Virus record (IMG/VR): IMGVR_UViG_3300003086_000045
Span: 1 to 64,000 of that record
Reading direction: 5' to 3' (one strand)
Origin: an uncultured virus (IMG/VR IMGVR_UViG_3300003086_000045)
Lineage: Duplodnaviria; Heunggongvirae; Uroviricota; Caudoviricetes; Demerecviridae
DNA length: 64,000 bases
In this document: in pieces, positions 1 through 64,000 of the stretch
Position numbering within the stretch: the first letter of the stretch is position 1
How the letters are laid out: each line of letters starts with the position of its first letter
Notes under the pieces: model-generated
Seen by the model: only the letters and a program-made list of their open reading frames with translations
What the model was told of the DNA's origin: nothing
Database searches by the model: none
Position numbers and translations under genes: made by a program

Positions 1-721
1 TAATGTAGCAGCTGGAGCAGATATAACAGATGCCCTATCTCAGATTAGTAGTTATTGTACTACTCTTGAGAATGAAGCTTTAGCTAGTTGGAAAACTTTA
101 ACTCCTATCAGCTATACCGGAGGTAACTCTGCTACTAATGGAACGGAAGGTAGATTGGCGGGTTGGATGTTTCAAGTTCCTACAGCAGCTTTTGGAGCTA
201 ATAAAGTACGCCTTAGTTTTCCTCCAATCGTGTATGCAGATGGGTGTACAGGTAACCCTGCTTCTTTTGATTATGTAGCTGGAGCAGAGATGGACATCTC
301 TAGTGTAACAACTTGTATTACCAATACAGCTTCCCCCACACTAGACCATCCGGGGTCTACATTTAGCGTGGCACACGCAACCGCTCCTGGAATAATCGAG
401 TACCACTCCAACATAAAAGGTTTTAGAAAGGGTCAGATGAACCCCTCATTCCCTCCAGATGCTAGTATATGGTGTAGTGACGGCAAGTATATTAATGCTA
501 TTGGTATAACTGAAAGAATGAACGTGGAGTCCATGTATGCTAGGTTTGGCTACGCTACCCATTCGCTACTAAACCAAGGGGTCTATTTCTACAACGAGAC
601 AGGGGGGTTCGACTCCTCATGGAAGTATCTACTGATAGCGTTAGGAATAGTAGGCTCTGTAAATGCTCCCCTGTCTGAGATTCCAATAGGTCAAGTAATA
701 ACAGTTGAAGCCTATTATTAA
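1..721 (+). CDS. Virion structural/tail protein, 5'-truncated by the window edge
   Basis: The frame of ORF 155..721 stays open back to base 2 (NVAAGADITDALSQ...). It precedes the fibre genes. Confidence 0.5.
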   Translation, partial: NVAAGADITDALSQISSYCTTLENEALASWKTLTPISYTGGNSATNGTEGRLAGWMFQVPTAAFGANKVRLSFPPIVYADGCTGNPASFDYVAGAEMDISSVTTCITNTASPTLDHPGSTFSVAHATAPGIIEYHSNIKGFRKGQMNPSFPPDASIWCSDGKYINAIGITERMNVESMYARFGYATHSLLNQGVYFYNETGGFDSSWKYLLIALGIVGSVNAPLSEIPIGQVITVEAYY

Positions 722-1185
722 TGTGGAACTGTGAGGGTACAGAAGCTATTAATCCAGTATCAAAGATAATTATCAAACTGAATATGGGTTTAGGATTTGA
801 TGTTTTATCTTATGATAAAAATTTTCCTTTCATTAAAGCAGATGACACACTAGACACATACCTTGCTAAATACGATATTAACAAGTGGGAAATAAGTAAA
901 GAATTAGAGCCGAGACTAGGAGATACAATAATCATTGCTTACAAGAATAGAACAACTGGTCTATTACTTGGTGAAGCTGGCGTAAATGCGGGAACGATTA
1001 TTAATAACAAATTACAAGTACCTTTGATGCGAGGCGGAATGTCTTCATTACAAGGCTTAGTAACAATGGCTGAGATATTACAAGCAGGTTACTGTTTAGA
1101 GTATATAGTTAGAGCGAAAGGATTTGATAGTTTTAAAGCAATTGAATCATCAAGAGAATTAGTCAGGGCACTACGCCCCCAATAA
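721..1185 (+). CDS. Hypothetical protein
   Basis: 154-aa ORF translationally coupled (TAATG) to the upstream gene. Confidence 0.55.
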   Translation: MWNCEGTEAINPVSKIIIKLNMGLGFDVLSYDKNFPFIKADDTLDTYLAKYDINKWEISKELEPRLGDTIIIAYKNRTTGLLLGEAGVNAGTIINNKLQVPLMRGGMSSLQGLVTMAEILQAGYCLEYIVRAKGFDSFKAIESSRELVRALRPQ

Positions 1186-1234
1186 AAATACCTTTAACTA
1201 GGTTAAACAGAATTAATATATAAGGAGATAAACA

Positions 1235-2122
1235 ATGCCGCAAGGATTTCCAAATAACCCAGCTGTAAATGACACAGCTTTATTAAACGGGTCACAATAC
1301 GAATGGGATGGAGTAGCATGGCGCAAAACCGCTGCTTCTACAGCTACAGCTGACTTAACAGACTATGCCACCATCGTATCTTTAGCAACAGAAACTACTC
1401 GCGCAACAGCAGCTGAGGGTGTAAATGCTACAGATATAGCTACTATAACGGCAGCAATGTCAACAGATACGGAGCGTTTAGCTGCCGTAACAGCTTTGAC
1501 TACAGCATATGATGCAGCAGACACAACTTTAGAGGGTTTACTAACGACTGCAATTGCAGGTAAAGTATCTAAGTCTGGTGACACGATGACTGGTAATTTG
1601 GGTATTGGCACTTCGTCGCCAACTTCTGGTTATAAACTTCATATTAAGGGTGATTCAGGTTTACACGCTAAGATGATGGTTGAGTCAACAACCGCTACGG
1701 GTCAAGCAGAGTTATACTTAACTGCTAACTCAGGAGGCGGCTCTCTGATTAATCTTGGTGATGAAAGCTCTTCTACCATAGGGCGTATCGCTTATTATCA
1801 TACTGATAATGCTATGAGATTTGAGACTAATAGCTCAGAACGTATGCGTATCACCTCAGTAGGCAACGTGGGTATCGGGACAACAAGTCCTTCTGAGAGA
1901 CTTCATATCAACTCCGGAACGGGAAATATAGGTGTTAAGATTGAAAGTACTGATGCTACAGCAGTAATCGCTTTCAAGGACAACTCTACCAGTGATGTTA
2001 TCACTATGGGAGCAGAGGGAGATACCGCCGTATTCCATATAAATAACGTACTAGTTATGCGTATCGACTCAGCGGGGAACCTAACTGTCAAGGGAGATAT
2101 AACTGCATTTGGCGCGATATAA
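1235..2122 (+). CDS. Tail fibre protein (cassette A)
   Basis: N-terminal [13 protein letters not shown] anchor, VSKSGDTMTGNL motif, repeated GNVGIGTTSP / ERMRITS fibre repeats, C-terminal GDITAF; AAGGAG RBS. Confidence 0.85.
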   Translation: MPQGFPNNPAVNDTALLNGSQYEWDGVAWRKTAASTATADLTDYATIVSLATETTRATAAEGVNATDIATITAAMSTDTERLAAVTALTTAYDAADTTLEGLLTTAIAGKVSKSGDTMTGNLGIGTSSPTSGYKLHIKGDSGLHAKMMVESTTATGQAELYLTANSGGGSLINLGDESSSTIGRIAYYHTDNAMRFETNSSERMRITSVGNVGIGTTSPSERLHINSGTGNIGVKIESTDATAVIAFKDNSTSDVITMGAEGDTAVFHINNVLVMRIDSAGNLTVKGDITAFGAI

Positions 2123-2132
2123 GGAGTAATTT

Positions 2133-3110
2133 ATGGCAATGCAAAATTCGGGGCCTATTAGGTTCTCAGAAATAAATGTCGAATTAGGTTTCTCTAGTAC
2201 AGCTACATACTCAATGGGTAATAGTAATTCTAGAGGACTATGTGGTATAGCCTCTGGTGCTATGTCTATGAGTAGTTTTTATGGTAAGTCTAACGCTACA
2301 GAAGTAATTATTTCTTCTAATACAAATAACTTTGATATTGGTGCTGCTGTTATTGCAGCTGGCGGAGATAAAAATACTAATTGTAACTTAATTATTAATT
2401 CAGGTGTAACTGTAGGTTCTACATCTAGTGGAACTGCTGCTATGTTTACAGGCACAGGATGGGGTAGTGGAGTAACTATTGATATCGCTAATAATGGTTC
2501 TATAGTTGGCTCTTCTGGTAGTAGTACGGCTAGTCAGGGTGCAGGTGGTAATGGAGGCAAAGGATCTGATGCTAATGTCGGCAACTTCGGCAGCGGTAGT
2601 TCAGGAGCATCAGGCCCAGGTGCCTCTGCTACATCGGCTAATAATGGTGGTAGTGTATTTGAACACTCACAAAATGATTCCAATATGAACGTTACATTTA
2701 GTACAGCAGGAACAAGATCTCCAGGAGCAGGTGGTATTGCAACCGCATTAGGTTCAGGTGGTGGTGGTGGCGGCTCTAATGGTTCAGGTCCATTCGGCGG
2801 TGGTGGCGGTGGTGGCGGAGCAGGCTCACCTGGTGGCTCAGGTGGTGGCGGTGGTGCTGGGCCAAATCCGTTCTACGGTTTTGGAGGCCCAGGCTCAGGT
2901 GGTGGCGGTGGCTCTAGTACTTCTGGAGGAGGAGGCGGTAGCACAATGTTTGACCAAGGCGATGGTGGCGGAGGAGGCTTACCTGGTCAATCTGGTGCAG
3001 CTGGTGTCGGTGGTGGTTCTGGTGGTTCTGGTGGTTCAGCAGGTTCGCCATCTAGTGCATCAGGTTCAGCAGGCTCAGTACTATCAGGCAATACAGCTCA
3101 AATTAGTTAA
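2133..3110 (+). CDS. Glycine-rich fibre-tip adhesin, T-even gp38-like
   Basis: N-terminus MAMQNSGPIRFSEINVELG, then I.N.G.I.G..G and polyglycine runs typical of polyglycine-II adhesins. Confidence 0.75.
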   Translation: MAMQNSGPIRFSEINVELGFSSTATYSMGNSNSRGLCGIASGAMSMSSFYGKSNATEVIISSNTNNFDIGAAVIAAGGDKNTNCNLIINSGVTVGSTSSGTAAMFTGTGWGSGVTIDIANNGSIVGSSGSSTASQGAGGNGGKGSDANVGNFGSGSSGASGPGASATSANNGGSVFEHSQNDSNMNVTFSTAGTRSPGAGGIATALGSGGGGGGSNGSGPFGGGGGGGGAGSPGGSGGGGGAGPNPFYGFGGPGSGGGGGSSTSGGGGGSTMFDQGDGGGGGLPGQSGAAGVGGGSGGSGGSAGSPSSASGSAGSVLSGNTAQIS

Positions 3111-3123
3111 TTAAAGGAATATA

Positions 3124-3591
3124 ATGAATTTACAAGCAAAAATGAAATCAGGGAGCAAATTCTCTGATGAGGATATACTAGAAGTAGTATTTAATTCAGA
3201 TAATATACCTGTAGCAACAGTTGTTCATACTGTTAAGGTAGTATCAGGCCCAGCCGTAACACACGGTGGTGGTGGACTAGCAGGGGACTATTTACATTAC
3301 AAATCGGTAGAAAGAGACGCCGATGCCAATGGTATTATTGATTACTCAGAAGTAGAGATGCGAGTAGTCCAAGAATCACAGGGTACTTCAGTTATTAAAG
3401 TTGTATGTGCTACAATAAGTCAAGCTGATGCAGATGATTTTAATACAGCTATATCTGAGTTCTCGGCTAGAGTAGAAGCTGCTGGTGTAACAGAAGAAAC
3501 TCCAAATGGTACGGATGGTACATTTACGGAGGAAGCACCCACAGCCCCTGATTCAACCATACTAGAAACTGGTGAGATGTCTAATAAGTAA
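3124..3591 (+). CDS. Acidic hypothetical protein, possibly a fibre assembly factor
   Basis: 155-aa ORF with RBS directly after the adhesin. Confidence 0.5.
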   Translation: MNLQAKMKSGSKFSDEDILEVVFNSDNIPVATVVHTVKVVSGPAVTHGGGGLAGDYLHYKSVERDADANGIIDYSEVEMRVVQESQGTSVIKVVCATISQADADDFNTAISEFSARVEAAGVTEETPNGTDGTFTEEAPTAPDSTILETGEMSNK

Positions 3592-3601
3592 CATTTACAA
3601 A

Positions 3602-3624
3602 AGGCCTTCGAAAGAGGGTCTTTG
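3602..3624 (+). terminator. Possible rho-independent terminator
   Basis: GGCCTTC-GAAA-GAGGGTC hairpin followed by a short T run. Confidence 0.45.
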
Positions 3625-3633
3625 ATAAATATT

Positions 3634-4185
3634 ATGTCAGATATAAACGCCTTAAAATTAACAATAGTTACTAATAATGCGAATATTAGTAGTTTACAAA
3701 CTGACGTTGCTAATAAAGCAGAAGTAGACTTAAGTAATGTAGGGACTTTACCAATAAGTATAGCTGATCAGTTACGTGGTCCAGCAGGGTACGGATTTGA
3801 TATTGAAACCGTATTTAATTCTTTAGTAGAATTATTGAATGGATCTGTTACTTCAGGTAGATTCGGTCTAGTCGCGGGCATATTGCCCGAAAGTGACTCA
3901 GACTATGGAAAACTTTATCTTAGGGTAGGTACTTCGTGGCAATATATTACTGATATGTCTGTGGCTGGTGCAGCTGGAGTAGTTGGGCCTCAAGGGCCTC
4001 AAGGGGTAGATGGTAGTACTGGGGCTCAAGGATCTATAGGAAATACAGGGGCTGCGGGAGAAAGTGGTGCAGTATTTTTCAACAATACAGCAGAAGAAGG
4101 TCATTATTACCAAAGTGTTGGAGTTATCTATATGAGAGCGAACGGTACTTGGCGACAGATTTACCCTGCTGTATACTCAGATTAA
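3634..4185 (+). CDS. Short collagen-like fibre/adaptor (cassette B)
   Basis: KAEVDLSNVGTLP motif shared with other cassettes, Gly-X-Y run (GPQGPQGVDGSTGAQG...), C-terminal NGTWRQIYPAVY. Confidence 0.7.
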   Translation: MSDINALKLTIVTNNANISSLQTDVANKAEVDLSNVGTLPISIADQLRGPAGYGFDIETVFNSLVELLNGSVTSGRFGLVAGILPESDSDYGKLYLRVGTSWQYITDMSVAGAAGVVGPQGPQGVDGSTGAQGSIGNTGAAGESGAVFFNNTAEEGHYYQSVGVIYMRANGTWRQIYPAVYSD

Positions 4186-4194
4186 AATAATAAT

Positions 4195-4536
4195 ATGGCA
4201 CAAATTCAAACTACAACTAGTACCCCAAGCGTAAGCTTTACTAAGTCATTTGACCAAGGAGATGTTGCAACTTTGTCAGTAATTAATACTCTTATTGGGT
4301 ATATGGAACAACTTAATGCTCATACACATACTGTAACGGATATAACTTATGAAGCATATGGAATTTCTTCGGGTTCAACTAGCTATACGGCTACAACAGG
4401 AACTCCCTCTACTTCATCTAGTGTGAGTAGTAAGGCTACCGGAGACTTGATTGATGATTCTGAAATAGATCAACTAGTTGCAGCTATCAATGCCTTAGCC
4501 TCACACTATCACGTAATTAACGACCAATCATCATGA
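4195..4536 (+). CDS. Small HxH-motif protein with two internal repeats
   Basis: Two copies of GD-x-(I/V)...L-x2-HxH-x3-D; the same motif occurs in 5353..5553. Confidence 0.6.
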   Translation: MAQIQTTTSTPSVSFTKSFDQGDVATLSVINTLIGYMEQLNAHTHTVTDITYEAYGISSGSTSYTATTGTPSTSSSVSSKATGDLIDDSEIDQLVAAINALASHYHVINDQSS

Positions 4537-5360
4537 AAAAATTTATATTTATTAAAAATTCTTCTAATGTATATGACTCTCAACTAGGAGTTATAGATAC
4601 ATTATCGGAGAAATATGGCCACGAGGAAATAAAAACTTGGGCTAAAATAGACTACTCCCTTCCCGTAAGAATTATAGGTAATAGTGCAACTATAAATTCA
4701 ACAGTATTAGATAGATCTTTTAATATTGATGAAACACTTATATTAGGTTCCTTAGGAAGCTATGACATGGTCATGGTAGCAGCACTAATTTCTAGTGAAG
4801 GCGCTATTTCTGAAGAGACGTTATTTGATAACTTTACACATTATGGTATACAGTCAGATGGGCAAGCAATAAATCTAGCTACAGGTGAAAAAGTTGCAAT
4901 CTCTGGGCATACTTGGTATGTAGTCAGTACTACTTTTAAAGTAGATACTATATTCTATATGGTAATAAATAATAATATTGCTAATATTGTGGAAGTTAAA
5001 CTAGATACTATGATGGAGGGTGTTGGAATACCTCATGAGTATGTCCCAGTATGTACTAAGTGTGGAACATTAAAGCATACTATATTTAAGCCAGTATTCT
5101 CTACAGGTAAAATGATTAATGGTAAAACATTATATGTTAATTCAGATACCCTTACAATAGAACTAACTACTGAAGAACCTATAGATATAACTGTAGAAGT
5201 AGATACTAATATGCAGTTTACTAAGACTGGTTTAACTTATACATTTAACATAGAAAGTACTCACAATTTTATTGAGTTTAGTATCCCTAACCCAGTATTT
5301 GAGTATTTTAGCAAAGAGGAAGAATTATCTTTCCAATATGAGGTAACTAAATATGGCTGA
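4533..5360 (+). CDS. Hypothetical protein with CxxC
   Basis: 275-aa ORF, coupled to both neighbours, contains CTKC. Confidence 0.55.
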   Translation: MKKFIFIKNSSNVYDSQLGVIDTLSEKYGHEEIKTWAKIDYSLPVRIIGNSATINSTVLDRSFNIDETLILGSLGSYDMVMVAALISSEGAISEETLFDNFTHYGIQSDGQAINLATGEKVAISGHTWYVVSTTFKVDTIFYMVINNNIANIVEVKLDTMMEGVGIPHEYVPVCTKCGTLKHTIFKPVFSTGKMINGKTLYVNSDTLTIELTTEEPIDITVEVDTNMQFTKTGLTYTFNIESTHNFIEFSIPNPVFEYFSKEEELSFQYEVTKYG

Positions 5361-5553
5361 TGAGAACACAACGAATAGTGGCGGAGACTCTATAGGAGTA
5401 ACTAGAGATGAAGGAGACATAGTATCTAGCACTGAGATGAAACAAATTATTACAGCAATGAAAACTGTATTAGATCATACACATATTTTTTATGATGACT
5501 ATAGTAGAAATTGTGATTGTAATTGTAACTGCACCAGGGGAACTTGGGGTTAA
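5353..5553 (+). CDS. Cys-rich small protein; putative radical SAM substrate (RiPP-like precursor)
   Basis: 66 aa, HTH motif, then C-terminal NCDCNCNCTRGTWG; GAGG RBS; directly upstream of 4 rSAM genes. Confidence 0.7.
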   Translation: MADENTTNSGGDSIGVTRDEGDIVSSTEMKQIITAMKTVLDHTHIFYDDYSRNCDCNCNCTRGTWG

Positions 5554-5566
5554 TTAGGAGATAGAA

Positions 5567-7093
5567 GTGGCGAGAGAGATACAAGAAATTAGGGCGATTG
5601 GACCCTCAGAGAAATCTATAACTGTAGCAGAAGCGGTAAAGCTGGGGTTATTTAATAAACTAAATAAAATAAATATATTATTAACTAATAAGTGCAACTT
5701 ACGTTGTAATTATTGTTATGAGCAACATAAAAAAGATTTTGGAACAGTAACAGTAGAGAAAGTTAAAAAGGTATTTGACTTCCTTAGATCTATTGGTAAT
5801 ACTGATGTACCAAAAGATATTCAGTTCTTCGGTGGAGAACCCATGTTAAGAAAGGATGTCATATTAGACTTCTTAAAAGAACATGAAGATGAGTTGCGTG
5901 AGCACTCAAGCGAAATTAAAGTTAATATGGTTACTAATGGTACTTTATTAACACAAGAATTTGTAGACGAATATGAAAGTTATGGCTTTACTCTTGTATG
6001 TTTTTCTCTAGACACTCTAGATGAAGATATGGACGAGAGAGGAGTTGATACAGAAGAATTATACGATACAATTGCAAATATGTTTTCAAAAGAATTCAAA
6101 TTGCAAGGTAGACTAGGTATTCGATGTACTATGAATCCAAAAAATGTTTTAGATTTAGATGACTTTGTAGATAGGTTATATGCTGTAGATGTACGAAATA
6201 TGATTGTACACCCACTTACTTATAGTGCTACAGATGGGCTGGTGGAATGGTCTAAGGAAGCATGGGAATCGGTATACGGCGCACTACGAAAGATTTATAA
6301 GAAGTATCCTGACTTTGATATTGAGTTTGCAGAGGGAGTAGGGCACAAAGGTGGCTCCAATTGCATGATAGCATCAGATATGATGGCATTAGATGGATCA
6401 GGGGAATATACAGGGTGCTACTTCTTTACTAATAATAAAGTAGAAGCAGCTAATACTGTATTAGGTAACATATTCGATGATAAAATCTATATTGACAACT
6501 ATAAGTACTGGTTTAAAACTTATGAAGAGTCTTTTAATAACCCAGTATGCCAATCATGTAATATTCAAGGGTTATGTTATTCATGCCCAGCAGGTAATTT
6601 AACAGTATTTGGTGAACCTTACAGTAACTACAAGGCTTGTTCTCAAATTACACAATTTCACGTTGATTTACGTGCTTTCCAGAATGAGGCAGTATTTGAA
6701 GCCTTAGTAGAAAGAGTAGCAGGGGAACTAAATGGCGACACAATTTCCGCTAGACTACTACAATTAGCACATAAATGGACTACTAATCATGTGTGGAAAT
6801 TAGAAGAAATTAGAAAAGGTGATGTACCTTCGTTCAATGAGGGATTATTAGTTTTAGAAGAGGCTGTGACAGGCAAGAGAACTAAATCTCCTGAATCTAT
6901 ACTACATATATACAATGAGTTAAGAAGGCATAAAGATGGTAGATGGCTACCACCTGAGTTAAGTGAAGTAACCCCCGGGTTCAAGGCTCAAGTAGTATAT
7001 GTTGTCTCTGCTTTAGATATGATTATATTTAATAAGGTGTCTAGCGTCAATGAAAATAATACTGATATTGACTATAGTGACTATGTACACTAA
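5567..7093 (+). CDS. Radical SAM/SPASM-domain protein
   Basis: CNLRCNYC, FFGGEP, VTNGTLL and C-terminal CQSC...CYSCPAGN...C cluster. Confidence 0.92.
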   Translation: MAREIQEIRAIGPSEKSITVAEAVKLGLFNKLNKINILLTNKCNLRCNYCYEQHKKDFGTVTVEKVKKVFDFLRSIGNTDVPKDIQFFGGEPMLRKDVILDFLKEHEDELREHSSEIKVNMVTNGTLLTQEFVDEYESYGFTLVCFSLDTLDEDMDERGVDTEELYDTIANMFSKEFKLQGRLGIRCTMNPKNVLDLDDFVDRLYAVDVRNMIVHPLTYSATDGLVEWSKEAWESVYGALRKIYKKYPDFDIEFAEGVGHKGGSNCMIASDMMALDGSGEYTGCYFFTNNKVEAANTVLGNIFDDKIYIDNYKYWFKTYEESFNNPVCQSCNIQGLCYSCPAGNLTVFGEPYSNYKACSQITQFHVDLRAFQNEAVFEALVERVAGELNGDTISARLLQLAHKWTTNHVWKLEEIRKGDVPSFNEGLLVLEEAVTGKRTKSPESILHIYNELRRHKDGRWLPPELSEVTPGFKAQVVYVVSALDMIIFNKVSSVNENNTDIDYSDYVH

Positions 7094-8095
7094 ATGGTCA
7101 GTGATTTAGTAATATATCCCGGTACACAATGTAATTTTAATTGTACATACTGTGATCGGGACTATATTAAAGAGGTACACGGATATCAGAAGCTAACAAC
7201 TGAAGATTTACCCGATATCTTTAACCTTATAGAATCATTAGATTATGATTTTAAAATGCTCTCATTTCATGGTGGGGAGCCTTTTGTATTTACCAAACTT
7301 ATTGATAAAATAATTACTTGGACAGAAGAAAATAAGCCATTCAAGCATTACTACTTCCAAACTAATGGCAGTTTGATACTTAACAACAAAGAATTTATAA
7401 CAAAATGGAAAGATAAGATAATAATTAGTATATCTTATGACTTCAACAAGCAAGAAGATAATAGAACTGGATTTGATATGGAAGAATCCTTGGAGTTCTT
7501 AAAATCGATTGGTGTACCTGCTAAATTACAGTCAGTAGTACCAATGGATGGAAGTTTCTTTGATTCTGATACGATACATAAAATATTAAGATGGAAAGAA
7601 AGAAATCTTGTTTACAGACTTGGATTTGTTCCCTTAAAGTACATACGCTCTGTGGAAGAGTACAAGATTCTACTTGATGATATGTCAGAGGAATATATTA
7701 CAGCTTTCTTTTATAATATAGAATTTCATTTGGATGGGGTAGATGATTTCACAGAGGATTCATTTAAAGATTACTCAGATCCAGTAGAGTTAATTGTGTC
7801 TCCCGATGGATACATGTATTCCGAGTTTGACTTTCTTGATTACCGTCAAGAGCATTTAAGATTTGGAAAATGGAGAGACGGTGTAGAAATATATAAGGAT
7901 GTTCCATTTAAAATGATGGATGAGTGTAAAGAATGTACCGCAAAGAATATATGTGGGCTAAAGTACGCTAGACAAGAATTTGACTTAGGGTTTAAGACTT
8001 TTAACTGCAGAACCTTTTTAACTTTGCAACAAATGACTTTTAAACATATAACTAAGCTAAGAGAGAGGAGTTTGTTAGAACATGTGGGAATTTAA
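7094..8095 (+). CDS. Radical SAM protein with C-terminal Cys cluster
   Basis: CNFNCTYC, FHGGEP, QTNGSL, CKEC...C...C. Confidence 0.88.
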   Translation: MVSDLVIYPGTQCNFNCTYCDRDYIKEVHGYQKLTTEDLPDIFNLIESLDYDFKMLSFHGGEPFVFTKLIDKIITWTEENKPFKHYYFQTNGSLILNNKEFITKWKDKIIISISYDFNKQEDNRTGFDMEESLEFLKSIGVPAKLQSVVPMDGSFFDSDTIHKILRWKERNLVYRLGFVPLKYIRSVEEYKILLDDMSEEYITAFFYNIEFHLDGVDDFTEDSFKDYSDPVELIVSPDGYMYSEFDFLDYRQEHLRFGKWRDGVEIYKDVPFKMMDECKECTAKNICGLKYARQEFDLGFKTFNCRTFLTLQQMTFKHITKLRERSLLEHVGI

Positions 8096-9152
8096 AGAAA
8101 GATTTATGATGCACGATGCCTTGGTAAACATTGGCAACGAGTTAGCATTTACACTACTACATGAGTATAAGTGTAATGCTGGGTGCAAAGACTGTAGAAT
8201 AGTAATTGACGGATGGCCTAAGAAGGCAGACCTCAATAAAATAAAAATACCTACAGACGACATATTCAATGTCGCTTCTTACTTTAATATGCTGTGTTCA
8301 TATGATGACTTAACTTATATCAAGCAGGCTCCTCACTTGTTTGAATGGATGAAAGCACACGAGAAGAAATTCTACAATAGTAGTTTGACGGATCGTGCTA
8401 TATGGCAACAATTTGATATACTAATGAATGAGATTGACTTTATAGGTATAGAAGACCTATCTTTGTTTGATCATTTTATAGTAAATCCTAAATTGGAAAG
8501 AACTCAATTCAAAGGAATGGAGATTCTAGACGTAATAAAGCTTCTTAGAGAAAAGTACACTATTAATCGTATTAAAATTATGATTACAGACGAGAATTTT
8601 GCTTGTGACCCTAAAGTTACAGAAGTATTTGAATATACTCAAGAGCAAGGTATGGAGATGATGTTTATAGGTAATTTTCTAAGACCCGATGACAGTATAT
8701 TCCATAGACTTATAGCCAAGAACTTTCAACATTTTAGTTTTTATGAACACGATCCATCTTTACACTACTTTATTAAAGAGGGTAGAATGTGGAAGACAAA
8801 CGCTTGTGGACTTTATTTACAAAATGATAGAATAGATACAAACGGAGTAGGTACTGGATTTTATGATATAAAAGACTGGGACCCTGTAGAGTTTTTATCT
8901 GTACTAATGCAAAGTAAGAAAGATAATTATACTAAAGAAGCCAGAAGTAAGATACCTTATTTTGTAGATATATCAGAAAGTTTAATAGTAAATCACGATT
9001 TCAATTTTATACCGGGTATTTTACTAGCTCCGTATACTGTGTATGCTAAAAGGCTTATAGAGGAAGAAGGATTTGTAAGAACAGACTATGGATTACTTAA
9101 AAGAGACGGGAAGGTTGTAAAACCACTAATGGAATGGACAGATTTAGACTAA
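8082..9152 (+). CDS. Divergent radical SAM-like protein
   Basis: CNAGCKDC (CX3CX2C) near the N-terminus; no GGEP motif. Confidence 0.6.
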   Translation: MWEFKERFMMHDALVNIGNELAFTLLHEYKCNAGCKDCRIVIDGWPKKADLNKIKIPTDDIFNVASYFNMLCSYDDLTYIKQAPHLFEWMKAHEKKFYNSSLTDRAIWQQFDILMNEIDFIGIEDLSLFDHFIVNPKLERTQFKGMEILDVIKLLREKYTINRIKIMITDENFACDPKVTEVFEYTQEQGMEMMFIGNFLRPDDSIFHRLIAKNFQHFSFYEHDPSLHYFIKEGRMWKTNACGLYLQNDRIDTNGVGTGFYDIKDWDPVEFLSVLMQSKKDNYTKEARSKIPYFVDISESLIVNHDFNFIPGILLAPYTVYAKRLIEEEGFVRTDYGLLKRDGKVVKPLMEWTDLD

Positions 9153-10264
9153 ATACTGAGATTGACTTATACCAAGGTCAGGATGGTACACTATATAATG
9201 CTGATAATGAGCAGTTAACATTTATTCGTGCGTTAGATATTGGTACAACACCTAAGAGCTTTAAGAAGGTACTTAAGCCTAAGAAACTAAAAATTGTTTT
9301 AGGCAATAAATGTAATCTTTCTTGTTCTTATTGTTTACAAGATGCTTTAAGTGAGAGGGATACTTTTGGTAATCAAGTACATACTTTATTAAGCAAATTA
9401 GATTTATCTGTAGTTGAAAAAATAGAATTATGGGGTGGAGAGCCTCTAATGTACTGGCACTATATTAAACAAATTATAGATGAGGTAGATAGAGAAGATA
9501 TTAATTGGTCAATTATTTCAAATGGTTCACTATTAAAAGAGAGACATTTGAAATATTTGGAACAAGTGAAGGGTAGTGTATCAATTACTATCAGTCATGA
9601 CGGTCCCGGACAAGAAGAGCTACGCGGAGAGGACATACTTCCTACTAAGGGAGGGTTACTCAAAGAGTTAGCTACTTTTACAAAGATGAGTTTTAACTCA
9701 ATAGTAACAAATCAAAATTATAATTTATTTGCTATTGAAGATTATTTAGGTTCATATGGATTTTATCATAACTATGAACTTGGAGAAGCCTATGATTACC
9801 ACGGAATTAAATACGTGGTACAAGGAGAAAACTTACAAAAATATGATAAAATATTAAGAGCCTACTTAAAAGAATCTGAGAGACCTAATAGTTTTGGTCA
9901 AGATGTTGAGTCTCAAATACGGTTCTCTATGGATCCTTATAAAGTACCTACCTGGTCAAGGTGTGGTATAGATCAAGAGGAGCAACTGACAGTAGATTTG
10001 GAAGGTAATATAAAACCTTGCCAAAACGTAGGTAAAGAATATATTAGTGGCAGTATAGACGATATTGAAAATGTCAGTCTACAGAACGTCACTTTTGGGG
10101 GAACTAATAGGTGTAAAACTTGTGAAGTCCAAACACTATGTCAAGGAGGGTGTCCTTATAATACTCCAGACATTAATTTATTCAATGTTAATTGTAGTAT
10201 CAACTATGTACATTATAAGGCTATACAAGATACTGCATACAAAACTCTATTCCAGGAGACATAA
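9134..10264 (+). CDS. Radical SAM/SPASM-domain protein
   Basis: CNLSCSYC, WGGEP, SHDGPGQ and SPASM motif CG...PCQ...CKTC...CQGGCP...C. Confidence 0.92.
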   Translation: MDRFRLNTEIDLYQGQDGTLYNADNEQLTFIRALDIGTTPKSFKKVLKPKKLKIVLGNKCNLSCSYCLQDALSERDTFGNQVHTLLSKLDLSVVEKIELWGGEPLMYWHYIKQIIDEVDREDINWSIISNGSLLKERHLKYLEQVKGSVSITISHDGPGQEELRGEDILPTKGGLLKELATFTKMSFNSIVTNQNYNLFAIEDYLGSYGFYHNYELGEAYDYHGIKYVVQGENLQKYDKILRAYLKESERPNSFGQDVESQIRFSMDPYKVPTWSRCGIDQEEQLTVDLEGNIKPCQNVGKEYISGSIDDIENVSLQNVTFGGTNRCKTCEVQTLCQGGCPYNTPDINLFNVNCSINYVHYKAIQDTAYKTLFQET

Positions 10265-10735
10265 ATGGCAACATTAAAAGGAACAAACTTTACAGGAAAT
10301 ATTGGAGAATCTGGTGGTAATTATACCGCTACATTCTATGCTTTCGCAGGAACTGCTTCAAGTGCAAAATATGCGGATTTAGCAGAAAAATATAAAGCTG
10401 ATAAAGAGTATGAAGTAGGCACCGTAGTTATACTTGGTGGTACTGAAGAAATAACGGAGTCACGTTCTCCTAATGATTTTAGAGTAATGGGCGTAGTGTC
10501 AGATAGACCAGCCTATACTATGAACAGTGACTTAGAAGGAGGTACTATAGTAGCTCTAAGAGGAAGAATCAGGTGTAAAGTTATAGGAAAGGTAAGAAAA
10601 GGAGACCTATTGGTTACTTCTTCTATTGCTGGAGTAGCAGAAGCAGATTTAATGGCTAGCGCAACTACATTAGTTGGTAAAGCTATAGAAGAGTATGATG
10701 GAGACGAGGTAGGAACAATAGAAATTTTAGTATAG
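10265..10735 (+). CDS. Stand-alone protein resembling the peptidase G2 / intramolecular-chaperone domain of fibres
   Basis: AKYADLAEKY...GTVV...GVVS..PAY.MN...VALRGR..CKV.G.V.KGDLLV. Confidence 0.7.
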   Translation: MATLKGTNFTGNIGESGGNYTATFYAFAGTASSAKYADLAEKYKADKEYEVGTVVILGGTEEITESRSPNDFRVMGVVSDRPAYTMNSDLEGGTIVALRGRIRCKVIGKVRKGDLLVTSSIAGVAEADLMASATTLVGKAIEEYDGDEVGTIEILV

Positions 10736-10752
10736 GTAGGTAAAAATTTTAC

Positions 10753-10781
10753 TTGACTTTATTATACCTACGTGGTATAAT
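10753..10781 (+). promoter_or_regulatory. Sigma70-type promoter
   Basis: TTGACT-N17-TATAAT with an extended -10 TG, upstream of 10858. Confidence 0.7.
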
Positions 10782-10857
10782 ATATATATTAAAAATTGTT
10801 CCAATGTCAGCCCCGCAGGGTTGATTCTTATTTAATTTAAGTGTTAGGAGATTATCA

Positions 10858-12225
10858 ATGGCAAGAAGACCATTCATCGATGGTGCAGGTGCATCTACGA
10901 CCCCAAATAAGCTAAAAAAGTATAAGTTATCTAAAGAAGGTGGCTTAGTAGAAGTTGTAGGGTTATCTACCCTCTCGAATACAGAAATAGGACTATCAGG
11001 TAATAAATCTGATGTAAGGAATATTGAAGATCTACAACGTAATGATACTGTTTTAGTACGAAATATCAAAGAAGTACAGGATTTATTAACAACCGAATCT
11101 GGTACCCGTAGTACATCTGATACTACACTTCAAAATAATATCGATGCAGAAGAAACTGCACGTATATCTGCAGTTAATACTGTATCTTCTAATTTAACGT
11201 CCGAAGAATCTTCACGTACTATCGCTGATAGTGGGTTAGATGCTCGTGTCTCTACTTTAGAAACTGCCCCTACTTATGCACCATTAGTTAGTTCTGCTAC
11301 AGTACCTCTTAGTCCTAATGCAGGCGATCAGTGGTATAATACAGATACTAATGTTCTATATATTTATTTACATGATGGAGATTCATCACAGTGGATAGAC
11401 ATTAGTACGGATACATTGATGGCAGATTATGTTGCTTCATCAACCTATACTAGTGAGCAGGCTGCTCAAGACACTTTAATTAGTAATACGTTAGCTGCCG
11501 TATCTAGTAATGATACTGATATCACTAGTTTACAGTCTGGCAAAGCCAACGCTGATATGACTAATGTAGGTACTTTACCTGCTAGCGTTGTCGCTCAATT
11601 AAAAGGTGACACAGGAAATACAGGTGCTGCAGGTAGTAATGGTACTAATGGAGCACCTGGTAGTAATGGTAGCGACGGAGCTACCGGAAGTCAAGGAGCA
11701 ACAGGAGCGGATGGACCAGGGTTTTCTTCAGGAACTGCAATGGTGTTTTATCAAGCATCGGCCCCTACAGGATGGACAAAAAGTACGGCACACGACAATA
11801 AAGCTCTGAGAGTTGTTAGTGGCTCAGGCGGCGGTTCAGGTGGTTCATGGCCATTAAGCTCGGGAGATACATCCTCAAGTGGAGGCTCTCACACGCACAG
11901 TACCCCAAGTCACTCTCACTCGCATTCATTAAGTGCAGGATCTCATACATTGAGTACAGCAGAGATGCCTAGTCACGACCACAACTTAAAAAGGCAGAAC
12001 GGTGAATATTATAGTTTTTACGGTGTTCAGCAGTCTAATAAGTGGGATAGCGTAAATTGGGATGGCGGTGTCACGCAAACAACAGGTGGTGGCGGCTCTC
12101 ACTCTCACTCATTATCAGGCTCAATTACTTCAGGTGGTTCAGGTACTTCAGGATCAGCAGGTGCGCATACGCACACAATCTCTGCTCCTCAGTATATTGA
12201 TGTAATTGTTTGCACTAAAGACTAG
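10858..12225 (+). CDS. Tail fibre with collagen segment and HxH metal-binding tip (cassette C)
   Basis: Coiled-coil EE..R repeats, [13 protein letters not shown] motif, Gly-X-Y run, FYQASAPTGWTK collar, many HSH/HTH motifs, HTLSTAEMPSHDH. Confidence 0.85.
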   Translation: MARRPFIDGAGASTTPNKLKKYKLSKEGGLVEVVGLSTLSNTEIGLSGNKSDVRNIEDLQRNDTVLVRNIKEVQDLLTTESGTRSTSDTTLQNNIDAEETARISAVNTVSSNLTSEESSRTIADSGLDARVSTLETAPTYAPLVSSATVPLSPNAGDQWYNTDTNVLYIYLHDGDSSQWIDISTDTLMADYVASSTYTSEQAAQDTLISNTLAAVSSNDTDITSLQSGKANADMTNVGTLPASVVAQLKGDTGNTGAAGSNGTNGAPGSNGSDGATGSQGATGADGPGFSSGTAMVFYQASAPTGWTKSTAHDNKALRVVSGSGGGSGGSWPLSSGDTSSSGGSHTHSTPSHSHSHSLSAGSHTLSTAEMPSHDHNLKRQNGEYYSFYGVQQSNKWDSVNWDGGVTQTTGGGGSHSHSLSGSITSGGSGTSGSAGAHTHTISAPQYIDVIVCTKD

Positions 12226-12524
12226 TGGCACTAGAAGTTGAAATTACCTGCCCTCTTGGTAGTGAATGTGAAACTACTAAAGATAACAAAATACTGAGAT
12301 GTGCTTGGTATACAAAGATTGTTGGGATGGATGCTAATACGGGCAAAGAAGTAGATGAATGGTCTTGTGCTATTGCCTGGATGCCTAGATTACAAATAGA
12401 GATGTCAAGTACCAACAGAGGTCAAACTCAAGCACTAGAAAGTTTTAGGAATGAAACTATTAGAGGACAAGAGGAATTCAATAATCTTGTTAAAAAAAGA
12501 AATAAATTATTAGGAGAACACTGA
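12225..12524 (+). CDS. Cys-containing fibre-associated phage protein
   Basis: CPL..C...CAW...G.D.NTG..VDEW.CAIAW.P.L.IE...ESFRNE; GTG start overlaps the fibre stop. Confidence 0.65.
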   Translation: MALEVEITCPLGSECETTKDNKILRCAWYTKIVGMDANTGKEVDEWSCAIAWMPRLQIEMSSTNRGQTQALESFRNETIRGQEEFNNLVKKRNKLLGEH

Positions 12525-12916
12525 TGGATGTGTGTATTATAAAAGAAGATAGAGTAGTTGCGATTGACGGGGAAGGGATAAATTTTGATTTTGATTTACC
12601 TTCTAACGTATGGGCGATTCAGTGGAACGGCTCAACTGGTGAAATCGAGTTCAATGATGGCACAGCTAACCAAGAAATTAACGACTTTGCAGAGTTTCAA
12701 TATTTAGTTGATGCTCACGCTACCGAGAAGTCTAGACTAGCGGGTGTAGCCACTCAAGAGGCTTTAGATGCTGAAGCTGCCATGACTTACTCAGAAAAGC
12801 GTAAAGCTGAATATGACCAATTAAATCAATTTGAGTTAATCAGTGATGATTCTATCAATGGTACTACAACACATAAAGACGCTATCTTAGCTATCAAAGC
12901 TAAGTTTCCGAAGTAG
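12524..12916 (+). CDS. Tail fibre assembly chaperone-like protein
   Basis: AIQWNGSTGEIE; C-terminal KRKAEY...AIKAKFPK shared with 18751..19062. Confidence 0.65.
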   Translation: MDVCIIKEDRVVAIDGEGINFDFDLPSNVWAIQWNGSTGEIEFNDGTANQEINDFAEFQYLVDAHATEKSRLAGVATQEALDAEAAMTYSEKRKAEYDQLNQFELISDDSINGTTTHKDAILAIKAKFPK

Positions 12917-12947
12917 TACATATATTAATTAAGAAGGAGAATAAACA

Positions 12948-13535
12948 ATGCCTCAAGGATTTCCAAATAGCCCATCAGTAAACAATACAGTTATACTACG
13001 TGGGATGACATACAAATTTAATGGAGTAGCTTGGGATAAAGTTGCCGGAGCTGTTTCAACTGAAATACCATTTGCAACTCAAGTAGACTTAGATTCTGCG
13101 GTTGCTGTTTCAAGTACGCAATCTAATGATATTGCTACGTTGAATACTAATGTAGCTGATATGAATACTGTTATGTCAACAGACACAGAACGATTAAATG
13201 CTGTAGCAGCTTTGACAACTGCATATGATGCAGCTGATGCTACTTTAAACAGTACTTTAACAACAGCAATTGGAACAAAAGCCAATGCTGATATGACTAA
13301 TGTAGGTACCCTACCTTCTAGTGTAGTGACACAATTAAAAGGCGACACTGGAAATACAGGTTCTCAAGGGCCTATAGGAAATACAGGTTCTCAAGGAGCT
13401 ACTGGAAGTACAGGTTCTCAAGGGCCTATAGGAAATACGGGGAGTACGGGAGCTCAAGGAGCTGCAGGAAGTAACGGAGCTACAGGACCGGGCACTTTCT
13501 CTTTATCTGGAACAACCTTAACAATAACTTCTTAA
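12948..13535 (+). CDS. Collagen-like fibre adaptor (cassette D)
   Basis: MPQGFPNSP anchor, MSTDTERL segment shared with 1235, [13 protein letters not shown], Gly-X-Y repeats, ends FSLSGTTLTITS. Confidence 0.8.
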   Translation: MPQGFPNSPSVNNTVILRGMTYKFNGVAWDKVAGAVSTEIPFATQVDLDSAVAVSSTQSNDIATLNTNVADMNTVMSTDTERLNAVAALTTAYDAADATLNSTLTTAIGTKANADMTNVGTLPSSVVTQLKGDTGNTGSQGPIGNTGSQGATGSTGSQGPIGNTGSTGAQGAAGSNGATGPGTFSLSGTTLTITS

Positions 13536-13536
13536 C

Positions 13537-14538
13537 ATGGCTAAGATACATATTAGTGGCGGAGATCACGTTAATGGAGACGGATCCATACGGAATGTAA
13601 CCCATAATGGCTCTACTGTAGAAACTATAGTAGTAGACGGCGTTACTGTATGGAATAAGCCCGTAGATGGAGTTTTTTCTGGCTGGTCAGGCTGGAGTGC
13701 TTGTACTGTAGATTGTGGTGGAGGTACTCAAAACCGCACTAGAAACTGTGGTGGTACAAATCATGGAGGTTACGACTGCTCAGGCTCTACTTCAGAGTCT
13801 CAGGGTTGTAATACTCAAAGTTGTGCTCTATATGTAACAGCGTCAGGGGGGTCTATTTCAACATCAGGTGACTATAGAACACACACCTTTACAGGCTCAG
13901 GCTCATTTAATATTTCTGTAGCAGGCAATGCAGCAGGTTCTAATTCTATTGAATACCTTGTTGTCGGTGGTGGTGGTTACAGACAGCCTGGCAGATATGA
14001 TGCAACAGGAGCAGGTGGAGGTGGAGCAGCTACTTCAGGAACAACAACTAATTTCTCTGCTACATCTTATAATATTACAGTGGGTGGTACAGGTTCAAAC
14101 TCTTCTGCTTTGGGAATAACAGGCAATAAAGGAAATAATGGCATCGGCAGAGATTCTGGAGGATCTTCCGGTAATGGCAATAGCGGTGGCGCTGCCTATG
14201 GTGGTGGTGGAGGCTGTGGCGGGGGCGGTGGTAATAGTTCTACTATGGGCGGTTGTTATGGTTACCCCACAACTAGAGGTGGTAATGGAGGATCAGGTTG
14301 TTCTACTATTTTAGGTACTAAAGGCGGCGGAGGCGGCGGAGGCGGACACAAATGTGGCGCAGGTGGTTCAGGTGGTTCAGGCGGCGGTGGTAATGGTTGT
14401 GCTACAGGATGGAAAGGCGGCTGTGGACCAGGCTCAGGCGCTGTTAACTCAGGTGGTGGTGGCGGTGGCTCTAACGGTTCCTCAACTACTTACAATGGTG
14501 GTTCAGGCGTTGTGGCTCTTAGATATAAATATCAATAG
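13537..14538 (+). CDS. Fibre-tip adhesin with a thrombospondin type-1 repeat and a Gly-rich domain
   Basis: VDGVFSGWSGWSACTVDCGGGTQNRTRNC...CNTQSC, then HTFTGSG, YLVVGGGG, polyGly and GGSGVVALRY. Confidence 0.8.
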   Translation: MAKIHISGGDHVNGDGSIRNVTHNGSTVETIVVDGVTVWNKPVDGVFSGWSGWSACTVDCGGGTQNRTRNCGGTNHGGYDCSGSTSESQGCNTQSCALYVTASGGSISTSGDYRTHTFTGSGSFNISVAGNAAGSNSIEYLVVGGGGYRQPGRYDATGAGGGGAATSGTTTNFSATSYNITVGGTGSNSSALGITGNKGNNGIGRDSGGSSGNGNSGGAAYGGGGGCGGGGGNSSTMGGCYGYPTTRGGNGGSGCSTILGTKGGGGGGGGHKCGAGGSGGSGGGGNGCATGWKGGCGPGSGAVNSGGGGGGSNGSSTTYNGGSGVVALRYKYQ

Positions 14539-14546
14539 GATTAAAT

Positions 14547-14951
14547 ATGGCACATTTTGCAGAATTAGATAAAAATAACATAGTAATCCAAGTAATTGTG
14601 GTTAATAATAAAGATATTAATGAAAGCGCTGAAGAAGAAACAGGGATTAAGTTTTGTAAAGACTTATTCGGAAGTGATACTATTTGGAAGCAGACCTCTT
14701 ATAGTACTACATTTAGATCCAGGTTTGCAGCTATAGGTGGTACGTATGACCCTATAGCAGATGAATTTGTAGATGCAGAGCCCAATCCTTCTTGGAATTT
14801 AGATGAGAGTAACGAATGGCAACCGCCTACTCCTAAACCTGAAGATGGCCATTATTATGATTGGGATGAGAGTAATCTTAGTTGGTTTATAATAAGGGAA
14901 CGAGAAGCTGCTATTCTTGTCGCAGTTGATGGAGAGATAGTAAATTCGTAG
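14547..14951 (+). CDS. Fibre-associated chaperone-like protein
   Basis: MAHFAELD.NN.V..VIVV...WKQTSY...R..FA.IG.TYD...W.PP.PKP, a family commonly found after Gly-rich phage tips. Confidence 0.7.
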   Translation: MAHFAELDKNNIVIQVIVVNNKDINESAEEETGIKFCKDLFGSDTIWKQTSYSTTFRSRFAAIGGTYDPIADEFVDAEPNPSWNLDESNEWQPPTPKPEDGHYYDWDESNLSWFIIREREAAILVAVDGEIVNS

Positions 14952-14969
14952 TATAAAAGGGGATTAAAT

Positions 14970-15377
14970 ATGGATGCTAAGTTAAGTATTGTTTCAAACA
15001 CTTGGATTAAACAGATGGAGTTTAATGGTAAGGAGGATGTTATGCTTGGACATAAGCATAAATTTGACCACCAAACTCTTTTATCTGTTGGAAAGTTTGA
15101 AGTTCGTATAGAGCATAAAGACAAAGATGAAGCAGACCCGGATACTTGGAATTTAGAAGATATTGTGACCGAGTATGAAGCTCCTATTATTATTTACATA
15201 AAAAAAGGTAGAAGACACTCTATTAAGTGTTTATCAGACTATGGATTAGGATATTGTATTCATCCTATTAGAGACGGGGATGCAGTAGAAGATATTGTTG
15301 ATCCTGAGTCTATGCCTTTAATAAGCAACCATAATCCAAGGTCATTGCTCGAAGAAGGGGAGGATGAGGTTGAGTAA
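14970..15377 (+). CDS. Cupin-fold protein
   Basis: GHKHKFDHQTLL...AP..I.I..G..H.I..L...CIH. Confidence 0.7.
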   Translation: MDAKLSIVSNTWIKQMEFNGKEDVMLGHKHKFDHQTLLSVGKFEVRIEHKDKDEADPDTWNLEDIVTEYEAPIIIYIKKGRRHSIKCLSDYGLGYCIHPIRDGDAVEDIVDPESMPLISNHNPRSLLEEGEDEVE

Positions 15378-15978
15378 GGAGGTTAGATTTGACTCTTACC
15401 CACATTTTATCTCAGAGGATGAAAGGCTACTTTTAGTTGATTGGATTAATAGCGGTATAAAAGAAAGTGTACTTACTAATGGCAAGCATAGGAGATTAGA
15501 TAAGAATTTAAAGGAGACTGGAGAATTAATAGATGTAACAACAAGGGTTACAACAAGGACTAATGAGAGCGTTATCTCTTTTCCACAGGTTGCTTTTGAT
15601 ATTCAAAAAAGGATAATAAATAACTTCTCTTTTACAAAAGGCTGTTTTATTGAAACATTTACTAACTTAAGCAATAATGGTATGATAGCGATTGCTACAC
15701 ACAAAGATGGTAATTCATATAAACATATAGACCCAAAAACGGGTAGTCTTCATGCTATTAGATTTAATGTGTTAGTACAAAAGTCTGAAGAAGGCGGGGA
15801 CCTCTTTATAGAAGGTGTTAGACGAGATATTAAAGAGCGTGAACTTCACGTTTACATGGCAACTAAACACTTACACTGGGTTACAAAGGTTAAAGGTAAC
15901 AAGTCAAGGTATATGTGGTCATTTGGTTTTCACGTTCCTAAAAAAGATTGGTTTGATTACACTATAAAGAAAATATAA
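15364..15978 (+). CDS. 2OG-Fe(II) oxygenase (prolyl-hydroxylase-like)
   Basis: HID...EGGDL...HWVTKVKG..SR facial triad and 2OG-binding Arg. Confidence 0.8.
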   Translation: MRLSKEVRFDSYPHFISEDERLLLVDWINSGIKESVLTNGKHRRLDKNLKETGELIDVTTRVTTRTNESVISFPQVAFDIQKRIINNFSFTKGCFIETFTNLSNNGMIAIATHKDGNSYKHIDPKTGSLHAIRFNVLVQKSEEGGDLFIEGVRRDIKERELHVYMATKHLHWVTKVKGNKSRYMWSFGFHVPKKDWFDYTIKKI

Positions 15979-16694
15979 TGAATGAAGAAATAATCTATTA
16001 TGCATATCGTAATTCAGCCGACCAAGAACACGGTTTAATATATGGAAGAGAGCCATCTTCCGCAAACAAAGATTTTATAGCATCTTTAGATGTATCAGAG
16101 AGGGTTAGATTTTTACGTTGTCCTGCTTATCAAGACTCTGTTAGAAATCTATACAACGTGTCAAGTCAGTTTGATATGGATTTAGAGGTTAGGAATGATT
16201 CGATAGGTTCGGATGTCTTAGAACAACAATTCTTTGATAACTATTTGACTGATCATTCGCCGGAAGATAGGCTATATGGACTTCGTCAAAATATAATATT
16301 TATTGCTGATAGTGACTCTTTGGAGATAACACAGAAACACCCCTCTTTAGTTGACACCTCTTGGTGTAGAGACGTTATGGTTATTCATGCTAAAATAGAT
16401 ATAGGAAAATATTTTAGAATGTTAGAGTGTCCTTTTAAAATAAGAAAAGGCGTAAATAAGATTTCTTTACAAGAGGGAGAGCCCTTATACTCAATAGAAG
16501 TACATACTGAAAATAAAGTAAAATTTGTTCCTTTTTATTGGTCATCGGATTTTGAGCATTTAGTTCTAAATATGAGGTTTTTAGGGGAATCAACACATAA
16601 ATGGAAACCACTAAAATTTTATTATGATGTTATTAAAAAGAAAAATATTAAGAAACTTATAATGAGAGAGATTACGAAAAATATTATGGTTTAG
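15978..16694 (+). CDS. Hypothetical protein (CPA-motif, marine-phage type)
   Basis: RCPAYQD...G.YFR...GEPL pattern; coupled to the oxygenase gene. Confidence 0.55.
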   Translation: MNEEIIYYAYRNSADQEHGLIYGREPSSANKDFIASLDVSERVRFLRCPAYQDSVRNLYNVSSQFDMDLEVRNDSIGSDVLEQQFFDNYLTDHSPEDRLYGLRQNIIFIADSDSLEITQKHPSLVDTSWCRDVMVIHAKIDIGKYFRMLECPFKIRKGVNKISLQEGEPLYSIEVHTENKVKFVPFYWSSDFEHLVLNMRFLGESTHKWKPLKFYYDVIKKKNIKKLIMREITKNIMV

Positions 16695-16783
16695 AGATAG
16701 ACGAAAAAGGTATGCCAATAGAAGCATATCAGTGGAACGAAGAATTAATTAATTGGGTATTATTACCCGAACAAGGAGAGTAA
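16691..16783 (+). pseudogene. Relic of a chaperone C-terminus
   Basis: Reads LEIDEKGMPIEAYQWNEELINWVLLPEQGE*, resembling YYDWDESNLSWF of 14547..14951. Confidence 0.4.
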
Positions 16784-16786
16784 ACA

Positions 16787-17500
16787 ATGCCTGAACAAGG
16801 ATTCCCCAATAACCCGGCTGTAAATGATACAACCATTCTTAATGGAATGACATATAAATTCAATGGGTCAGCTTGGGATAAAGTTGCTGGAGCTGTTTCA
16901 ACAGAAATTCCATTTGCAACTCAAGTAGACTTAGATGCTGCTGTTGCNNNNNNNNNNNNNNNNNNTGATATGACTAATGTAGGTACTTTACCTGCTAGCG
17001 TTGTCGCACAATTAAAAGGTGACATAGGAAATACAGGAGCTGCAGGTAGTAATGGTAGTGACGGGGCTACAGGAAGTACAGGAAGTACAGGAAGTACAGG
17101 TGCTGCAGGTAGTAATGGTAGTAATGGTAGTGACGGAGCTACAGGTAGTACAGGTTCTCAAGGTCCTATAGGAAATACAGGTGCTGCAGGTAGTAATGGT
17201 TCTACAGGAAGTCAGGGAGCCACAGGACCACAGGGACCTGGGTGGTCAACACAAGGAGGGCCTAGTTCAACTGTAACTTTAAGTAGTGGTCAAATTTGGA
17301 GCACACCAGGTGCAGGTTGGTATGCCATTGATTCAAATGCTAACGTATGGGACCGCCAGGCTGGGTACAGGAATATCAATGGTATCCTTAGTGGGGCGGC
17401 GGTTTCTTACGTAGGATACTTCCCTAATGGCACCGCAAATCCATGTATTGCTGCAATTAATAGTAATTATGGCATGTTTCGATATGTCAAGTTATCTTAG
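16787..17500 (+). CDS. Collagen-like fibre (cassette E), spans an assembly gap
   Basis: [10 protein letters not shown] anchor, long Gly-X-Y run, short C-terminal beta tip; 18 Ns at 16948-16965. Confidence 0.7.
16966..17056 (+). repeat. 91-bp repeat ([19 protein letters not shown]), identical at 17958-18048, with close copies at about 11553 and 13289
   Basis: Direct comparison of TGATATGACTAATGTAGGTACTTTACCTGCTAGCGTTGTCGC... Confidence 0.9.
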
Positions 17501-17509
17501 GAGATTATT

Positions 17510-17719
17510 ATGACTAGATATCAATATGATACAGACGGAAGAGTTTACGGGCTTGTTCAGCAAGATAGTATCTTAGACTCGGACCTTGGGGATTTCTTTA
17601 CAGCAAGTGATGTTGTGGTACCTGAAGGATTAACACTATTAACGTTTTATGATTACACGTACATTAACGGGGTGGTTACTCTAGACCCAGATCCGGATTT
17701 CTCGGATTTAACGAAGTAG
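17510..17719 (+). CDS. Small acidic fibre chaperone-like protein
   Basis: 69 aa, GGAG RBS, Y.YINGVVTLDP motif after the fibre. Confidence 0.55.
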   Translation: MTRYQYDTDGRVYGLVQQDSILDSDLGDFFTASDVVVPEGLTLLTFYDYTYINGVVTLDPDPDFSDLTK

Positions 17720-17736
17720 TACATATATTAATTAAG

Positions 17737-17911
17737 AAGGAGAGTAAACAATGCCTGAACAAGGATTCCCCAACAGCCCAGCTGTAAATGATACAACCAT
17801 TCTTAACGGAATGACATACAAATTTAATGGCTCAGCTTGGGACAAAGTTGCTGGAGCAATATCAACAGAAGTTCCATTTGCAACTCAAGTAGACTTAGAT
17901 GCTGCTGTTGC
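17737..17911 (+). repeat. Cassette-start repeat (RBS plus MPEQGFPN anchor), near-identical to 16773-16947 and similar to about 12935-13105
   Basis: Direct sequence comparison. Confidence 0.85.
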
Positions 17912-18738
17912 AGTGTCAACTACACAAACTGGCGATATTGCCGGCTTAACAACAGCTTGATATGACTAATGTAGGTACTTTACCTGCTAGCGTTGTCGCA
18001 CAATTAAAAGGTGACATAGGAAATACAGGAGCTGCAGGTAGTAATGGTTCTGATGGATCATTTGACGGTACTTTGAAGACTATTAATGGAGAGAACTTAA
18101 CTGGTTCTGGTGATATCACAGCTGGTGGGGGTTTTGCTAACCAAATAACTGTTCGTAGTTACGGTCGTGGTAATCATAGTGGTCCACAGGCAACTGCTCA
18201 GTCTGCTACATTCACACCAACAGGTACTACCATAATGGTAACAGGTACTGGCGGTGGTGGTAGCGGTCGTGGTGGTGTTACTGTTAGTGTGGCCTCTGGC
18301 GGGGGTGGCGGTGCTGCTGTGAAATCTCTGGTTATTGCAGTAACAGCGGGTGTACCGATATCTATAGTTTCTGGAAGAGGTGGTGCGCAGTCTGGTGGTA
18401 GTGCTAACGGTAAGGCTGGAGATCCAGCAACTATTACACAAGGAGGCTCTTTACTACTTAGTTTAGGTGCTGGAGCAGGCGGTGTTTATGGATCAGCTGC
18501 AGGGGGCACAGTGACAGGAACTCAAGTACCTTCACATAGTATTGGGGTTTTTAATGGAAACAGTGGAAGAACTGGACAGAGTGCTCGTAATAAATCGCCA
18601 GGGTTAGGTTATTTCGTAACTGTTAGTAATATAGATAATAGTTTTGAGGGGGGCAATACGGATGGATCCGGATCGGCTAATGCTGATGCTTCAGGTGCTC
18701 AACCCGGGTATGACGGGTTTTTACAAATACTATACTAA
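17751..18738 (+). CDS. Fibre with Gly-rich tip (cassette F), frame broken at about 17958
   Basis: ORFs 17751..17960 and 17962..18738 together match the layout of 12948 and 16787; LKTINGENLTGSGDIT and GGGGSG tip; the break lies at a repeat boundary. Confidence 0.65.
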
Positions 18739-18750
18739 TTAGGAGATAAC

Positions 18751-19062
18751 ATGGCAAAATACTGGGCTATCATTGATAGTGATGGCAAAGAATTAAATAG
18801 AGTATGGGACGCGGATGGGGTAACTCCTAGTGACTATGACTCTAAAACTTGGATTGAAACAGACAACATTGAGGACTTACTAGGTAAGCAGTATAATGGT
18901 ACTGAGTGGGTGACCACTGTAGATACTCGTGATTATACAGAAAAGCGTAAAGAAGAATACGATTCATTAAATCAATTTGAAATGCAATTTGATGATCAAA
19001 GAGACGGAACCACTACTTGGGTAGATGCTATTAATGCTATCAAAGCTAAGTTTCCAAAGTAA
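18751..19062 (+). CDS. Tail fibre assembly chaperone-like protein
   Basis: C-terminal KRKEEYDSLNQF...GTTTWVDAINAIKAKFPK, paralogous to 12524. Confidence 0.65.
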   Translation: MAKYWAIIDSDGKELNRVWDADGVTPSDYDSKTWIETDNIEDLLGKQYNGTEWVTTVDTRDYTEKRKEEYDSLNQFEMQFDDQRDGTTTWVDAINAIKAKFPK

Positions 19063-19124
19063 ATAAACTAATGCCTCAATATAGAGGTGCTTAAAATCAA
19101 TTAAGTCGTTAGGAGAAAATAAAA

Positions 19125-20027
19125 ATGGGAAGAAAATTTAAGTTTGTAAAAAAGGACGGTACAGAACTATCTCCTAATAAACTGAAGAAATATATTAGAG
19201 GTGCTGATGGTACCTTAAGAGAAGCGTCTACTGCAGAAGTAGAAGCAGCTGCACTTACCGAACTGGTCTTTTCGGGGTCTAAATCAGATATCCGTAAAGG
19301 AGAAATGTCAGAACGTAATGTTACTGTACTACATAATAAAGTATTAGAAGTAGAAACATCTGTAGGTACTGAGGAAACTCGTGCAACAGCAGCAGAAGGA
19401 GTATTAACAGCTTCTATCTCTACTGAGGAATCAGCTAGAACTTCAGCTATTAATTCTACCAATGCTACATTAGCTGCGGAAACTACTGCTAGAACTAATG
19501 AAGATACAGCATTAGGCGGGAGACTTACTACTTTAGAAAATGCTCCTACTGTTGCTCCTATGACTAGTTCAACTATAGCTCCTACTTCTCCTACTGTTGG
19601 AGATACATGGTTCAGAACGGATACTAGTGTCTTGTATATGTATGTAAATGATGGGGATTCCCTTCAATGGATAGATATTAGTACAGACACATTAATGGCG
19701 GACTATGTTCCATATGCTACTTATACTCCAGCACAAGCTGCTCAAGATGTCCTAATTTCTAATTTATTAGCTGCTAATACAACTAATATAGCATCAATTG
19801 CTACTAATACTACTAATATTGCTACTGAGACTACTCGTGCTACAGCAGCAGAAGGTACTAATGCTACGGATATTAGTAACCTACAAAGTAGTAAGGCCAC
19901 AGTTTTTAATCAAAATACTGCACCTAGTACTGGGTTCTCCGCTGGAGATATATGGGTAGATACAGACGACGCTATTGTTTCAATAGCAGGCAATATTGCC
20001 GGATCACTAGAATGGATAGGAGTATAG
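19125..20027 (+). CDS. Fibre/adaptor protein (cassette G), paralog of the N-terminal half of 10858
   Basis: PNKLKKY...SG.KSD.R and GD.W..TDT.VLY.Y..DGDS.QWIDISTDTLMADYV shared with 10858. Confidence 0.75.
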   Translation: MGRKFKFVKKDGTELSPNKLKKYIRGADGTLREASTAEVEAAALTELVFSGSKSDIRKGEMSERNVTVLHNKVLEVETSVGTEETRATAAEGVLTASISTEESARTSAINSTNATLAAETTARTNEDTALGGRLTTLENAPTVAPMTSSTIAPTSPTVGDTWFRTDTSVLYMYVNDGDSLQWIDISTDTLMADYVPYATYTPAQAAQDVLISNLLAANTTNIASIATNTTNIATETTRATAAEGTNATDISNLQSSKATVFNQNTAPSTGFSAGDIWVDTDDAIVSIAGNIAGSLEWIGV

Positions 20028-20030
20028 GAG

Positions 20031-20396
20031 ATGGCATTTTTTAATTTTAGAAACTTTATTCAAAAGAAAGTTAGAACACATAAAAGTACATTTAATTTTG
20101 TAACAAAATCGGCAGATGATGTAGTAGACTTTGGAGAAACCGCGTATAAGTTTGATGGTAAACGGTGGCTTAAATCGGAAGATGAAGATGAGATAAGTAT
20201 TACTGATGCAGTAAATATAGATGACTCCACAACTTACGCGTCTGCTAAGGCTGTGAAGACTCTAAACGATAGTAAAGCTAATACAGATCTTAGCAACGTA
20301 TCTAGTCCATTACCAGCTGCTGTAGTTACTGAGTTAAAAGGTGATGTAGGTGCAACATTTGTTATGGATGGCACTACACTTAATATTACTACGTAA
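20031..20396 (+). CDS. Short fibre adaptor
   Basis: YKFDGKRW, ASAKAVKTLND, KANTDLSNV..PLPAAVVTELKGD, ends FVMDGTTLNITT. Confidence 0.7.
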   Translation: MAFFNFRNFIQKKVRTHKSTFNFVTKSADDVVDFGETAYKFDGKRWLKSEDEDEISITDAVNIDDSTTYASAKAVKTLNDSKANTDLSNVSSPLPAAVVTELKGDVGATFVMDGTTLNITT

Positions 20397-20405
20397 GGAA
20401 ACAAC

Positions 20406-21137
20406 ATGCCAACACAGAGTATAGATTTAACTAACGTAGCAGACGCTACTTTTAATGGCTCAACTGTTGAGCAGATTAACTTGAACGGTAGCGGCATTTG
20501 GACGAAGCCAGTAGTTTCGTTATGGAACATGTATTGGGATGAATCACGAGGAAATCCCGAAGTTGGTGGACCTGATGGTGTAGGTTTGTATAACCTTTCA
20601 CGCTCTGTAGCTGATACACCACATCCAATGTCAAATCGTTTCTATTCGCCAGATAGTAACGGGGCAATTGCTGACCGTGATGGAGTTGTCTATATAGGTC
20701 CGGCTAGAGAGATGGATCAAGGTACTGGAAGTATTGGTGAGGGAAATGAGTTGATACACGCTCAGTTTGTCTCAACAACTGTTCCTTTTTATGTAGCCCC
20801 GAACGCTAATCACTTTTATCATTACGGCGTATATCAGATTGCCCCTACAACTTACCACCATCCTGAGATTACTCCTTTTGCCACAGTGAGTCTTGCTGAT
20901 GGTATTCAGCCTATTGATGGGGGTGTTACAAGTGGGTCAGTTTCATGGCCCTGTACAGTATGTGTTGTGGTTGGTGCGTATGGTGTGTGCGACCAATATG
21001 CGGACACGACTTGTTACGGATCTTTTAGTATAACCCCAACTTTGCTAAGTATTGATGGACTACCTTTTTGGAGATTAGACCCTACAACTGGTCGGATGTA
21101 TTACAAGAACGCTGATTCATGGTGTTCAGTCGATTGA
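20406..21137 (+). CDS. Fibre-tip protein with a Cys-rich loop
   Basis: N-terminal FNGSTVEQINLNGSGIWTKPV resembles 13537; WPCTVCVVVGAYGVCDQYADTTCYG. Confidence 0.6.
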   Translation: MPTQSIDLTNVADATFNGSTVEQINLNGSGIWTKPVVSLWNMYWDESRGNPEVGGPDGVGLYNLSRSVADTPHPMSNRFYSPDSNGAIADRDGVVYIGPAREMDQGTGSIGEGNELIHAQFVSTTVPFYVAPNANHFYHYGVYQIAPTTYHHPEITPFATVSLADGIQPIDGGVTSGSVSWPCTVCVVVGAYGVCDQYADTTCYGSFSITPTLLSIDGLPFWRLDPTTGRMYYKNADSWCSVD

Positions 21138-21658
21138 TTCAAGTACAGGTAAATAATATATGCCGTAAGCATGAATATGGTAATAAAGATTTACAATACC
21201 AAGTAGGTCTTGATACTGTGTTGAAACATTTTGACATTCAAGGGGACATTTGTGGGGTATCCCACAATGGGAGCACTAAATATGATGTGTATTGTCTAGG
21301 TAAACCTACTGTGTCTCCAGTAGATTTAAGTCACATTATCACAGACCCTTTAGCGAAGGATTTAATAGCGTTTAAGATAGATTTAGAAGATAATTCTATT
21401 AGGACAAAGATATACCATATTGGCAATATATTTAAGATTCCATTTGATAAACCAATTGCGGGAACTGGTGTGTACGTAGGTGAGGACACTTTTACTGTGT
21501 ATTACCCAACAGACTATGAAGTACCTACCACTAACTACTACGATTTAATGACCCGTCAGGGCTTCTCAGCAACCACTTTTTATAGTGACGGCACAACTAG
21601 TGATGAGAGCATATATACTAATACAACTAAAGGGAGTGACACAGATGCCATTAACTAA
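21119..21658 (+). CDS. Hypothetical protein
   Basis: 179-aa ORF overlapping both neighbours. Confidence 0.5.
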   Translation: MVFSRLIQVQVNNICRKHEYGNKDLQYQVGLDTVLKHFDIQGDICGVSHNGSTKYDVYCLGKPTVSPVDLSHIITDPLAKDLIAFKIDLEDNSIRTKIYHIGNIFKIPFDKPIAGTGVYVGEDTFTVYYPTDYEVPTTNYYDLMTRQGFSATTFYSDGTTSDESIYTNTTKGSDTDAIN

Positions 21659-22241
21659 AATAACAAATAAAGATTACCTGAATCAACTAGTTTCTCTAGT
21701 ACCTCAGATATACAGCGAATACTTAGCTGCTGAAAGCACCTCTAATAGTACCAGTTTAAATGGTGGGATTCAAGGGTGGGACTTTACACAAGTGGTCATA
21801 GGGGGTTTGCCTTTAGCAAACCTTAACCTAATGCCAACACTTAAGACAGAGATAGAATCTTTTCCACCAAACATACACCCTGTAATGATATTAATATCTA
21901 CTATACGTGGTGGTGAATTATCTGAAGATAATGCACACAGTGAGGGATACCCAACAGGAATGCACAGATACCACATACCTCTAAAACTTTGCGAAGGTGT
22001 TGCACTGAATATCGAAGAATACGCAGATAGGTGGGAGCGATATACGTGGGAAGAAGGGTCTGTGTATGAATTTGAAAACCCTCAGAATACTCACTTTATT
22101 AGCCAGGGCGATGCACTAGAAGACAGAACTGTATTATTAGTTGACATTTTCGAAGATACACCGCCAACGCAAGAAGAACTAGATTTAATAAAACAGATAG
22201 CAGCCCCCTTCTTCAAGGATGGTGAAGATGTGTTTAGTTAG
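21645..22241 (+). CDS. Aspartyl/asparaginyl beta-hydroxylase-like 2OG oxygenase
   Basis: AHSE...RYHIPL...WEEG.VYEF....H....DRTVLLVD; start at MPLTK (GGGAG RBS). Confidence 0.72.
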   Translation: MPLTKITNKDYLNQLVSLVPQIYSEYLAAESTSNSTSLNGGIQGWDFTQVVIGGLPLANLNLMPTLKTEIESFPPNIHPVMILISTIRGGELSEDNAHSEGYPTGMHRYHIPLKLCEGVALNIEEYADRWERYTWEEGSVYEFENPQNTHFISQGDALEDRTVLLVDIFEDTPPTQEELDLIKQIAAPFFKDGEDVFS

Positions 22242-23139
22242 TTTCTCAAAAAACAAGACTTACACTTCAACACAAAAGATTGACAAGTTTGATGGCTCAC
22301 CTAAGTGGGGGTATATAGACATAACATCTAAATGTTCTCATGGATGTTCCTGGTGTTATGGGGGTTTTAATGAAGACTTAAATTCAGAGATGAGTATCAA
22401 TGACTTTAAGAATGTACTTGCCAAGTTAAAGGTGATGGGGTTACATCAGATTACTATTAGTGGCGGTGAACCCACTGAACACCCACACTTCTTAGAGATG
22501 GTAGCAGAGGCAACTAAAGACTTCATGGTGCATATTTGTTCGCATGGCGATTGGACCAAAGATTGGGCGAAAGACTTAGCAGTATTAGGTGTGAGTCAGA
22601 TTCAGTTTAACTATCAAGGCTCTAAACGACATGATGGTGTCCATAAAGTATTAGGATCTTACATGAAGCAAGTAAGAGCAATCAAGCAATCTATCGAGGC
22701 AGGACTAGAAACAGTCGGTACGGTGACTGTGGGTGCCTACAACTTAAAAGATGTAGATGTTATATTTAAAGAACTGTCAGATTTTGGCATTACTCGGTTA
22801 AGGGTATGGGAAACAGTTGGCAAGGGTAACAAGTGGCGTAAGGGTAAAGAAGCAAAAGAGATATTTGAATTATGTCAAGAGTCAGCATTTAAGTTAGGTT
22901 ACTTACACACACAATCCTATGATCCTGAGTTTAAAGCAGACAGTTTTGTATCTTGCCCTGCTATGAGCGAAATGCTTATGTATATTAATTCTGATTCTGA
23001 GTTGAGATTCTGTACTGCTATTGATATGCCTATTGCCTCATTTAAAGAAGATACATATCAAGTTATTCAAAACAAGTATTCAAAATTTATGAAAGACGTG
23101 GCAAGTAAAGGAAGTCGTTGTGTAGCTAGAGAAGAATGA
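22219..23139 (+). CDS. Radical SAM protein (twitch-type)
   Basis: CSHGCSWC, ISGGEPTEHP, C-terminal CPA...FC...C. Confidence 0.88.
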   Translation: MVKMCLVSFSKNKTYTSTQKIDKFDGSPKWGYIDITSKCSHGCSWCYGGFNEDLNSEMSINDFKNVLAKLKVMGLHQITISGGEPTEHPHFLEMVAEATKDFMVHICSHGDWTKDWAKDLAVLGVSQIQFNYQGSKRHDGVHKVLGSYMKQVRAIKQSIEAGLETVGTVTVGAYNLKDVDVIFKELSDFGITRLRVWETVGKGNKWRKGKEAKEIFELCQESAFKLGYLHTQSYDPEFKADSFVSCPAMSEMLMYINSDSELRFCTAIDMPIASFKEDTYQVIQNKYSKFMKDVASKGSRCVAREE

Positions 23140-23468
23140 TAGTAGCACTCACTTTTATTGTAATCGTTTCTACCCTATATACTTTGATTGGATGGGATAG
23201 AGTAGGCGATTGTATGAGGAAATGGTTCGATAAAGAGTATTGGACTGACTATAATATTATTGAGTTTCTAGCATGGTTTGCTAAAGCGTTAATAATAATA
23301 CCTGCATTGATATTTCATCAAGAGATATGGCAATTACATTTTGCAACATTAGTCACGTCATCATTACTCATTTGGGCATCCATGAGGAAGGGATTGCCTA
23401 CTCTGTTAGCCTTTAATACAATGTGGATTTTGTTGTCTTTGATTGTTATAACGAGGAATATAGCATGA
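23136..23468 (+). CDS. Small membrane protein
   Basis: 110 aa with 3-4 hydrophobic helices. Confidence 0.65.
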   Translation: MIVALTFIVIVSTLYTLIGWDRVGDCMRKWFDKEYWTDYNIIEFLAWFAKALIIIPALIFHQEIWQLHFATLVTSSLLIWASMRKGLPTLLAFNTMWILLSLIVITRNIA

Positions 23469-25042
23469 AGAATATCGTGATTGTAGGTGGTGGTGCAGCA
23501 GGATGGATGTGTGCATCTTACTTAGCATCTCGTAAGCAATATAATATTACTATTATTGAATCTCCGCAGGTGGGAAAAATAACGATTGGCGGTTCTACTA
23601 CTCCTTACTTAAAACGCTTCTTTGATGATATTGGTTACCCCGATGAATCCTACTGGATGCCTAAGTGTGACGGCACTTACAAGCTTGGCGTATTATATGA
23701 TGACTGGGATTATAAAGGCTCACGTTGGTGGAATAGTTTTGAAGTAGATGAAAACAAATTCCCCTACTGGAACAAACAGAGAGCTGAACAAGATTTACCC
23801 CGAGAAGATTTCTATAAGTCTTGTATATTCTCAGCACACGTTGGTATGAATGATGAAGGCAAGATTAATAAAACTAAAGATGGTAAAGCTGCTTATGTAT
23901 ACCGTGCTACTAAATCTTATGGTGGTTACGTTCAGACACACGCTTATAATTTAGATGCTGGAAAGCTTGGTGACTTTTTACAAGCACATTTCTCAGATAA
24001 GGTAACACATATTGAAGCACACATTGATAAGGTTATTCATAATGACGTGGGTGTCAGTGAGCTAATTGATGCTAATGGTGGAAAGCATACAGCAGACTTG
24101 TTTATCGATTGTACGGGCTTTAAACGCCTATTGATTGACAAAGTATGCGATACACCAAGAAAATCGCTAGAACCATATTTAACACACGATAAAGCTATGG
24201 TAATGCCAGTAGCTTATATTGATGCTCATAAAGAAATGAACCCACGTACTGGTGCAAAAGCAATGAGTGCTGGCTGGATGTGGAATATACCTCTATATAG
24301 TACGATGGTGAATGGCTATGTATATGACTCAAACTTCATAACTGATGAAGAGGTTGAAGCTGAAATGCGAGAAGTAATTGGTGATAGAGTTAAGGATATT
24401 AAGCCTTTTGTTATTCCTATGAATACCGGTCATTACTCAGAACCGTATTCAAAGAATGTAGTGGCTGTTGGCTTATCAGCAGGATTTATCGAACCGATGG
24501 AAGCCACACTAATAATGAATATCCAACACTCAGCTTATAATATTCATCAGGTATTGAATGAGAAAATGAGTAAGGATGTTTATAACGATATTACACGAGA
24601 GTCACTAGCCGACACACTAGACTTTCTATCAACTCAATATTATCTATCTCACAGAGAGGATTCAAAGTTTTGGAAGTCAAGAGGAAAAGCTACGCATATC
24701 ACTACACGTATGAAGTCTTGGCTGGAGACTTGTAAAAAGGCATTATTACCGCCTGTCAAAGATGTGTTATTTATTCCTAATTGTTGGATAGCTAAGTTAA
24801 TTGGTTACGGTTACTTTCCTTCTGGTGATGGTTTTGAAGCACAAGAGCCACAATCACTACCGACATTTAGTGGCACTAATTTTGAGCCACGCAATAAACA
24901 CAAGTACAAATATGTTGATGAGTTGAACGCTCAACAGCAGATGAATGAGATTCGCAACTTTGATACTAGTGTACTAATCAGCCAAAAAGAGTATTTAGAT
25001 AGATTTATTTATAAGTCATCTAAAGAGAAGTCCTCATCCTGA
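23465..25042 (+). CDS. Flavin-dependent tryptophan halogenase family protein
   Basis: IVIVGGGAAGW, C.GTYKLG, ADLFIDCTGF, GWMWNIPL (WxWxIP), GFIEPMEAT; start at MKNIV. Confidence 0.9.
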   Translation: MKNIVIVGGGAAGWMCASYLASRKQYNITIIESPQVGKITIGGSTTPYLKRFFDDIGYPDESYWMPKCDGTYKLGVLYDDWDYKGSRWWNSFEVDENKFPYWNKQRAEQDLPREDFYKSCIFSAHVGMNDEGKINKTKDGKAAYVYRATKSYGGYVQTHAYNLDAGKLGDFLQAHFSDKVTHIEAHIDKVIHNDVGVSELIDANGGKHTADLFIDCTGFKRLLIDKVCDTPRKSLEPYLTHDKAMVMPVAYIDAHKEMNPRTGAKAMSAGWMWNIPLYSTMVNGYVYDSNFITDEEVEAEMREVIGDRVKDIKPFVIPMNTGHYSEPYSKNVVAVGLSAGFIEPMEATLIMNIQHSAYNIHQVLNEKMSKDVYNDITRESLADTLDFLSTQYYLSHREDSKFWKSRGKATHITTRMKSWLETCKKALLPPVKDVLFIPNCWIAKLIGYGYFPSGDGFEAQEPQSLPTFSGTNFEPRNKHKYKYVDELNAQQQMNEIRNFDTSVLISQKEYLDRFIYKSSKEKSSS

Positions 25043-26163
25043 GAACTGTCTATAGCTGCCACATAGTTTACCGACTCAATCTCTTGAGGCGCACTCTTAA
25101 TGTGAGAACTATCTAAGTAGTTATCTACCCAAGGTAAAGGGTTATTCTTAATTTTCAATCCTAATTTACTAGGATCCATACCAATATTAGTCATTCTAAT
25201 AGCAAAGATGTAGTCCATGTACTCTTTTAAAATTGCTGCATTCATACCAATTAAAGGAGATCCCATGCTAAATAAGTGGTCTATCCATTCATTCTCTTCT
25301 GAATAAGCAGTACTAAATAACTCGTACATTTCATCTTCCATCTCTTCTGCTACTTCTACAAATCCTTCTTCTCTATCAGTCCTTAGGAGTTTAATTACTT
25401 TTTGGAATACGTCCAAGTGAATCATCTCATCCCTAGCAATAAGTTTAAATATATTACTAGAACCAGAGAAGAGTTTAACAGGTTGCTCGGAAAAAGACCA
25501 AGCTGTGACGAACGTAGCAAAAAATCGGATACCCTCAAACATATTGAGTACCATAGCACTCTTATAGATAGCCTTCTTTAGGTCGTTACCAGAAAGCAGA
25601 AAGGGTATAGTAGCATCATGCTCGGCACAAGCTATATTAGCTTGATACTTGTCTAGCGTATCTGTAGCGCTATCAAAAGTCCCTAATATAGATTCAGCTC
25701 TTTTCTGTACAAATTCGTCTTGTATAATAGACTCAATAAAAGTATCTACATCATTAAATATAGCCCTAACCATTTCAGTATAAGATTCTGAGTGTAATAA
25801 CTCGTTATTCTGATGATTAGTTAGGTACAACTCCCACTCAGGGTTATTACTAATACCACTATCATTGAATAGTTGTAACGGTCCTCTACCTGCACAACTA
25901 TCTAGTGCAATAGCAAATTTCAAACCATTTTCAAAGATGTGTCTACCGGCCTTATCAAGTGAATCAAAGTCTGCCTTCTCTTTACTTAAATCAATTTCAT
26001 TCTTAGACCAGTTACCAATTGCACGCATCTCTTCTGCAAACTCTAGAATCCAAGGATACTTAGGGTCGTGAAAAGTTTGTATATTTCTATTACTTACATT
26101 ATCCCCTAAGAATAATCGTGTTTCTTTGCTTTTTACGGTTGTTCCTAAATTAAATATCTTCAT
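25009..26163 (-). CDS. nrdB: Ribonucleotide reductase class Ia beta subunit
   Basis: W...EIDLSK, E..HS.SY, EGIRFF..F, IARDE..H, NPLPW, APQE.E...Y. Confidence 0.95.
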   Translation of the reverse strand: MKIFNLGTTVKSKETRLFLGDNVSNRNIQTFHDPKYPWILEFAEEMRAIGNWSKNEIDLSKEKADFDSLDKAGRHIFENGLKFAIALDSCAGRGPLQLFNDSGISNNPEWELYLTNHQNNELLHSESYTEMVRAIFNDVDTFIESIIQDEFVQKRAESILGTFDSATDTLDKYQANIACAEHDATIPFLLSGNDLKKAIYKSAMVLNMFEGIRFFATFVTAWSFSEQPVKLFSGSSNIFKLIARDEMIHLDVFQKVIKLLRTDREEGFVEVAEEMEDEMYELFSTAYSEENEWIDHLFSMGSPLIGMNAAILKEYMDYIFAIRMTNIGMDPSKLGLKIKNNPLPWVDNYLDSSHIKSAPQEIESVNYVAAIDSSQDEDFSLDDL

Positions 26164-26969
26164 CAGAATTCCTTCATTAGTGGGAATATTTTAGCAATCT
26201 CTTTAGCACACTTTTTTGCTACTTCAATATGCTCTAATTGTGTACCATTAGAACTTCTAAGTTCTATATAATGTACCCAACTTCTAAGTGTTCCATTCAT
26301 ATACATTCTAGACATTGTATTCCCCTCGGGTAATACTACTCTTGCCTGCTCCTTCGCTATATTATTATCAATAGCAAACTGATATGCTTGTGCTGCTGCT
26401 TTTATAACCATATCTTGTTGTATACGCCACATAGCAGCTAGACGTGTATCATCTACTTTTATGGAGTTCTGTCTATTTTTGGGATCCTGTATTCTTAGCT
26501 CCCTTTGCATAAACTGTAATTCTTTTGTAGGGTCAGCATATCTTTGACTAAACTCTTGGAAACTAAAACTTCTATGTCTTAGTATTTGTCTACCTATGTC
26601 TCTCGTTGTTTCAATTTCAATAGTAGCACTAACCATTTCTAGTGGGCTCCAATGCTTGTGCTTAATTAGATATTTAATTAGTTTTTCTGATGTATCTTTA
26701 TTGAATTGATTTTCGGGATTAGATACTCTAGCACAAAAAGCTATAAGTTCTTGTATATCCTTTACATCATTATCAAGCATATACTCACTGGGTTGAGAAT
26801 ATGATATAAGAGTAGCTTTAGTAACGCTATCCCCCGTATTTATAAGTCTAGTCGGCATTGAAGCTGATTGAGTATTAATATTCTGATTATCTTTAGGTAT
26901 CTTCATTTCGTCTGCTCCTTTTAAGTACATTGACCATTTTGATATAGCTTTATTTTTCTGTATCTTCAT
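26163..26969 (-). CDS. thyX: Flavin-dependent thymidylate synthase
   Basis: HWSPLE, RQILRHRSFSFQEFSQRY, EQAR.VLP. Confidence 0.95.
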   Translation of the reverse strand: MKIQKNKAISKWSMYLKGADEMKIPKDNQNINTQSASMPTRLINTGDSVTKATLISYSQPSEYMLDNDVKDIQELIAFCARVSNPENQFNKDTSEKLIKYLIKHKHWSPLEMVSATIEIETTRDIGRQILRHRSFSFQEFSQRYADPTKELQFMQRELRIQDPKNRQNSIKVDDTRLAAMWRIQQDMVIKAAAQAYQFAIDNNIAKEQARVVLPEGNTMSRMYMNGTLRSWVHYIELRSSNGTQLEHIEVAKKCAKEIAKIFPLMKEF

Positions 26970-27101
26970 TTTTCTTTTTATCCTCTAATACAGCTTTACC
27001 AAACAGTATTCCCATTTGATACTTCGCGTTGTCTAAGTCATTTATGTTTTTTGACTTCTCATACTTGCGTAAATATTTCTCTATCTTTTCTCTAAGCTTT
27101 T

Positions 27102-27683
27102 TCATATTTTCTTTCCTATTACGTTAAAATTACAGCTAATTGATACTCTATTAGAATTGCTTCTATTTATATTTACTTGGTGCGGTAAATTACCTGGAAA
27201 TACTCGTAATGCTCCAGTAGAAGGGGGTAAGTAATACCTATAGTCTATCGCAGGAGTATTAGTGCGTAATAACTGTGGTCCTCTAAATCTATCTAGTACT
27301 AAATCTCCTTGCTTTTCGTGTGCATCCACATAGTATACACACGATATATCATGTGTTGCATGAATATGAAATTCTTGAAAAGATCCAGGTTTTCCTACAT
27401 TAAAAAATGACTGTACTAATTCTACTTTATTATGTTCTAAAGATACTCCTATCTCTGTAACATAAGATTCTACTCTACTTTGTATTTCTTTAGCTAACTT
27501 TTCAAATATAGTATCAGATAGTAACTCTGAATTATTGCCAATACTAGTTTCCATGTTTGAGTCCCATCCTGGTGGCTCAAAATACTCTAGTTTCATAATA
27601 TACTCTAATAAATCTTTATTCTGTATATTCTGTATATTATCTAGTAATACAATAGTTGGCCACAGTGCTTGCATATTATACAT
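27102..27683 (-). CDS. 2OG-Fe(II) oxygenase (TIGR02466-like)
   Basis: HIH...ISCVYYV...FP..LPH.V..N.S...RVSISCN. Confidence 0.8.
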   Translation of the reverse strand: MYNMQALWPTIVLLDNIQNIQNKDLLEYIMKLEYFEPPGWDSNMETSIGNNSELLSDTIFEKLAKEIQSRVESYVTEIGVSLEHNKVELVQSFFNVGKPGSFQEFHIHATHDISCVYYVDAHEKQGDLVLDRFRGPQLLRTNTPAIDYRYYLPPSTGALRVFPGNLPHQVNINRSNSNRVSISCNFNVIGKKI

Positions 27684-27697
27684 TCTACTCTCCTTTG

Positions 27698-29989
27698 TTA
27701 TATGCTACATGCTCCTGATTCGCATCCGTTAATAAGTGTTTCACTAATATTCTCTTTATCTTTTGTTCTTATATAGTATAGACTTTTTAACCCATACTTA
27801 TAAGCTGTAATAATATCTCTTTTTACTCTATTACTATCTAAAACTTTATTGGGTAATTTAGTTAAATCATACCATTGGTTTGTACTCATACCTTGGTCAA
27901 TAAACTTCTGTAAAATAGCCACTAATTTTATATACTCTGCTGAGTTATTACCCGGTAAGTCCCAGGCTTTCATATAGTAGGGCTCTTTCTCAAAATCTGG
28001 TACAAGACTTTTAACTGTAAAGTTAGACGCCTCAAATGTATCTGTTGTACTTTGAATCGGGTCAATACCTTGGGTACTATTGGATACTAATGAACTGCTG
28101 GCAGTTGGAGGAATAGCGCTCAAAGTAGTATTACGAATACCAAATTTTGCTGCTCTATCACTCAAAGTACCCCAGTCACACAATAAATCATTTGGTGTAA
28201 TTAAGTCTACATTAGTATTATATGTATGAATTGGCATTATTCCTTTAGAATAGCCACTATTATCAGAGTATTCACAAGCACCCTTTTCCTCTGCCAAATC
28301 TACACTTGATTTAATTAACCCATACTGGAAACGTTCCGCCCACTCATGTGTTAATCTTTTAGCTTTATTAGTCCCTAAAACTGCTTCATTCTTAGCCAAG
28401 AAGTGAGCAAAGTCACTAATACCAATACCTAAGAATCTATATCCTTTTGTAGGGTATTCAGTTGCATCCATAGGGTAGTCTTGTACATCAATTAAGTTAT
28501 CTAAGAATCTTACCATAGTATCAGTAAGTATATCTAACTCATCAATTGAATCTAACTTACCAAAGTTTATACACCCTAATATACACAATGAAATCATACC
28601 ATCATCTAAATTATAGTCTTTGATTGCTTTACCCGGAGTTTTCTTTAGTCCGTCAAACTTTACATCTTTAGTAGGTAAGAATATCTCACTACATAAATTA
28701 GTTTGAGTAATTTGTTCTTTGAACATTCCTTGTTGGTTAACATTGTCAATAAAGTGTATATAGATACGACCAGTACCTACCCTTTCTTTCACTAACTTAT
28801 TAAAGATTTCAACTGCTGTCATAGACTTCTTACGTAGACAAGTTTGTTCTTCATAGTTTTCGTAAGCTTTCTTAAATGCTACAGGATCTCCATAGTGTTC
28901 AAATAAGTCAGGAACTTCCTCAGAACTGAATAAAGTCCAATTCCCCTTACTAAGAACTCGTTCTATGAAAAGATTTGGTAAACCAATTGAATAATCGATA
29001 AACCTAGCGCGATTAGTGTTACTACCTTGATTATTTTTGTACTCAAGTACATCCATTATCTCCCAGTTAAATATAGGATAGTTTACTACTGTGGCTCCAG
29101 TTCTTAAACTATTCTGCGTAAATTGTTTACTAGCAGATTCTATGGCCTTTAATAAGGGTAGGGCACCAGTATGTTTTACAGTGTTATTTTTTACAGGAGC
29201 CATAATACCACGTATAGGCCCCATATCTACGCCAATACCTGCTCTATTAGCAGTCATTAATGATAGGGCGTATTCAGATGCTAAAATAGACTCTGAAGTA
29301 TCCCCCATCTTTAATAAACAGCAAGAACTGAACATTTTTAATCGTGTACGAACTCCACTAATAATAGGAGTAGGTAAAGATATCTTGTCGTCTTTAAGAG
29401 CAGTATACATTCTTATGACTAATTCAATACAATTATCTTCTAAAGCAAAAATAGTCATTGCAATAAGCATAAATGTTTCTTGAATCATTTCTAATCTTCT
29501 ATCAGTTTTAGTATCTTTGATTAGATACTTACTATCTAACTGAACGATAGAAGAATAGGGTCTGGAGAAATCATTATTATAATCCATAACAGATTCTAAC
29601 ATATCAATTTCTTCCTCTGAATATAGTTCTAAAATAGTTGGGTCATATAGACCACTAGTGATATTTAATTTAATATATTCTAAAAAGCCTATAGGTTGAA
29701 AACTACCGTACACTTCTTTTCTCATCTCCGTCACTAATAGTCTACCTGCAAAGATAGAATAATCAGGAGTTTGTGGACTAATTTTTTCAGCTGCAGATTT
29801 AATTAAAGTTTGCTGGATGTCAGAGGTACTCATACCATCCGCAAATTTAATGTGAGCGCTAATAGCTGTATCACTTACTGAAACATCTAACTCTCTACCT
29901 AAGTCCTCTTTCTTACAGTTCTCTAGCATTGCGTGAATATTATCGATATTTAATGGATTCTTATCCCCGTTTCTCTTAGTTACTTCCAT
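27698..29989 (-). CDS. nrdA: Ribonucleotide reductase class Ia alpha subunit
   Basis: N-terminal ATP cone (VTKRNG), SSCCL, TNLCSEI, PTASSS, C-terminal CESGACSI. Confidence 0.95.
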   Translation of the reverse strand: MEVTKRNGDKNPLNIDNIHAMLENCKKEDLGRELDVSVSDTAISAHIKFADGMSTSDIQQTLIKSAAEKISPQTPDYSIFAGRLLVTEMRKEVYGSFQPIGFLEYIKLNITSGLYDPTILELYSEEEIDMLESVMDYNNDFSRPYSSIVQLDSKYLIKDTKTDRRLEMIQETFMLIAMTIFALEDNCIELVIRMYTALKDDKISLPTPIISGVRTRLKMFSSCCLLKMGDTSESILASEYALSLMTANRAGIGVDMGPIRGIMAPVKNNTVKHTGALPLLKAIESASKQFTQNSLRTGATVVNYPIFNWEIMDVLEYKNNQGSNTNRARFIDYSIGLPNLFIERVLSKGNWTLFSSEEVPDLFEHYGDPVAFKKAYENYEEQTCLRKKSMTAVEIFNKLVKERVGTGRIYIHFIDNVNQQGMFKEQITQTNLCSEIFLPTKDVKFDGLKKTPGKAIKDYNLDDGMISLCILGCINFGKLDSIDELDILTDTMVRFLDNLIDVQDYPMDATEYPTKGYRFLGIGISDFAHFLAKNEAVLGTNKAKRLTHEWAERFQYGLIKSSVDLAEEKGACEYSDNSGYSKGIMPIHTYNTNVDLITPNDLLCDWGTLSDRAAKFGIRNTTLSAIPPTASSSLVSNSTQGIDPIQSTTDTFEASNFTVKSLVPDFEKEPYYMKAWDLPGNNSAEYIKLVAILQKFIDQGMSTNQWYDLTKLPNKVLDSNRVKRDIITAYKYGLKSLYYIRTKDKENISETLINGCESGACSI

Positions 29990-30030
29990 ATGTATCCTTA
30001 TATGTAATATTTATTGTATAAACTTCTTGG

Positions 30031-30864
30031 TCAATCGGCGCATACCGAATATACTTGCTCTCTAATCTCTGTGCAGTTGTCTACACCAATAGCATCAGAA
30101 GAATAAGTCTCTAAATCCATAAGTTCATAGTTCTTATAAATATTAGCCGCACCAAATTCATTCAATGCTTGAATATATTTATACTTACCACTAATAGGTA
30201 AGCTTGCTGCTATATCAAAAGCAGAACCATACTGTTCAATCAGTCCTACTGCTCTTTTTGGCCCTATACCAGGGACTCCAGGTACATTATCACCAGAGTC
30301 ACCACAAAGGCACTTGAAACTAATATACTCTCCCCTATCAACTTCATAATGTTCACTCCAATTATCTTTTGTTACCTCTTTTCTAGTAATATAGCTAAAT
30401 CTACTTGTTTTGTCATCAATTAATAAATCCCAATCCCTATCAGTAGATATTAGCCAAATATTTTTATCCAGTATCTCAACTAAGTATGCAGCCAAGTCAT
30501 CGGCCTCTACTCCTTCGTACTGTAATACTATAAAGTGCTCTTTTAGTAATTCTAAGGTATCATTGTAATCTTCCATAAAGTTAGCAAACTCTGCTGCTTC
30601 CTTTTCTGTCTGTTTAGCATATTTCGCCTTTCTATTACCTTTATACTCGGGAAGAATTCCTAGTCTATATCTAGAGCCTCCTCTTCCATCAGCTGTAATT
30701 ATAACTTTATCAGCATTATAAGATGCTGCTAAAGATTGGACTGTACCTAAGTATGAGTCCTTAAAATGTCTCGTCTTAGCATGTTTATATCTAAAAGCTA
30801 AGTTTAAAGCATCGACAATCATTATGTTGTCTGTACTTTCTATCTCTTCTGAAAATGATTTCAC
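30031..30864 (-). CDS. 5'-3' flap exonuclease (T5 D15-like)
   Basis: IVDALNLAFR, YKGNR, EADD, STDRDWD, GDSGDNVPGVPGIGPK. Confidence 0.93.
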   Translation of the reverse strand: MKSFSEEIESTDNIMIVDALNLAFRYKHAKTRHFKDSYLGTVQSLAASYNADKVIITADGRGGSRYRLGILPEYKGNRKAKYAKQTEKEAAEFANFMEDYNDTLELLKEHFIVLQYEGVEADDLAAYLVEILDKNIWLISTDRDWDLLIDDKTSRFSYITRKEVTKDNWSEHYEVDRGEYISFKCLCGDSGDNVPGVPGIGPKRAVGLIEQYGSAFDIAASLPISGKYKYIQALNEFGAANIYKNYELMDLETYSSDAIGVDNCTEIREQVYSVCAD

Positions 30865-31304
30865 CTAAAATCCTCCGTTTTCTTTGTTTTTAACCAATTA
30901 TCGAATAAATATATAAACAAACATATTTCTTCTGTCGGTTGAAAAATTAACTCTGGGGTTATCATCTCTCCGTTTTCTGTCGCAATCAGCCATTTTCCTC
31001 TGTTCTTCTTGAATACAAGAATAGGTTCGGCTTTCATCTCTTCTGCCTCGCGCGTTGCTTGTGCCCAAAACTTTTCGAATTGTGAGGTTGAATCATTTAA
31101 TAAATTCGAATGAATTTGATCTTCGGCATATGATTTTACCTCAATACAATACCTGTTGCGTTCGTTGGAGAGGTATACGTCCCCTTTAATATGTCCTGCT
31201 CCAGATAATGGAACTCGCTCCCAATTATCTAAACCAGTATGTTTTCGTAGTCTATCGCGGACTTTATACTCCGCGGTACGCCCTTTGGCCCTACTATCAA
31301 TCAT
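30861..31304 (-). CDS. Holliday junction resolvase-like nuclease (T5 D14-like)
   Basis: SRAKG..AE, RVPLSGA..KGD, IEVK, W.QA.RE. Confidence 0.85.
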   Translation of the reverse strand: MIDSRAKGRTAEYKVRDRLRKHTGLDNWERVPLSGAGHIKGDVYLSNERNRYCIEVKSYAEDQIHSNLLNDSTSQFEKFWAQATREAEEMKAEPILVFKKNRGKWLIATENGEMITPELIFQPTEEICLFIYLFDNWLKTKKTEDFR

Positions 31305-31305
31305 A

Positions 31306-31758
31306 TTACTCTTTCATATTATGACCACATTCGGGGCATACTCCGTCATCTGGCATTTCACCTGACCAGCTACACTCAGAACAATCTACCTCAGCATCTT
31401 CAAGTATAGCCAGCTGTTCAGCTTCTATTTCTTCGTGACTTTTAAAAGTTCCATCAAGAATTGCTCCCATTACTTTCTTCACTTCTTCTAAAGGAGCTGC
31501 TCCCACACCAACGAACACACGCTCTGTATCTTTGAATACCATAACACTTGGGTAAGCATTGGTTTCTAAAAAGGGTTTTTCAATGTTCTTTGTGTCAAAA
31601 GACGCCCAACTCATACTTGGAGTACTCTCTACTATTGTTTCTAATTCTGGTACAAAGTGTTCACATACTGCACATGTCTTTGAATGCACAACTACTACTG
31701 CGAATTTATTACTTTCTACCCAATTTTTTACTTCTTCTACCGTTTCTAATATTTTCAT
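31306..31758 (-). CDS. Thioredoxin-like protein with a C-terminal zinc ribbon
   Basis: CAVC, AYP motif, C-terminal CSEC...CPECG. Confidence 0.75.
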   Translation of the reverse strand: MKILETVEEVKNWVESNKFAVVVVHSKTCAVCEHFVPELETIVESTPSMSWASFDTKNIEKPFLETNAYPSVMVFKDTERVFVGVGAAPLEEVKKVMGAILDGTFKSHEEIEAEQLAILEDAEVDCSECSWSGEMPDDGVCPECGHNMKE

Positions 31759-33560
31759 TATCCTTCCTCTAATCTTGAAATTTTCTTTTCTTTAATAACT
31801 AATACCTTATTTAATAATGGGTGACTCCATTGATGAGACACCAAAAATGTATTAAGATCCATTTCTTCTAATAGTATTTCTACTAACTTCTCTTTTCCAA
31901 AGTCATCTAGTACATTGATAACTTCATCCAAGAACAATACGTTTATTCTAGTTTTTGATAGTGTTGCCATAAGAGACCTAATTGCTAATAACATAGCAGT
32001 ATTTACTCTTGCGAATTCCCCAGAAGATAACGCTAATATATTGATTGGTACGCCATCATCAATAATAATCACATTTAATTTATCATTAGCAATATCGAAA
32101 GATAATTCAAATCTACCGTCTGATAACTCTCCAAGATAAGTATTAGTTAAAGACTCTAAATCCTTGACTAAGTTCTCAATCTTATAAGCAACAAGACCAT
32201 TTGTACTAAATGCTTTCTTTAATACCTCAAGAATAGCATAATCGTCTTGTATATTTTTCAACTTTCTTTGTTTTTTCTCTAAATCTTCTATAAACTCACT
32301 AAGTTGAGAGGCTACGTAGTCTACTTCTGTATTATGCTTTGTTGCTTTAATATTATAAGCTTCAATAGCCTTTGCTGACTTTAATTGACCTCGTATAGCT
32401 TCTTCTAAGTGTTTTATTTCATCTTTTAGCTCTCCCTTGTCATTAACTTCTTCGGGTATAGAAATATCTATTAGATTATTATATTTCTCAAATTTTGTAA
32501 TAACAGTTTTATGTTCTTGGTATATAGTATTAACGTGTTTCTGTACTGCTATGTCTTGCTCCAATAAAGAAATACTTTGCTCTGCTTTTTTAATTACCCC
32601 CAATTTTTCATCAATTATTGAAGTTTTAACTTCTTCATTAATGTTTTGCAGACAAGTAGGACAAGAATGTCCTAATTTCTGCAACTTGGCTTCAACTGCT
32701 TTTGCTGCTTGAATTCTACCTGTTAATGAACCAACTTCAGAAACTTTCTCATCATAGTTACTTGGCTCATCTGGACTTTTAGTTAATTCATTAAAATCAA
32801 TATTATCTCTTATTGCTTTATATTGGTTATTTTGTACTACTTTTCTATTTAAAGAGTCTATGTCTTTTAAAGTATTTTTATTGACTGCTAGAGACTCTTG
32901 TATATCTTGGTCTACTAAAATAAGTTCTTTCAAATCTATTTTAGTAGTATCAAACTCTCTGTGCTTATCTGTCCAAGAAGATATAGTAGATATACTACCT
33001 TTTAAGTCACTAACTTCTTCTGCTACTGCTTTGTGAGCATCTTTAAATATATTAAACATTTCTATATACTTTTCTAGATTAAGTAGTTCAATTAAGAACT
33101 TCTTTCTAGTAGTATCGGTAGCCGTCAAGAATTGAAGGCTTGATGTGGTACTTTGATAGATTAACTGACTAAACGTTTTAAAATCTAATCCTAATATAGA
33201 CTCAATCTGCTTATATGTATTAGTTGCTGTGTGAGAAGATATATCTTCCTCTCCATGAGTTAACTTTACTTTTAACCCTTTTGCTCTTGAAGATTCAATA
33301 CGATATTCTTCTCCATTTACTTCGAAGTTTAAAGAAATAGAATATGTATCTGTATCTAAGTTTCTATTAACAATGTCAGCTTTTTTAATGCCTTTTGAAT
33401 TTTTATTGAATAAAACTTCTTCAAGTATAATTGGAATACTGCTTTTACCAGTTCCATTTGTTCCAACTAATTGTGTCAAATTAGTTTCACTTAAATCAAT
33501 ACTGTTACCTTCTCCGTAGCTAAAGCAGTTATTCCATTTCAGTTGCTGCAATATAATCAT
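31758..33560 (-). CDS. SbcC/Rad50-like recombination ATPase (T5 D13-like)
   Basis: GTNGTGKS, CPTC zinc hook, LSSGE, LFLDE. Confidence 0.93.
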   Translation of the reverse strand: MIILQQLKWNNCFSYGEGNSIDLSETNLTQLVGTNGTGKSSIPIILEEVLFNKNSKGIKKADIVNRNLDTDTYSISLNFEVNGEEYRIESSRAKGLKVKLTHGEEDISSHTATNTYKQIESILGLDFKTFSQLIYQSTTSSLQFLTATDTTRKKFLIELLNLEKYIEMFNIFKDAHKAVAEEVSDLKGSISTISSWTDKHREFDTTKIDLKELILVDQDIQESLAVNKNTLKDIDSLNRKVVQNNQYKAIRDNIDFNELTKSPDEPSNYDEKVSEVGSLTGRIQAAKAVEAKLQKLGHSCPTCLQNINEEVKTSIIDEKLGVIKKAEQSISLLEQDIAVQKHVNTIYQEHKTVITKFEKYNNLIDISIPEEVNDKGELKDEIKHLEEAIRGQLKSAKAIEAYNIKATKHNTEVDYVASQLSEFIEDLEKKQRKLKNIQDDYAILEVLKKAFSTNGLVAYKIENLVKDLESLTNTYLGELSDGRFELSFDIANDKLNVIIIDDGVPINILALSSGEFARVNTAMLLAIRSLMATLSKTRINVLFLDEVINVLDDFGKEKLVEILLEEMDLNTFLVSHQWSHPLLNKVLVIKEKKISRLEEG

Positions 33561-34482
33561 GAAACACTCCTAAAATATTCTTTACTTTCTTGTTATTTAA
33601 CTCTAACACCTTAGTTAGATACTCTGATAATTCTTCTTCAACCGATACACAATGCATTAAGTCTAATGCTGATTCTGTATTTCTTTTAACTACTTTTTTA
33701 TCTAATAGCTCTGAATCACCATCAACTTTAGATAGTTCAGTTACATCACCTTCTAATTCATATATTGTATGATGAAACCCAGTTTTAATCATTTGGTCTG
33801 GGTGTGATACTGTTTGTCTAAGTAATTGAGGCATCCTAATAGATAGCCAACTCCATTCTAGTGTTTTATTATCAAATAATATTATCCCAGTATCAACTGG
33901 GTTTCTATGAAAAGAAGTAGTAACTGGGCTACCTGGATATACAATGTTTAGTTGAGAATTTTCATGGGAGTGTAAATCACCTGCTAAAACGATTTTCCAT
34001 CTGTCAAACTTACTCAAGTCGATCTCGGGATGAACGTGTGGCGGTATTTGTCCTCTTACATGGGTCATTAGTACATTGCCCGTAAAATCTTCAGGTTTAA
34101 ACGTCTTTAGCTTATTGTAAGGAATAATATCTATATTCTCTAACTTATAGTAGTCATCAATAATCTCTACTAAAGGGTTAAGGTGTGAAGTTACCTCTTT
34201 TAAATTTGTTAAGAAGGTAGTAGTTTTCTTTAATGCTTCATGATTTCCAGGGTATATAAGTGTTCTTATATTTACACCTTTTACAAAATCAAAATATAAC
34301 TCTAACTCTTCTAAATTAGGTACTCTATCGAATAAGTCTCCTCCGATAACATGAATATCTACTTGTTTTTCTAACTTATATAGTTCTTTAAATAATATAT
34401 TATATCTATTTAAAGCCCAATCTTTAGGTACGTTTTTCTGTCCTAGCTTTAAGTGCCAGTCTGCTGTAAACATTATCTTCAA
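33529..34482 (-). CDS. SbcD/Mre11-like nuclease (T5 D12-like)
   Basis: ADWH, GGDLFD, GNHE, GDLH, YPGSP; probable TTG start at 34482. Confidence 0.92.
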   Translation of the reverse strand: MKIMFTADWHLKLGQKNVPKDWALNRYNILFKELYKLEKQVDIHVIGGDLFDRVPNLEELELYFDFVKGVNIRTLIYPGNHEALKKTTTFLTNLKEVTSHLNPLVEIIDDYYKLENIDIIPYNKLKTFKPEDFTGNVLMTHVRGQIPPHVHPEIDLSKFDRWKIVLAGDLHSHENSQLNIVYPGSPVTTSFHRNPVDTGIILFDNKTLEWSWLSIRMPQLLRQTVSHPDQMIKTGFHHTIYELEGDVTELSKVDGDSELLDKKVVKRNTESALDLMHCVSVEEELSEYLTKVLELNNKKVKNILGVFHDYIAATEME

Positions 34483-34551
34483 GATTCTTTCTCCTGATAA
34501 AAAAGGCCCATTGAACTGACTGCTCAATAGGCCTTAGTAGGTTATCCTAGA

Positions 34552-35205
34552 CTAGATTAACTCTGCTTCTACTTCGGCTGGAGCCTTTTCTGTGGCTGCC
34601 ATACCTAAGATTCTAGTTTCAATAAAAGATCTCTGGTCATCCGATGATGGACGTTTCAGAATATTATCAATTGAATCAGCATCCTCAACAGTCTGCTTTT
34701 CGTCGTCTGTTAACGCTCTATTTTCTAATGCGCGTACTCTTAGTTTGTACTCTACATTATATGGTAAAGGGCCAGTCTTTTCTTTAGTAAACTTGATATC
34801 CCAACCACCTTCGCTGTCAGTAGGATCACCTAATCCTTCTTTTGCTTCGAATTTAATTGAATCAAATAGTTTACGTTTAAGATTAACTACTTTAGCTTGG
34901 CCATCTTTTAAATCAATGCCCCACATTACGTATGCCCATGATGGCTTCATACGTTCGCCTTTGTCGTCTTTAAGTAGCTTCTCTACCCAGTCTACCTCTT
35001 TGTTGTCGAATGTCTCTGTATCTCTATTATATGCGAGACACTCCATTGGAATGCGCTTACCATCGGAAGGATTACTAACCCAGTATACATAACGAGCTAA
35101 GATTCCACCGAATAATCTTACTTCGTTTTCTCCCTCATTGTATGCGTAAGTTGTAAATGAATTCTTCTTAGCTGCGCCTTGTGTTTCTCCAAAATTTAAT
35201 GCCAT
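34552..35205 (-). CDS. ssDNA-binding protein (T5 D11-like)
   Basis: RYVYW, ECL, GDPTD..GWD..F.K.KTGPL.YNVEY; syntenic position. Confidence 0.8.
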   Translation of the reverse strand: MALNFGETQGAAKKNSFTTYAYNEGENEVRLFGGILARYVYWVSNPSDGKRIPMECLAYNRDTETFDNKEVDWVEKLLKDDKGERMKPSWAYVMWGIDLKDGQAKVVNLKRKLFDSIKFEAKEGLGDPTDSEGGWDIKFTKEKTGPLPYNVEYKLRVRALENRALTDDEKQTVEDADSIDNILKRPSSDDQRSFIETRILGMAATEKAPAEVEAELI

Positions 35206-35570
35206 GTTATTTCCTCGTATGTGAATGTTATTAAGTTGTTATTTATTGTTATTAAGCGATTACTCTTTAATTCTTCTTTAGAATATGGAGCAAACTCTAG
35301 CGGTAACGTTATAGTAGTGAAAAATGAAAAGTCTAAGTAATTCCTAAGACTGGCTAACTCTAAGTATTGAACAATCTGATCTAGGGGTACTCTCCGTCTA
35401 TTTAGTATTAAAGGTTCTGGGTTAATTAAAAAACTATCCCCAGATAGTTCGTAGTATAACGGTGAGATCTTATACAGATGCCGGTTTGTAAGTATGTCCA
35501 ACATTTTAAGCATAGTCTTTTTAGAACCATTACTTAAGGTAACCATACTCTCCCAGCTGAATCTAATCAT
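35196..35570 (-). CDS. Conserved T5-like hypothetical protein
   Basis: GDSFLINPE..YL.LASLRNY..N.LI; lies between D10 and D11. Confidence 0.6.
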   Translation of the reverse strand: MIRFSWESMVTLSNGSKKTMLKMLDILTNRHLYKISPLYYELSGDSFLINPEPLILNRRRVPLDQIVQYLELASLRNYLDFSFFTTITLPLEFAPYSKEELKSNRLITINNNLITFTYEEITWH

Positions 35571-35594
35571 TTAAATTTCCATTTTTCAAGATAT

Positions 35595-35623
35595 ATTATA
35601 CCAATTTTTAAGCAATTTGTCAA
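35595..35623 (-). promoter_or_regulatory. Sigma70 promoter
   Basis: TTGACA-N17-TATAAT. Confidence 0.85.
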
Positions 35624-36909
35624 GAAATATTTTTCAGTCGGTATCCCTGACTTATGTAAGTCCCTAACCTAGATTCAGCTTGCCTAGCGGCAGTTTTACC
35701 TTTTAGCTGTATGTCTACTATTATTGGGTCCAGTTTATTATCACATACTCTAATCACTCGCCCCATTAACTGTATTAATAAGGGTTCGTTATTAATTGGC
35801 GTTCCTAGTATAAGGCAGGATAACTCATTAAGAGAAATTCCTTCACTAAATATACTCTGAGTACCAAACAGTATCTCTTTCTCTCCACTTTTTATTTTGC
35901 TCATTTCTTCTTCTCTTTCTTCTTGACCTAGGTCTCCAGTAATACTAGTAGCGTTATCACCGCATAACTCACTGCAGGATTTAAGAAACGATACTCTATC
36001 ACTAACTACTAAAACCCTATGTCCTTTGGCTGCGTATACGGAAGCAAGTTGCGATACCATATGCTGATACTCAGTATCAAAGGCAATTTGATTAACTCTA
36101 AGTGCCCAAGGTATAGAAGCCGAATCTGGAAATCTAACATCACTATGTACCCTAACAATACTTGGTACCATAAAGTTTTCTTTCTTCGGCTGAAAAACTA
36201 TATTTCCAAAATAATCTTTAAAAATAATATGCTTTCCATCTTTACGTTTTAATGTGCCTGATAACCCTATTTTATATCTAGCTTTCATCTTATCGATAAT
36301 TTTACTAAATGTAGGGGAACTGATGTGATGACACTCATCAATCATTATAGTACCAAAAATTTCTTCAATTTCTGATACTTTCTTGTTTAAGGTTTGAACA
36401 TTACCAACTACTATAGGAGTACTAGTACCAAACTTGCCACTTCCTATAATATCAGGTTCAAACCCTAAAGTTTTCTTAATTTCTTTAGCCCATTGATTTC
36501 TTAGTGCCACAGTATGAGTAACTACTAAAGTCTTTTGTTTAAGGTTGGCTGCGATTGCTATTGCTGTAAAAGTTTTACCCCAACTAGTAAATGCGTTTAT
36601 CATACAATTATCATCTACTTGTCTAAATATCTCTTTCTGCGACTCTCTGAGTTCTAATCTAAACTCTGGAAATTTTACAGCATTTTTTAATCTCTTGTCA
36701 ATTATTTCATAGTCCTCGGGTATTAAGTCTAATCTACCAATTGGGATACTTGCTAAACTTGAGTTAACTCTAGCCATTGTCTTTATTACTTCTGGTGGAA
36801 TATCAAATCTATAAGCTGGTATAGTATAGGTTAATTTCTGATCTAACTCTGCTTGAAACTCCGTGTCGGCTGTAAGGTAAATTCTATTTGTTAGTATAGC
36901 TTTTTTCAT
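35620..36909 (-). CDS. Superfamily 2 helicase (T5 D10/UvsW-like)
   Basis: WGKT, DECHH, SGT, Q.MGRV.R. Confidence 0.9.
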   Translation of the reverse strand: MKKAILTNRIYLTADTEFQAELDQKLTYTIPAYRFDIPPEVIKTMARVNSSLASIPIGRLDLIPEDYEIIDKRLKNAVKFPEFRLELRESQKEIFRQVDDNCMINAFTSWGKTFTAIAIAANLKQKTLVVTHTVALRNQWAKEIKKTLGFEPDIIGSGKFGTSTPIVVGNVQTLNKKVSEIEEIFGTIMIDECHHISSPTFSKIIDKMKARYKIGLSGTLKRKDGKHIIFKDYFGNIVFQPKKENFMVPSIVRVHSDVRFPDSASIPWALRVNQIAFDTEYQHMVSQLASVYAAKGHRVLVVSDRVSFLKSCSELCGDNATSITGDLGQEEREEEMSKIKSGEKEILFGTQSIFSEGISLNELSCLILGTPINNEPLLIQLMGRVIRVCDNKLDPIIVDIQLKGKTAARQAESRLGTYISQGYRLKNIS

Positions 36910-36926
36910 AGATTTTTATCCTCTAA

Positions 36927-37898
36927 TTAATTCATATTAATGTCTTGTTCAAATTCTTTTAAACGTATAACAACTGATTTAAGTTCAGTTACTGTCATCC
37001 AATTTTCAGTAAAGAAGCTCATACTTTCATGTATCTTATCAAATGCATTACCAATTTGAATAAGTGTTCCTAGTGTAATTGCACCTGCAAAGAATTGAGG
37101 ACTTGCTATTAAGTATGGAATTACCACTCCTGATTGAAAGTATAAGTTCTCCCATAATGAATAATACTTATAATTATCGTATAGCTTATAGTAGTTTATC
37201 TTTAATGTATCAAACATAGTGAATAATGATTTATTAGTATAAACATCTTTCTCATCCTCACAATGTACTAATGCCTTTCTGAAGTGTGCTTCTACTACTT
37301 GATTAGCATATTCAAGTCTAGGTAACTTACGACCTACTATTGCTGAAACTGCTAGTCCTCCGATACTAATACCTAATGCTATCCAAATCAAATAGCCAGG
37401 AATACCAAATCCTTCACTTAGAGTCCATAAGACAGGAAGGAAGAATACTAGAATCATAATGGCTTTAATGAACCCTTCTCCAAGTACCCACACGAACCAT
37501 GCAAATTTTCTTGTATCTTCTTGTATACGTTGACTAGCACCTTCTGTATGACTATCCATTGCTTTCCATTTAGGAATGTATAGCTTAGTCATAGCTTCAC
37601 GCCATCTGAAACTAAATCTATTCCCAATAAATTGCGTATATGCGAATAAGAAGATTGCTAGTAGGGCTAATGGAACGAACCCCCACGTGGTCACATCATA
37701 AGCTAACAGATCACCTCTGTTTATGAAGCTCTCTAAGAAAGCTTCTTGATTCTTATTCTCAAGAGAGTCATAAAAAACCTTATACCAATCATTAAACTGT
37801 CTTGTTAAATAGGCTTGAAAGCCCACTAGAAAGGCGAGGAAAGAAAGTGTCGCCCATGCGTAGACTTTATCAGCCCCTTTAAAAAAAGATTTAAACAT
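36927..37898 (-). CDS. SbmA/BacA family peptide transporter
   Basis: Multi-TM protein with N.W...FYD, FRWREAMT..Y...W...EGASQRIQEDT, LEY.NQ.VEA.FRK.LV..ED, ITLG.L.Q. Confidence 0.88.
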   Translation of the reverse strand: MFKSFFKGADKVYAWATLSFLAFLVGFQAYLTRQFNDWYKVFYDSLENKNQEAFLESFINRGDLLAYDVTTWGFVPLALLAIFLFAYTQFIGNRFSFRWREAMTKLYIPKWKAMDSHTEGASQRIQEDTRKFAWFVWVLGEGFIKAIMILVFFLPVLWTLSEGFGIPGYLIWIALGISIGGLAVSAIVGRKLPRLEYANQVVEAHFRKALVHCEDEKDVYTNKSLFTMFDTLKINYYKLYDNYKYYSLWENLYFQSGVVIPYLIASPQFFAGAITLGTLIQIGNAFDKIHESMSFFTENWMTVTELKSVVIRLKEFEQDINMN

Positions 37899-38187
37899 TT
37901 ATATACTCCTCTGACCATCTATTATCTGGACATTTATATGATTCTTTATTTATAACTAAGTTTAAGTAAGCCATTGATCTAAAACATATAAATACCTTTG
38001 GTAACTCAGTCTTTATTCTATAAGGACATTGTATACATACCCTATACCTCTCTAGTGGATTAATCACTGTATAGTTCTATTAGTAATAATACTAAAAATA
38101 TAGGAATAGATACTATACCTAGCATTACTACTCCAACTGCTAATAGGAAAAGTAAAACTATAGCACTTGACTCTGAGAATACTTTTT

Positions 38188-38727
38188 CTAAATCAATCTT
38201 GTTGAATTTTTCTTTGGTTCTTTGCATAAGTCCCATAATAAATAACCTCCAGATTCTTTTAAAACTCCTATATACTTTAACTCTGGGTCAAGAGGGAAGT
38301 CTAACTTAAAGGGAGGTAACCCCTCTCCTTTAACTACAGACCCTGCTCCATCCACATATTTAACGTATTCTATAGGCTTATATATTAGAGGTACATAATG
38401 AGTCTTATTGTACTCAAATAATGTACCTCTACTATCTATCCATTTGTATGCTTTACCGTTTAACTGTATAACATCCCTAACACTATTGACAGCTTTGGTC
38501 AATCTATATAATACTTCATCGTCTATCCTTATTCTACGAATACCTAAGGTACTACCCTCTAATGAAGTATCGTCTATTATTTTATCCCCATACTTATCTC
38601 TAATAACTAGCTTAGTACCTTCATTACGAATATACTCAGCTGTTCTAATAGGGTATACGGGGAATAGTAATTTAGACCAATTCACTGTACTGTTTTTCAA
38701 ACTTACCGAATGAGTAATCATCTCCAA
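38188..38727 (-). CDS. Conserved T5-like protein downstream of the polymerase
   Basis: FPVY...IDD..L.G.TLG.RR...IDS.G..F.Y.K. Confidence 0.65.
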   Translation of the reverse strand: MEMITHSVSLKNSTVNWSKLLFPVYPIRTAEYIRNEGTKLVIRDKYGDKIIDDTSLEGSTLGIRRIRIDDEVLYRLTKAVNSVRDVIQLNGKAYKWIDSRGTLFEYNKTHYVPLIYKPIEYVKYVDGAGSVVKGEGLPPFKLDFPLDPELKYIGVLKESGGYLLWDLCKEPKKNSTRLI

Positions 38728-40933
38728 TTTCTACATCCACACCGATTGGACTACCTGCAATAGATAACCCACGATCTTTTTGAGTAAACTCTGCCATTTT
38801 CTTACAGAATATCTCTACTTGATCTTCTCTTACGTGTGCTACAATTGAATCGTGTACTAGAGCAAAGATATCCCCATCAATACCTTCTTCTTTCATCCAA
38901 TTATGGGTTTCAATAGCTGCTAATAGATTGATATCACTAGCCACCGATTGAACTAAGAAATTAATACCTGATCTTATTTCATGAGAAGCAATTCCTTGGT
39001 CTCTAGACTTAACATTAGGTAATCTTCTTTTTCTTCCCAATAATGAGTAAATACTTCCCTTTGCTTTAATTTCTTCTTTAGAAGTATCAAGCCATAGCTT
39101 TAATGTTGGGAATGTTTCAAAGTATTTATTAATAGTATCTTTGGCTTGTTGTATAGAGAAAGGTTTTCCACTATCCTTTGTTACGGTTTGAGATACTTTA
39201 GCTGGGCCACTACCATACATAATTCCGAATGTAATAGCTTTAGCAGCTTGTCTAGCCGTAGGATTATTATTTTTTACATCTTCAACAGCATCTCTTAACC
39301 CGAATACCATTTTAGCAATAGTAGAGTGTAAGTCACCGCCGGTTTTAAATACATTCTGTAATTTAATATCATTACTAAGGACAGAGGCAACATAGACTTC
39401 AGCAGTTGCTAAATCCTGCGATACAATTTTATAACCTGGTAATGCTTTTACACACCCTTTAACAGCAGCATTATCTCTAGGTAATTGCTGCATATTAATC
39501 TTTCCACTACTTGATAATCTTCCTGAAGTAGTAGAAGTTAAATTAAAGCCAGTTCTGATTCTATTATCGGCATCAAGCTCAGGTATAATCTTATCCAAAT
39601 ATGTATTCTTAATTTTAGTTTTTTGTCTTATATCAAGAATTACCCCAGGAATAGCATGCTCAGAAGATAACTGTTTTAATACATCAGCATCAGTAGATTG
39701 AGCACCAGTACCAGTTAATTTACCTGTAGGAGTTAATCCTAAGTAATCAAATAGTAGTACTCTTAGTTGCATTACACTATTTGGGTTAAAAATCTTACCT
39801 TGAGCCTTTTCAAATGCGTGTATCTCAGCATATTCATACAACTTATCTTTAGCTTTAGTAATTTCCCCTTCCATTAGTTTCTGAACTCTTTCTAGTCTAC
39901 CAATATCGAAAGGAATACCATTTTGTTCTACATCTTTTAAGAATATCATACCAGGTACCATAAGTGTTTTATATACCTTCTTTAACGCATCTGACTTCAC
40001 GATTAGATTAGAAAACTTATTGTATAATTCATATGTAACTGCAGTATCAATTGCAGCATACTCAGATAGAATATCGAAAGGAATTAAATCATATGTAAAA
40101 TCTCCTTTCAGTATCTTATGGTCTCTGCAATACTTTACTCTAAATTCATCTAGAGCTTTATCATAATCTCCATAGTCTGTATACTTCATAGCCAATTGTT
40201 TTAGACCATGAGAACCCTGTGTTTCATCCAATACATAATGCATTAGCATAGTATCAGATACTTTAGGAAACTCAAATCCAAAATGATACTCAAGCATCTT
40301 TAAGTCAAACTTAGCGTTATGAAATACTACTAGTCTACTGGAGAACAAAGCTTGCATAAGTCTTTCAGTGTCCTCTCCAATACATTCGGTAGATATGTAA
40401 ACACCTTGTTTACCCTTATGTGAAATGCTAATGCCCAGTACGTAACCGTCTCTCGGGTATAAAGCCGTTGTTTCCGTGTCACATGCAATAAATTTAACTG
40501 CATCATCCTCGAGTACCGATCGAAGATATTCATTTGCCCTTTTTTCATCTGTTATGCCCTCAAAAGTACCAGATACAGTTGGCGGCTTCTCGCCTGCTAT
40601 ATATCCGTGTAGTTTACCCAATGTTTTATCCCAAAGAGGTTTAGCTTCGGGCTTAAAACTTAACATTGCAGGATTAATCATAGGGATAAATTTATCATCT
40701 ACTAGATGCCCTGCAAACTCTGTAACTGAACTTATACCTGCAATATATTTAGCAGCTTCAGAACCGATTAGTACAACAAAATCGTAATCATCGGCACTAA
40801 ACTCTAAGTCAACATCCCTCTTTAGTAATTTTTTTACCTTCACAGAGGACAGGTGATGTTGTTCAAAATCAAAATTGAAAAATCTATCGTATCTAACATT
40901 GTTAGGATTTTTATCTACTACTGCAACTTTCAC
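38672..40933 (-). CDS. Family A DNA polymerase with 3'-5' exonuclease
   Basis: DTETT, HNAKFD, SGRLSS, DL..AE, RQAAKAITFGIMYG, VHDS. Confidence 0.96.
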   Translation of the reverse strand: MKVAVVDKNPNNVRYDRFFNFDFEQHHLSSVKVKKLLKRDVDLEFSADDYDFVVLIGSEAAKYIAGISSVTEFAGHLVDDKFIPMINPAMLSFKPEAKPLWDKTLGKLHGYIAGEKPPTVSGTFEGITDEKRANEYLRSVLEDDAVKFIACDTETTALYPRDGYVLGISISHKGKQGVYISTECIGEDTERLMQALFSSRLVVFHNAKFDLKMLEYHFGFEFPKVSDTMLMHYVLDETQGSHGLKQLAMKYTDYGDYDKALDEFRVKYCRDHKILKGDFTYDLIPFDILSEYAAIDTAVTYELYNKFSNLIVKSDALKKVYKTLMVPGMIFLKDVEQNGIPFDIGRLERVQKLMEGEITKAKDKLYEYAEIHAFEKAQGKIFNPNSVMQLRVLLFDYLGLTPTGKLTGTGAQSTDADVLKQLSSEHAIPGVILDIRQKTKIKNTYLDKIIPELDADNRIRTGFNLTSTTSGRLSSSGKINMQQLPRDNAAVKGCVKALPGYKIVSQDLATAEVYVASVLSNDIKLQNVFKTGGDLHSTIAKMVFGLRDAVEDVKNNNPTARQAAKAITFGIMYGSGPAKVSQTVTKDSGKPFSIQQAKDTINKYFETFPTLKLWLDTSKEEIKAKGSIYSLLGRKRRLPNVKSRDQGIASHEIRSGINFLVQSVASDINLLAAIETHNWMKEEGIDGDIFALVHDSIVAHVREDQVEIFCKKMAEFTQKDRGLSIAGSPIGVDVEIGDDYSFGKFEKQYSELV

Positions 40934-40968
40934 TATCTTCTTCTCCTTTTTTTATTTTCCAAAGAGAT

Positions 40969-40997
40969 ATTATATCGTCTTTTAAGGAAAATGTCAA
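40969..40997 (-). promoter_or_regulatory. Sigma70 promoter
   Basis: TTGACA-N17-TATAAT. Confidence 0.85.
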
Positions 40998-41000
40998 GAC

Positions 41001-41849
41001 TTAATCTTGTTTTAACATATTAATAATGTGATTCACTTGCGTCTGATTAAGCGAACCAGGGTCTAATCCTTCTTCATTCTGTAAACTCATGCTCTCTATA
41101 TCCACAATAAAATCTTCTTCAAGAAGTCTTTTTGCTTCTATTGCGCCTGCTAGTCCAGCTCCATCCCCATCAAACATAACCCATATCTTAGATACACCTT
41201 GAAGTTTTAATGCTCTCATATTCTCTACATTGATATTTTTAACCCCTAGTACTGCTACAGCATTTGGGACTCCTTTATCAATTAAATTTAGAGCATCAAA
41301 TATTCCTTCAACTAAAATTATACTTCCATACACAGTTTTAACTTTCGCTGGGAATAATGGCAGTTCTACATTAGCTGGGCTAATATTATATTTAGGGTCG
41401 GCATTACTGTTTACATATCTACCAATAAATGCCTTAATCCTTCCTGTAATATCTTTTAATGGGAATACTACTCTACCTACATGTTCAGAGTCGTTATGAG
41501 TAAATGCTCCTACACTTATGTAAGTTTCTGCTTTAATATTTCTATAATCTTTATTAAAAGGTACAGAATTAGATGGTATAGATAACCCTATTGAGGATTG
41601 TCTAATTCTACTAATTTTATCTTGTAGCTTCTTTACTTTAATATTCTGCCAATCTCTAGATACATTGTATAGTTTAAATACGTTTCCCTTAAAGCCACAA
41701 CTAAAGCACTGGTAAGACCCAGTTAACTTATCGATGTGCATACTAGGGTTATTATCTTCATGCTCTGGATTTAGACATCTAACTACATAATCCTGCCCTT
41801 TTGGGGTAAAGGATATTCTTCTATCATTTAATAATTCTTCTACATTCAT
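41001..41849 (-). CDS. DNA primase
   Basis: CLNPEH.D..PS...CFSC zinc finger, VEGIFDA, FDGD.AG TOPRIM, DPG. Confidence 0.92.
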   Translation of the reverse strand: MNVEELLNDRRISFTPKGQDYVVRCLNPEHEDNNPSMHIDKLTGSYQCFSCGFKGNVFKLYNVSRDWQNIKVKKLQDKISRIRQSSIGLSIPSNSVPFNKDYRNIKAETYISVGAFTHNDSEHVGRVVFPLKDITGRIKAFIGRYVNSNADPKYNISPANVELPLFPAKVKTVYGSIILVEGIFDALNLIDKGVPNAVAVLGVKNINVENMRALKLQGVSKIWVMFDGDGAGLAGAIEAKRLLEEDFIVDIESMSLQNEEGLDPGSLNQTQVNHIINMLKQD

Positions 41850-41855
41850 ATATTT

Positions 41856-43244
41856 TTACCATGGTAAGTCATCTTTATCTCTAGCACCTGCTTTTCTTTT
41901 TGGAAAAGGAGACGTATCATCATCATCGTCATCTGACTTCTTACTAGGTTTAGGAATATCAACTGGAGAAATCTTTAAAGAATCCCAATCAATAGGAGAG
42001 GTAAACTCAACTTCAGGTCCCGATCTAGTTTTAGTAGATGTTAAAGTTATGGCACCATCTTCTTTAGTATGTGACTCTAATAAGAAGGCAATATCAGGTG
42101 AATCTAATAGTCCTTTGGAAAATCTTGCTTCACCTTTTTTATCAATCTGATAAGGACTTATCATAACTAAATCATGCTTACGACCATACTCTTTTAGCTT
42201 CTTACTTGCAAAGATTTGGCTCTTCCAGTCGTATATATCTCCGATACCAGTATCAACTTGGTTTACATAGTCAACTACACATAGGGTTAAACTATCTCCG
42301 AATTGTGCTTTTAATTTTTGTAACTGTACATCTATAGATGTTAAGCTTAATTCTCTATCATCAATAATTACTATCTGGTTAGCAGGCTTAATGGTACATT
42401 CAGATAATAACTCCTTTTCAAATCTTATTGGGTCTTGGTGTTCCCCATACTTTGTATACGCCTCGTCACTATCCTCGAACATATCTGCTCGCATTTTTAC
42501 TAATTTCTTATATTGTGCTTGACTCAATGTATTCTTTTTAATATCAGAAAAAGGTATCCCTGTTAGCATACTACTAATTCTTTCCATCGTTTCATTGGCT
42601 GTCATCTCAATAGTAAATAGTACCGCCGTATTCCCCATTAAATATTGGTTAGCTACCATGTTTGCACTTACTAAAGATTTTCCAGAGCCTCTTTCTCCAC
42701 CAATCATAATATAATCTTGTCTGAAGGCTCCGCCCCACTCTCCATCGAAAGTGTTATTAATTCCTAAATAAATCTGTTCTTGTTTCTTAGCTTCTATATC
42801 TTTGAATAAACTAAAGTTATCCATAGTTGTGACAACTTCTGCTGTAGAAGTTTGTTCGTCTAACTTCATAACTATTTCAGACAGACTGTGTTTAATATCT
42901 TCAGAGTCCATTAGGGTTACTTTGTCTACATAATCATCAATAAGATTTAAAGCTGTATTTTGAGTATATTGGTCAATTAAAGCATCAATTGCTAAGTCTA
43001 AGTCTATATCTGGTACATCTTCTAAATCTTCTAATGCAACGATATCTTGTCTTAGTACTTCATTTCTTGCTTTAGTGTTTAATTCTTCAAAGTTTGGTAT
43101 ATCATTATAGTCTAAATAATATCGCCTAATCGAAGAATATATAGAGTTATATGCTGAATCGAAAAAAGCTAACTTTATTCTCGCCCAACCATCAAGGCTC
43201 TTTTCATTGACCAGTTTGTGAAGTACAACTGCTCCAATATCCAT
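41856..43244 (-). CDS. Replicative DnaB-like helicase (T5 D6-like)
   Basis: GERGSGKS, FTIEM, VVDY.N, PYQ...ARF.KG.LD. Confidence 0.88.
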   Translation of the reverse strand: MDIGAVVLHKLVNEKSLDGWARIKLAFFDSAYNSIYSSIRRYYLDYNDIPNFEELNTKARNEVLRQDIVALEDLEDVPDIDLDLAIDALIDQYTQNTALNLIDDYVDKVTLMDSEDIKHSLSEIVMKLDEQTSTAEVVTTMDNFSLFKDIEAKKQEQIYLGINNTFDGEWGGAFRQDYIMIGGERGSGKSLVSANMVANQYLMGNTAVLFTIEMTANETMERISSMLTGIPFSDIKKNTLSQAQYKKLVKMRADMFEDSDEAYTKYGEHQDPIRFEKELLSECTIKPANQIVIIDDRELSLTSIDVQLQKLKAQFGDSLTLCVVDYVNQVDTGIGDIYDWKSQIFASKKLKEYGRKHDLVMISPYQIDKKGEARFSKGLLDSPDIAFLLESHTKEDGAITLTSTKTRSGPEVEFTSPIDWDSLKISPVDIPKPSKKSDDDDDDTSPFPKRKAGARDKDDLPW

Positions 43245-43543
43245 TATTCAACCTTTTTCTCATTATCCATAATAACTTGACATAGTTCTTCACCAAGTTT
43301 TCTATGCATTTCCTTCCTAAGTTCATTTAACTTGCTATCATATAATGCTCCTGAATCGTACAGTAACTCCAATTGTTCCTGGGTTATTAGTTGTTGGATT
43401 CCAAAATAAATTAAATCCCAAGGATCATTGCTGCTAGGGTACACTTTAACTTCTGTACCTGGACCATACAAGTGCAGATTACGTCTAACAACTTCATCTG
43501 AAGTTAGACTTTCTATATCAGCGTATTTTATTACCACTTTCAT
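43244..43543 (-). CDS. Hypothetical protein
   Basis: ORF coupled to the helicase; likely start MKVVIK. Confidence 0.55.
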   Translation of the reverse strand: MKVVIKYADIESLTSDEVVRRNLHLYGPGTEVKVYPSSNDPWDLIYFGIQQLITQEQLELLYDSGALYDSKLNELRKEMHRKLGEELCQVIMDNEKKVE

Positions 43544-43560
43544 AATAATCTCCAAACGAA

Positions 43561-43597
43561 AAAATGGGGGATTCAACGTCGTATTGAAGCCCCCAAA
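43561..43597 (-). terminator. Terminator after the D5-like gene
   Basis: GGGGGATTCAA...TTGAAGCCCCC hairpin with a T run on the minus strand. Confidence 0.55.
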
Positions 43598-43611
43598 TTA
43601 TTAACTAATAA

Positions 43612-44352
43612 TTAAGCTGCGGCAGCTGCGTTCTTAGCGGCTTTTTTAGCTCCATCATAGTCTGCACAAGTAACACCACGACGTGTTAACATTGTTTTAA
43701 CACCACGAACAGTCTTTTCAATAGACTCAGCAATTTGCTCTACAGTCATAGCAGAGATATCGCCTAATGCACCTAATGCATCAATTTTAGTTGCAGCACG
43801 AGATTCTTTTTGCTTAGGAATTGAATCAATCTCACCAGCACGTAGGAAAGACAATGCTTTACCACGAACAGAGTTAATTGACTTACCTAATGCGTCTGCA
43901 ATTTCTTCAACGTAGGCAGAGTTACCAACCATTTCTAAGAAAGTTGCTTCTTCTGCAGTAGTATATGTACGTGCTACTTCAACTTTCTCAGCTGGCTTAA
44001 CATTAGCTGTTAACTCCATAGAAAGTAGTTTACCTTGGATACTCTTTGAAGAGTATTTGCCGTCTGCAAATGCTTCAGCAATTTGTGCGTATGTGTATGC
44101 ACCAACATTAGCTTCAACAAAATCACGTAAAGCGATTTCTTCTGTGTCTGTAAATGCTTTTTTAGATACTGAAGATGCTAATTCAACGTCATAACCCATT
44201 TTACGTAGCTTAGAGCTAATAGATCTTGCAGTAGTTTCTAGTGTATCTGCTGCTTCTAATACTGTTGCTTGTGAAATTGGTGTTACATCACCAACATACT
44301 CTACTAATGTGTTTGTACGGTCTTCAGTCCATTTTGGGATATTATTACTCAT
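43612..44352 (-). CDS. DNA-binding protein (T5 D5-like)
   Basis: Repeated HTH units: RSISSKLRKMG, SIQGKLLSMELT, SVRGKALS, RGVKTMLTRRG..CADYDG. Confidence 0.85.
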   Translation of the reverse strand: MSNNIPKWTEDRTNTLVEYVGDVTPISQATVLEAADTLETTARSISSKLRKMGYDVELASSVSKKAFTDTEEIALRDFVEANVGAYTYAQIAEAFADGKYSSKSIQGKLLSMELTANVKPAEKVEVARTYTTAEEATFLEMVGNSAYVEEIADALGKSINSVRGKALSFLRAGEIDSIPKQKESRAATKIDALGALGDISAMTVEQIAESIEKTVRGVKTMLTRRGVTCADYDGAKKAAKNAAAAA

Positions 44353-44378
44353 AATTCTTTTTGTTCCTATTTATTATT

Positions 44379-45140
44379 TTAAATTAAATTAACCAATTGT
44401 TTGATTGTCACAATTGGAATGTTAAGAGATTCGGCCTTTGTTCTCTTACTAGAACTCTTTCCTGTCTCATCTACTAAATAATCTGTATTCTTAGATATTG
44501 AGGTAGTAACTTTAAATCCTAGACTCCTAAGATATTCGCCTGCCTCATTTCTATTTTTAAAATCATCTAACTTTCCCGTTATCACTGCTGTTAAGTCTAA
44601 TACTTCGACAACAGTGTCTTTTTTCTCTGGGGACTTAAATGTAAACGGTAATACATCTAAGTTTCCAACGAACTCTTTGTCTATCCAAGATAGTAGAGAG
44701 TCGCATGCCTTAGGCCCTAACCCAGCATCTGTGCAAGTCTTATGCGTAATGTCATCTATATGATGTACTTTATCTGTGATTTTTCTTGCTGCCGTGCTAC
44801 CGATTAGGTTTATTGAAAAGGCATTGAGTAACTTATCTAAAGACGATTCTTTTGATAGTTCTAGTTGATTCGCTAGTTTAGTACCTAGCTTATCTCCTAT
44901 TACATTAATCATTTCTTGGATAGACAAGTTGTATAGGTCAATAACTGTTGAAATGCCTAGTTTCTCTATCGTCTTCGGTCCGAGTCCTTTTATCTTTAGC
45001 ACCTTTGAAAAATGCTCTAATTTTTTGGAACTTTGCGCCTCACACAATGAGTTTCTACAAAATAACTGGTCTTTCACCAGTTCCAAACTACTACCACAAG
45101 AAGGGCATGAGGTTGGTGGATTAATTGGTTTACATCTCAT
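44379..45140 (-). CDS. NAD-dependent DNA ligase subunit B (Zn finger, HhH, BRCT)
   Basis: CPSCGS...LFCRN..C, IKGLGPKTI, VITGKL...TDYLV BRCT. Confidence 0.88.
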   Translation of the reverse strand: MRCKPINPPTSCPSCGSSLELVKDQLFCRNSLCEAQSSKKLEHFSKVLKIKGLGPKTIEKLGISTVIDLYNLSIQEMINVIGDKLGTKLANQLELSKESSLDKLLNAFSINLIGSTAARKITDKVHHIDDITHKTCTDAGLGPKACDSLLSWIDKEFVGNLDVLPFTFKSPEKKDTVVEVLDLTAVITGKLDDFKNRNEAGEYLRSLGFKVTTSISKNTDYLVDETGKSSSKRTKAESLNIPIVTIKQLVNLI

Positions 45141-45166
45141 AGTTATTCTTTCATTTTATAATAGTA

Positions 45167-45195
45167 ATTATACTTTAAATTCAGCTGAATGTCAA
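45167..45195 (-). promoter_or_regulatory. Sigma70 promoter
   Basis: TTGACA-N17-TATAAT. Confidence 0.85.
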
Positions 45196-45228
45196 GAATT
45201 AAATTTTGTCAGGTAGAGTAAAATTTCT

Positions 45229-46161
45229 TTAAACTCGTTTTACAATCATTGGAATAATCTTTCCACTTCTTATAACCTCAACTCTACACCCAATTTCCAA
45301 ATCTAGACCTTCAATATATGCCATGTTATTCAAAGTTGCCCTTGAAATATTAGCATCATCTATATTAATCGGGTCTAGGATTGCTACGGGGGTAACCTTA
45401 CCACTTTTCCCTGTTTGCCAAACTACATCTAAGAGGGTAGTAATAACACCCTCTTCTCTAGTTTTTAGAGCATAAGCTCCTCTAGGGTGGTGGGAAGTAA
45501 ATCCTAATTCTTCAAATCTAGGGTTGTAATTAACTCGAAATACTTTTCCATCTTCTGGAAACATACTCCAATCACCATTAGTTACTGTATTGAACCCTGC
45601 CGCTTCTAGTATATACATATCATTAATATATGTAGTGGTAGAGGCGGGTTGAGCATTATATGCTATAAAAGTTAGCTCTCTTTTTGAAAACTCATTCACG
45701 TCTTTTAGATTGAGTGCTCCAGCTGCATAGTTTCTAGCATTAGAAATCTCTTTTGGAGCCACTATCTCTCCAGTCACTTGTAAGTCATCCCAGCAAGATA
45801 AATTTAAAGGTATAATACTATCTGGAGACATAAACTTATCAGTAATATCTACTCCTGCTTTACCATCCCCACGAGTAATAACTTTATATAGTTTTCCTCC
45901 TTTATACTGAATAGCAATAGCTGCACCATCCAATTTAGTAGTTTCAATTACTTGACCCCCTAAATCTGGAGCTGTACCCTCACCCTCAAATACTTTTTGA
46001 AGTGAGTATAACGGGAACATATGTTCAACTCTAGCATCTGGGTTATATCCCACTTTCTCGTATTTCTGAGTTTCGGCTAGGTTATCAAATTCTGTATCGG
46101 TTAAAAAAGGCTTACCTTCATAGTAAGCCTTTGCTGCTTCGTCTAGTAATTTATCATTCAT
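45229..46161 (-). CDS. NAD-dependent DNA ligase subunit A (adenylation and OB domains)
   Basis: KLDG, TRGDG..G.DIT, RNYAAG.L, DG.V, G.VTPVA, RATL.N. Confidence 0.92.
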   Translation of the reverse strand: MNDKLLDEAAKAYYEGKPFLTDTEFDNLAETQKYEKVGYNPDARVEHMFPLYSLQKVFEGEGTAPDLGGQVIETTKLDGAAIAIQYKGGKLYKVITRGDGKAGVDITDKFMSPDSIIPLNLSCWDDLQVTGEIVAPKEISNARNYAAGALNLKDVNEFSKRELTFIAYNAQPASTTTYINDMYILEAAGFNTVTNGDWSMFPEDGKVFRVNYNPRFEELGFTSHHPRGAYALKTREEGVITTLLDVVWQTGKSGKVTPVAILDPINIDDANISRATLNNMAYIEGLDLEIGCRVEVIRSGKIIPMIVKRV

Positions 46162-46450
46162 CTGGGTATATATCCTTTAGTATTCCTGAAAAGTGTTTTC
46201 TTATTTGTTCCTTACTCTCTGCTAAAGACAGTATTTCTACTAAGGCTTCGAAAAGTAACCCTGTGCTTACTAAGTTTAGAGGAATAGTTATCCCTTCCTT
46301 AGTAGGCTTCCAGTCCCCTTCAAAGTCAAGATAATATTTACGCATACTAAAATACTCTACACCACGAAACTGTGAAACAGTTACATGAACTTGTAGAAAC
46401 TTATCTGAATCTTCGTAAATTACCTTTTCGTAGAAATCTTCTTCTTCCAT
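46154..46450 (-). CDS. PC4-like ssDNA-binding/transcriptional coactivator protein
   Basis: VSQFRGVEY.S.RKYYLDFEG.WKPT.EGI. Confidence 0.75.
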   Translation of the reverse strand: MEEEDFYEKVIYEDSDKFLQVHVTVSQFRGVEYFSMRKYYLDFEGDWKPTKEGITIPLNLVSTGLLFEALVEILSLAESKEQIRKHFSGILKDIYPDE

Positions 46451-46457
46451 TGAGTTC

Positions 46458-46721
46458 TTACCATGTACGTCCCATTATTGTATTTAATGGTATAACGTTC
46501 TTAATTCGAGTTGGGTCTAACTGCTTATATGAATCAGTATCCCAGCAAAATAATAAAATATTACTTTCTCGTTTTGTTAGTTTATTTGTCTTTGAGCATA
46601 TATACTCATTGTCAAAGTTCATAGTACATATATTATACTTTGTACGGTTAGAAACCGGACTTTTGTGTATAATACATGCATCATTTGCCCCTTCCATGTG
46701 GGCTATAAAGGTTTTTTTATT
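46458..46721 (-). CDS. Conserved T5-like hypothetical protein
   Basis: KYN.CT..FDN.YI...LLFCWDTDSY...V.PL; likely start MNKKTF. Confidence 0.6.
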   Translation of the reverse strand, partial: NKKTFIAHMEGANDACIIHKSPVSNRTKYNICTMNFDNEYICSKTNKLTKRESNILLFCWDTDSYKQLDPTRIKNVIPLNTIMGRTW

Positions 46722-47376
46722 CATTGTTAAGCCTGATACCAAGCTCTTTCAAATGTTTTAGACTACCAAGTTCATACCAAGGTTGATATGCAAATCTAGC
46801 GTTGTTGCCGTATACCCAAATTCTATATACTTTGCCATGTAGTTTGTCTACTTGGGCTAACCCATTATCACTTACTGAGCCCTTAAACTTCGATGAACCT
46901 ACTATTGAAGCAGTTGAATTATACCTTGCAGACCAAACAATCTCTCCTGCGGTATAATCTTCTGTAATAATTTCGTCTGGTATTAGTTCTGGATGAAAAT
47001 AATCAGTACCAATACCTCTAAGAGGCACACTGTTGTTTGTTAATATACTTTTGACAAACCCTGCAGACCTATACATTCTTTTTGATATATCTGCAATTGG
47101 GTCTCCCTCAATATACTCTTGAATAGCACGTTTAGTTTCACTTTCTGTAGCTGATTTACCACGATTGCGTTTCTTCATTTTAGCAATAAACGCTAGGGTT
47201 TCTTCGTACCCTTTTACTATATTATTTAGTCGAGTTGTATTATATGTAATATTTAATATTCTACACGCTTCTTTTTTAGTAATGGGTTTATCTGCTGTTA
47301 ATAAGGATAATACGTACTTTAATGTATTGTCATCTAATTTCTCAGATGCTTTAGCCTTTACACGTCTGCCTGCCAT
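46717..47376 (-). CDS. T5 D2-like protein
   Basis: ITKKEAC.ILNI.YNTTRL..I, I...YRS..FVK.I, GE.VWSARY. Confidence 0.75.
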   Translation of the reverse strand: MAGRRVKAKASEKLDDNTLKYVLSLLTADKPITKKEACRILNITYNTTRLNNIVKGYEETLAFIAKMKKRNRGKSATESETKRAIQEYIEGDPIADISKRMYRSAGFVKSILTNNSVPLRGIGTDYFHPELIPDEIITEDYTAGEIVWSARYNSTASIVGSSKFKGSVSDNGLAQVDKLHGKVYRIWVYGNNARFAYQPWYELGSLKHLKELGIRLNNE

Positions 47377-47379
47377 AAG

Positions 47380-47736
47380 TTAACCCTCGTTAGCTTTAGT
47401 CAGTACACCTGCCATATATTGGGCTGCTTTGCCCGAAAGTTTAGAAATGATATCTGTGTCTGGCTCTTGTCCAGTATCAGAGATTGCGGCAATTAACGCA
47501 TCATGGCTATCTTGCTTAGATACGCGTTTAGTTCCGCTAGTTGATGAAGAAGACTTAGTTGCTGCTTCTTTTTTGATATATACACCTGCTTTGCTAAGAA
47601 TCATTCGTACTCCGTTCTTAGATTGACCTAGTTGGTCAGCGATGTCTCCTACAATCTCCACTGATGTCTCTGCTGTTGGATTTGCATCCTCGTACATTTT
47701 AATTGCTTCTGCTCTACTGTCGTCGTCCCATGCCAT
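47380..47736 (-). CDS. T5 D3-like DNA-binding protein
   Basis: PT.E.S.EIV..IA...NGVRMIL.KAGVY.KK, RVSK, IISKL.GKAA.Y. Confidence 0.8.
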   Translation of the reverse strand: MAWDDDSRAEAIKMYEDANPTAETSVEIVGDIADQLGQSKNGVRMILSKAGVYIKKEAATKSSSSTSGTKRVSKQDSHDALIAAISDTGQEPDTDIISKLSGKAAQYMAGVLTKANEG

Positions 47737-47796
47737 ATGAGTTTCTCCTTTGTTGGTTTAAAATATTTTCTTGAAATTTATCAATTTCAAAAAGAT

Positions 47797-47825
47797 ATTA
47801 TACTTCAATTTAAGGATTTTGTCAA
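47797..47825 (-). promoter_or_regulatory. Sigma70 promoter
   Basis: TTGACA-N17-TATAAT. Confidence 0.85.
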
Positions 47826-47863
47826 GAAGTAATTTAAGCTGTGCAGCTCAATACTCTATATTT

Positions 47864-48331
47864 TTATTTGTAGGTTACTACCTCTATCTCGTCGTCAACT
47901 GCTAATGCTGCAGATATACTTACTGTGGTTCCGTTTGTTGCGGTGAACTCTGACTTTCTTAGCTTCAGTCTATTTATAAATACCATAACAAAATTAGGAT
48001 CATATGTTGTTGCACTACCTACTACCACATAGGAGTATTCTGTAGTAGTAGGGTCTACTACTGTAATAACATCTGACTCTTCATATACATTTAATGAAGT
48101 AGTAGTTATAATATCTTGTAACGTTGAGCCTTCTACACCTGCTTGCCAGGTACTTGTAGCTTCATTGTAGTGAAGTAAAGCATCGGGGGCTGTGCCTCTC
48201 TTTATTCTAAATCCGGCGAAACCGTCGGATGCACCGTTCCCAGTTTCTCCTTGGTTTAACTCTATCTCATTATCTCTGAACTTAAAGCTTTTAGTAGTAA
48301 ATACTACATCAGCCATGAAATTTAATGCCAT
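47864..48331 (-). CDS. Virion-type beta-rich protein
   Basis: DN.I.LN.G...AG..I.RG......W fibre-like segment and V.IN...EFTATNGT.V.......D.IEV domain. Confidence 0.55.
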   Translation of the reverse strand: MALNFMADVVFTTKSFKFRDNEIELNQGETGNGASDGFAGFRIKRGTAPDALLHYNEATSTWQAGVEGSTLQDIITTTSLNVYEESDVITVVDPTTTEYSYVVVGSATTYDPNFVMVFINRLKLRKSEFTATNGTTVSISAALAVDDEIEVVTYK

Positions 48332-48400
48332 ACCTTACCCTTTAGCTTAATTAGTTGATAACCTGTTACTGTATCTTATTATTTACAGTTCTATCCCTAT

Positions 48401-48429
48401 ATTATACAATGGGGTAACCACAATGTCAA
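48401..48429 (-). promoter_or_regulatory. Sigma70 promoter
   Basis: TTGACA-N17-TATAAT. Confidence 0.85.
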
Positions 48430-48454
48430 GGAAAATTTTTTATACCTGAGGGGC

Positions 48455-48482
48455 AAAAAAGCCCGCTATAAAGCAGGCTTTC
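48455..48482 (-). terminator. Terminator
   Basis: AAAAAAGCCCGC-TATAAA-GCAGGCTTT. Confidence 0.6.
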
Positions 48483-48504
48483 GATTTACTCTAAATTGTA
48501 AAGT

Positions 48505-48726
48505 TTACTTACTAGTAAAGATATGGTAAATTACGGCTAATGACGCCAAACCTACGAGACCAGCATTGCCAAGCGCTGCGATGATACCAGTAATTGTGCC
48601 GATAATGTCGCCACCGATGAATGGCACTGTGCCACCAAATATTACTTGTAATACGATTGCTAGTGCGATTAATGCCACACCTGCTTCTGTTCCGGCTTTG
48701 ATCCAGCCTACGATTTTATCTAACAT
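48505..48726 (-). CDS. Small two-helix membrane protein
   Basis: 73-aa hydrophobic ORF with GGAG RBS, its own promoter (48788-48815) and terminator. Confidence 0.7.
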   Translation of the reverse strand: MLDKIVGWIKAGTEAGVALIALAIVLQVIFGGTVPFIGGDIIGTITGIIAALGNAGLVGLASLAVIYHIFTSK

Positions 48727-48787
48727 AAAGTTTTTCTCCGTTTATTAAATTTTGTCTACTTAAATTTATCTACATAGACAATTCACA

Positions 48788-48815
48788 ATTATACCAGACT
48801 AATTAAAATTGTCAA
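48788..48815 (-). promoter_or_regulatory. Sigma70 promoter
   Basis: TTGACA-N16-TATAAT. Confidence 0.7.
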
Positions 48816-49407
48816 GTTAAATTTTTCTTACGTATATGAGTAAAATTTGATGAATACATATATTTGCTCGTCGGCGCGAGCTGAAAATCGTTGACTGCTA
48901 AAGTTTTGACACTAATTGCGATCATGATTGGCATTTTTTCGAAGTTTTCCGGTTAATTGGTCATATTTGCTTTGTACATCTAAATATGCTTTTTCGGCAG
49001 CTATACGTGCCTGCTTTTCTTTACTATACATGTCGATTAGTGACTCTCCACTAATAACTCTGTCGTAAATACCTGAATTTTGTGCCATAAGTTTCATTTT
49101 CCTGTAATATCCTCTCTAAGTAACTCTTTACACATTTCTTCAGCAGATTCCGCAACTGCGAAAGCAGTAACATTATCTTTAGTTAATCTTTGTATCTGTT
49201 TTAGTAATGTTTCTATACCTTTTATCTTAATTTTACATTCTTCAAATGTATGCATACCAATTCCCCTCTTTATTTTATTTTATTTTTTCCATAACTTACT
49301 CCATACTTCTTTGCACCAATATCCTCTATCTTTTTGTGTTAAGTAAACTGCAAAAACAATTATACTCGCTAATAGTATATTTTCTATCATATATTTCTCC
49401 TTAATTG

Positions 49408-49436
49408 AAAAAGGGGCTTTAACGGCCCCTTCTTTG
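49408..49436. terminator. Terminator, possibly bidirectional
   Basis: AAAAAGGGGC-TTTAACG-GCCCCTTCTTT. Confidence 0.65.
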
Positions 49437-49444
49437 TTTACTAT

Positions 49445-49858
49445 TTAGTGATTATAAGCTACTGCAACAAAGTCTTTATCAGTCTCATTGAAGTAGTACT
49501 TGTTTTTCGCATCAACGTAACCTTTAGCATAAGCATCTGCTTGCCCTTTAGCGTAAGCGTCTGCTTGTCCATCAAATTTACCTTCAGCTTTACCAGAAGC
49601 TTGGTTATCGATCTTGTTCTTAGTATTAAAGTTGAAACCGAAGTCTGTGTCATTTACCCAGTTGCTAGCACCGTTAAATGGACCCCAATTACTCATACCG
49701 TTGAATGGACCTAAGTCAGAACCTGACTCAAAAGGACCCCAGTTAGAGCCTGAGTCAAAAGGACCCCAGTTACTATTGTTGTTGTCGCCAAAGAAACCAG
49801 CGTTAGCAGTTAAAGCAGTTGTTAAAAGAAGTGTTGCGATTGTAATTGATTTTTTCAT
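49445..49858 (-). CDS. Sulfur globule envelope protein-like (SgpA/B type), secreted
   Basis: Signal peptide (ANA/GFF), tandem SNWGPF repeats, DFGFNF and Gly/Tyr-rich tail. Confidence 0.55.
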   Translation of the reverse strand: MKKSITIATLLLTTALTANAGFFGDNNNSNWGPFDSGSNWGPFESGSDLGPFNGMSNWGPFNGASNWVNDTDFGFNFNTKNKIDNQASGKAEGKFDGQADAYAKGQADAYAKGYVDAKNKYYFNETDKDFVAVAYNH

Positions 49859-50034
49859 TATATTTTCTCCTCAGAAAGTTTTGGTGTATCATAAGTTAGT
49901 CGTTTTATTAGAGAGGTCGATCCTTTCCTCTTTAGCTATATTAGTCGCGCGCTAATACAGTTTTCAGAATTTTATTAGTATAAATACTCTTTAGAATACT
50001 TATACTAATAAGGGGCTTTTACACCCCTTAGGGT

Positions 50035-50910
50035 TTAGAACGTTACAGTAATACTTGCACCAATCACACCATCAGTGTTCTCAGTTTTAGTATATGTATA
50101 TTCCATAGCACCGCGCTCTATTTCAGCTACATAGGTGTTAAGGTCATTCTTATCGATATACTTACCAGTTACCATACCCATTGAAGTATTAGTCGATAGT
50201 ACTACACCAGCAATAGTTTTGCCATTTTGTGCGTCTGAGATATCACCAAGAATACCGTCATCTTGAGTAATACCAGCAGTATCCTCTACATCAATCACAA
50301 CTGCAGTTATATCAAATACTTTAACACCTGCTACACCTAAGCCTGCATTTACAGAGACACCAGTATTTGTACCAGTTGCAGTCTTTTGACGCTCAAGGTT
50401 TATATCAAAGCCAAGCATATTAGTAGTAGCTGATACAAATCTATCAGAACTAGCCATATCTTGCACTCTAAAGTTAGTTCCAGCTAGTGCCCCACTAAAA
50501 TCTAGAGCAGCGTTAGCATCCCCAGATACTTGACTTACAGCAACTCCAAATCCTCCAAGACTTGTAGAAACTTTCAGCTTGTTAGCAGCAGTTGATTCGG
50601 ATTGTAAAAGTCCTTTACCTTTTTGACCTTTGAATAATCCACCTTTAAAATCTAATCCTTCGATTTTAGTTTCAATAAACATTTGAGTACTAGTAACTGC
50701 AGCTCCACCCGCTATATCTTCAAATGTAGCAGTAACGCTTGTGCCTTCTGATACTGTACCTACTAATTTTAAATCTAAGTCTTGAGCATACGTTGCTCCA
50801 CCCGGGTTACCTTCAGTAAATGTACCCTCATAGTTACCACTAATTTCGACACCAGCTATAGCTGCCGTCATTGTTGTTGCCGTTAAAACAGCAATTAAGT
50901 TCTTGTTCAT
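50035..50910 (-). CDS. Outer-membrane porin-like beta-barrel
   Basis: Signal peptide, amphipathic beta strands, C-terminal ASITVTF beta-signal. Confidence 0.7.
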   Translation of the reverse strand: MNKNLIAVLTATTMTAAIAGVEISGNYEGTFTEGNPGGATYAQDLDLKLVGTVSEGTSVTATFEDIAGGAAVTSTQMFIETKIEGLDFKGGLFKGQKGKGLLQSESTAANKLKVSTSLGGFGVAVSQVSGDANAALDFSGALAGTNFRVQDMASSDRFVSATTNMLGFDINLERQKTATGTNTGVSVNAGLGVAGVKVFDITAVVIDVEDTAGITQDDGILGDISDAQNGKTIAGVVLSTNTSMGMVTGKYIDKNDLNTYVAEIERGAMEYTYTKTENTDGVIGASITVTF

Positions 50911-51018
50911 ATTTTCCTGTATTATAGTTAAACAAAATAAAATACGTCATTATACTAGACGTAAAAAATAGGCGGTTTAGCGCCTAGTATTAGTAGGTTA
51001 CTCCCACTAATTAGGTTA

Positions 51019-51288
51019 CTACTTAATTTCTGTTTTAAGAAATGAAGCAGTTAAATTTATTACAAAGTGTTTTTGCAAATATGGAAATATTATAGGAAAC
51101 ATCAATACCGGTATAAATATACAGACAAGGAAGAACCATACTATACTACCAACAAAAGGCCTTCTACTAACAATATTTTCTTCTTCCATACGTCTGGTTA
51201 AACAGACAGCGGGTAGAAATATATTGTATATAGATAGTAAAGAACCTGATATCGCAAAAACTACATAATATTGTAGCCATTCAGTCAT
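51019..51288 (-). CDS. Small membrane protein
   Basis: Two hydrophobic segments. Confidence 0.55.
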   Translation of the reverse strand: MTEWLQYYVVFAISGSLLSIYNIFLPAVCLTRRMEEENIVSRRPFVGSIVWFFLVCIFIPVLMFPIIFPYLQKHFVINLTASFLKTEIK

Positions 51289-51459
51289 TATTTAAATTCA
51301 CTATTTTAAAGATTAATATGATAGCCACTTAGTGGCCTCTAACTCTAACAGTTATATTTAGTAACATTAATAGTATATTTAAACTTTTACTTGACGTTTA
51401 TATACATACCTGTGTTCAATAAAACCTATCTCGAATACTATATTCTCAATTATTTTATA

Positions 51460-51488
51460 ATGATAACACACTTATACATAAATGTCAA
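51460..51488 (-). promoter_or_regulatory. Sigma70 promoter
   Basis: TTGACA-N17-TATCAT. Confidence 0.6.
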
Positions 51489-51543
51489 GTCTTATTTTTG
51501 CTAGGTCTACTATTTATTCAGACCTAGCATACTTATTTTATAA

Positions 51544-51732
51544 TTACGCCTCTTTTATATTATCTGTGTTTATTAATGGTTGTTCCCCATCTGTTGATAA
51601 TGCGAACTCTAAGCTATGAATTATCTGAATAATACTTGCTAATTCTGTTGATATATCTTCCTTAGCTTGGTACAGTTCTAACATTCTAAGTTTTTGCTTA
51701 GTAATTTGCTCCTCTACTTTACTAGTATCCAT
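51544..51732 (-). CDS. Small coiled-coil protein
   Basis: ORF coupled to the dsrC-like gene; start MDTSK. Confidence 0.5.
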   Translation of the reverse strand: MDTSKVEEQITKQKLRMLELYQAKEDISTELASIIQIIHSLEFALSTDGEQPLINTDNIKEA

Positions 51733-52019
51733 TATACACACCCCGTTGGTTGAGGCATACCACCATACTTAGTAATAGGCTTCATTGGACCAGTTAACCA
51801 CTCTTTAAATAAGGTTTTCTTATCAATTCCAACCACTTTAGCAAACGTTCTGATTGGTGGTACTGATGAGTTCTCTGAAAAGTAATCTCTTGCTGCAAGA
51901 ATTTGAACTACCATACTAGCAGTTAATTCTAAATCATCTTCTTTTGCCATCTCGTGCATAACTTCTTCAGACCAAATAGTTGGGTCTTCTAAATACCCAT
52001 TTCCAGTTCTATCTAACAT
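51732..52019 (-). CDS. dsrC: DsrC/TusE family sulfur carrier (single C-terminal Cys)
   Basis: D..GYL.D...WSEE....MA....L.LT...R.Y....P..R...LF..GP.K....GG.P.PTGCV. Confidence 0.85.
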   Translation of the reverse strand: MLDRTGNGYLEDPTIWSEEVMHEMAKEDDLELTASMVVQILAARDYFSENSSVPPIRTFAKVVGIDKKTLFKEWLTGPMKPITKYGGMPQPTGCV

Positions 52020-52022
52020 AAT

Positions 52023-52328
52023 TTAACCCCTTAATTTGTCTAACTCTTCTGCACTTTTCGTACGTTCTTTATAACCACCTCTATCTGATACGGATTTAGT
52101 ATCATATTTACGATTCAAAGGATTATCCACTAATGACTGTTCATAGGTTCCGCCAAAGGCAGGCCGACTAGAAGCTGCTTCCTCTCGTGTCATTGGTGTA
52201 CTACTGTAAGCATGTACTCTCATACCTTTATCATTTGTATATAAATTCTCGTTCATTCCTTCTTCAAACATTGTTCTATCTCCCTTAGATTTCTCTTCTT
52301 CGTTACTCACGAATTTTAACATAAACAT
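52023..52328 (-). CDS. Hypothetical protein
   Basis: 101-aa ORF within the operon. Confidence 0.5.
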   Translation of the reverse strand: MFMLKFVSNEEEKSKGDRTMFEEGMNENLYTNDKGMRVHAYSSTPMTREEAASSRPAFGGTYEQSLVDNPLNRKYDTKSVSDRGGYKERTKSAEELDKLRG

Positions 52329-52615
52329 TATCTGTAATATCTGCTATAACCAACCCAATAATCTTTAGTGTACTGTTTAGTATTAGCACTATAATGATTA
52401 TATCCAGTAGGTATATGAGTATACCTATAGTTATTATTATCAAATTCGTCTACAAAATTACTTGCTTCTTTAATAAACCATCTTGGTTCCATAAAGGAAT
52501 ATGGATTAAATCCAAATATACCTCTATCACTACCATAATAGTTATTCCCAAAAAATCCTGCTGATGCATTACCCATTGTTACAGCTAAAGCTGCTGCTAA
52601 TATTACTTTTTTCAT
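52328..52615 (-). CDS. Small secreted Tyr/Asn/Gly-rich protein
   Basis: MKKVILAAALAVTMGNASA/GFFGNN signal peptide, with the same GFFG mature start as 49445..49858. Confidence 0.65.
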   Translation of the reverse strand: MKKVILAAALAVTMGNASAGFFGNNYYGSDRGIFGFNPYSFMEPRWFIKEASNFVDEFDNNNYRYTHIPTGYNHYSANTKQYTKDYWVGYSRYYR

Positions 52616-52645
52616 TATCTTCTCTTCTCTGTTGTTAAAATTGTG

Positions 52646-52722
52646 TGGTGGGCCTACTTGGACTTGAACCAAGGACCAATCGATTATGAGTCGATTGCTC
52701 TAACCAGCTGAGCTATAGGCCC
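52646..52722 (-). tRNA. tRNA with CAU anticodon (Ile2-like, or Met)
   Basis: GGGCCTATAGCTCAGCTGGTTAGAGC-ATCGA CT CAT AA TCGAT-GGTTCAAGTCC...GGCCCACCA. Confidence 0.93.
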
Positions 52723-53519
52723 TTAAAAGGATTTAGTATCTGGTCCAACGTTACGCTATCATCACCTACTTTACTTTGTGATATTAACTTCTCTATACCC
52801 GACAAAAACTTTATCCTAGAGTCTATAGCCTTTACAGCATATTTTTCTGACTCTACTATTTTTTGCGGGTCTCCTTCGCATAATGATTCTAATAATCTTT
52901 GTGCTGCTGGGCCATGTTCATCTCCGTCTAACTCTATATGTCTTTCTAGATAGTACTTAAACCTAGGAGCTTCCAATTGTGTTCGTTTAAGAACAGATGA
53001 AAACATAGTAGGTATAACGTTCTCTCTACCATGTAAGAACGTTGCCGCTATTACATGGGATTTTTTGGTATTTATAAACTCAAAAGTGCTAACGAGAAAC
53101 TCGTATGCTACTTTATCTTTTCTTTCCAATACTGCCATAGCAAATCCAAGTCCATCGGTTCTGATATGTCGTATAAATCTGTCTATATTAGAAGTATCGG
53201 CCCCAATTTCATACATACCTTGTAAGTATAAATCAAAATGTGACACTCTACCTGTACCTCCCATAGCAACATCAGATTCCTCATATAAAACTATTTCATT
53301 TATTAGGCCTGCTGTGTTATCTTTGGTACTTTTTATTGGCATCCATAGATCAGTTGAGGGACATATATGGTTCTGTAGTGACTTAACTAAAGACATGAAG
53401 TCCCATACTGCGAATACGTGCGTCTCCATGAATATTTTTAGACTCGGTAAGTCTAAGCTATTTTTATTTGATAATAAACTATGCTCATATAGTTCTTTAG
53501 TTTTACTCTCTACACTCAT
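52713..53519 (-). CDS. DUF3050 / heme-oxygenase-like diiron protein
   Basis: FME.HVFAVWDFMSL.K.LQ, INEIVL.EESD, SHF.LYL..M, GRE.VIP.MF, YYLERHIELDGDEHGP. Confidence 0.85.
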   Translation of the reverse strand: MSVESKTKELYEHSLLSNKNSLDLPSLKIFMETHVFAVWDFMSLVKSLQNHICPSTDLWMPIKSTKDNTAGLINEIVLYEESDVAMGGTGRVSHFDLYLQGMYEIGADTSNIDRFIRHIRTDGLGFAMAVLERKDKVAYEFLVSTFEFINTKKSHVIAATFLHGRENVIPTMFSSVLKRTQLEAPRFKYYLERHIELDGDEHGPAAQRLLESLCEGDPQKIVESEKYAVKAIDSRIKFLSGIEKLISQSKVGDDSVTLDQILNPFKGL

Positions 53520-53534
53520 TATCTCTACTCAGGT

Positions 53535-53608
53535 TGGAGCGGATAGTCAGAATCGAACTGACCTTCATGGGTTGGAAACCCATTGTATTACCGATATACG
53601 ATACCCGC
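53535..53608 (-). tRNA. tRNA-Gly(UCC)
   Basis: GCGGGTA...ATGGG TT TCC AA CCCAT...GTTCGATTC...TATCCGCTCCA. Confidence 0.93.
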
Positions 53609-53611
53609 AAA

Positions 53612-53865
53612 ATAAAGCGAACTAAGCTAATCCCGCCAAACTCTTAGTTCATGGGCTCTCCACTCACACTAGGTGGGGAGGTTGTAGAGCCCTTTCCCTT
53701 AACAGTGTCCTTCTATTTTATTCCCCGAAGGACAGGGGAGTATACTATGCTACCTCGGCTTTAAGAGCGTTAAAGCTCACCATGATAATACCTATGAGAA
53801 GACTAAATCTCTAGGAATTAGGAATTATAAAGGCCCCGGACTTCCCTAGTAGCTAGGATAGGTGG
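53612..53865 (-). ncRNA. Putative structured RNA upstream of tRNA-Gly
   Basis: GC-richer, ORF-free region with several hairpins and an H-type pseudoknot. Confidence 0.45.
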
Positions 53866-54060
53866 TCAACCTGATTTTTCTGCCATAGTATAAACTAAAT
53901 CATCATTCAAGAACTGGAATGAATCAATTAAACTACCATCTCTTTCCCATACGTCAATAATAATACCACTATTGCACGAACTTTCTCTAACCTCTACGGA
54001 ATAGTGGTCAGTATTTAACACGGATCTATTCTCTTCTAAATTTGTTGTTTCTATTTTCAT
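53866..54060 (-). CDS. Hypothetical protein
   Basis: ORF from MKIETT immediately downstream of a promoter, so nearly leaderless. Confidence 0.4.
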   Translation of the reverse strand: MKIETTNLEENRSVLNTDHYSVEVRESSCNSGIIIDVWERDGSLIDSFQFLNDDLVYTMAEKSG

Positions 54061-54067
54061 TGTGTAT

Positions 54068-54096
54068 ATTATACAGTGAAATGACCAAAATGTCAA
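54068..54096 (-). promoter_or_regulatory. Sigma70 promoter
   Basis: TTGACA-N17-TATAAT. Confidence 0.85.
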
Positions 54097-54238
54097 GTAT
54101 TATTTTCTGTTACCTGCTTTAAAAATACTTCTGATATTTTCTTTACTAGGGTTCTGTTGTTGAAACCTCTTAGTAGCATCCTCTTTACTTGATGCTTTAA
54201 TAACATAAGCCTTCTCTTTGACAGTGTAAACTATCCAG

Positions 54239-54499
54239 TCAGTCAGCATCGTCCCCTACTTCATCGTCTGGGAACTCATTTGGGCCAAGTTTACCGAACT
54301 CTGCGTTTTCATCTTCTTCACTCCTACCGCACCAGTTACATTCTTCTCCTTCGCCTATAGACATCACGGTACACTCTACTCTACATCTGTGAACCCACAT
54401 CATACTGTTCTCCTTCTTATATTCTATGCAATCCCCATAACTGGGGTAAATTGGGCAAGATACATCGGCTTTACTACATGTGTCACACAAATATACCAT
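54239..54499 (-). CDS. Small Cys-rich (zinc-finger-like) protein
   Basis: CDTC, C..YP...C, HRC, CNWCG. Confidence 0.5.
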   Translation of the reverse strand: MVYLCDTCSKADVSCPIYPSYGDCIEYKKENSMMWVHRCRVECTVMSIGEGEECNWCGRSEEDENAEFGKLGPNEFPDDEVGDDAD

Positions 54500-54776
54500 A
54501 TAGTTTTCCCTCTAAATCATATGCCTCTTCTTCTGATACTTTCTGTCCTGTTGAGTACTGTCTTACGTGTACCATCTCATGACAGAGAGTAATCATTTTG
54601 TCAGTTAAAGATAAACTTTCATTTATCTCTATGTCGTACAACTCATCTCCATCTACACACCATCCATCCACATCTAATTTCTCATAGTGAATATCTACAC
54701 CTACCTTTTTGCCGAGGTTGAGCTCTTTGTAGCAAAATTCGGCAAGCTCGGTAAGTTCTGGTGGAGCATAAATCAT
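54483..54776 (-). CDS. Small HExxH zinc metallopeptidase-like protein
   Basis: TLCHEMVHVRQY...E.EAY.LE. Confidence 0.7.
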   Translation of the reverse strand: MIYAPPELTELAEFCYKELNLGKKVGVDIHYEKLDVDGWCVDGDELYDIEINESLSLTDKMITLCHEMVHVRQYSTGQKVSEEEAYDLEGKLYGIFV

Positions 54777-55080
54777 ATAAGTTCCTTATTAAAATGCCTC
54801 TTTAAAGAGGCTTACTGTTCATCTTCTAAATCTAAAAGTATATCTATGTTTTCTTCTTCCTTAACCCATTCTAATGTTCCTAGAACTCCGTCTTTAAAAC
54901 CTGATTTGTATGAAAAGTATACTGCTCCACTGAGTAAAGCAGTATAGGCAACTGCCATATACATATAGTATTCTATTATAGTCATTTAATTAACCCATAA
55001 ATAGTGAGAAGAACAGCAGTACTATAACGATAAATACCAAAACATGCATATCTCTTTCTCCGTTAGGCCTAAGCCCCCTG

Positions 55081-55437
55081 CTACGTATTGAAAGCTAATC
55101 TCACTTCCTCTGCTGATAAAAGAACACCCCTATCTAAATCCTCATTGATTAACAACTCAGCCCAAGATGGTATACTGTCAACTGTTTGAAGTATATCAAC
55201 TAAAACTAACACATCTATAAGTCTCCCTAGAGGAGTGTTTGGTGTGTATAGAATAACATTATCAGCACTACGTTTACTCAACATAAGTCCTAATTGTTTG
55301 CTATAACTATTTTTTGGTGAACAAAAAGATACTCCCCACTCAATGTGGTTCATGCCTATGTCCACTAGTCGGGTATATACTGTTACTACACCCTTGCCAT
55401 TATGGCCAATTCTCCTAACTTTCTCCCCCGGCTTCAT
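55081..55437 (-). CDS. Hypothetical phage protein
   Basis: GVSFCSPKNSYSK..G motif. Confidence 0.55.
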   Translation of the reverse strand: MKPGEKVRRIGHNGKGVVTVYTRLVDIGMNHIEWGVSFCSPKNSYSKQLGLMLSKRSADNVILYTPNTPLGRLIDVLVLVDILQTVDSIPSWAELLINEDLDRGVLLSAEEVRLAFNT

Positions 55438-55644
55438 CTGTCCATCCCAGTTGTTTGTCTTTTAACTTAAAAGACTGAATAACGGTTAAATCATGGGCAG
55501 GCGTACTTGCTGTATCAGAGTCTGATACCTCTATTTGAGCCACGATTGAATCTTCCAAGTCGAACCACTTTTCGTAGTCGCTTGATATAACCACACTCTT
55601 TGTCGTCATATTTTTTCCTTAAATTTATATTTTATAAAGTGTAT

Positions 55645-55673
55645 ATTATACACGTTTTTGGGCAACTTGTCAA
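55645..55673 (-). promoter_or_regulatory. Sigma70 promoter
   Basis: TTGACA-N17-TATAAT. Confidence 0.85.
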
Positions 55674-55681
55674 GTATTATT

Positions 55682-56014
55682 TTAACCGTTCGTCCATTTA
55701 GCTTTTTTACTTTTTGTCTCTGGGTCTATATAGTCTTTAATACGAGTTCTAATAGCTCCCTCTGATCTGGTGGTTCCCACTTCCTTGGTTAGTTGTTCTA
55801 TTATACCTTTTACAGAAATTCCATCCCTAAAGTATAACCTTTTAACCATGTTTTGTTCTTTCTCAGTCCAAGCAGTATAACTCCTTTTACCTTCTTTCTC
55901 TGGAAGCTCCCCTCTCTTATATAGCGTCATTATTATTTCTGATAGGTTATTCCTATCACTCATTAAATAGTCAGTTAGTTGGGCTTTATCCATTTCGAAC
56001 CATTTTCTTCTCAT
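55682..56014 (-). CDS. HTH/Myb-like DNA-binding protein
   Basis: WTEKE...L...G.S...I...RSEGAIRTR. Confidence 0.6.
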   Translation of the reverse strand: MRRKWFEMDKAQLTDYLMSDRNNLSEIIMTLYKRGELPEKEGKRSYTAWTEKEQNMVKRLYFRDGISVKGIIEQLTKEVGTTRSEGAIRTRIKDYIDPETKSKKAKWTNG

Positions 56015-56039
56015 TCTCGTCTCCCACGTTGTAATTAGG

Positions 56040-56240
56040 TGATAGTAATTTATGTTATTAGGGACTATCAGAACCTCACCAGGTGCATGCTAGGTGGCTT
56101 TCTTTGTCTTGTACGTAGACTTGCTTACAGGAGTTTTCGGCAGTTTCCCCTCTTCTTGTATTGATGGAGGGTGATTGTTGATTAAGGCACACCCTGCCTG
56201 AAGCCTGTTAACTATACCGGTCCTGGTGTAGTTAATGAAC
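56040..56240 (-). ncRNA. Putative structured RNA downstream of the tmRNA
   Basis: Nested stems (ACAGG/CCTGT, GGCAG/CTGCC, GGGTG/CACCC) and a CACCAGG/CCTGGTG long-range pair; no ORF. Confidence 0.4.
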
Positions 56241-56264
56241 AAATTTTGGGTCGGGCATATTCAA

Positions 56265-56518
56265 TCCTCAGCTCACTTTTGTTATAAGGCTGTAGTCACC
56301 TCAAACCACTGCTAGGCAGCGATTGCGTATACGTTATCATTTGCGTTTACTTTTAGTTGTGTTTAAGAGTTTCTTCTCTAACGCCTAATATCTTCTGTTA
56401 CCTAGTCGAACACTATATCACCCCCATCAGAAGTACACTACACAATGTACTTTTGGTGGAGGTGGGCGGTACTGCCCCGCCGTCCTAAATAACTCCAATG
56501 AAAAGGTTTACGTCGTTC
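56265..56518 (-). ncRNA. ssrA: Circularly permuted (two-piece) tmRNA
   Basis: Acceptor piece ends GACGGCGGGGCAGTACCGCC-CACCTCC-ACCA (CCA at 56456-56454). A 28-nt intervening hairpin follows, then GGGGGTG...TTCGAC (56425). G3:U wobble present; tag ANDNVYAIAA* at 56344-56312. Outer ends are approximate. Confidence 0.9.
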
Positions 56519-56663
56519 TATTTAGGGAGAACACCGAGCTCGGTGTGTGGGAGGTGAGCTGGATGCTCTCTCTAAATAAAAATGGCAGGCTTAATACCCC
56601 AGCATATCCACTCTCAAACGCCTTAGCTCGAGTGACTTCGCTACCTGCCGGTGGGGGCTTCTT

Positions 56664-56999
56664 TTAGTAGGATTCTATATATCTATGTAATCCAATGTTG
56701 TAGTCCCAATACTCTCCGTAGTACTCGATATCGGTATCTTCTTCCCCTAACATAATAATGCCAAAGGTATCGTTTCTTAGAAAGGCTGTTTCCTCTGGTT
56801 CTTCGGGTTCTTCTCGTAAAGCTATTTTATCTAAAAACCACTCTATAGCCTCATAAGTACGTTTACTCCAATTGAATCTGTACGTAATCATAGTATCATC
56901 TTTATGTACTTCTGAAATATACTCTTTCCAATTCCCCCAGTTTACTTCTCCATAGGTTACTTTGTCTACTACTACTACTGCTTGATATTCATATCCCAT
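56664..56999 (-). CDS. Acidic hypothetical protein
   Basis: GGAGG RBS before MGYEYQ. Confidence 0.6.
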   Translation of the reverse strand: MGYEYQAVVVVDKVTYGEVNWGNWKEYISEVHKDDTMITYRFNWSKRTYEAIEWFLDKIALREEPEEPEETAFLRNDTFGIIMLGEEDTDIEYYGEYWDYNIGLHRYIESY

Positions 57000-57291
57000 T
57001 CTATTTCCTCCCAAAATATTATAATAAGGTGATGACAACCTATAACTCCATCCCATAAGTGACCCGTTATAAGTTGCCATCGGCTAGCGTTCGGGTTTCG
57101 ATGTTAAAGGGCAACCCAGGCTTCAAATCCCAAACCCTTACTCACTAATATTTTGAGACTCAAGGTGGCACAGTCTAATCATACTGATATTTATCCTGCT
57201 ACCTCGAGTTAGAGCATGCAGCATCTGAAGTACACCGAAAATGGTGTTCTTAGAATTTGGTTTTTTTGAAAATTCTCAATTTCTAAAAGAT

Positions 57292-57320
57292 ATTATCCCA
57301 TAATTTAACCAGAATGTCAA
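57292..57320 (-). promoter_or_regulatory. Sigma70 promoter; 31 bp identical to 62217-62247
   Basis: TTGACA-N17-GATAAT. Confidence 0.8.
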
Positions 57321-58445
57321 GTTTTATTTTTAGTTAACCTTAACTTAAATTCAAATAACTCTATTATAAAATTATTTAGAAAAAATATGTATGGTACTAA
57401 TATACCCTTAACTTATTTTCCACTTAACTTATTTCAAAGTTGAAGTTGAAAAATACGTACCCGTTAGTTACCTTGGTAGTTATGTCACTATCTTTGTAGT
57501 CTAATAAGGTTGTATTCTCTCTTATTTCTTTCTCCATATTTTCTAATGATATGGTTAATTCTTCCTCAATAAAAATTAGACTCTGTGCTTGTACTCCATC
57601 CCAGAACCAAGTCTCGTACACACAGTCCAAGTCATTTAATGCTGCCTCTATTCTATGTATAATTCTAGTATCTTCCTCAACTGGGATATCATCCCATTTA
57701 CTGCTTATTACCTGCTTAATGTTAGCAGTATTATTAGTTTCATTATGATTCACTCTTACCTCTCTTATATAGTCTGTCATCGAATAGATGTGTCTGTGCA
57801 CCCCACCCAAAATGTTCTCCTCTTAGTACGGACATAAACCCTTTAATAAATTCTGGTGGCCATCTGGTAAGTCCATCTGGTCTACCTACAACATCCCTTT
57901 TAAAATCAAAAATACAGCCCTCTAAGGCTGCGTTTACTCCATGCCAGTACTCAGTAGTCATTTTTTATAGTATTCCTTTACATAGTATCTATACATACAA
58001 ATACTTAGTATAACAAGAGAAGCAGCTATCCAAGCTATAGCAAAGCTTAATAATACTTCATCCATCATATCTGTTACCCCTGTTAACATACCTGTACTCC
58101 CTGTAATACCCATGTCGAGGTATTACCTTGGTATACTACTGTATCATCATTAACGTGTAGTACCCAGTCATTGTTATTGATATAAGAACCGTCTACTATC
58201 TTAAAGTCTTTACCAGTATCCCAATCCTTCTTAGCACTAACAATACTATCGTATGTTCTGCCATACGCTCCTACTACATTAATTGTCACAGCCCTACCTC
58301 GCTAAGTGCGTTACTCATATCAACTAAGGTTGAACGCTCATCAGAACCCATTTCAAATCTTTCGATAGAATCTTCGATAATATCCATTAACAACTCTAGC
58401 TCAGTAATTCTATCAATCTTGATAATTACTGGAGCAAAAAACTCT

Positions 58446-58727
58446 CTAGTTACTTCCATTTTTCCTCCTATTCTCATGTTTCTCCTTTTCGTACAATCCA
58501 TTAGTTTGTGTAAAGGTTTCAAATAACGCATCAAACTTTCTATTATAAATTTGTTGCATACCTAATAAGATATTAACTATCTCATCATTGTCCATTTCAG
58601 GCCCATCCATAATTTGAACCCAAAGAAAGTTAATATCATCAACTACCTTCCAGCAATCCATAATGGCATCATACTCATCATCTGTTGTTCTGTTTACCTT
58701 TTCATACCATTTACTGTTTAAAAACAC
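58446..58727 (-). CDS. Hypothetical early protein, paralog of 61199..61396
   Basis: DCW.VVDD..FLWV...DG..M..D..V.IL.GM...Y..KF shared. Confidence 0.65.
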   Translation of the reverse strand: MFLNSKWYEKVNRTTDDEYDAIMDCWKVVDDINFLWVQIMDGPEMDNDEIVNILLGMQQIYNRKFDALFETFTQTNGLYEKEKHENRRKNGSN

Positions 58728-58954
58728 TTATTAACTCCCTTTAAGTCACTATTGAGGCTTTTTATTGTATCTAAAATCTGTTCTTCGGAATACTCTTTCC
58801 ATCTCTCTAATAGACCAGTTGCCTCTTCCTTGGTTAGATACTGAGTATCCCTACTATTGGGAAACCATCCTTCCATTTCTTTATCGTAATATAGAGTGCC
58901 TAAGTAATATCCTGCCGCGCTCTTTAATACTTGTAAGTTGCCGTGTTCGTTCAT
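58718..58954 (-). CDS. Hypothetical phage protein
   Basis: LQVLKSAAGYYLGT...P.SRD..Y.T.EEA motif. Confidence 0.6.
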   Translation of the reverse strand: MNEHGNLQVLKSAAGYYLGTLYYDKEMEGWFPNSRDTQYLTKEEATGLLERWKEYSEEQILDTIKSLNSDLKGVNKCF

Positions 58955-60769
58955 AATACCATCGGAAGGGTAAAATTTACAAAAACGATAACACCAATAA
59001 TTAATTCTTCCATTCTACATCACTCCCATGTCTTATCTTTCTGTTGAATACTCTTTTGATAAACTTACCTGTCCCTGCCTTCCAGTTATGAACTGTATGC
59101 CATTTCTTTGAGGTCCAGTCTTTAACTATGTCCTTCGATTTAGTAGTCATTTATTTCCCCTAAAGTCTTTCAGTATCTGTTTGATTATTTCTAGTTTCTC
59201 TTCTAGCAATTTAACATCTATGCGTAGTCTTTCTACTTCACTATGTGACCAGTATCCCTTACTATGCTTCATATTAAATAGCTCCTCCACCTTCATAAAA
59301 ATCCCACAGCCAATCTTCATAGTCTGTTTCTCTATCAGCTCCCTCTAAATAGTATATCTCATACAATTCATCTGCGAATAGTTCGCACCAAGCCCCAAAC
59401 TCTGTATCTTTTATTTTATGTATTATGACGTCAATCACTTACTCCACCGTTCTCTCATAATACTGTTTATAATAGAATGGTTGCGAGCCGCTTTACTGAA
59501 CTCTCCATTCTTGATTAGAGTTTTTAAACTATCCTTTACCTTCTTTTTCATCTTTACTATAACCATTTGCTTTATTCCTAAAATCTGTTAATATTTTTAT
59601 AGCTGCCTCTAGCATCTCCAATGTGTCTACACACCCCTGTTGATACGCTTCCTCTATCTTTTTATTATTCCCCATCATAACTCTTTCCAATCATTTCTGG
59701 ATATATTTCAGGGCGAGCCGTTTCTAGCGTAGCTATACGTTGCTCCAACCGGAGTAACTTCTCATTCATTTTTCTCTCACTTAATATAACTTTAGTTTCT
59801 ATTGTTCTGACGTGTTTAATCATTCTGTCAAAATCCTCTAAAACCATATTAGCGAATCGTCTTAGTTTTTCTTTATTACTTACCCAGAGCATACTAATAT
59901 ACACTCCGATGTAGGTACGAAGCCATCTGCACCAATGTAACTAACCATTTCCTCACTGCCTCTGACTAAGGATACAGGAACCTCTGTTATAAAATCCCAT
60001 ACGGTACTAGCACTTATAGTACAAATGTTTTCACTGCCTAACTCATCAACTACATAGTTTCCTATACAGTTACTAATGTCTTGGTCGGCTAATGCCCATT
60101 TCAAGAACTCCTTTCTTTCTACTAATAATGGTGATAATAACATCTTCTCCTCCTAGTTAAATAACAAATCCCATACCACGGATTCTAGCCTTCCAAGGAC
60201 CACCCTTTACTTGCTCATCAAGTTGAAGTTTAATCCATTTCTGAGTGATTACTTTATCACCCTCTTTCACAGTAGGATTGATTTTTATTGAATTATAAAT
60301 CAGTTCCAACTGTTCCTTCGTTAAGTTAGTCAGTACCATTACATGAATACCGTGTAAGCCATATAGCCATACAATGCTACTATTACCCAACTAAGCCCTA
60401 TTAATGTGTTCACTAATATATTCATTACCATTCTCCCATCGCTATTCTCCAAAAACTTTATTATCTTCCTCTTCCCATTGCCATTCCTAACATAAAGAAT
60501 AGTCCTAGAAATAGACCAAAAACAAAAAACTCATTCATTATACGCTCCTATATCCTAATTCTTTCATAAAAGATAAAACTCTCGTTGGAATATCATACTG
60601 ACCTTCATAGTCGTAGATTTCTTTATTAGCGTTAAACCATAGTTTAATTCCAGCATCCTCTCCATACTCATCGTGCTCGAAGTAAACGCTATCATCTTGC
60701 CAATAGACTTCATAACCTTTCAACTTTTCCTTTGTCATATTTTCCTTAAATTCTCTATTTTAAAAAGAT

Positions 60770-60798
60770 ATTATACTATTAATTAAGCAAATTGTCAA
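60770..60798 (-). promoter_or_regulatory. Sigma70 promoter
   Basis: TTGACA-N17-TATAAT. Confidence 0.85.
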
Positions 60799-60824
60799 GA
60801 GTTATTGTTAAGATTGGTTTAACA

Positions 60825-61199
60825 TTATCTAATCATTGCGCCTAGTCCAGAGTCAGTGATAGCAAATCTCAATTTGCCACAGCTTGGATAACTTTCAGCT
60901 GTCTTGTACCCTATCTTAAAGTCTTTGTCATCTTCCACAGTTCTAAAATTAACACTGTGTAGTTTAATGGCTTTATTCAGATAATCCTGTCCTCGTCCTG
61001 TTAGTCCAGCACAATACTGTGAATAGTATACTGCTGCACCTAATGCCATCAATACTATCTCTTTATTTTGCATAGCATCTTCGATATTAAACTGATGCTG
61101 ACTTACTGGATGTTGTATGTTATGCGTAGCATTTACTGATGTAAACGCCATAGCTCCCGTTACTGCTAATGCAGCTATTGTTCCTACTGTTGTCTTCAT
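60825..61199 (-). CDS. Secreted/membrane-anchored hypothetical protein
   Basis: N-terminal signal-like segment and two Cys. Confidence 0.55.
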   Translation of the reverse strand: MKTTVGTIAALAVTGAMAFTSVNATHNIQHPVSQHQFNIEDAMQNKEIVLMALGAAVYYSQYCAGLTGRGQDYLNKAIKLHSVNFRTVEDDKDFKIGYKTAESYPSCGKLRFAITDSGLGAMIR

Positions 61200-61396
61200 T
61201 ACTCTCCTCCTTTCCTTTTATTTAATCTATGTAGTTCTTCAAACTTTTTAGTGTACATGGTTTCCATACCTGACAGAATAGTTACTACGTCATCTGTGGA
61301 CATACTATCTCCATCTAACATATGTACCCATAGAAACTTTAAGTCATCTACCACGTGCCAACAATCTTCGATGGCTACTTCTACTTCAAGCGACAT
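61199..61396 (-). CDS. Hypothetical early protein, paralog of 58446..58727
   Basis: Shared DCW.VVDD motif. Confidence 0.65.
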   Translation of the reverse strand: MSLEVEVAIEDCWHVVDDLKFLWVHMLDGDSMSTDDVVTILSGMETMYTKKFEELHRLNKRKGGE

Positions 61397-61799
61397 TAAA
61401 ATCTCTCCTCAAATTCGTTTACATCTTTCATTACTACGTCCATATTAGTTTGTGCATCTATATACCTAATGTGTGCTGATGCTACATCGATCCTAGACAG
61501 TAATACTTCTATTGTTGCTTTGTTAGCAGCAATTTGGTTCTCTAACTTCTTTTTCTCTAAATTCATTAAATATGCTCCTGTAGTTCTTCTAAAGTATCCT
61601 CTATACTAGCTATTCTTCTTTCTAGTACCTTATCGTTCTTGTACAAGTTATCAGTGTTTTTAATCACGTATTTTCTTATTTGTTGTACCAGTTCTTCTAA
61701 TACTATAACCCTACTCTGTAATTCAATTAACACTCTGTTAGCTTCAGATGCAGACATTTGTTCTAATTCTTTGGCTTCTACGTATTTCATATTATCTCC

Positions 61800-62036
61800 T
61801 TACCAAGGTAAATCATCGGCATCTCTTTTCTTAGCCTGCCTTGGTACATTGGTTCCAGGAACAGTAAACTGTTCTAACTTCTTCTTTTTCTCTTCACGTT
61901 TCATTAGAGCATCTTCTAAAGTCATCTCCTTAGCCTTAGCTAGGGATATTCTATATTTTGCGTCCGCTTTAAACCAAGCTGTTTGTGCTATTAGGTTCTC
62001 TTTCTGTGCTATCATTAGCTCTTCTTCTAAAGTCAT
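61800..62036 (-). CDS. Small coiled-coil protein with a DDLPW tail
   Basis: Ends RDADDLPW, like the helicase (RDKDDLPW). Confidence 0.6.
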   Translation of the reverse strand: MTLEEELMIAQKENLIAQTAWFKADAKYRISLAKAKEMTLEDALMKREEKKKKLEQFTVPGTNVPRQAKKRDADDLPW

Positions 62037-62217
62037 ACTAATGACACCCAGCTACATTTTGCTCTGTCACAACATATTCTATCTGTTCTGCTAAGTTTAG
62101 TTCAGCCTCATCTGCTATCAATTTTATGTGTCTACCTCTTTGTTTCTCTGTTTCAATCTTTGCTAACAGTAATTCTCTTCTTAAATCTTCCACTGATTTC
62201 TCCATTTCAAAAAGATT

Positions 62218-62246
62218 ATTATCCCATAATTTAACCAGAATGTCAA
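62218..62246 (-). promoter_or_regulatory. Sigma70 promoter
   Basis: TTGACA-N17-GATAAT. Confidence 0.8.
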
Positions 62247-62337
62247 GAAATAAATTAAGCTTAACTAAATGAATTTTTTTCTCGTTACACTAACTTGACC
62301 AGCTAACAAATTTCATCTCACCTAGGGAAAATAGTTC

Positions 62338-62366
62338 TTGCATTTTTGTTAAAAGTAGTGTATAAT
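62338..62366 (+). promoter_or_regulatory. Divergent sigma70-type promoter
   Basis: TTGCAT-N17-TATAAT. Confidence 0.6.
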
Positions 62367-62760
62367 ATATAGTGTAATTTGAAACAACTAATTGATTCCA
62401 ATGAACTAGAAGTGTCTTGTATGAAAAACATAAGGCATTTCGGAACCATAGCGTTGTTGGAACAAAAGGAAACAGTACGCCCAACAGGTTCCGGATATGA
62501 CTTATGACTAATTTTTCAATAGACACGTCAGTTTTCCTTAACTTAAAGCCTAAATTCACGTCTAAAATAAGGCTCATACATATTTCCTGATTTTAAGACT
62601 AAAAAGCTGGACAATAACACTGTCGGAACAGCTAAAATATTCTTTCAAAGTGGTTATCGCTAAAGTAAGATGACAAGTCTTACTTAATTTGTTTCCCACT
62701 GTACACCAATTTCCATAATTTGTACCCATTCTGTTACTTCCCTCGTTTTAACTTGTTATT

Positions 62761-62795
62761 CGTGTGTTAAGCTCGTTATGCGTGTGTTAAGCTCG
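62761..62795. repeat. Tandem 15-bp direct repeat with a 20-bp period
   Basis: CGTGTGTTAAGCTCG at 62761 and 62781. Confidence 0.85.
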
Positions 62796-62852
62796 CGCAA
62801 TTGGATATTTCATATCCCTATTCGCGCAACTAAACAAACTGTTATCTACCTG

Positions 62853-63185
62853 TTATAACTGTTTTATAGTATCTAATAACTCTTTCAAAGCACCTTTACT
62901 TGATTTCTCTAGCCCTGAGAAAGCCGGTGTATCACCTAACATATCAATTACTGCTTCCTTAATTTTATTAATTATCTCAGTCTTGGTCTCAGGCTTATCT
63001 CCTGTTTTAGATATGTACTCTTCCTTCCTGTATACACCTTCCCTAGCTAGCTTACCTACTATCGATTTCGCAGATTTACCTAATGTTTTAGCTAGGTAGT
63101 TGACCGTAGTCATATTAGGGTCGCTAATATACTCATCTACTATTAACTTGGTCTGTTCTGGTGTATAGTTTATTTCTCGTGGCAT
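62853..63185 (-). CDS. T5 A2-like DNA-binding protein
   Basis: NYT.EQ...Y...TV..LA..LGKS.KSIVGKLAREGVY....Y.SK.G..P.TK; LEK..K..L. Confidence 0.7.
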   Translation of the reverse strand: MPREINYTPEQTKLIVDEYISDPNMTTVNYLAKTLGKSAKSIVGKLAREGVYRKEEYISKTGDKPETKTEIINKIKEAVIDMLGDTPAFSGLEKSSKGALKELLDTIKQL

Positions 63186-63207
63186 AATTTCTCCTATGTA
63201 AAACTAT

Positions 63208-63236
63208 ATTATACACCACTTAACCAATTTTGTCAA
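63208..63236 (-). promoter_or_regulatory. Sigma70 promoter
   Basis: TTGACA-N17-TATAAT. Confidence 0.85.
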
Positions 63237-63257
63237 GTTGTATTTACGACCGTGCAC

Positions 63258-63286
63258 AAAAAAGCCTCAAACTAATGAGGCTTTTG
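63258..63286. terminator. Bidirectional terminator
   Basis: AAAAAAGCCTCA-AACTAA-TGAGGCTTTT. Confidence 0.7.
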
Positions 63287-63405
63287 AACCAATTGGGGTG
63301 TTACCCCTCGTTGTTCAGGCTGGCTAAAAGGTCAAGTACACTAAAGTTAACCAAAAGGCAATATTTAGTATAAAAACCATACCTTTCTCAACTACTTTTA
63401 GCACA

Positions 63406-63549
63406 TTATTTCATTGACCCGTTAAGGCAACGCTTAGAATTAGGTTTACGTTTACAACGCTTAGCTCCGTGACTAAGTCTTTTCTTACTAATCTTATTGC
63501 CGTTGTTATCCTTTTTAAATGTCACAAATGGTATAGTGTCTTTGCTCAT
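63406..63549 (-). CDS. 47-aa highly basic peptide (absent from the ORF track)
   Basis: AAGGAG RBS; MSKDTIPFVTFKKDNNGNKISKKRLSHGAKRCKRKPNSKRCLNGSMK*; start overlaps the upstream stop. Confidence 0.6.
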   Translation of the reverse strand: MSKDTIPFVTFKKDNNGNKISKKRLSHGAKRCKRKPNSKRCLNGSMK

Positions 63550-63887
63550 TTTCTCTCCTTTAATTCGTATTGGTTGTTCAAATCTCTTAGTAAGTCTACC
63601 ATTGCTTCTAGGTCTGCCTTAGAAGCGTTCTCAAAACTCTTAAATTGGTTATCTCTAGCATTCATCATAATTCTAATAACATTTACTAAGGCTGCTTTTT
63701 TAACAGCTATTGGTTTTGATGATGCTTTCTTCACTTTTTGATAAACTCCTTCTGTAGCCAACTTAGAAATGATTGACCTAACTGATTTTCCCATACCTGA
63801 TGCTAACTTCTCTACTGTTGCCTTAGTTGGTGTTTCACCATATGTTACTACCAACTCTTTTACTTGTTCTTTTGTATAATTTACCAT
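63546..63887 (-). CDS. T5 A2-like DNA-binding protein, paralog of 62853
   Basis: NYTKEQ...TVEKLA..MGKSVRSIISKLATEGVY, A.K.DL. Confidence 0.7.
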   Translation of the reverse strand: MVNYTKEQVKELVVTYGETPTKATVEKLASGMGKSVRSIISKLATEGVYQKVKKASSKPIAVKKAALVNVIRIMMNARDNQFKSFENASKADLEAMVDLLRDLNNQYELKERK

Positions 63888-63937
63888 ATTTTACTTACCT
63901 CCTTAATATTCCATAAATTTTCTCTTTTTCAGAATAT

Positions 63938-63966
63938 ATTATACTGAATTTTCAACTAAATGTCAA
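63938..63966 (-). promoter_or_regulatory. Sigma70 promoter
   Basis: TTGACA-N17-TATAAT. Confidence 0.85.
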
Positions 63967-64000
63967 GTCTTATTTTAGTAAATGTACCAAATAACCAAAG

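What the first reader, a model, noticed from the sequence alone, without database searches (positions are those of the whole stretch)
3634..10264. RiPP-like radical SAM cluster inside the tail-fibre region: CxCxCxC substrate plus four rSAM enzymes
Seen: one tightly coupled operon of a collagen adaptor, a 113-aa HxH protein, a CxxC protein, a 66-aa protein ending NCDCNCNCTRGTWG, and four CX3CX2C proteins, two with clear SPASM clusters. Known: rSAM/SPASM maturases install thioether cross-links on Cys-rich peptides (sacti- and ranthipeptides). Inference: no protease or exporter is in the operon, and the precursor's leader resembles a fibre segment with an HxH motif. The product may therefore be a virion-displayed fibre tip that is cross-linked or metal-loaded after translation, rather than a secreted peptide.
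Basis: partly seen in the sequence, partly recalled or inferred. Interest (0 to 1): 0.92.

Follow-up and report, generated by a model that had tools for sequence, protein, structure and literature searches.

The report
Phage radical-SAM cassette for fibre protein
A hydrothermal-vent phage carries, inside its tail-fibre operon, a tiny protein ending in a cysteine ladder, a related two-repeat partner and four radical-SAM enzymes; the set travels together in dozens of phages, so these viruses probably cross-link a small fibre-associated protein with chemistry otherwise known from peptide antibiotics.

Summary
Window 3622-10735 is one tightly coupled + strand operon. It encodes a collagen-like fibre segment, a 113-aa protein with two HxH motifs, a 275-aa beta-sandwich protein and a 66-aa protein ending in a C-x-C-x-C-x-C ladder. 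Three Pfam radical-SAM enzymes follow (two full SPASM), then a fourth divergent radical-SAM-fold protein and a fibre-chaperone-like domain.

The seven-gene core is conserved. Starting from the enzyme, 56 of 59 phage loci hold the peptide, and the 3 misses are cut contigs. Among 185,579 cellular genomes it turned up once. Ralstonia jumbo phage RP12 has it, with the peptide gene unannotated.

New here:
- The 113-aa protein holds two copies, and the peptide one copy, of a single ~36-residue helix-HxH unit.
- A natural fusion carries all three units plus the ladder in one chain.
- Some ladders contain an intein.

Most likely, ranthipeptide-type enzymes cross-link the ladder of a small protein that pairs with the 113-aa protein as a fibre-associated module. 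The chemistry and the virion location are inferred. RP31 virion proteomics did not detect the cassette. I found no paper describing it.

The parts
3622..4185 (+). 187-aa collagen-like fibre segment whose C-terminus ends ...GTWRQIYPAVYSD. The same C-terminal motif ends the fibre gene directly upstream of the 113-aa-type gene in 12 of 54 distinct loci.
4195..4536 (+). 113-aa protein made of two helix-HxH units joined by a Ser/Thr-rich linker. H43, H45, H104, H106, G56 and D110 are invariant in 21 sequences.
4533..5360 (+). 275-aa protein of the RP12 ORF075 family. No enzyme motif. The C-terminal part (178-275) is an Ig-like beta-sandwich in the model.
5353..5553 (+). 66-aa protein: a variable N-terminus, one helix-HxH unit (DHTHIFYDDY) and a C-x-C-x-C-x-C ladder ending R-G-x-x. 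It is the presumed substrate of the enzymes.
5567..7093 (+). 508-aa radical SAM/SPASM enzyme (CX3CX2C at C43/C47/C50, with seven further conserved Cys).
7094..8095 (+). 333-aa radical SAM enzyme with four conserved C-terminal Cys, enough for one auxiliary cluster (a partial SPASM or Twitch-like region).
8082..9152 (+). 356-aa divergent radical-SAM-fold protein. C31/C35/C38 are invariant. It has no Pfam or NCBIfam hit and no auxiliary-cluster Cys.
9134..10264 (+). 376-aa radical SAM/SPASM enzyme.
10265..10735 (+). 156-aa stand-alone domain. In 31 of 54 distinct loci the same domain forms the C-terminus of a 364-987-aa fibre-like protein. It is weakly like the Peptidase_G2 intramolecular-chaperone domain. 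It is the last gene of the operon.
10753..10825 (+). Promoter-like site (11 of 12 matches, with TG) and terminator-like hairpin that mark the operon's 3' boundary. These are consensus matches only.

Best explanation
This is a phage-specific maturation cassette for a small fibre-associated protein.

Proposed course of events:
- Late in infection the fibre operon makes the 66-aa protein and the 113-aa protein.
- Together they supply three copies of one helix-HxH unit (one plus two). The three copies assemble into a pseudo-threefold module whose six histidines could hold a metal ion, as HxH motifs do in trimeric fibres.
- The Cys ladder that follows the third unit alternates Cys with Asn, Gln, Ala, Asp or Glu. 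It is the substrate of the SPASM-type radical-SAM enzymes.
- These enzymes most likely join Cys sulfur to carbon atoms of neighbouring residues (ranthionine- or sactionine-type thioethers), giving a rigid knot that does not depend on reduction state.
- The module, perhaps with the 275-aa beta-sandwich protein, then caps or decorates a tail fibre.

Shown: gene order and coupling, family membership of the enzymes, co-occurrence, homology of the three units, and the natural fusion.

Inferred: the substrate assignment (about 0.8), association of the two proteins (about 0.75), thioether chemistry (about 0.5) and virion location (about 0.55).
For: (1) Co-occurrence.
- Starting from the enzyme, 59 viral loci have a strong 508-aa-family hit and 56 hold the peptide. 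The 3 without it end at a contig edge.
- Starting from the peptide, all 18 viral loci other than the window's own relative hold the 508-aa homologue. So do 8 of 12 metagenome loci, and the other 4 contigs end near the peptide.
- In 54 distinct loci the tallies are: peptide 51, 113-aa type 50, 275-aa type 49, and the other three enzymes 48, 45 and 44.

(2) Phage-only distribution. One real locus appeared in 185,579 genomes, on a 25-kb MAG contig.

(3) Enzyme kinship.
- The PapB ranthipeptide-maturase family is the best NCBIfam match for all three (E 3.8e-39, 3.1e-11 and 1.6e-19).
- 5WGG is the best PDB match (E 4.7e-15 and 3.1e-11).

(4) Extreme constraint on the peptide core. The H-x-H-x-[FY]-x-D-[DN]-[YF] motif and the ladder are kept in 71 distinct peptides, while the enzymes are only 32-38% identical.

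(5) Residues between the Cys are N 112, Q 61, A 55, E 24, D 14 and 2 others. NxxcB makes a beta-thioether to Asn and tolerates Ala, Gln and Asp (PMC9389541, passages).

(6) Three homologous units, by hhalign: probabilities 97.3, 95.4 and 96.8.

(7) Fusion. P0172 (230 aa) matches the 113-aa profile at residues 17-153 (i-E 3.1e-9) and the peptide profile at 177-230 (i-E 3e-22).

(8) Structural-type fusions.
- The 113-aa family has long forms with a Gly_rich_2 insert between the two HxH motifs, a beta-propeller, an F5/8-C-like domain, or a C-terminal Hint domain.
- P0173 has the unit and ladder at its N-terminus, then a Pro-rich linker and a ~170-aa domain. In that protein the ladder is not a cleaved-off core.

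(9) Fibre context.
- The window genes are translationally coupled to a fibre gene.
- A fibre C-terminal motif or a chaperone-domain fibre lies in 42 of 54 distinct loci.
- Peptidase_S74 fibres flank the cassette in other loci.

(10) Precedent for SPASM enzymes cross-linking proteins rather than peptides: QhpD/QhpC and CrpC/CrpA (PMC13692751, abstract and passages).
Against: - There is no chemical evidence of any modification.
- RP31 virion LC-MS/MS lists 32 proteins and none of ORF68-76 (the cassette and the two fibre-like genes before it), although the flanking ORF62 and ORF78 were found. The method was gel-band based and the 65-aa ORF was not annotated, so this is weak.
- Cys number varies from 3 to 6. 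One six-Cys, intein-bearing variant locus (L088) shows only one fused two-domain enzyme and no 356-aa or 376-aa type in the 14 kb held. So 'one enzyme per link' does not hold.
- No RiPP recognition element was detected in any enzyme.
- Tailoring-type genes are frequent neighbours, which also fits a natural-product pathway. DUF3050 diiron protein is in 27 of 54 loci. An Asp/Asn hydroxylase, an aminotransferase and B12 radical-SAM enzymes occur in some loci.
- The six-histidine metal site and the trimer-like packing are not modelled.
Confidence: 0.5

Rival explanations
1. The product is a free RiPP-like peptide or a peptide-derived cofactor or chelator. It would act inside the infected cell or be released at lysis. 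It is encoded in the fibre region only because that region collects accessory genes.
For: - The enzymes are of the peptide-maturase type.
- Tailoring enzymes lie nearby: DUF3050 in 27 of 54 loci, plus a hydroxylase, an aminotransferase, B12 radical-SAM enzymes and a carbamoyltransferase in some loci.
- The cassette was not found in RP31 virions.
- An invariant core is typical of cofactor precursors such as PqqA and MftA (recalled).
Against: - No protease or exporter is present in the window or among 62 flanking proteins.
- The peptide unit is homologous to, and once fused with, the 113-aa protein.
- The ladder is followed by a large domain in P0173.
- The 113-aa family carries display-type inserts.
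- The window genes are coupled to fibre genes.
Confidence: 0.2
2. The Cys ladder and the HxH motifs bind metal, as a metallothionein-like or Fe-S site would, and are not an enzyme substrate. The radical-SAM enzymes would act on another target: the 113-aa protein, a fibre protein or a small molecule.
For: - C-x-C runs and HxH are classic metal ligands (established knowledge).
- Cys number varies from 3 to 6 among the peptides.
- CrpA is suspected to bind metals (PMC13692751, Discussion passage).
Against: - Enzyme and ladder co-occur in 56 of 59 loci.
- The residues between the Cys are restricted to N, Q, A, E and D. That matches known thioether acceptors better than it matches metal ligands.
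- The closest enzymes use Cys as the cross-link donor.
Confidence: 0.15
3. The small proteins are assembly factors (chaperone or scaffold) for the neighbouring fibres. They are modified, but they are not kept in the finished particle.
For: - They were absent from the RP31 virion list.
- They neighbour a stand-alone intramolecular-chaperone-like domain.
- Fibre chaperones are commonly encoded right after fibre genes (established knowledge).
Against: - Four dedicated enzymes and near-invariance of the core are a high cost for a transient helper.
- Long forms carry binding-type domains (P0173).
Confidence: 0.1

Closest known systems
PapB/PapA and CteB/CteA ranthipeptide systems (NCBIfam NF047865; PDB 5WGG/5WHY, which I recall as CteB)
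   Same: A radical SAM enzyme with a SPASM domain is encoded next to a small Cys-rich substrate. These are the best sequence matches for the window's enzymes.
   Different: - Scores are far below the family cut-off (134.8 against 340).
- Four paralogous enzymes are present instead of one.
- No recognition element, protease or exporter was found.
- The substrate has a C-x-C ladder, not CX3D-type motifs.
- The system is phage-only and lies in fibre operons.
NxxcB/NxxcA (streptococcal RaS-RiPP; PMC9389541, passages read)
   Same: It forms a beta-thioether from Cys to an Asn three residues upstream, and the enzyme tolerates Ala, Gln and Asp. The ladder here is a run of overlapping N/Q/A/D/E-x-x-C motifs.
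   Different: No specific sequence kinship was tested. NxxcA is a short quorum-regulated bacterial peptide with a single link.
QhpD/QhpC and CrpC/CrpA (SPASM enzymes that cross-link a protein; PMC13692751, abstract and passages read)
   Same: Thioethers are installed on a protein that stays part of a larger assembly or remains full-size, not on an exported peptide.
   Different: - TIGR03906 scores 73.7 against 453, and TIGR04463 scores 58.1 against 525.
- Those systems are cellular and use one enzyme with a recognition element.
- They have no HxH units.
His-Xaa-Ser system HxsABCD (TIGR03977-03979)
   Same: Paired radical-SAM maturases sit next to a His-repeat target, and both are uncharacterised.
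   Different: HxsB scores 68.9 against 370, and HxsC scores 30.9 against 267.9. The target here has H-x-H within a helix unit plus a Cys ladder, not His-Xaa-Ser repeats.
HxH metal sites of trimeric phage fibres (T4 gp37 tip, gp12 collar; recalled, not checked in any call)
   Same: Three HxH motifs could give six histidines around a metal ion on a fibre axis.
   Different: Here the three motifs come from two different chains (two plus one), or from one fused chain, not from a homotrimer. No structure or model supports it yet.

Membership tests
Radical SAM superfamily (PF04055) | CX3CX2C cluster motif and a hit above the Pfam gathering score | tested here: met
   The 508-, 333- and 376-aa proteins score 77.1, 42.2 and 39.8 bits against a cut-off of 29.5. 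The motif is invariant in the family alignments.
Radical SAM superfamily (356-aa protein) | Sequence-model hit, partial TIM-barrel fold and CX3CX2C | tested here: inconclusive
   - It has no Pfam or NCBIfam hit and no PDB profile hit.
- Its three Cys are invariant in 18 of 18 homologues.
- The model has pLDDT 79.
- The 13 best VIA-align rows are all radical-SAM enzymes (Z 9.0-6.9, 206-249 residues aligned, rmsd 4.5-6.7).
- Foldseek's best hit is MoaA at E 0.015.
SPASM domain (TIGR04085) | Seven-Cys pattern for two auxiliary clusters after the core | tested here: met
   - The 376-aa protein scores 37.9 bits against a cut-off of 27.
- The 508-aa protein has C266, C284, C328, C331, C337, C340 and C358 invariant in 18 sequences.
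- The 333-aa protein keeps only four Cys and the 356-aa protein none, so this holds for two of the four.
PapB-family ranthipeptide maturase (NF047865) | Score at or above the curated cut-off (340 bits) | tested here: not met
   The three enzymes score 134.8, 43.1 and 70.3 bits. PapB is the best-matching family, but these are not members.
Ranthipeptide/sactipeptide product | Cys sulfur linked to a carbon of another residue | not testable with these tools
   This needs mass spectrometry or NMR of the co-expressed product.
RiPP in the strict sense | Leader peptide removed by a protease, and the mature peptide released or exported | tested here: not met
   - No peptidase or transporter family appears in the window operon or in 62 flanking proteins of 11 loci.
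- Natural forms have the ladder fused to larger domains.
His-Xaa-Ser system (HxsB/HxsC) | Scores above the cut-offs of 370 and 267.9, with a His-Xaa-Ser repeat target | tested here: not met
   The scores are 68.9 and 30.9 bits. The weak HxsA4 hit of the 455-aa fibre (27.2 against 55) lies on its Gly-X-Y region.
Virion structural protein (tail-fibre component) | Detected in purified particles | tested here: not met
   The RP31 virion LC-MS/MS table lists 32 proteins and none of ORF68-76. The test is weak, because the method was band-based and the small ORF was not annotated. Gene context does favour a fibre role.

The most novel reading that the evidence does not exclude
Phages build a hetero-oligomeric fibre cap in which three copies of one helix-HxH unit, split over two genes, clamp a metal ion. 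A cysteine ladder, stapled by up to four radical-SAM enzymes, locks the cap. This would be the first radical-SAM post-translational modification of a virion protein, and a new fibre-tip architecture that takes its stability from RiPP chemistry rather than from a homotrimeric fold.
Probability: 0.35. Interest if true: 0.92.

Novelty: new variant of a known kind. Interest (0 to 1): 0.8.

Why it matters
Radical-SAM thioether chemistry is known from exported peptides and from two cellular proteins. Using it on a phage's own adsorption apparatus would link two fields, RiPP enzymology and phage structural biology. It would also explain why many large phages carry clusters of radical-SAM genes that are usually filed as 'auxiliary metabolic' or 'antibiotic synthesis' genes.

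The system is compact: seven genes and a 66-residue substrate. It occurs in a cultured phage, so it can be tested directly by co-expression and mass spectrometry.

The near-invariant ladder, the four specialised paralogous enzymes and the split three-unit module also offer new enzyme and substrate pairs for cross-linking peptides.

Tried and rejected
- Megablast of 3600-10300 against 50,697 phage records found no match.
- Complex prediction on the 113-aa and 66-aa proteins gave no verdict (score 0.04 against a mark of 0.32), so it counts neither way.
- The ESM Atlas look-ups returned only unnamed viral clusters. One weak lead (0.79) pointed to a CXXX-repeat radical-SAM target family, and I did not follow it.
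- The HxsA4 hit of the 455-aa fibre is compositional. His/Ser-rich fibres of that kind occur only in the window among all loci held.
- Three loci were spurious. L037 is an RHS-like protein that merely contains HDHIFYDDY. L025 and L026 are short Cys-run matches without the cassette.
- I looked for the loci of the long forms P0172, P0173 and P0170 in viral contigs. None appeared for P0172, and only ordinary peptide loci for the other two. The neighbours of the fusion are therefore unknown.
- The fold of the 275-aa protein gave only a generic Ig-like match (Z 8.0 or less) and its RP12 homologue.
- The PDB profile search for the 356-aa family found nothing meaningful.
- Contigs from an RNA library (X20) touch 5529-5726, 8415-8750, 10303-10531 and 10867-11487. 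They are short, and DNA carry-over cannot be excluded, so I make no claim of transcription.
- Earlier-notes look-ups by place and by sequence returned nothing.
- Six literature searches found no description of the cassette. The library lacks most subscription journals.


Full report
**Observation.** Nine co-oriented ORFs run from 3622 to 10735 on the + strand. Their junctions range from a 19-nt overlap to a 13-nt gap. A promoter-like site and a terminator-like hairpin at 10753-10825 follow the last gene. Shine-Dalgarno-like GAGG and AGGAG sites precede the starts at 5353 and 5567.

Pfam finds collagen repeats in the 187-aa protein. It finds Radical_SAM in the 508-, 333- and 376-aa proteins. 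It finds nothing in the 113-, 275-, 66- and 356-aa proteins. NCBIfam ranks the PapB ranthipeptide-maturase family first for all three enzymes, far below its cut-off. PHROGs places the three enzymes in phrog_1802 and the 356-aa protein in phrog_36229, which has no known function.

The rest of the window holds phage replication and nucleotide-metabolism genes. The record is a 77.9-kb viral contig.

**The cassette is a conserved, phage-only unit.** tblastn against 50,697 phage records finds the 508-aa enzyme (38% identity, E 9e-88) and the 66-aa protein (E 9e-9) only in Ralstonia jumbo phages RP12 and RP31. In RP12 the order is:
- two fibre-like genes
- ORF074 (125 aa, two HxH motifs)
- an unannotated 65-aa ORF ending ...NCNCNCACTRGSL
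- ORF075
- three annotated radical-SAM genes around a hypothetical ORF078
- a DUF3050 gene

A profile of 19 peptide homologues retrieved loci from three collections:

| Collection | Loci found | Comment |
|---|---|---|
| Viral contigs | 19 | |
| Metagenome contigs | 13 | one spurious |
| 185,579 cellular genomes | 1 real | |

Every peptide locus with enough flanking DNA has the four enzyme genes in the same order.

The reverse scan started from a profile of the 508-aa family. It gave 59 loci with strong hits, and 56 of them hold the peptide. The three exceptions stop at a contig end. More distant radical-SAM genes in the same scan (50-80 bits) lack the peptide.

Collapsed to 54 distinct loci, the tallies are:

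| Component | Loci of 54 |
|---|---|
| Peptide | 51 |
| 113-aa type | 50 |
| 275-aa type | 49 |
| 333-aa type | 48 |
| 356-aa type | 45 |
| 376-aa type | 44 |
| Chaperone-like domain of the 156-aa protein | 31 |
| DUF3050 | 27 |
| Fibre with the ...W[RK]Q[VI][YFW]PAVY C-terminus | 12 |

The 275-aa family is recognisable only by iteration (E 5e-46) and by fold (RP12 homologue, Foldseek E 9.5e-17).

**The small proteins.** In 71 distinct peptides the core reads H-x-H-x-[FY]-x-D-[DN]-[YF]-x3-C-x-C-x-C...R-G-x-x at the C-terminus. Cys counts are 5 in 51 peptides, 6 in 9, 3 in 6 and 4 in 5. The residues between the Cys are N 112, Q 61, A 55, E 24, D 14 and 2 others.

The 113-aa family has H43, H45, G56, H104, H106 and D110 invariant in 21 sequences. 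It counts 285 clusters at E 0.001 or better among 1.84 billion representatives.

An iterated search from the 113-aa protein pulls in all the peptides. hhalign shows that the two halves of the 113-aa protein and the peptide are three versions of one ~36-residue unit. The probabilities are 97.3, 95.4 and 96.8, and the E-values run from 2.7e-11 to 1.9e-8 for single comparisons. The unit is an amphipathic helix followed by H-x-H-x-hydrophobic-x-D.

A natural 230-aa protein (P0172) joins the two-unit protein (residues 17-153) to the peptide (177-230, with the ladder) in one chain. This fusion is the strongest evidence here that the two gene products work as one three-unit module.

Other long forms point to a displayed, structural role:
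- Gly_rich_2 inserts between the two HxH motifs, a beta-propeller, an F5/8-C-like domain and C-terminal Hint domains.
- P0173, in which the unit and ladder form the N-terminus of a 256-aa protein with a Pro-rich linker and a further domain.

Two homologues have an intein inside the ladder.

**The enzymes.** The 508- and 376-aa proteins have the CX3CX2C motif and seven conserved downstream Cys. Their best solved relative is 5WGG, at E 4.7e-15 and 3.1e-11. That entry's title concerns thioether formation in sactipeptides, and I recall it as CteB. The 333-aa protein keeps four downstream Cys.

The 356-aa protein matches no sequence model, but several lines suggest a radical-SAM fold:
- C31, C35 and C38 are invariant.
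- The model has pLDDT 79.
- Its 13 best VIA-align matches are all radical-SAM enzymes, at Z 9.0-6.9. Foldseek is weak, with MoaA at E 0.015. The tool warns that Z near 8 can be a common arrangement, so I rate this as probable, not shown.

Each locus has one member of each of the four enzyme types. They are therefore old, specialised paralogues.

**Other parts.** The 275-aa protein is a beta-rich protein with an Ig-like C-terminal domain. The model has pLDDT 71, and the PDB matches are generic Ig-like domains at Z 8.0 or less. Its CxxC is not conserved.

The 156-aa protein is a stand-alone copy of a domain that elsewhere ends 364-987-aa fibre-like proteins. It is weakly like the Peptidase_G2 intramolecular chaperone domain (E 0.0014, under the cut-off).

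Neighbours in related loci include Peptidase_S74 fibres, DUF4815 giants and RCC1/CBM5_12 proteins. They also include tailoring-type enzymes such as DUF3050, an Asp/Asn hydroxylase, an aminotransferase and B12 radical-SAM enzymes.

**Mechanism.** I commit to the following.
- The ladder is the substrate of the enzymes. The basis is co-occurrence and enzyme kinship.
- The links are most likely thioethers from Cys to carbon atoms of neighbouring residues. The ladder is a run of overlapping acceptor-x-x-Cys motifs. Its acceptor set matches what NxxcB uses or tolerates, namely Asn, Ala, Gln and Asp (PMC9389541, passages).
- The modified protein pairs with the two-unit protein into a three-unit, six-histidine module. 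This rests on the fusion and the unit homology. The metal site is an analogy with HxH sites of T4 fibres, which I recall and did not check.
- The module belongs to a fibre. This rests on operon coupling and fibre neighbours in 42 of 54 loci. It is the weakest step.

**Evidence against the virion location.** The RP31 virion LC-MS/MS table (PMC5468394, Table S3 read whole) lists 32 proteins and none of ORF68-76, although ORF62 and ORF78 nearby are listed. The 65-aa ORF was not in their annotation (Table S2B, part 1 read). The paper's text only names the three radical-SAM genes and MgoB among 'other genes'.

**What is known.** SPASM enzymes that cross-link proteins rather than exported peptides have precedents in QhpD/QhpC and CrpC/CrpA (PMC13692751, abstract and passages). 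That paper does not mention phages (0 occurrences).

Six full-text searches found no paper on a phage radical-SAM and Cys-ladder fibre system. One cyanophage paper files a single radical-SAM maturase under 'antibiotic synthesis' (PMC12801897, passages). Subscription journals are mostly outside the library, so absence from print is not proven.

Earlier AI notes of this scan describe comparable 'Cys-tailed fibre plus radical-SAM' cassettes in other phage genomes. They gave me the CrpC and NxxcB leads. They are not independent evidence.

**Verdict.** I file the cassette as a new variant of a known kind: RiPP-type radical-SAM maturation applied to a phage's own small fibre-associated protein. The three-unit split module, the natural fusion and the intein are new details. 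Interest is 0.8.

Noticed in passing
L088:9793-10416 (- strand) and protein P0171: Two homologues of the 66-aa protein carry a ~140-residue mini-intein inside the Cys ladder. Splicing would restore the ladder. Fourteen of 15 weak PDB hits are DnaE inteins (E 0.016-0.33).
   Followed up: partly
L002:5185-5495 compared with window 4195-4536: A near-identical sister contig has a 24-nt in-frame insertion and a 55-nt deletion in the 113-aa gene. The deletion splits the gene into two ORFs of one HxH unit each, with an overlapping stop and start. DNA runs X5 and X18 show the insertion but not the deletion.
   Followed up: partly
related loci, directly after the 376-aa-type gene; absent from window 1-20000: A DUF3050 (heme-oxygenase-like diiron, MgoB-like) gene accompanies the cassette in 27 of 54 distinct loci, including RP12 ORF080.
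   Followed up: partly
window 21585-25042: There is a second tailoring-like cluster. It holds an Asp/Asn beta-hydroxylase-like ORF (21.1 bits, just under the cut-off), a fifth radical-SAM enzyme (68.2 bits) and a tryptophan-halogenase family protein (303.9 bits).
   Followed up: no
window 13537-14538: A phage protein has a thrombospondin type-1 domain (39 bits against a cut-off of 21.6) followed by a Gly-rich region. It lies among collagen-like fibre genes.
   Followed up: no
window 10858-12225: A 455-aa collagen-like fibre has four S/G-H-x-H-S/T motifs in its C-terminal third. No other locus held here has such a protein.
   Followed up: partly
L100 (543-kb viral contig): A variant system has five radical-SAM genes, a 288-aa two-HxH protein with an F5/8-type-C-like N-terminal domain (26.5 bits, under the cut-off) and a 127-aa HxH protein with a longer, irregular Cys-rich tail.
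   Followed up: partly
L001:12889-13086 (Ralstonia phage RP12, NC_041911.1): The 65-aa homologue of the Cys-ladder protein is not annotated in the RefSeq record. It lies between ORF074 and ORF075.
   Followed up: yes
whole window: The record is a 77.9-kb viral contig, estimated to be 62% complete. Near-identical DNA is held by runs labelled hydrothermal vent metagenome, and the 20 holding rows come from 13 studies dated 2014-2025.
   Followed up: no

What the first reader, a model, noticed from the sequence alone, without database searches (positions are those of the whole stretch)
20406..25042. Second tailoring cluster: Cys-loop tip, AspH hydroxylase, rSAM, membrane protein and halogenase
Seen: all genes overlap or abut. 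The tip has a 4-Cys loop (WPCTVCVVVGAYGVCDQYADTTCY) and many Trp/Tyr residues. The halogenase keeps GxGxxG, the catalytic-Lys region (TYKLG) and WxWxIP. Known: such halogenases chlorinate or brominate aromatic residues, including on peptides. Inference: the tip protein is the substrate for halogenation, hydroxylation and cross-linking.
Basis: partly seen in the sequence, partly recalled or inferred. Interest (0 to 1): 0.75.

Follow-up and report, generated by a model that had tools for sequence, protein, structure and literature searches.

The report
Phage fibre-tip prenylation and halogenation cassette
A deep-sea bacterial virus carries, right behind the gene for a swappable tail-fibre tip, a block of enzymes led by a previously unnoticed miniature prenyl-transferring enzyme, and the block most likely attaches a lipid and a halogen to an exposed tyrosine loop of that tip.

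Summary
The six coupled genes are real. Its model (pLDDT 91) is a ten-stranded barrel whose closest structures are ABBA prenyltransferases (33 of 36 listed Foldseek rows, best E 0.02), with conserved Lys/Tyr pairs. It follows a cap-bearing tip in 12 of 12 distinct cassettes, and in 3 of them a farnesyl-diphosphate synthase comes next. A second small barrel family, closest to the peptide prenyltransferases PagF/LimF (E 7e-4), fills the same slot behind glycine-rich tips; 13 of 14 halogenases of this phage clade sit behind one or the other.

The four-Cys loop is not the shared target: it is absent where the radical SAM gene is present in relatives. A Gln-Tyr-Gly turn recurs instead (17 of 52 tips, about 4 expected).

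Best reading (0.55, no step shown): the tip is prenylated, probably at Tyr, then halogenated, hydroxylated and radical-tailored. Main rival: a small-molecule pathway. This scan noted radical-SAM/halogenase tip cassettes on other phages; none of those notes names a prenyltransferase, and I found no paper describing one.

The parts
19125..20027 (+). Fibre segment A, 300 aa (upstream of the finding)
   Evidence: PHROG tail fibre and L-shaped fibre assembly hits, E 3e-4 and 2e-3
20031..20396 (+). Fibre segment B, 121 aa; its last 15 residues (20349..20393) are the conserved fibre end that precedes cap-bearing tips
   Evidence: PHROG tail fibre E 6e-4; the same end was picked up before 11 of the 12 tips by script, and L023 has a variant of it
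20406..21137 (+). Tip protein, 243 aa: conserved ~35-residue N-terminal cap plus exchangeable C-terminal domain
   Evidence: Cap 77% mean column identity in 12 tips; C-domain alignable by BLAST to only 1 of 11 (L024, 26%); no Pfam, PHROG or NCBIfam hit; that it docks on the fibre is inferred from context
20946..21017 (+). Four-Cys, Tyr-bearing loop (C183, C186, C195, C203; Y192 in GAYG, Y198 in DQYA); candidate modified site
   Evidence: Q197 is invariant and aligns with QYG of related tips in a 9-sequence alignment
21134..21658 (+).
   Evidence: Model pLDDT 90.7 with ten strands; fold searches; K92 and Y94 invariant, R11, K12, E14, T121, Y123, T148, Y161 at 90% or more in 44 sequences
21645..22241 (+). 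AspH-type Fe/2OG hydroxylase-like protein, 198 aa; optional in the cassette
   Evidence: Pfam 21.5 bits (cut-off 22.6); homologue in L020 passes with 37.3 bits; H98, R108, H110, H150, R161, D167 invariant in 8
22228..23139 (+). Radical SAM enzyme with three conserved C-terminal cysteines (Twitch-like), 303 aa, no N-terminal peptide-recognition domain
   Evidence: Pfam 68 bits; best PDB hit SkfB E 2e-16 from query residue 30 against SkfB 113; CxxxCxxC and C243, C262, C298 invariant in 13
23136..23468 (+). Small hydrophobic membrane protein, 110 aa; slot filled by DUF6552 in 8 other cassettes
   Evidence: No Pfam, PHROG or NCBIfam family; 83-84% identical in 3 relatives; gene table
23465..25042 (+). 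Flavin-dependent halogenase of the tryptophan-halogenase family, 525 aa, member of a cassette-specific phage clade
   Evidence: Pfam 304 bits; K73 and E346 invariant in 38; clade SH-aLRT 100 in a quick tree

Best explanation
An exchangeable tail-fibre tip module with its own tailoring enzymes. The tip docks by its conserved N-terminal cap on the conserved C-terminal end of the fibre (inferred). In the infected cell gene X, a stripped-down ABBA-type barrel, binds an allylic diphosphate with its Lys/Arg and Tyr residues and alkylates an aromatic side chain at an exposed turn of the tip, most likely the Tyr of a Q-Y-G/A turn (Y198, or Y192, here); fold and conserved residues are supported, reaction and site are inferred. 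The halogenase, the radical SAM enzyme and the optional AspH-like hydroxylase then decorate that residue, its prenyl group or neighbouring residues. They recognise a local feature rather than a tip fold, which is why near-identical enzymes serve unrelated tips (inferred). The donor comes from the host here; some relatives bring their own polyprenyl synthase. The likely purpose is a hydrophobic, halogenated ligand at the receptor-binding end that tunes adsorption (speculative). The membrane protein probably serves the halogenase (substrate, halide or product passage); unresolved.
For: Shown: (a) X model, ten strands, pLDDT 90.7; 33 of 36 listed Foldseek rows are ABBA prenyltransferases (best E 0.02, prob 0.94); VIA aligns 143-157 of 174 residues to ABBA enzymes against about 106-112 to the best other barrels. 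(b) Basic residues at 12, 81, 92 in 44 of 44 and at 11 in 42 of 44; Tyr94 44 of 44, Tyr123 43, Tyr161 40; acidic 14 in 44 of 44, at 27% mean column identity. The sixth strand reads R90-x-K92-x-Y94, the spacing of FgaPT2 R257/K259/Y261 (PMC6748273, passages). (c) X is the next gene after a cap-bearing tip in 12 of 12 distinct cassettes; a polyprenyl synthase (Pfam 141.8 bits) follows X in 3 of the 11 whose next gene is visible. (d) A second family (Z, about 200 aa) sits behind glycine-rich tips in 7 cassettes; its top structural hits are PagF, LimF and PirF (E 6.6e-4, prob 1.0). (e) 13 of 14 halogenases of the clade lie downstream of X or Z; 0 of 71 other viral and 0 of 80 cellular halogenase loci score on either profile within 6 kb. 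(f) QY[GA] in 17 of 52 tips (4.1 expected) and 11 of 25 clusters (3.8 expected); QF[GA] 0, QW[GA] 2; no enrichment in 153 similar-composition ORFs of other phages, 10 against 16.2; absent from 2 of 2 cap-bearing tips with no X. (g) dN/dS 0.05-0.43 for all five downstream genes. (h) Halogenases of Syn9 and S-RIM44 also lie just behind tail-fibre genes.
Against: No activity, substrate or modified virion is shown. The fold match is modest: no Foldseek E under 0.001 for X, best Z 7.9, tied with a non-enzyme barrel (RsfG), and the tool warns that Z under 8 can be a common arrangement. X lacks most outer helices (two helices of 4 or more residues) and has no sequence link to ABBA families. The residue equivalence rests on strand counting, not on a superposition. 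The Tyr motif was spotted after seeing the data; on 33 held-out tips it is only 6 against 2.6 (p about 0.05), several carriers are homologous to each other, 4 of 12 X-adjacent tips lack it, and D/N-x-x-G is a common hairpin turn (recalled). The window's nearest halogenase (97%) and radical SAM (92%) belong to L002, whose tip is unrelated; a shared small molecule would explain that equally well. A membrane protein and, in L018/L021, a nucleoside-deoxyribosyltransferase-like gene (25.7 bits, under cut-off) fit small-molecule chemistry. The halogenase breaks the Fx.Px.Sx.G motif that PMC8407142 (passages) says is found, with charged variants, in all active enzymes. L030 has the radical SAM and halogenase but no detected X or Z.
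Confidence: 0.55

Rival explanations
1. A small-molecule pathway that hitch-hikes in the fibre island: X prenylates a free aromatic (Trp, Tyr, a nucleobase or a phenol), the halogenase, radical SAM enzyme and hydroxylase finish it, and the membrane protein moves it. The product could act on the host, on competitors or on co-infecting phages, or load non-covalently on the tip.
For: Polyprenyl synthase plus a nucleoside-deoxyribosyltransferase-like gene replace the radical SAM gene in L018 and L021. A membrane gene is present in 13 of the 16 cassettes that reach the halogenase. Near-identical enzymes serve unrelated tips. Best PDB hits of the halogenase are free-Trp halogenases, and X's top Foldseek hits FamD1 and AmbP3 act on small indoles. 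PMC2938197 (passages) read cyanophage halogenase-dioxygenase arrays as secondary-metabolite clusters.
Against: It does not explain why a barrel gene of either family is always the first enzyme behind the tip (19 of 20 cassettes), why X is absent behind 2 of 2 other cap-bearing tips, or why a Tyr turn is enriched in the tips. No scaffold-building gene is present. A barrel lacking its lid helices suits a bulky protein substrate (inference).
Confidence: 0.2
2. X and Z are non-catalytic ligand-binding barrels or tip-assembly chaperones, and the downstream enzymes act on something else, for example the host envelope or receptor (superinfection exclusion) or other virion proteins.
For: The position right after a tip is the usual place of fibre-assembly chaperones (recalled; see the 'tail fiber assembly' labels). 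Calycin-like and other barrels score Z 6-8 as well. The halogenase has lost the loop Glu in the 17 nearest homologues and the halide-site Gly in most of the clade.
Against: A chaperone of folds that cannot be aligned would not be expected to keep one invariant set of Lys/Tyr/Glu residues on alternating strand positions across 44 sequences. The polyprenyl synthase next to X (3 cassettes) points to a prenyl donor. Catalytic K73 and E346 of the halogenase are invariant.
Confidence: 0.15
3. One reading: the radical SAM enzyme cross-links the four-Cys loop through thioether bridges, as SkfB does, and the halogenase works on the tip's Trp residues.
For: Best PDB and NCBIfam matches are SkfB (E 2e-16 and 3e-17); three C-terminal cysteines are invariant; the loop has four Cys and the tip six Trp.
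Against: 0 of 7 related tips upstream of this radical SAM gene have Cys flanking the Tyr loop (L003's tip has no Cys after the cap), while L018 and L024, without the gene, do. The SkfB family score is 62.5 against a cut-off of 300, and SkfB's first 112 residues have no counterpart. Trp turns are not enriched in these tips. The Cys pairs are more simply disulfide staples.
Confidence: 0.1

Closest known systems
Cyanobactin-type peptide prenyltransferases PagF, PirF, LimF, KgpF, PatF, DciF, and other ABBA enzymes (FamD1, AmbP1/3, NphB, EpzP, FgaPT2, TleC)
   Same: Predicted ten-stranded antiparallel barrel that ranks these first by Foldseek for both X and Z; conserved Lys/Arg and Tyr on the strands, as described for the diphosphate site and tyrosine shield (PMC7973389, PMC6748273, PMC4786772, passages); no DDxxD motif in the X sequence. 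PagF O-prenylates peptide Tyr (PMC7973389).
   Different: About 170-200 residues instead of about 300, most outer helices gone, no sequence similarity, phage-encoded, and the proposed substrate is a folded virion protein rather than a short peptide or small molecule.
Cyanophage tryptophan-halogenase and dioxygenase arrays (Syn9, S-RIM44, P-SSM2) and VirX1 of Syn10
   Same: Phage flavin-dependent halogenase with Fe/2OG oxygenases, placed behind tail-fibre genes; VirX1 matches at E 1e-50. Arrays described in PMC2938197 and prnA noted in PMC2984593 (passages).
   Different: Only about 28% identical to the Syn9/Syn10 enzymes; separate clade; accompanied by a prenyltransferase-like barrel and a Twitch-like radical SAM enzyme. 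Those papers proposed secondary metabolites or antibiotic protection, not virion tailoring.
SkfB-type radical SAM/Twitch maturases
   Same: CxxxCxxC, GGEP and three C-terminal cysteines; SkfB is the best solved match.
   Different: No N-terminal recognition domain, far under the family cut-off, no Cys-rich short precursor that travels with it.
T-even gp38 tip adhesins (S16, PP01)
   Same: A separate, exchangeable protein at the fibre end with a conserved docking N-terminus; the glycine-rich tips of L002 and L031-L036 resemble the polyglycine type (recalled; PMC12892980 seen as search listing only).
   Different: No sequence link tested or found; gp38 has no known tailoring enzymes (recalled).

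Membership tests
ABBA (PT-barrel) prenyltransferases | Ten antiparallel strands closing a barrel | tested here: met
   Ten strands in a pLDDT 90.7 model; 143-157 residues aligned over the whole barrel of EpzP, PagF, DciF, NphB, rmsd 3.8-4.7. Predicted, not solved.
ABBA (PT-barrel) prenyltransferases | Five alpha-beta-beta-alpha repeats with an outer ring of helices, about 300 residues | tested here: not met
   174 residues, two helices of four or more residues. X is therefore described as ABBA-like, not filed as a family member.
ABBA (PT-barrel) prenyltransferases | Arg/Lys diphosphate cage plus tyrosine shield inside the barrel, no DDxxD | tested here: inconclusive
ABBA (PT-barrel) prenyltransferases | Sequence match to Pfam or NCBIfam ABBA models or PDB members | tested here: not met
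   No hit; hhalign to one PF11468 member, E 0.82.
ABBA (PT-barrel) prenyltransferases | Prenyl transfer activity | not testable with these tools
   Needs assay.
Flavin-dependent tryptophan-halogenase family | Pfam PF04820, GxGxxG, catalytic Lys and Glu, WxWxIP | tested here: met
   304 bits; motifs aligned to solved enzymes; K73, E346, W271, W273 invariant in 38.
Flavin-dependent tryptophan-halogenase family | Fx.Px.Sx.G tunnel motif (PMC8407142) | tested here: not met
   FIEPMEATL; Leu at the Gly position in 36 of the 43 nearest homologues. Halide preference or activity may differ.
Flavin-dependent tryptophan-halogenase family | Halogenation of free or peptide-bound substrate | not testable with these tools
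   Needs assay with a flavin reductase; none was recognised in the cassette.
AspH / LpxO-type Fe/2OG beta-hydroxylases | Pfam PF05118 cut-off and His-x-acid...His, Arg-x-His, Arg pattern | tested here: inconclusive
   21.5 of 22.6 bits here, 37.3 for the 41% identical L020 homologue; H98-x-E100, R108-x-H110, H150, R161 present; the role of these residues is recalled.
SkfB sactipeptide maturases | Family score, N-terminal recognition domain, Cys-bearing short precursor | tested here: not met
   62.5 against 300; match begins at SkfB 113; Cys loop does not travel with the gene.
RiPP gene clusters (cyanobactin type) | Short leader-core precursor, protease, exporter | tested here: not met
   The candidate substrate is 243 aa with a fibre-docking cap; no protease among the six genes. 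It works like RiPP tailoring but is not a RiPP cluster.
gp38-type fibre-tip adhesins | Physical docking on the fibre C-terminus and receptor binding | not tested
   Only the gene-order coupling of fibre end and cap was shown.

The most novel reading that the evidence does not exclude
Marine phages of several unrelated morphotypes lipidate their own receptor-binding protein: a phage-born family of minimal ABBA prenyltransferases puts an isoprenoid on a Tyr at the apex of the tip, and a mix-and-match set of halogenase, radical SAM, hydroxylase and polyprenyl-synthase genes varies the resulting prenyl-halotyrosine. Host range would then be set partly by non-genetically encoded chemistry, and X would be the smallest prenyltransferase barrel known to me and one that accepts folded proteins.
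Probability: 0.4. Interest if true: 0.92.

Novelty: categorically new. Interest (0 to 1): 0.8.

Why it matters
If true, it gives a function to the halogenases that have sat unexplained beside cyanophage and pelagiphage fibre genes, and adds lipidation by a virus-encoded enzyme to the chemistry of virus particles. It would mean that receptor specificity cannot be read from tip sequence alone for these phages. A 170-residue prenyltransferase that modifies a short Tyr turn on unrelated folded proteins, and a tip-agnostic halogenase, would also be useful protein-labelling tools. Under the small-molecule reading it would still be an undescribed phage prenyl/halogen pathway.

Tried and rejected
Complex prediction of tip residues 36-243 with X: no answer (score 0.00); not evidence either way. 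ESM Atlas: no usable hit for X, and only sub-0.35 TM rows for the tip, whose Atlas model has pLDDT 0.35. Pfam Csm4_C hit on X (22 bits, cut-off 25.9): rejected as chance, since it covers 33 residues. BFVD search of X: best rows are uncharacterised phage proteins at E 1e-3, TM 0.58-0.60; not followed up. X and Z have no tblastn match among 50,697 phage records. X against Z by hhalign: E 0.0018 but probability 15%, so common ancestry is only suggested. L030's 238-aa gene: no similarity to X or Z; it was not folded. The 110-aa membrane protein against DUF6552: no similarity. Promoter and terminator scan: 26 sites against 27.6 expected, 3 against 5.2, nothing usable. No RNA holder listed. Contig depths and the short-sided joints were not used. 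The broader patterns [DN]xYG[NQ] (8 against 0.6 on held-out tips) were defined after seeing those tips and several hits come from one cluster, so I do not lean on them. PMC11021962 (passages) says nothing on the FAD-loop Glu. PF11991 found in 0 of 5 genomes. The careful tree did not finish; the quick tree is reported. A viral scan with the 44-sequence X alignment could not run, so neighbourhoods of the distant X homologues (P0028-P0064) are unknown.
Full report
Setting. The window is the first 64 kb of a 77,901-base virus record. It holds ribonucleotide reductase and ThyX genes and a replication block that I read by eye as T5-like. DsrA-, DsrC- and Isc-like genes (names recalled, not scanned) suggest a sulfur-oxidising gammaproteobacterial host. 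Bases 155-25042 are a + strand run of several fibre/tip modules; the finding is the last. Contigs of a study not marked as a possible source cover 20142-22638 and 22687-25039 with 8 and 2 differences (run X5), so the cassette is not an assembly artefact.

Observation. All junctions from tip to halogenase overlap by 4 or 14 nt. The quoted Cys loop and halogenase motifs are present. Trp+Tyr in the tip is 8.2%, rank 9 of 75 ORFs.

Architecture in relatives. Scans with the halogenase, X and the tip cap gave, after removing copies of the window and duplicates (L004, L005, L015, L019, L027-L029, L191), 19 other cassettes. In 12 of 12 X cassettes, the window included, X is the next gene after a tip with a conserved 35-residue cap, itself after a fibre ending in a conserved 15-residue stretch. 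The tip's remainder is exchanged: only 1 of 11 aligns with the window's by BLAST, while X stays 41-69% identical. After X comes the radical SAM gene in 8 (in 2 with the AspH-like gene between), a polyprenyl synthase in 3 (Pfam 141.8 bits; followed by a nucleoside-deoxyribosyltransferase-like gene in the 2 that extend so far), and a contig end in 1. All 8 that reach far enough have the halogenase. Seven further cassettes (L002, L031-L036) have a glycine-rich tip, a 140-aa gene, a 200-aa gene Z, then the same radical SAM and halogenase. L030 has a repeat-type tip and neither X nor Z detectably. Flanking genes look podovirus-like in L003, L016 and L019 and T4-like in L034 and L035 (by eye), so the module moves between phage groups. 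All five downstream genes are under purifying selection (dN/dS 0.05-0.43; one comparison saturated).

Gene X. No family or sequence hit. The model from 27 sequences has pLDDT 90.7, ten strands and two helices. Foldseek lists ABBA prenyltransferases in 33 of 36 rows, best E 0.02. VIA gives Z 7.9-6.1 with 143-157 residues aligned to EpzP, PagF, DciF, CymD and NphB, tied with RsfG, which aligns 112. That is suggestive, not decisive. Three independent lines add weight. First, in 44 homologues (27% mean column identity) the conserved residues are K12, K81, K92, R11, E14, Y94, Y123, Y161, T121 and T148 in alternating strand positions, the kind of Lys/Arg and Tyr set described for the diphosphate site of ABBA enzymes (PMC7973389, PMC6748273, PMC4786772; passages). 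Second, the polyprenyl synthase neighbour. Third, Z, modelled separately (pLDDT 76.5), hits PagF, LimF and PirF first (3 rows at E 0.001 or below). X lacks the helical ring and any sequence link, so I call it ABBA-like and do not file it in the family.

Which site. The four-Cys loop is not shared: none of 7 related tips upstream of the radical SAM gene has Cys around its Tyr loop, whereas L018 and L024, without that gene, do. What recurs is Gln-Tyr-Gly/Ala: 8 of 12 X-adjacent tips, 0 of 2 cap-bearing tips without X (L190 and window 13537..14538). Among 52 cap-bearing proteins (neighbours unknown for most) it is in 17 (4.1 expected) and in 11 of 25 clusters (3.8), with no excess of the Phe or Trp versions and no excess in other phages' proteins. 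I noticed the motif in the data, and on 33 held-out tips the excess is 6 against 2.6 (p about 0.05), so this is a lead. In the window it maps to D196-Q197-Y198-A199, with a second turn G190-A-Y192-G.

Halogenase. Best solved matches are Trp halogenases; VirX1 matches at E 1e-50. K73 and E346 are invariant. The loop Glu is lost in the 17 nearest homologues and the Gly of the Fx.Px.Sx.G motif is Leu in 36 of 43, which departs from the motif in PMC8407142 (passages). The 14 cassette enzymes form one clade (SH-aLRT 100, quick tree of 45 rows: these 14, 15 of the 71 other viral and 16 of the 80 cellular loci). The best cellular match among the 80 loci kept was 33%. 13 of the 14 lie behind X or Z (L005 by identity with L018); none of 71 other viral or 80 cellular loci scored on those profiles. 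The window's enzyme is 97% identical to that of L002, whose tip is unrelated, so it reads a local feature or a small molecule, not a fold.

Other genes. The radical SAM enzyme keeps CxxxCxxC and three C-terminal Cys in 13 of 13; SkfB is its nearest structure, without the N-terminal part and far under the family cut-off. Its reaction is open; its alternation with the polyprenyl synthase pair hints that it acts on the donor or the adduct (inference). The AspH-like protein keeps the metal and 2OG pattern in 8 of 8 and is optional. The membrane slot holds this 110-aa family in 4 cassettes, DUF6552 in 8, another membrane protein in L035 and nothing in 3; a homologue also lies in the unrelated halogenase cluster of L044. 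No polyprenyl synthase was found in G000 with the L018 query.

Mechanism and rivals. Shown: gene order, exchange of tips, selection, predicted folds, conserved residues, motif counts. Inferred: docking of the tip, prenyl transfer, the Tyr site, the order of later steps, the purpose.

Known work. PMC2938197 (passages) described cyanophage halogenase-dioxygenase arrays as metabolite clusters and proposed collagen-like or tail-collar proteins as substrates of bacterial hydroxylase-sulfotransferase sets; its supplement, which I did not open, may list further phage neighbourhoods. PMC2984593 and PMC12801897 (passages) note phage halogenase or radical SAM genes without this reading. Syn9 and S-RIM44 carry their halogenases behind fibre genes. 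Searches for a phage ABBA prenyltransferase or for halogenated or prenylated fibres (listings only) returned nothing that describes it; most subscription papers are outside the library, and the original VirX1 paper was seen only through a review. Four earlier notes of this scan describe radical-SAM or halogenase tip cassettes on other genomes; look-ups for prenyltransferase wording or for these sequences returned none.

Verdict. A real, mobile tip-plus-enzymes module whose key member is an undescribed miniature prenyltransferase-like family. Interest 0.8. The class 'categorically new' holds under the first two readings (0.75 together) and would fall under the third.

Noticed in passing
window:5353-10264: A 66-aa Cys/Asn-rich ORF (5353..5553) followed by three radical SAM genes and a 356-aa gene among fibre genes: a separate tip-linked cassette of the Cys-rich type.
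   Followed up: no
window:13537-16694: Tip with a related N-terminal cap, a thrombospondin-1 domain (Pfam 39 bits) and a glycine-rich part, followed by phrog_7759, a cupin-like gene, a weak WelO5/2OG-like gene and phrog_17480; no X-type gene.
   Followed up: partly
window:2133-3591: Glycine-rich tip of the same kind as in L002 and L031-L036 but with no Z gene behind it; its C-terminal loops carry mostly Phe, where the Z-adjacent tips carry Tyr and Trp (one case, by eye).
   Followed up: partly
window:16787-18738: A run of N inside 16787..17500 and an apparent frame break between 17751..17960 and 17962..18738 in near-repeated fibre genes; possibly assembly faults.
   Followed up: no
G000:C1:70689-74336 and window:51732-52019: DsrA-like, two DsrC/TusE-like, IscU-like, ferredoxin, ErpA/IscA-like and glutaredoxin-like genes (named by eye); the Fe-S assembly genes could supply the phage's four radical SAM enzymes.
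   Followed up: no
window:36927-37898: SbmA/BacA-like membrane transporter gene among replication genes (by eye).
   Followed up: no
L044:6919-10149: Homologue of the 110-aa membrane protein at the end of an unrelated halogenase-oxygenase cluster, followed by a permease-like and a TonB-receptor-like gene (by eye).
   Followed up: partly
L020:6138-7004 and L032:675-1763: The two cassettes with the closest AspH-like genes have unrelated tips that both contain PYAP; may be chance.
   Followed up: no
L030:1575-4165: Repeat-type tip followed by a 284-aa helical gene and a 238-aa gene in the prenyltransferase slot; candidate third barrel family, not folded.
   Followed up: partly
window:21134-21658 (fold search): Uncharacterised phage proteins A0A6J7WA07 and A0A6J7WQW0 (TM about 0.6) and, weakly, cyanophage proteins such as A0A0E3HAV3 resemble the X model; cultured cyanophages may hold related barrels.
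   Followed up: no
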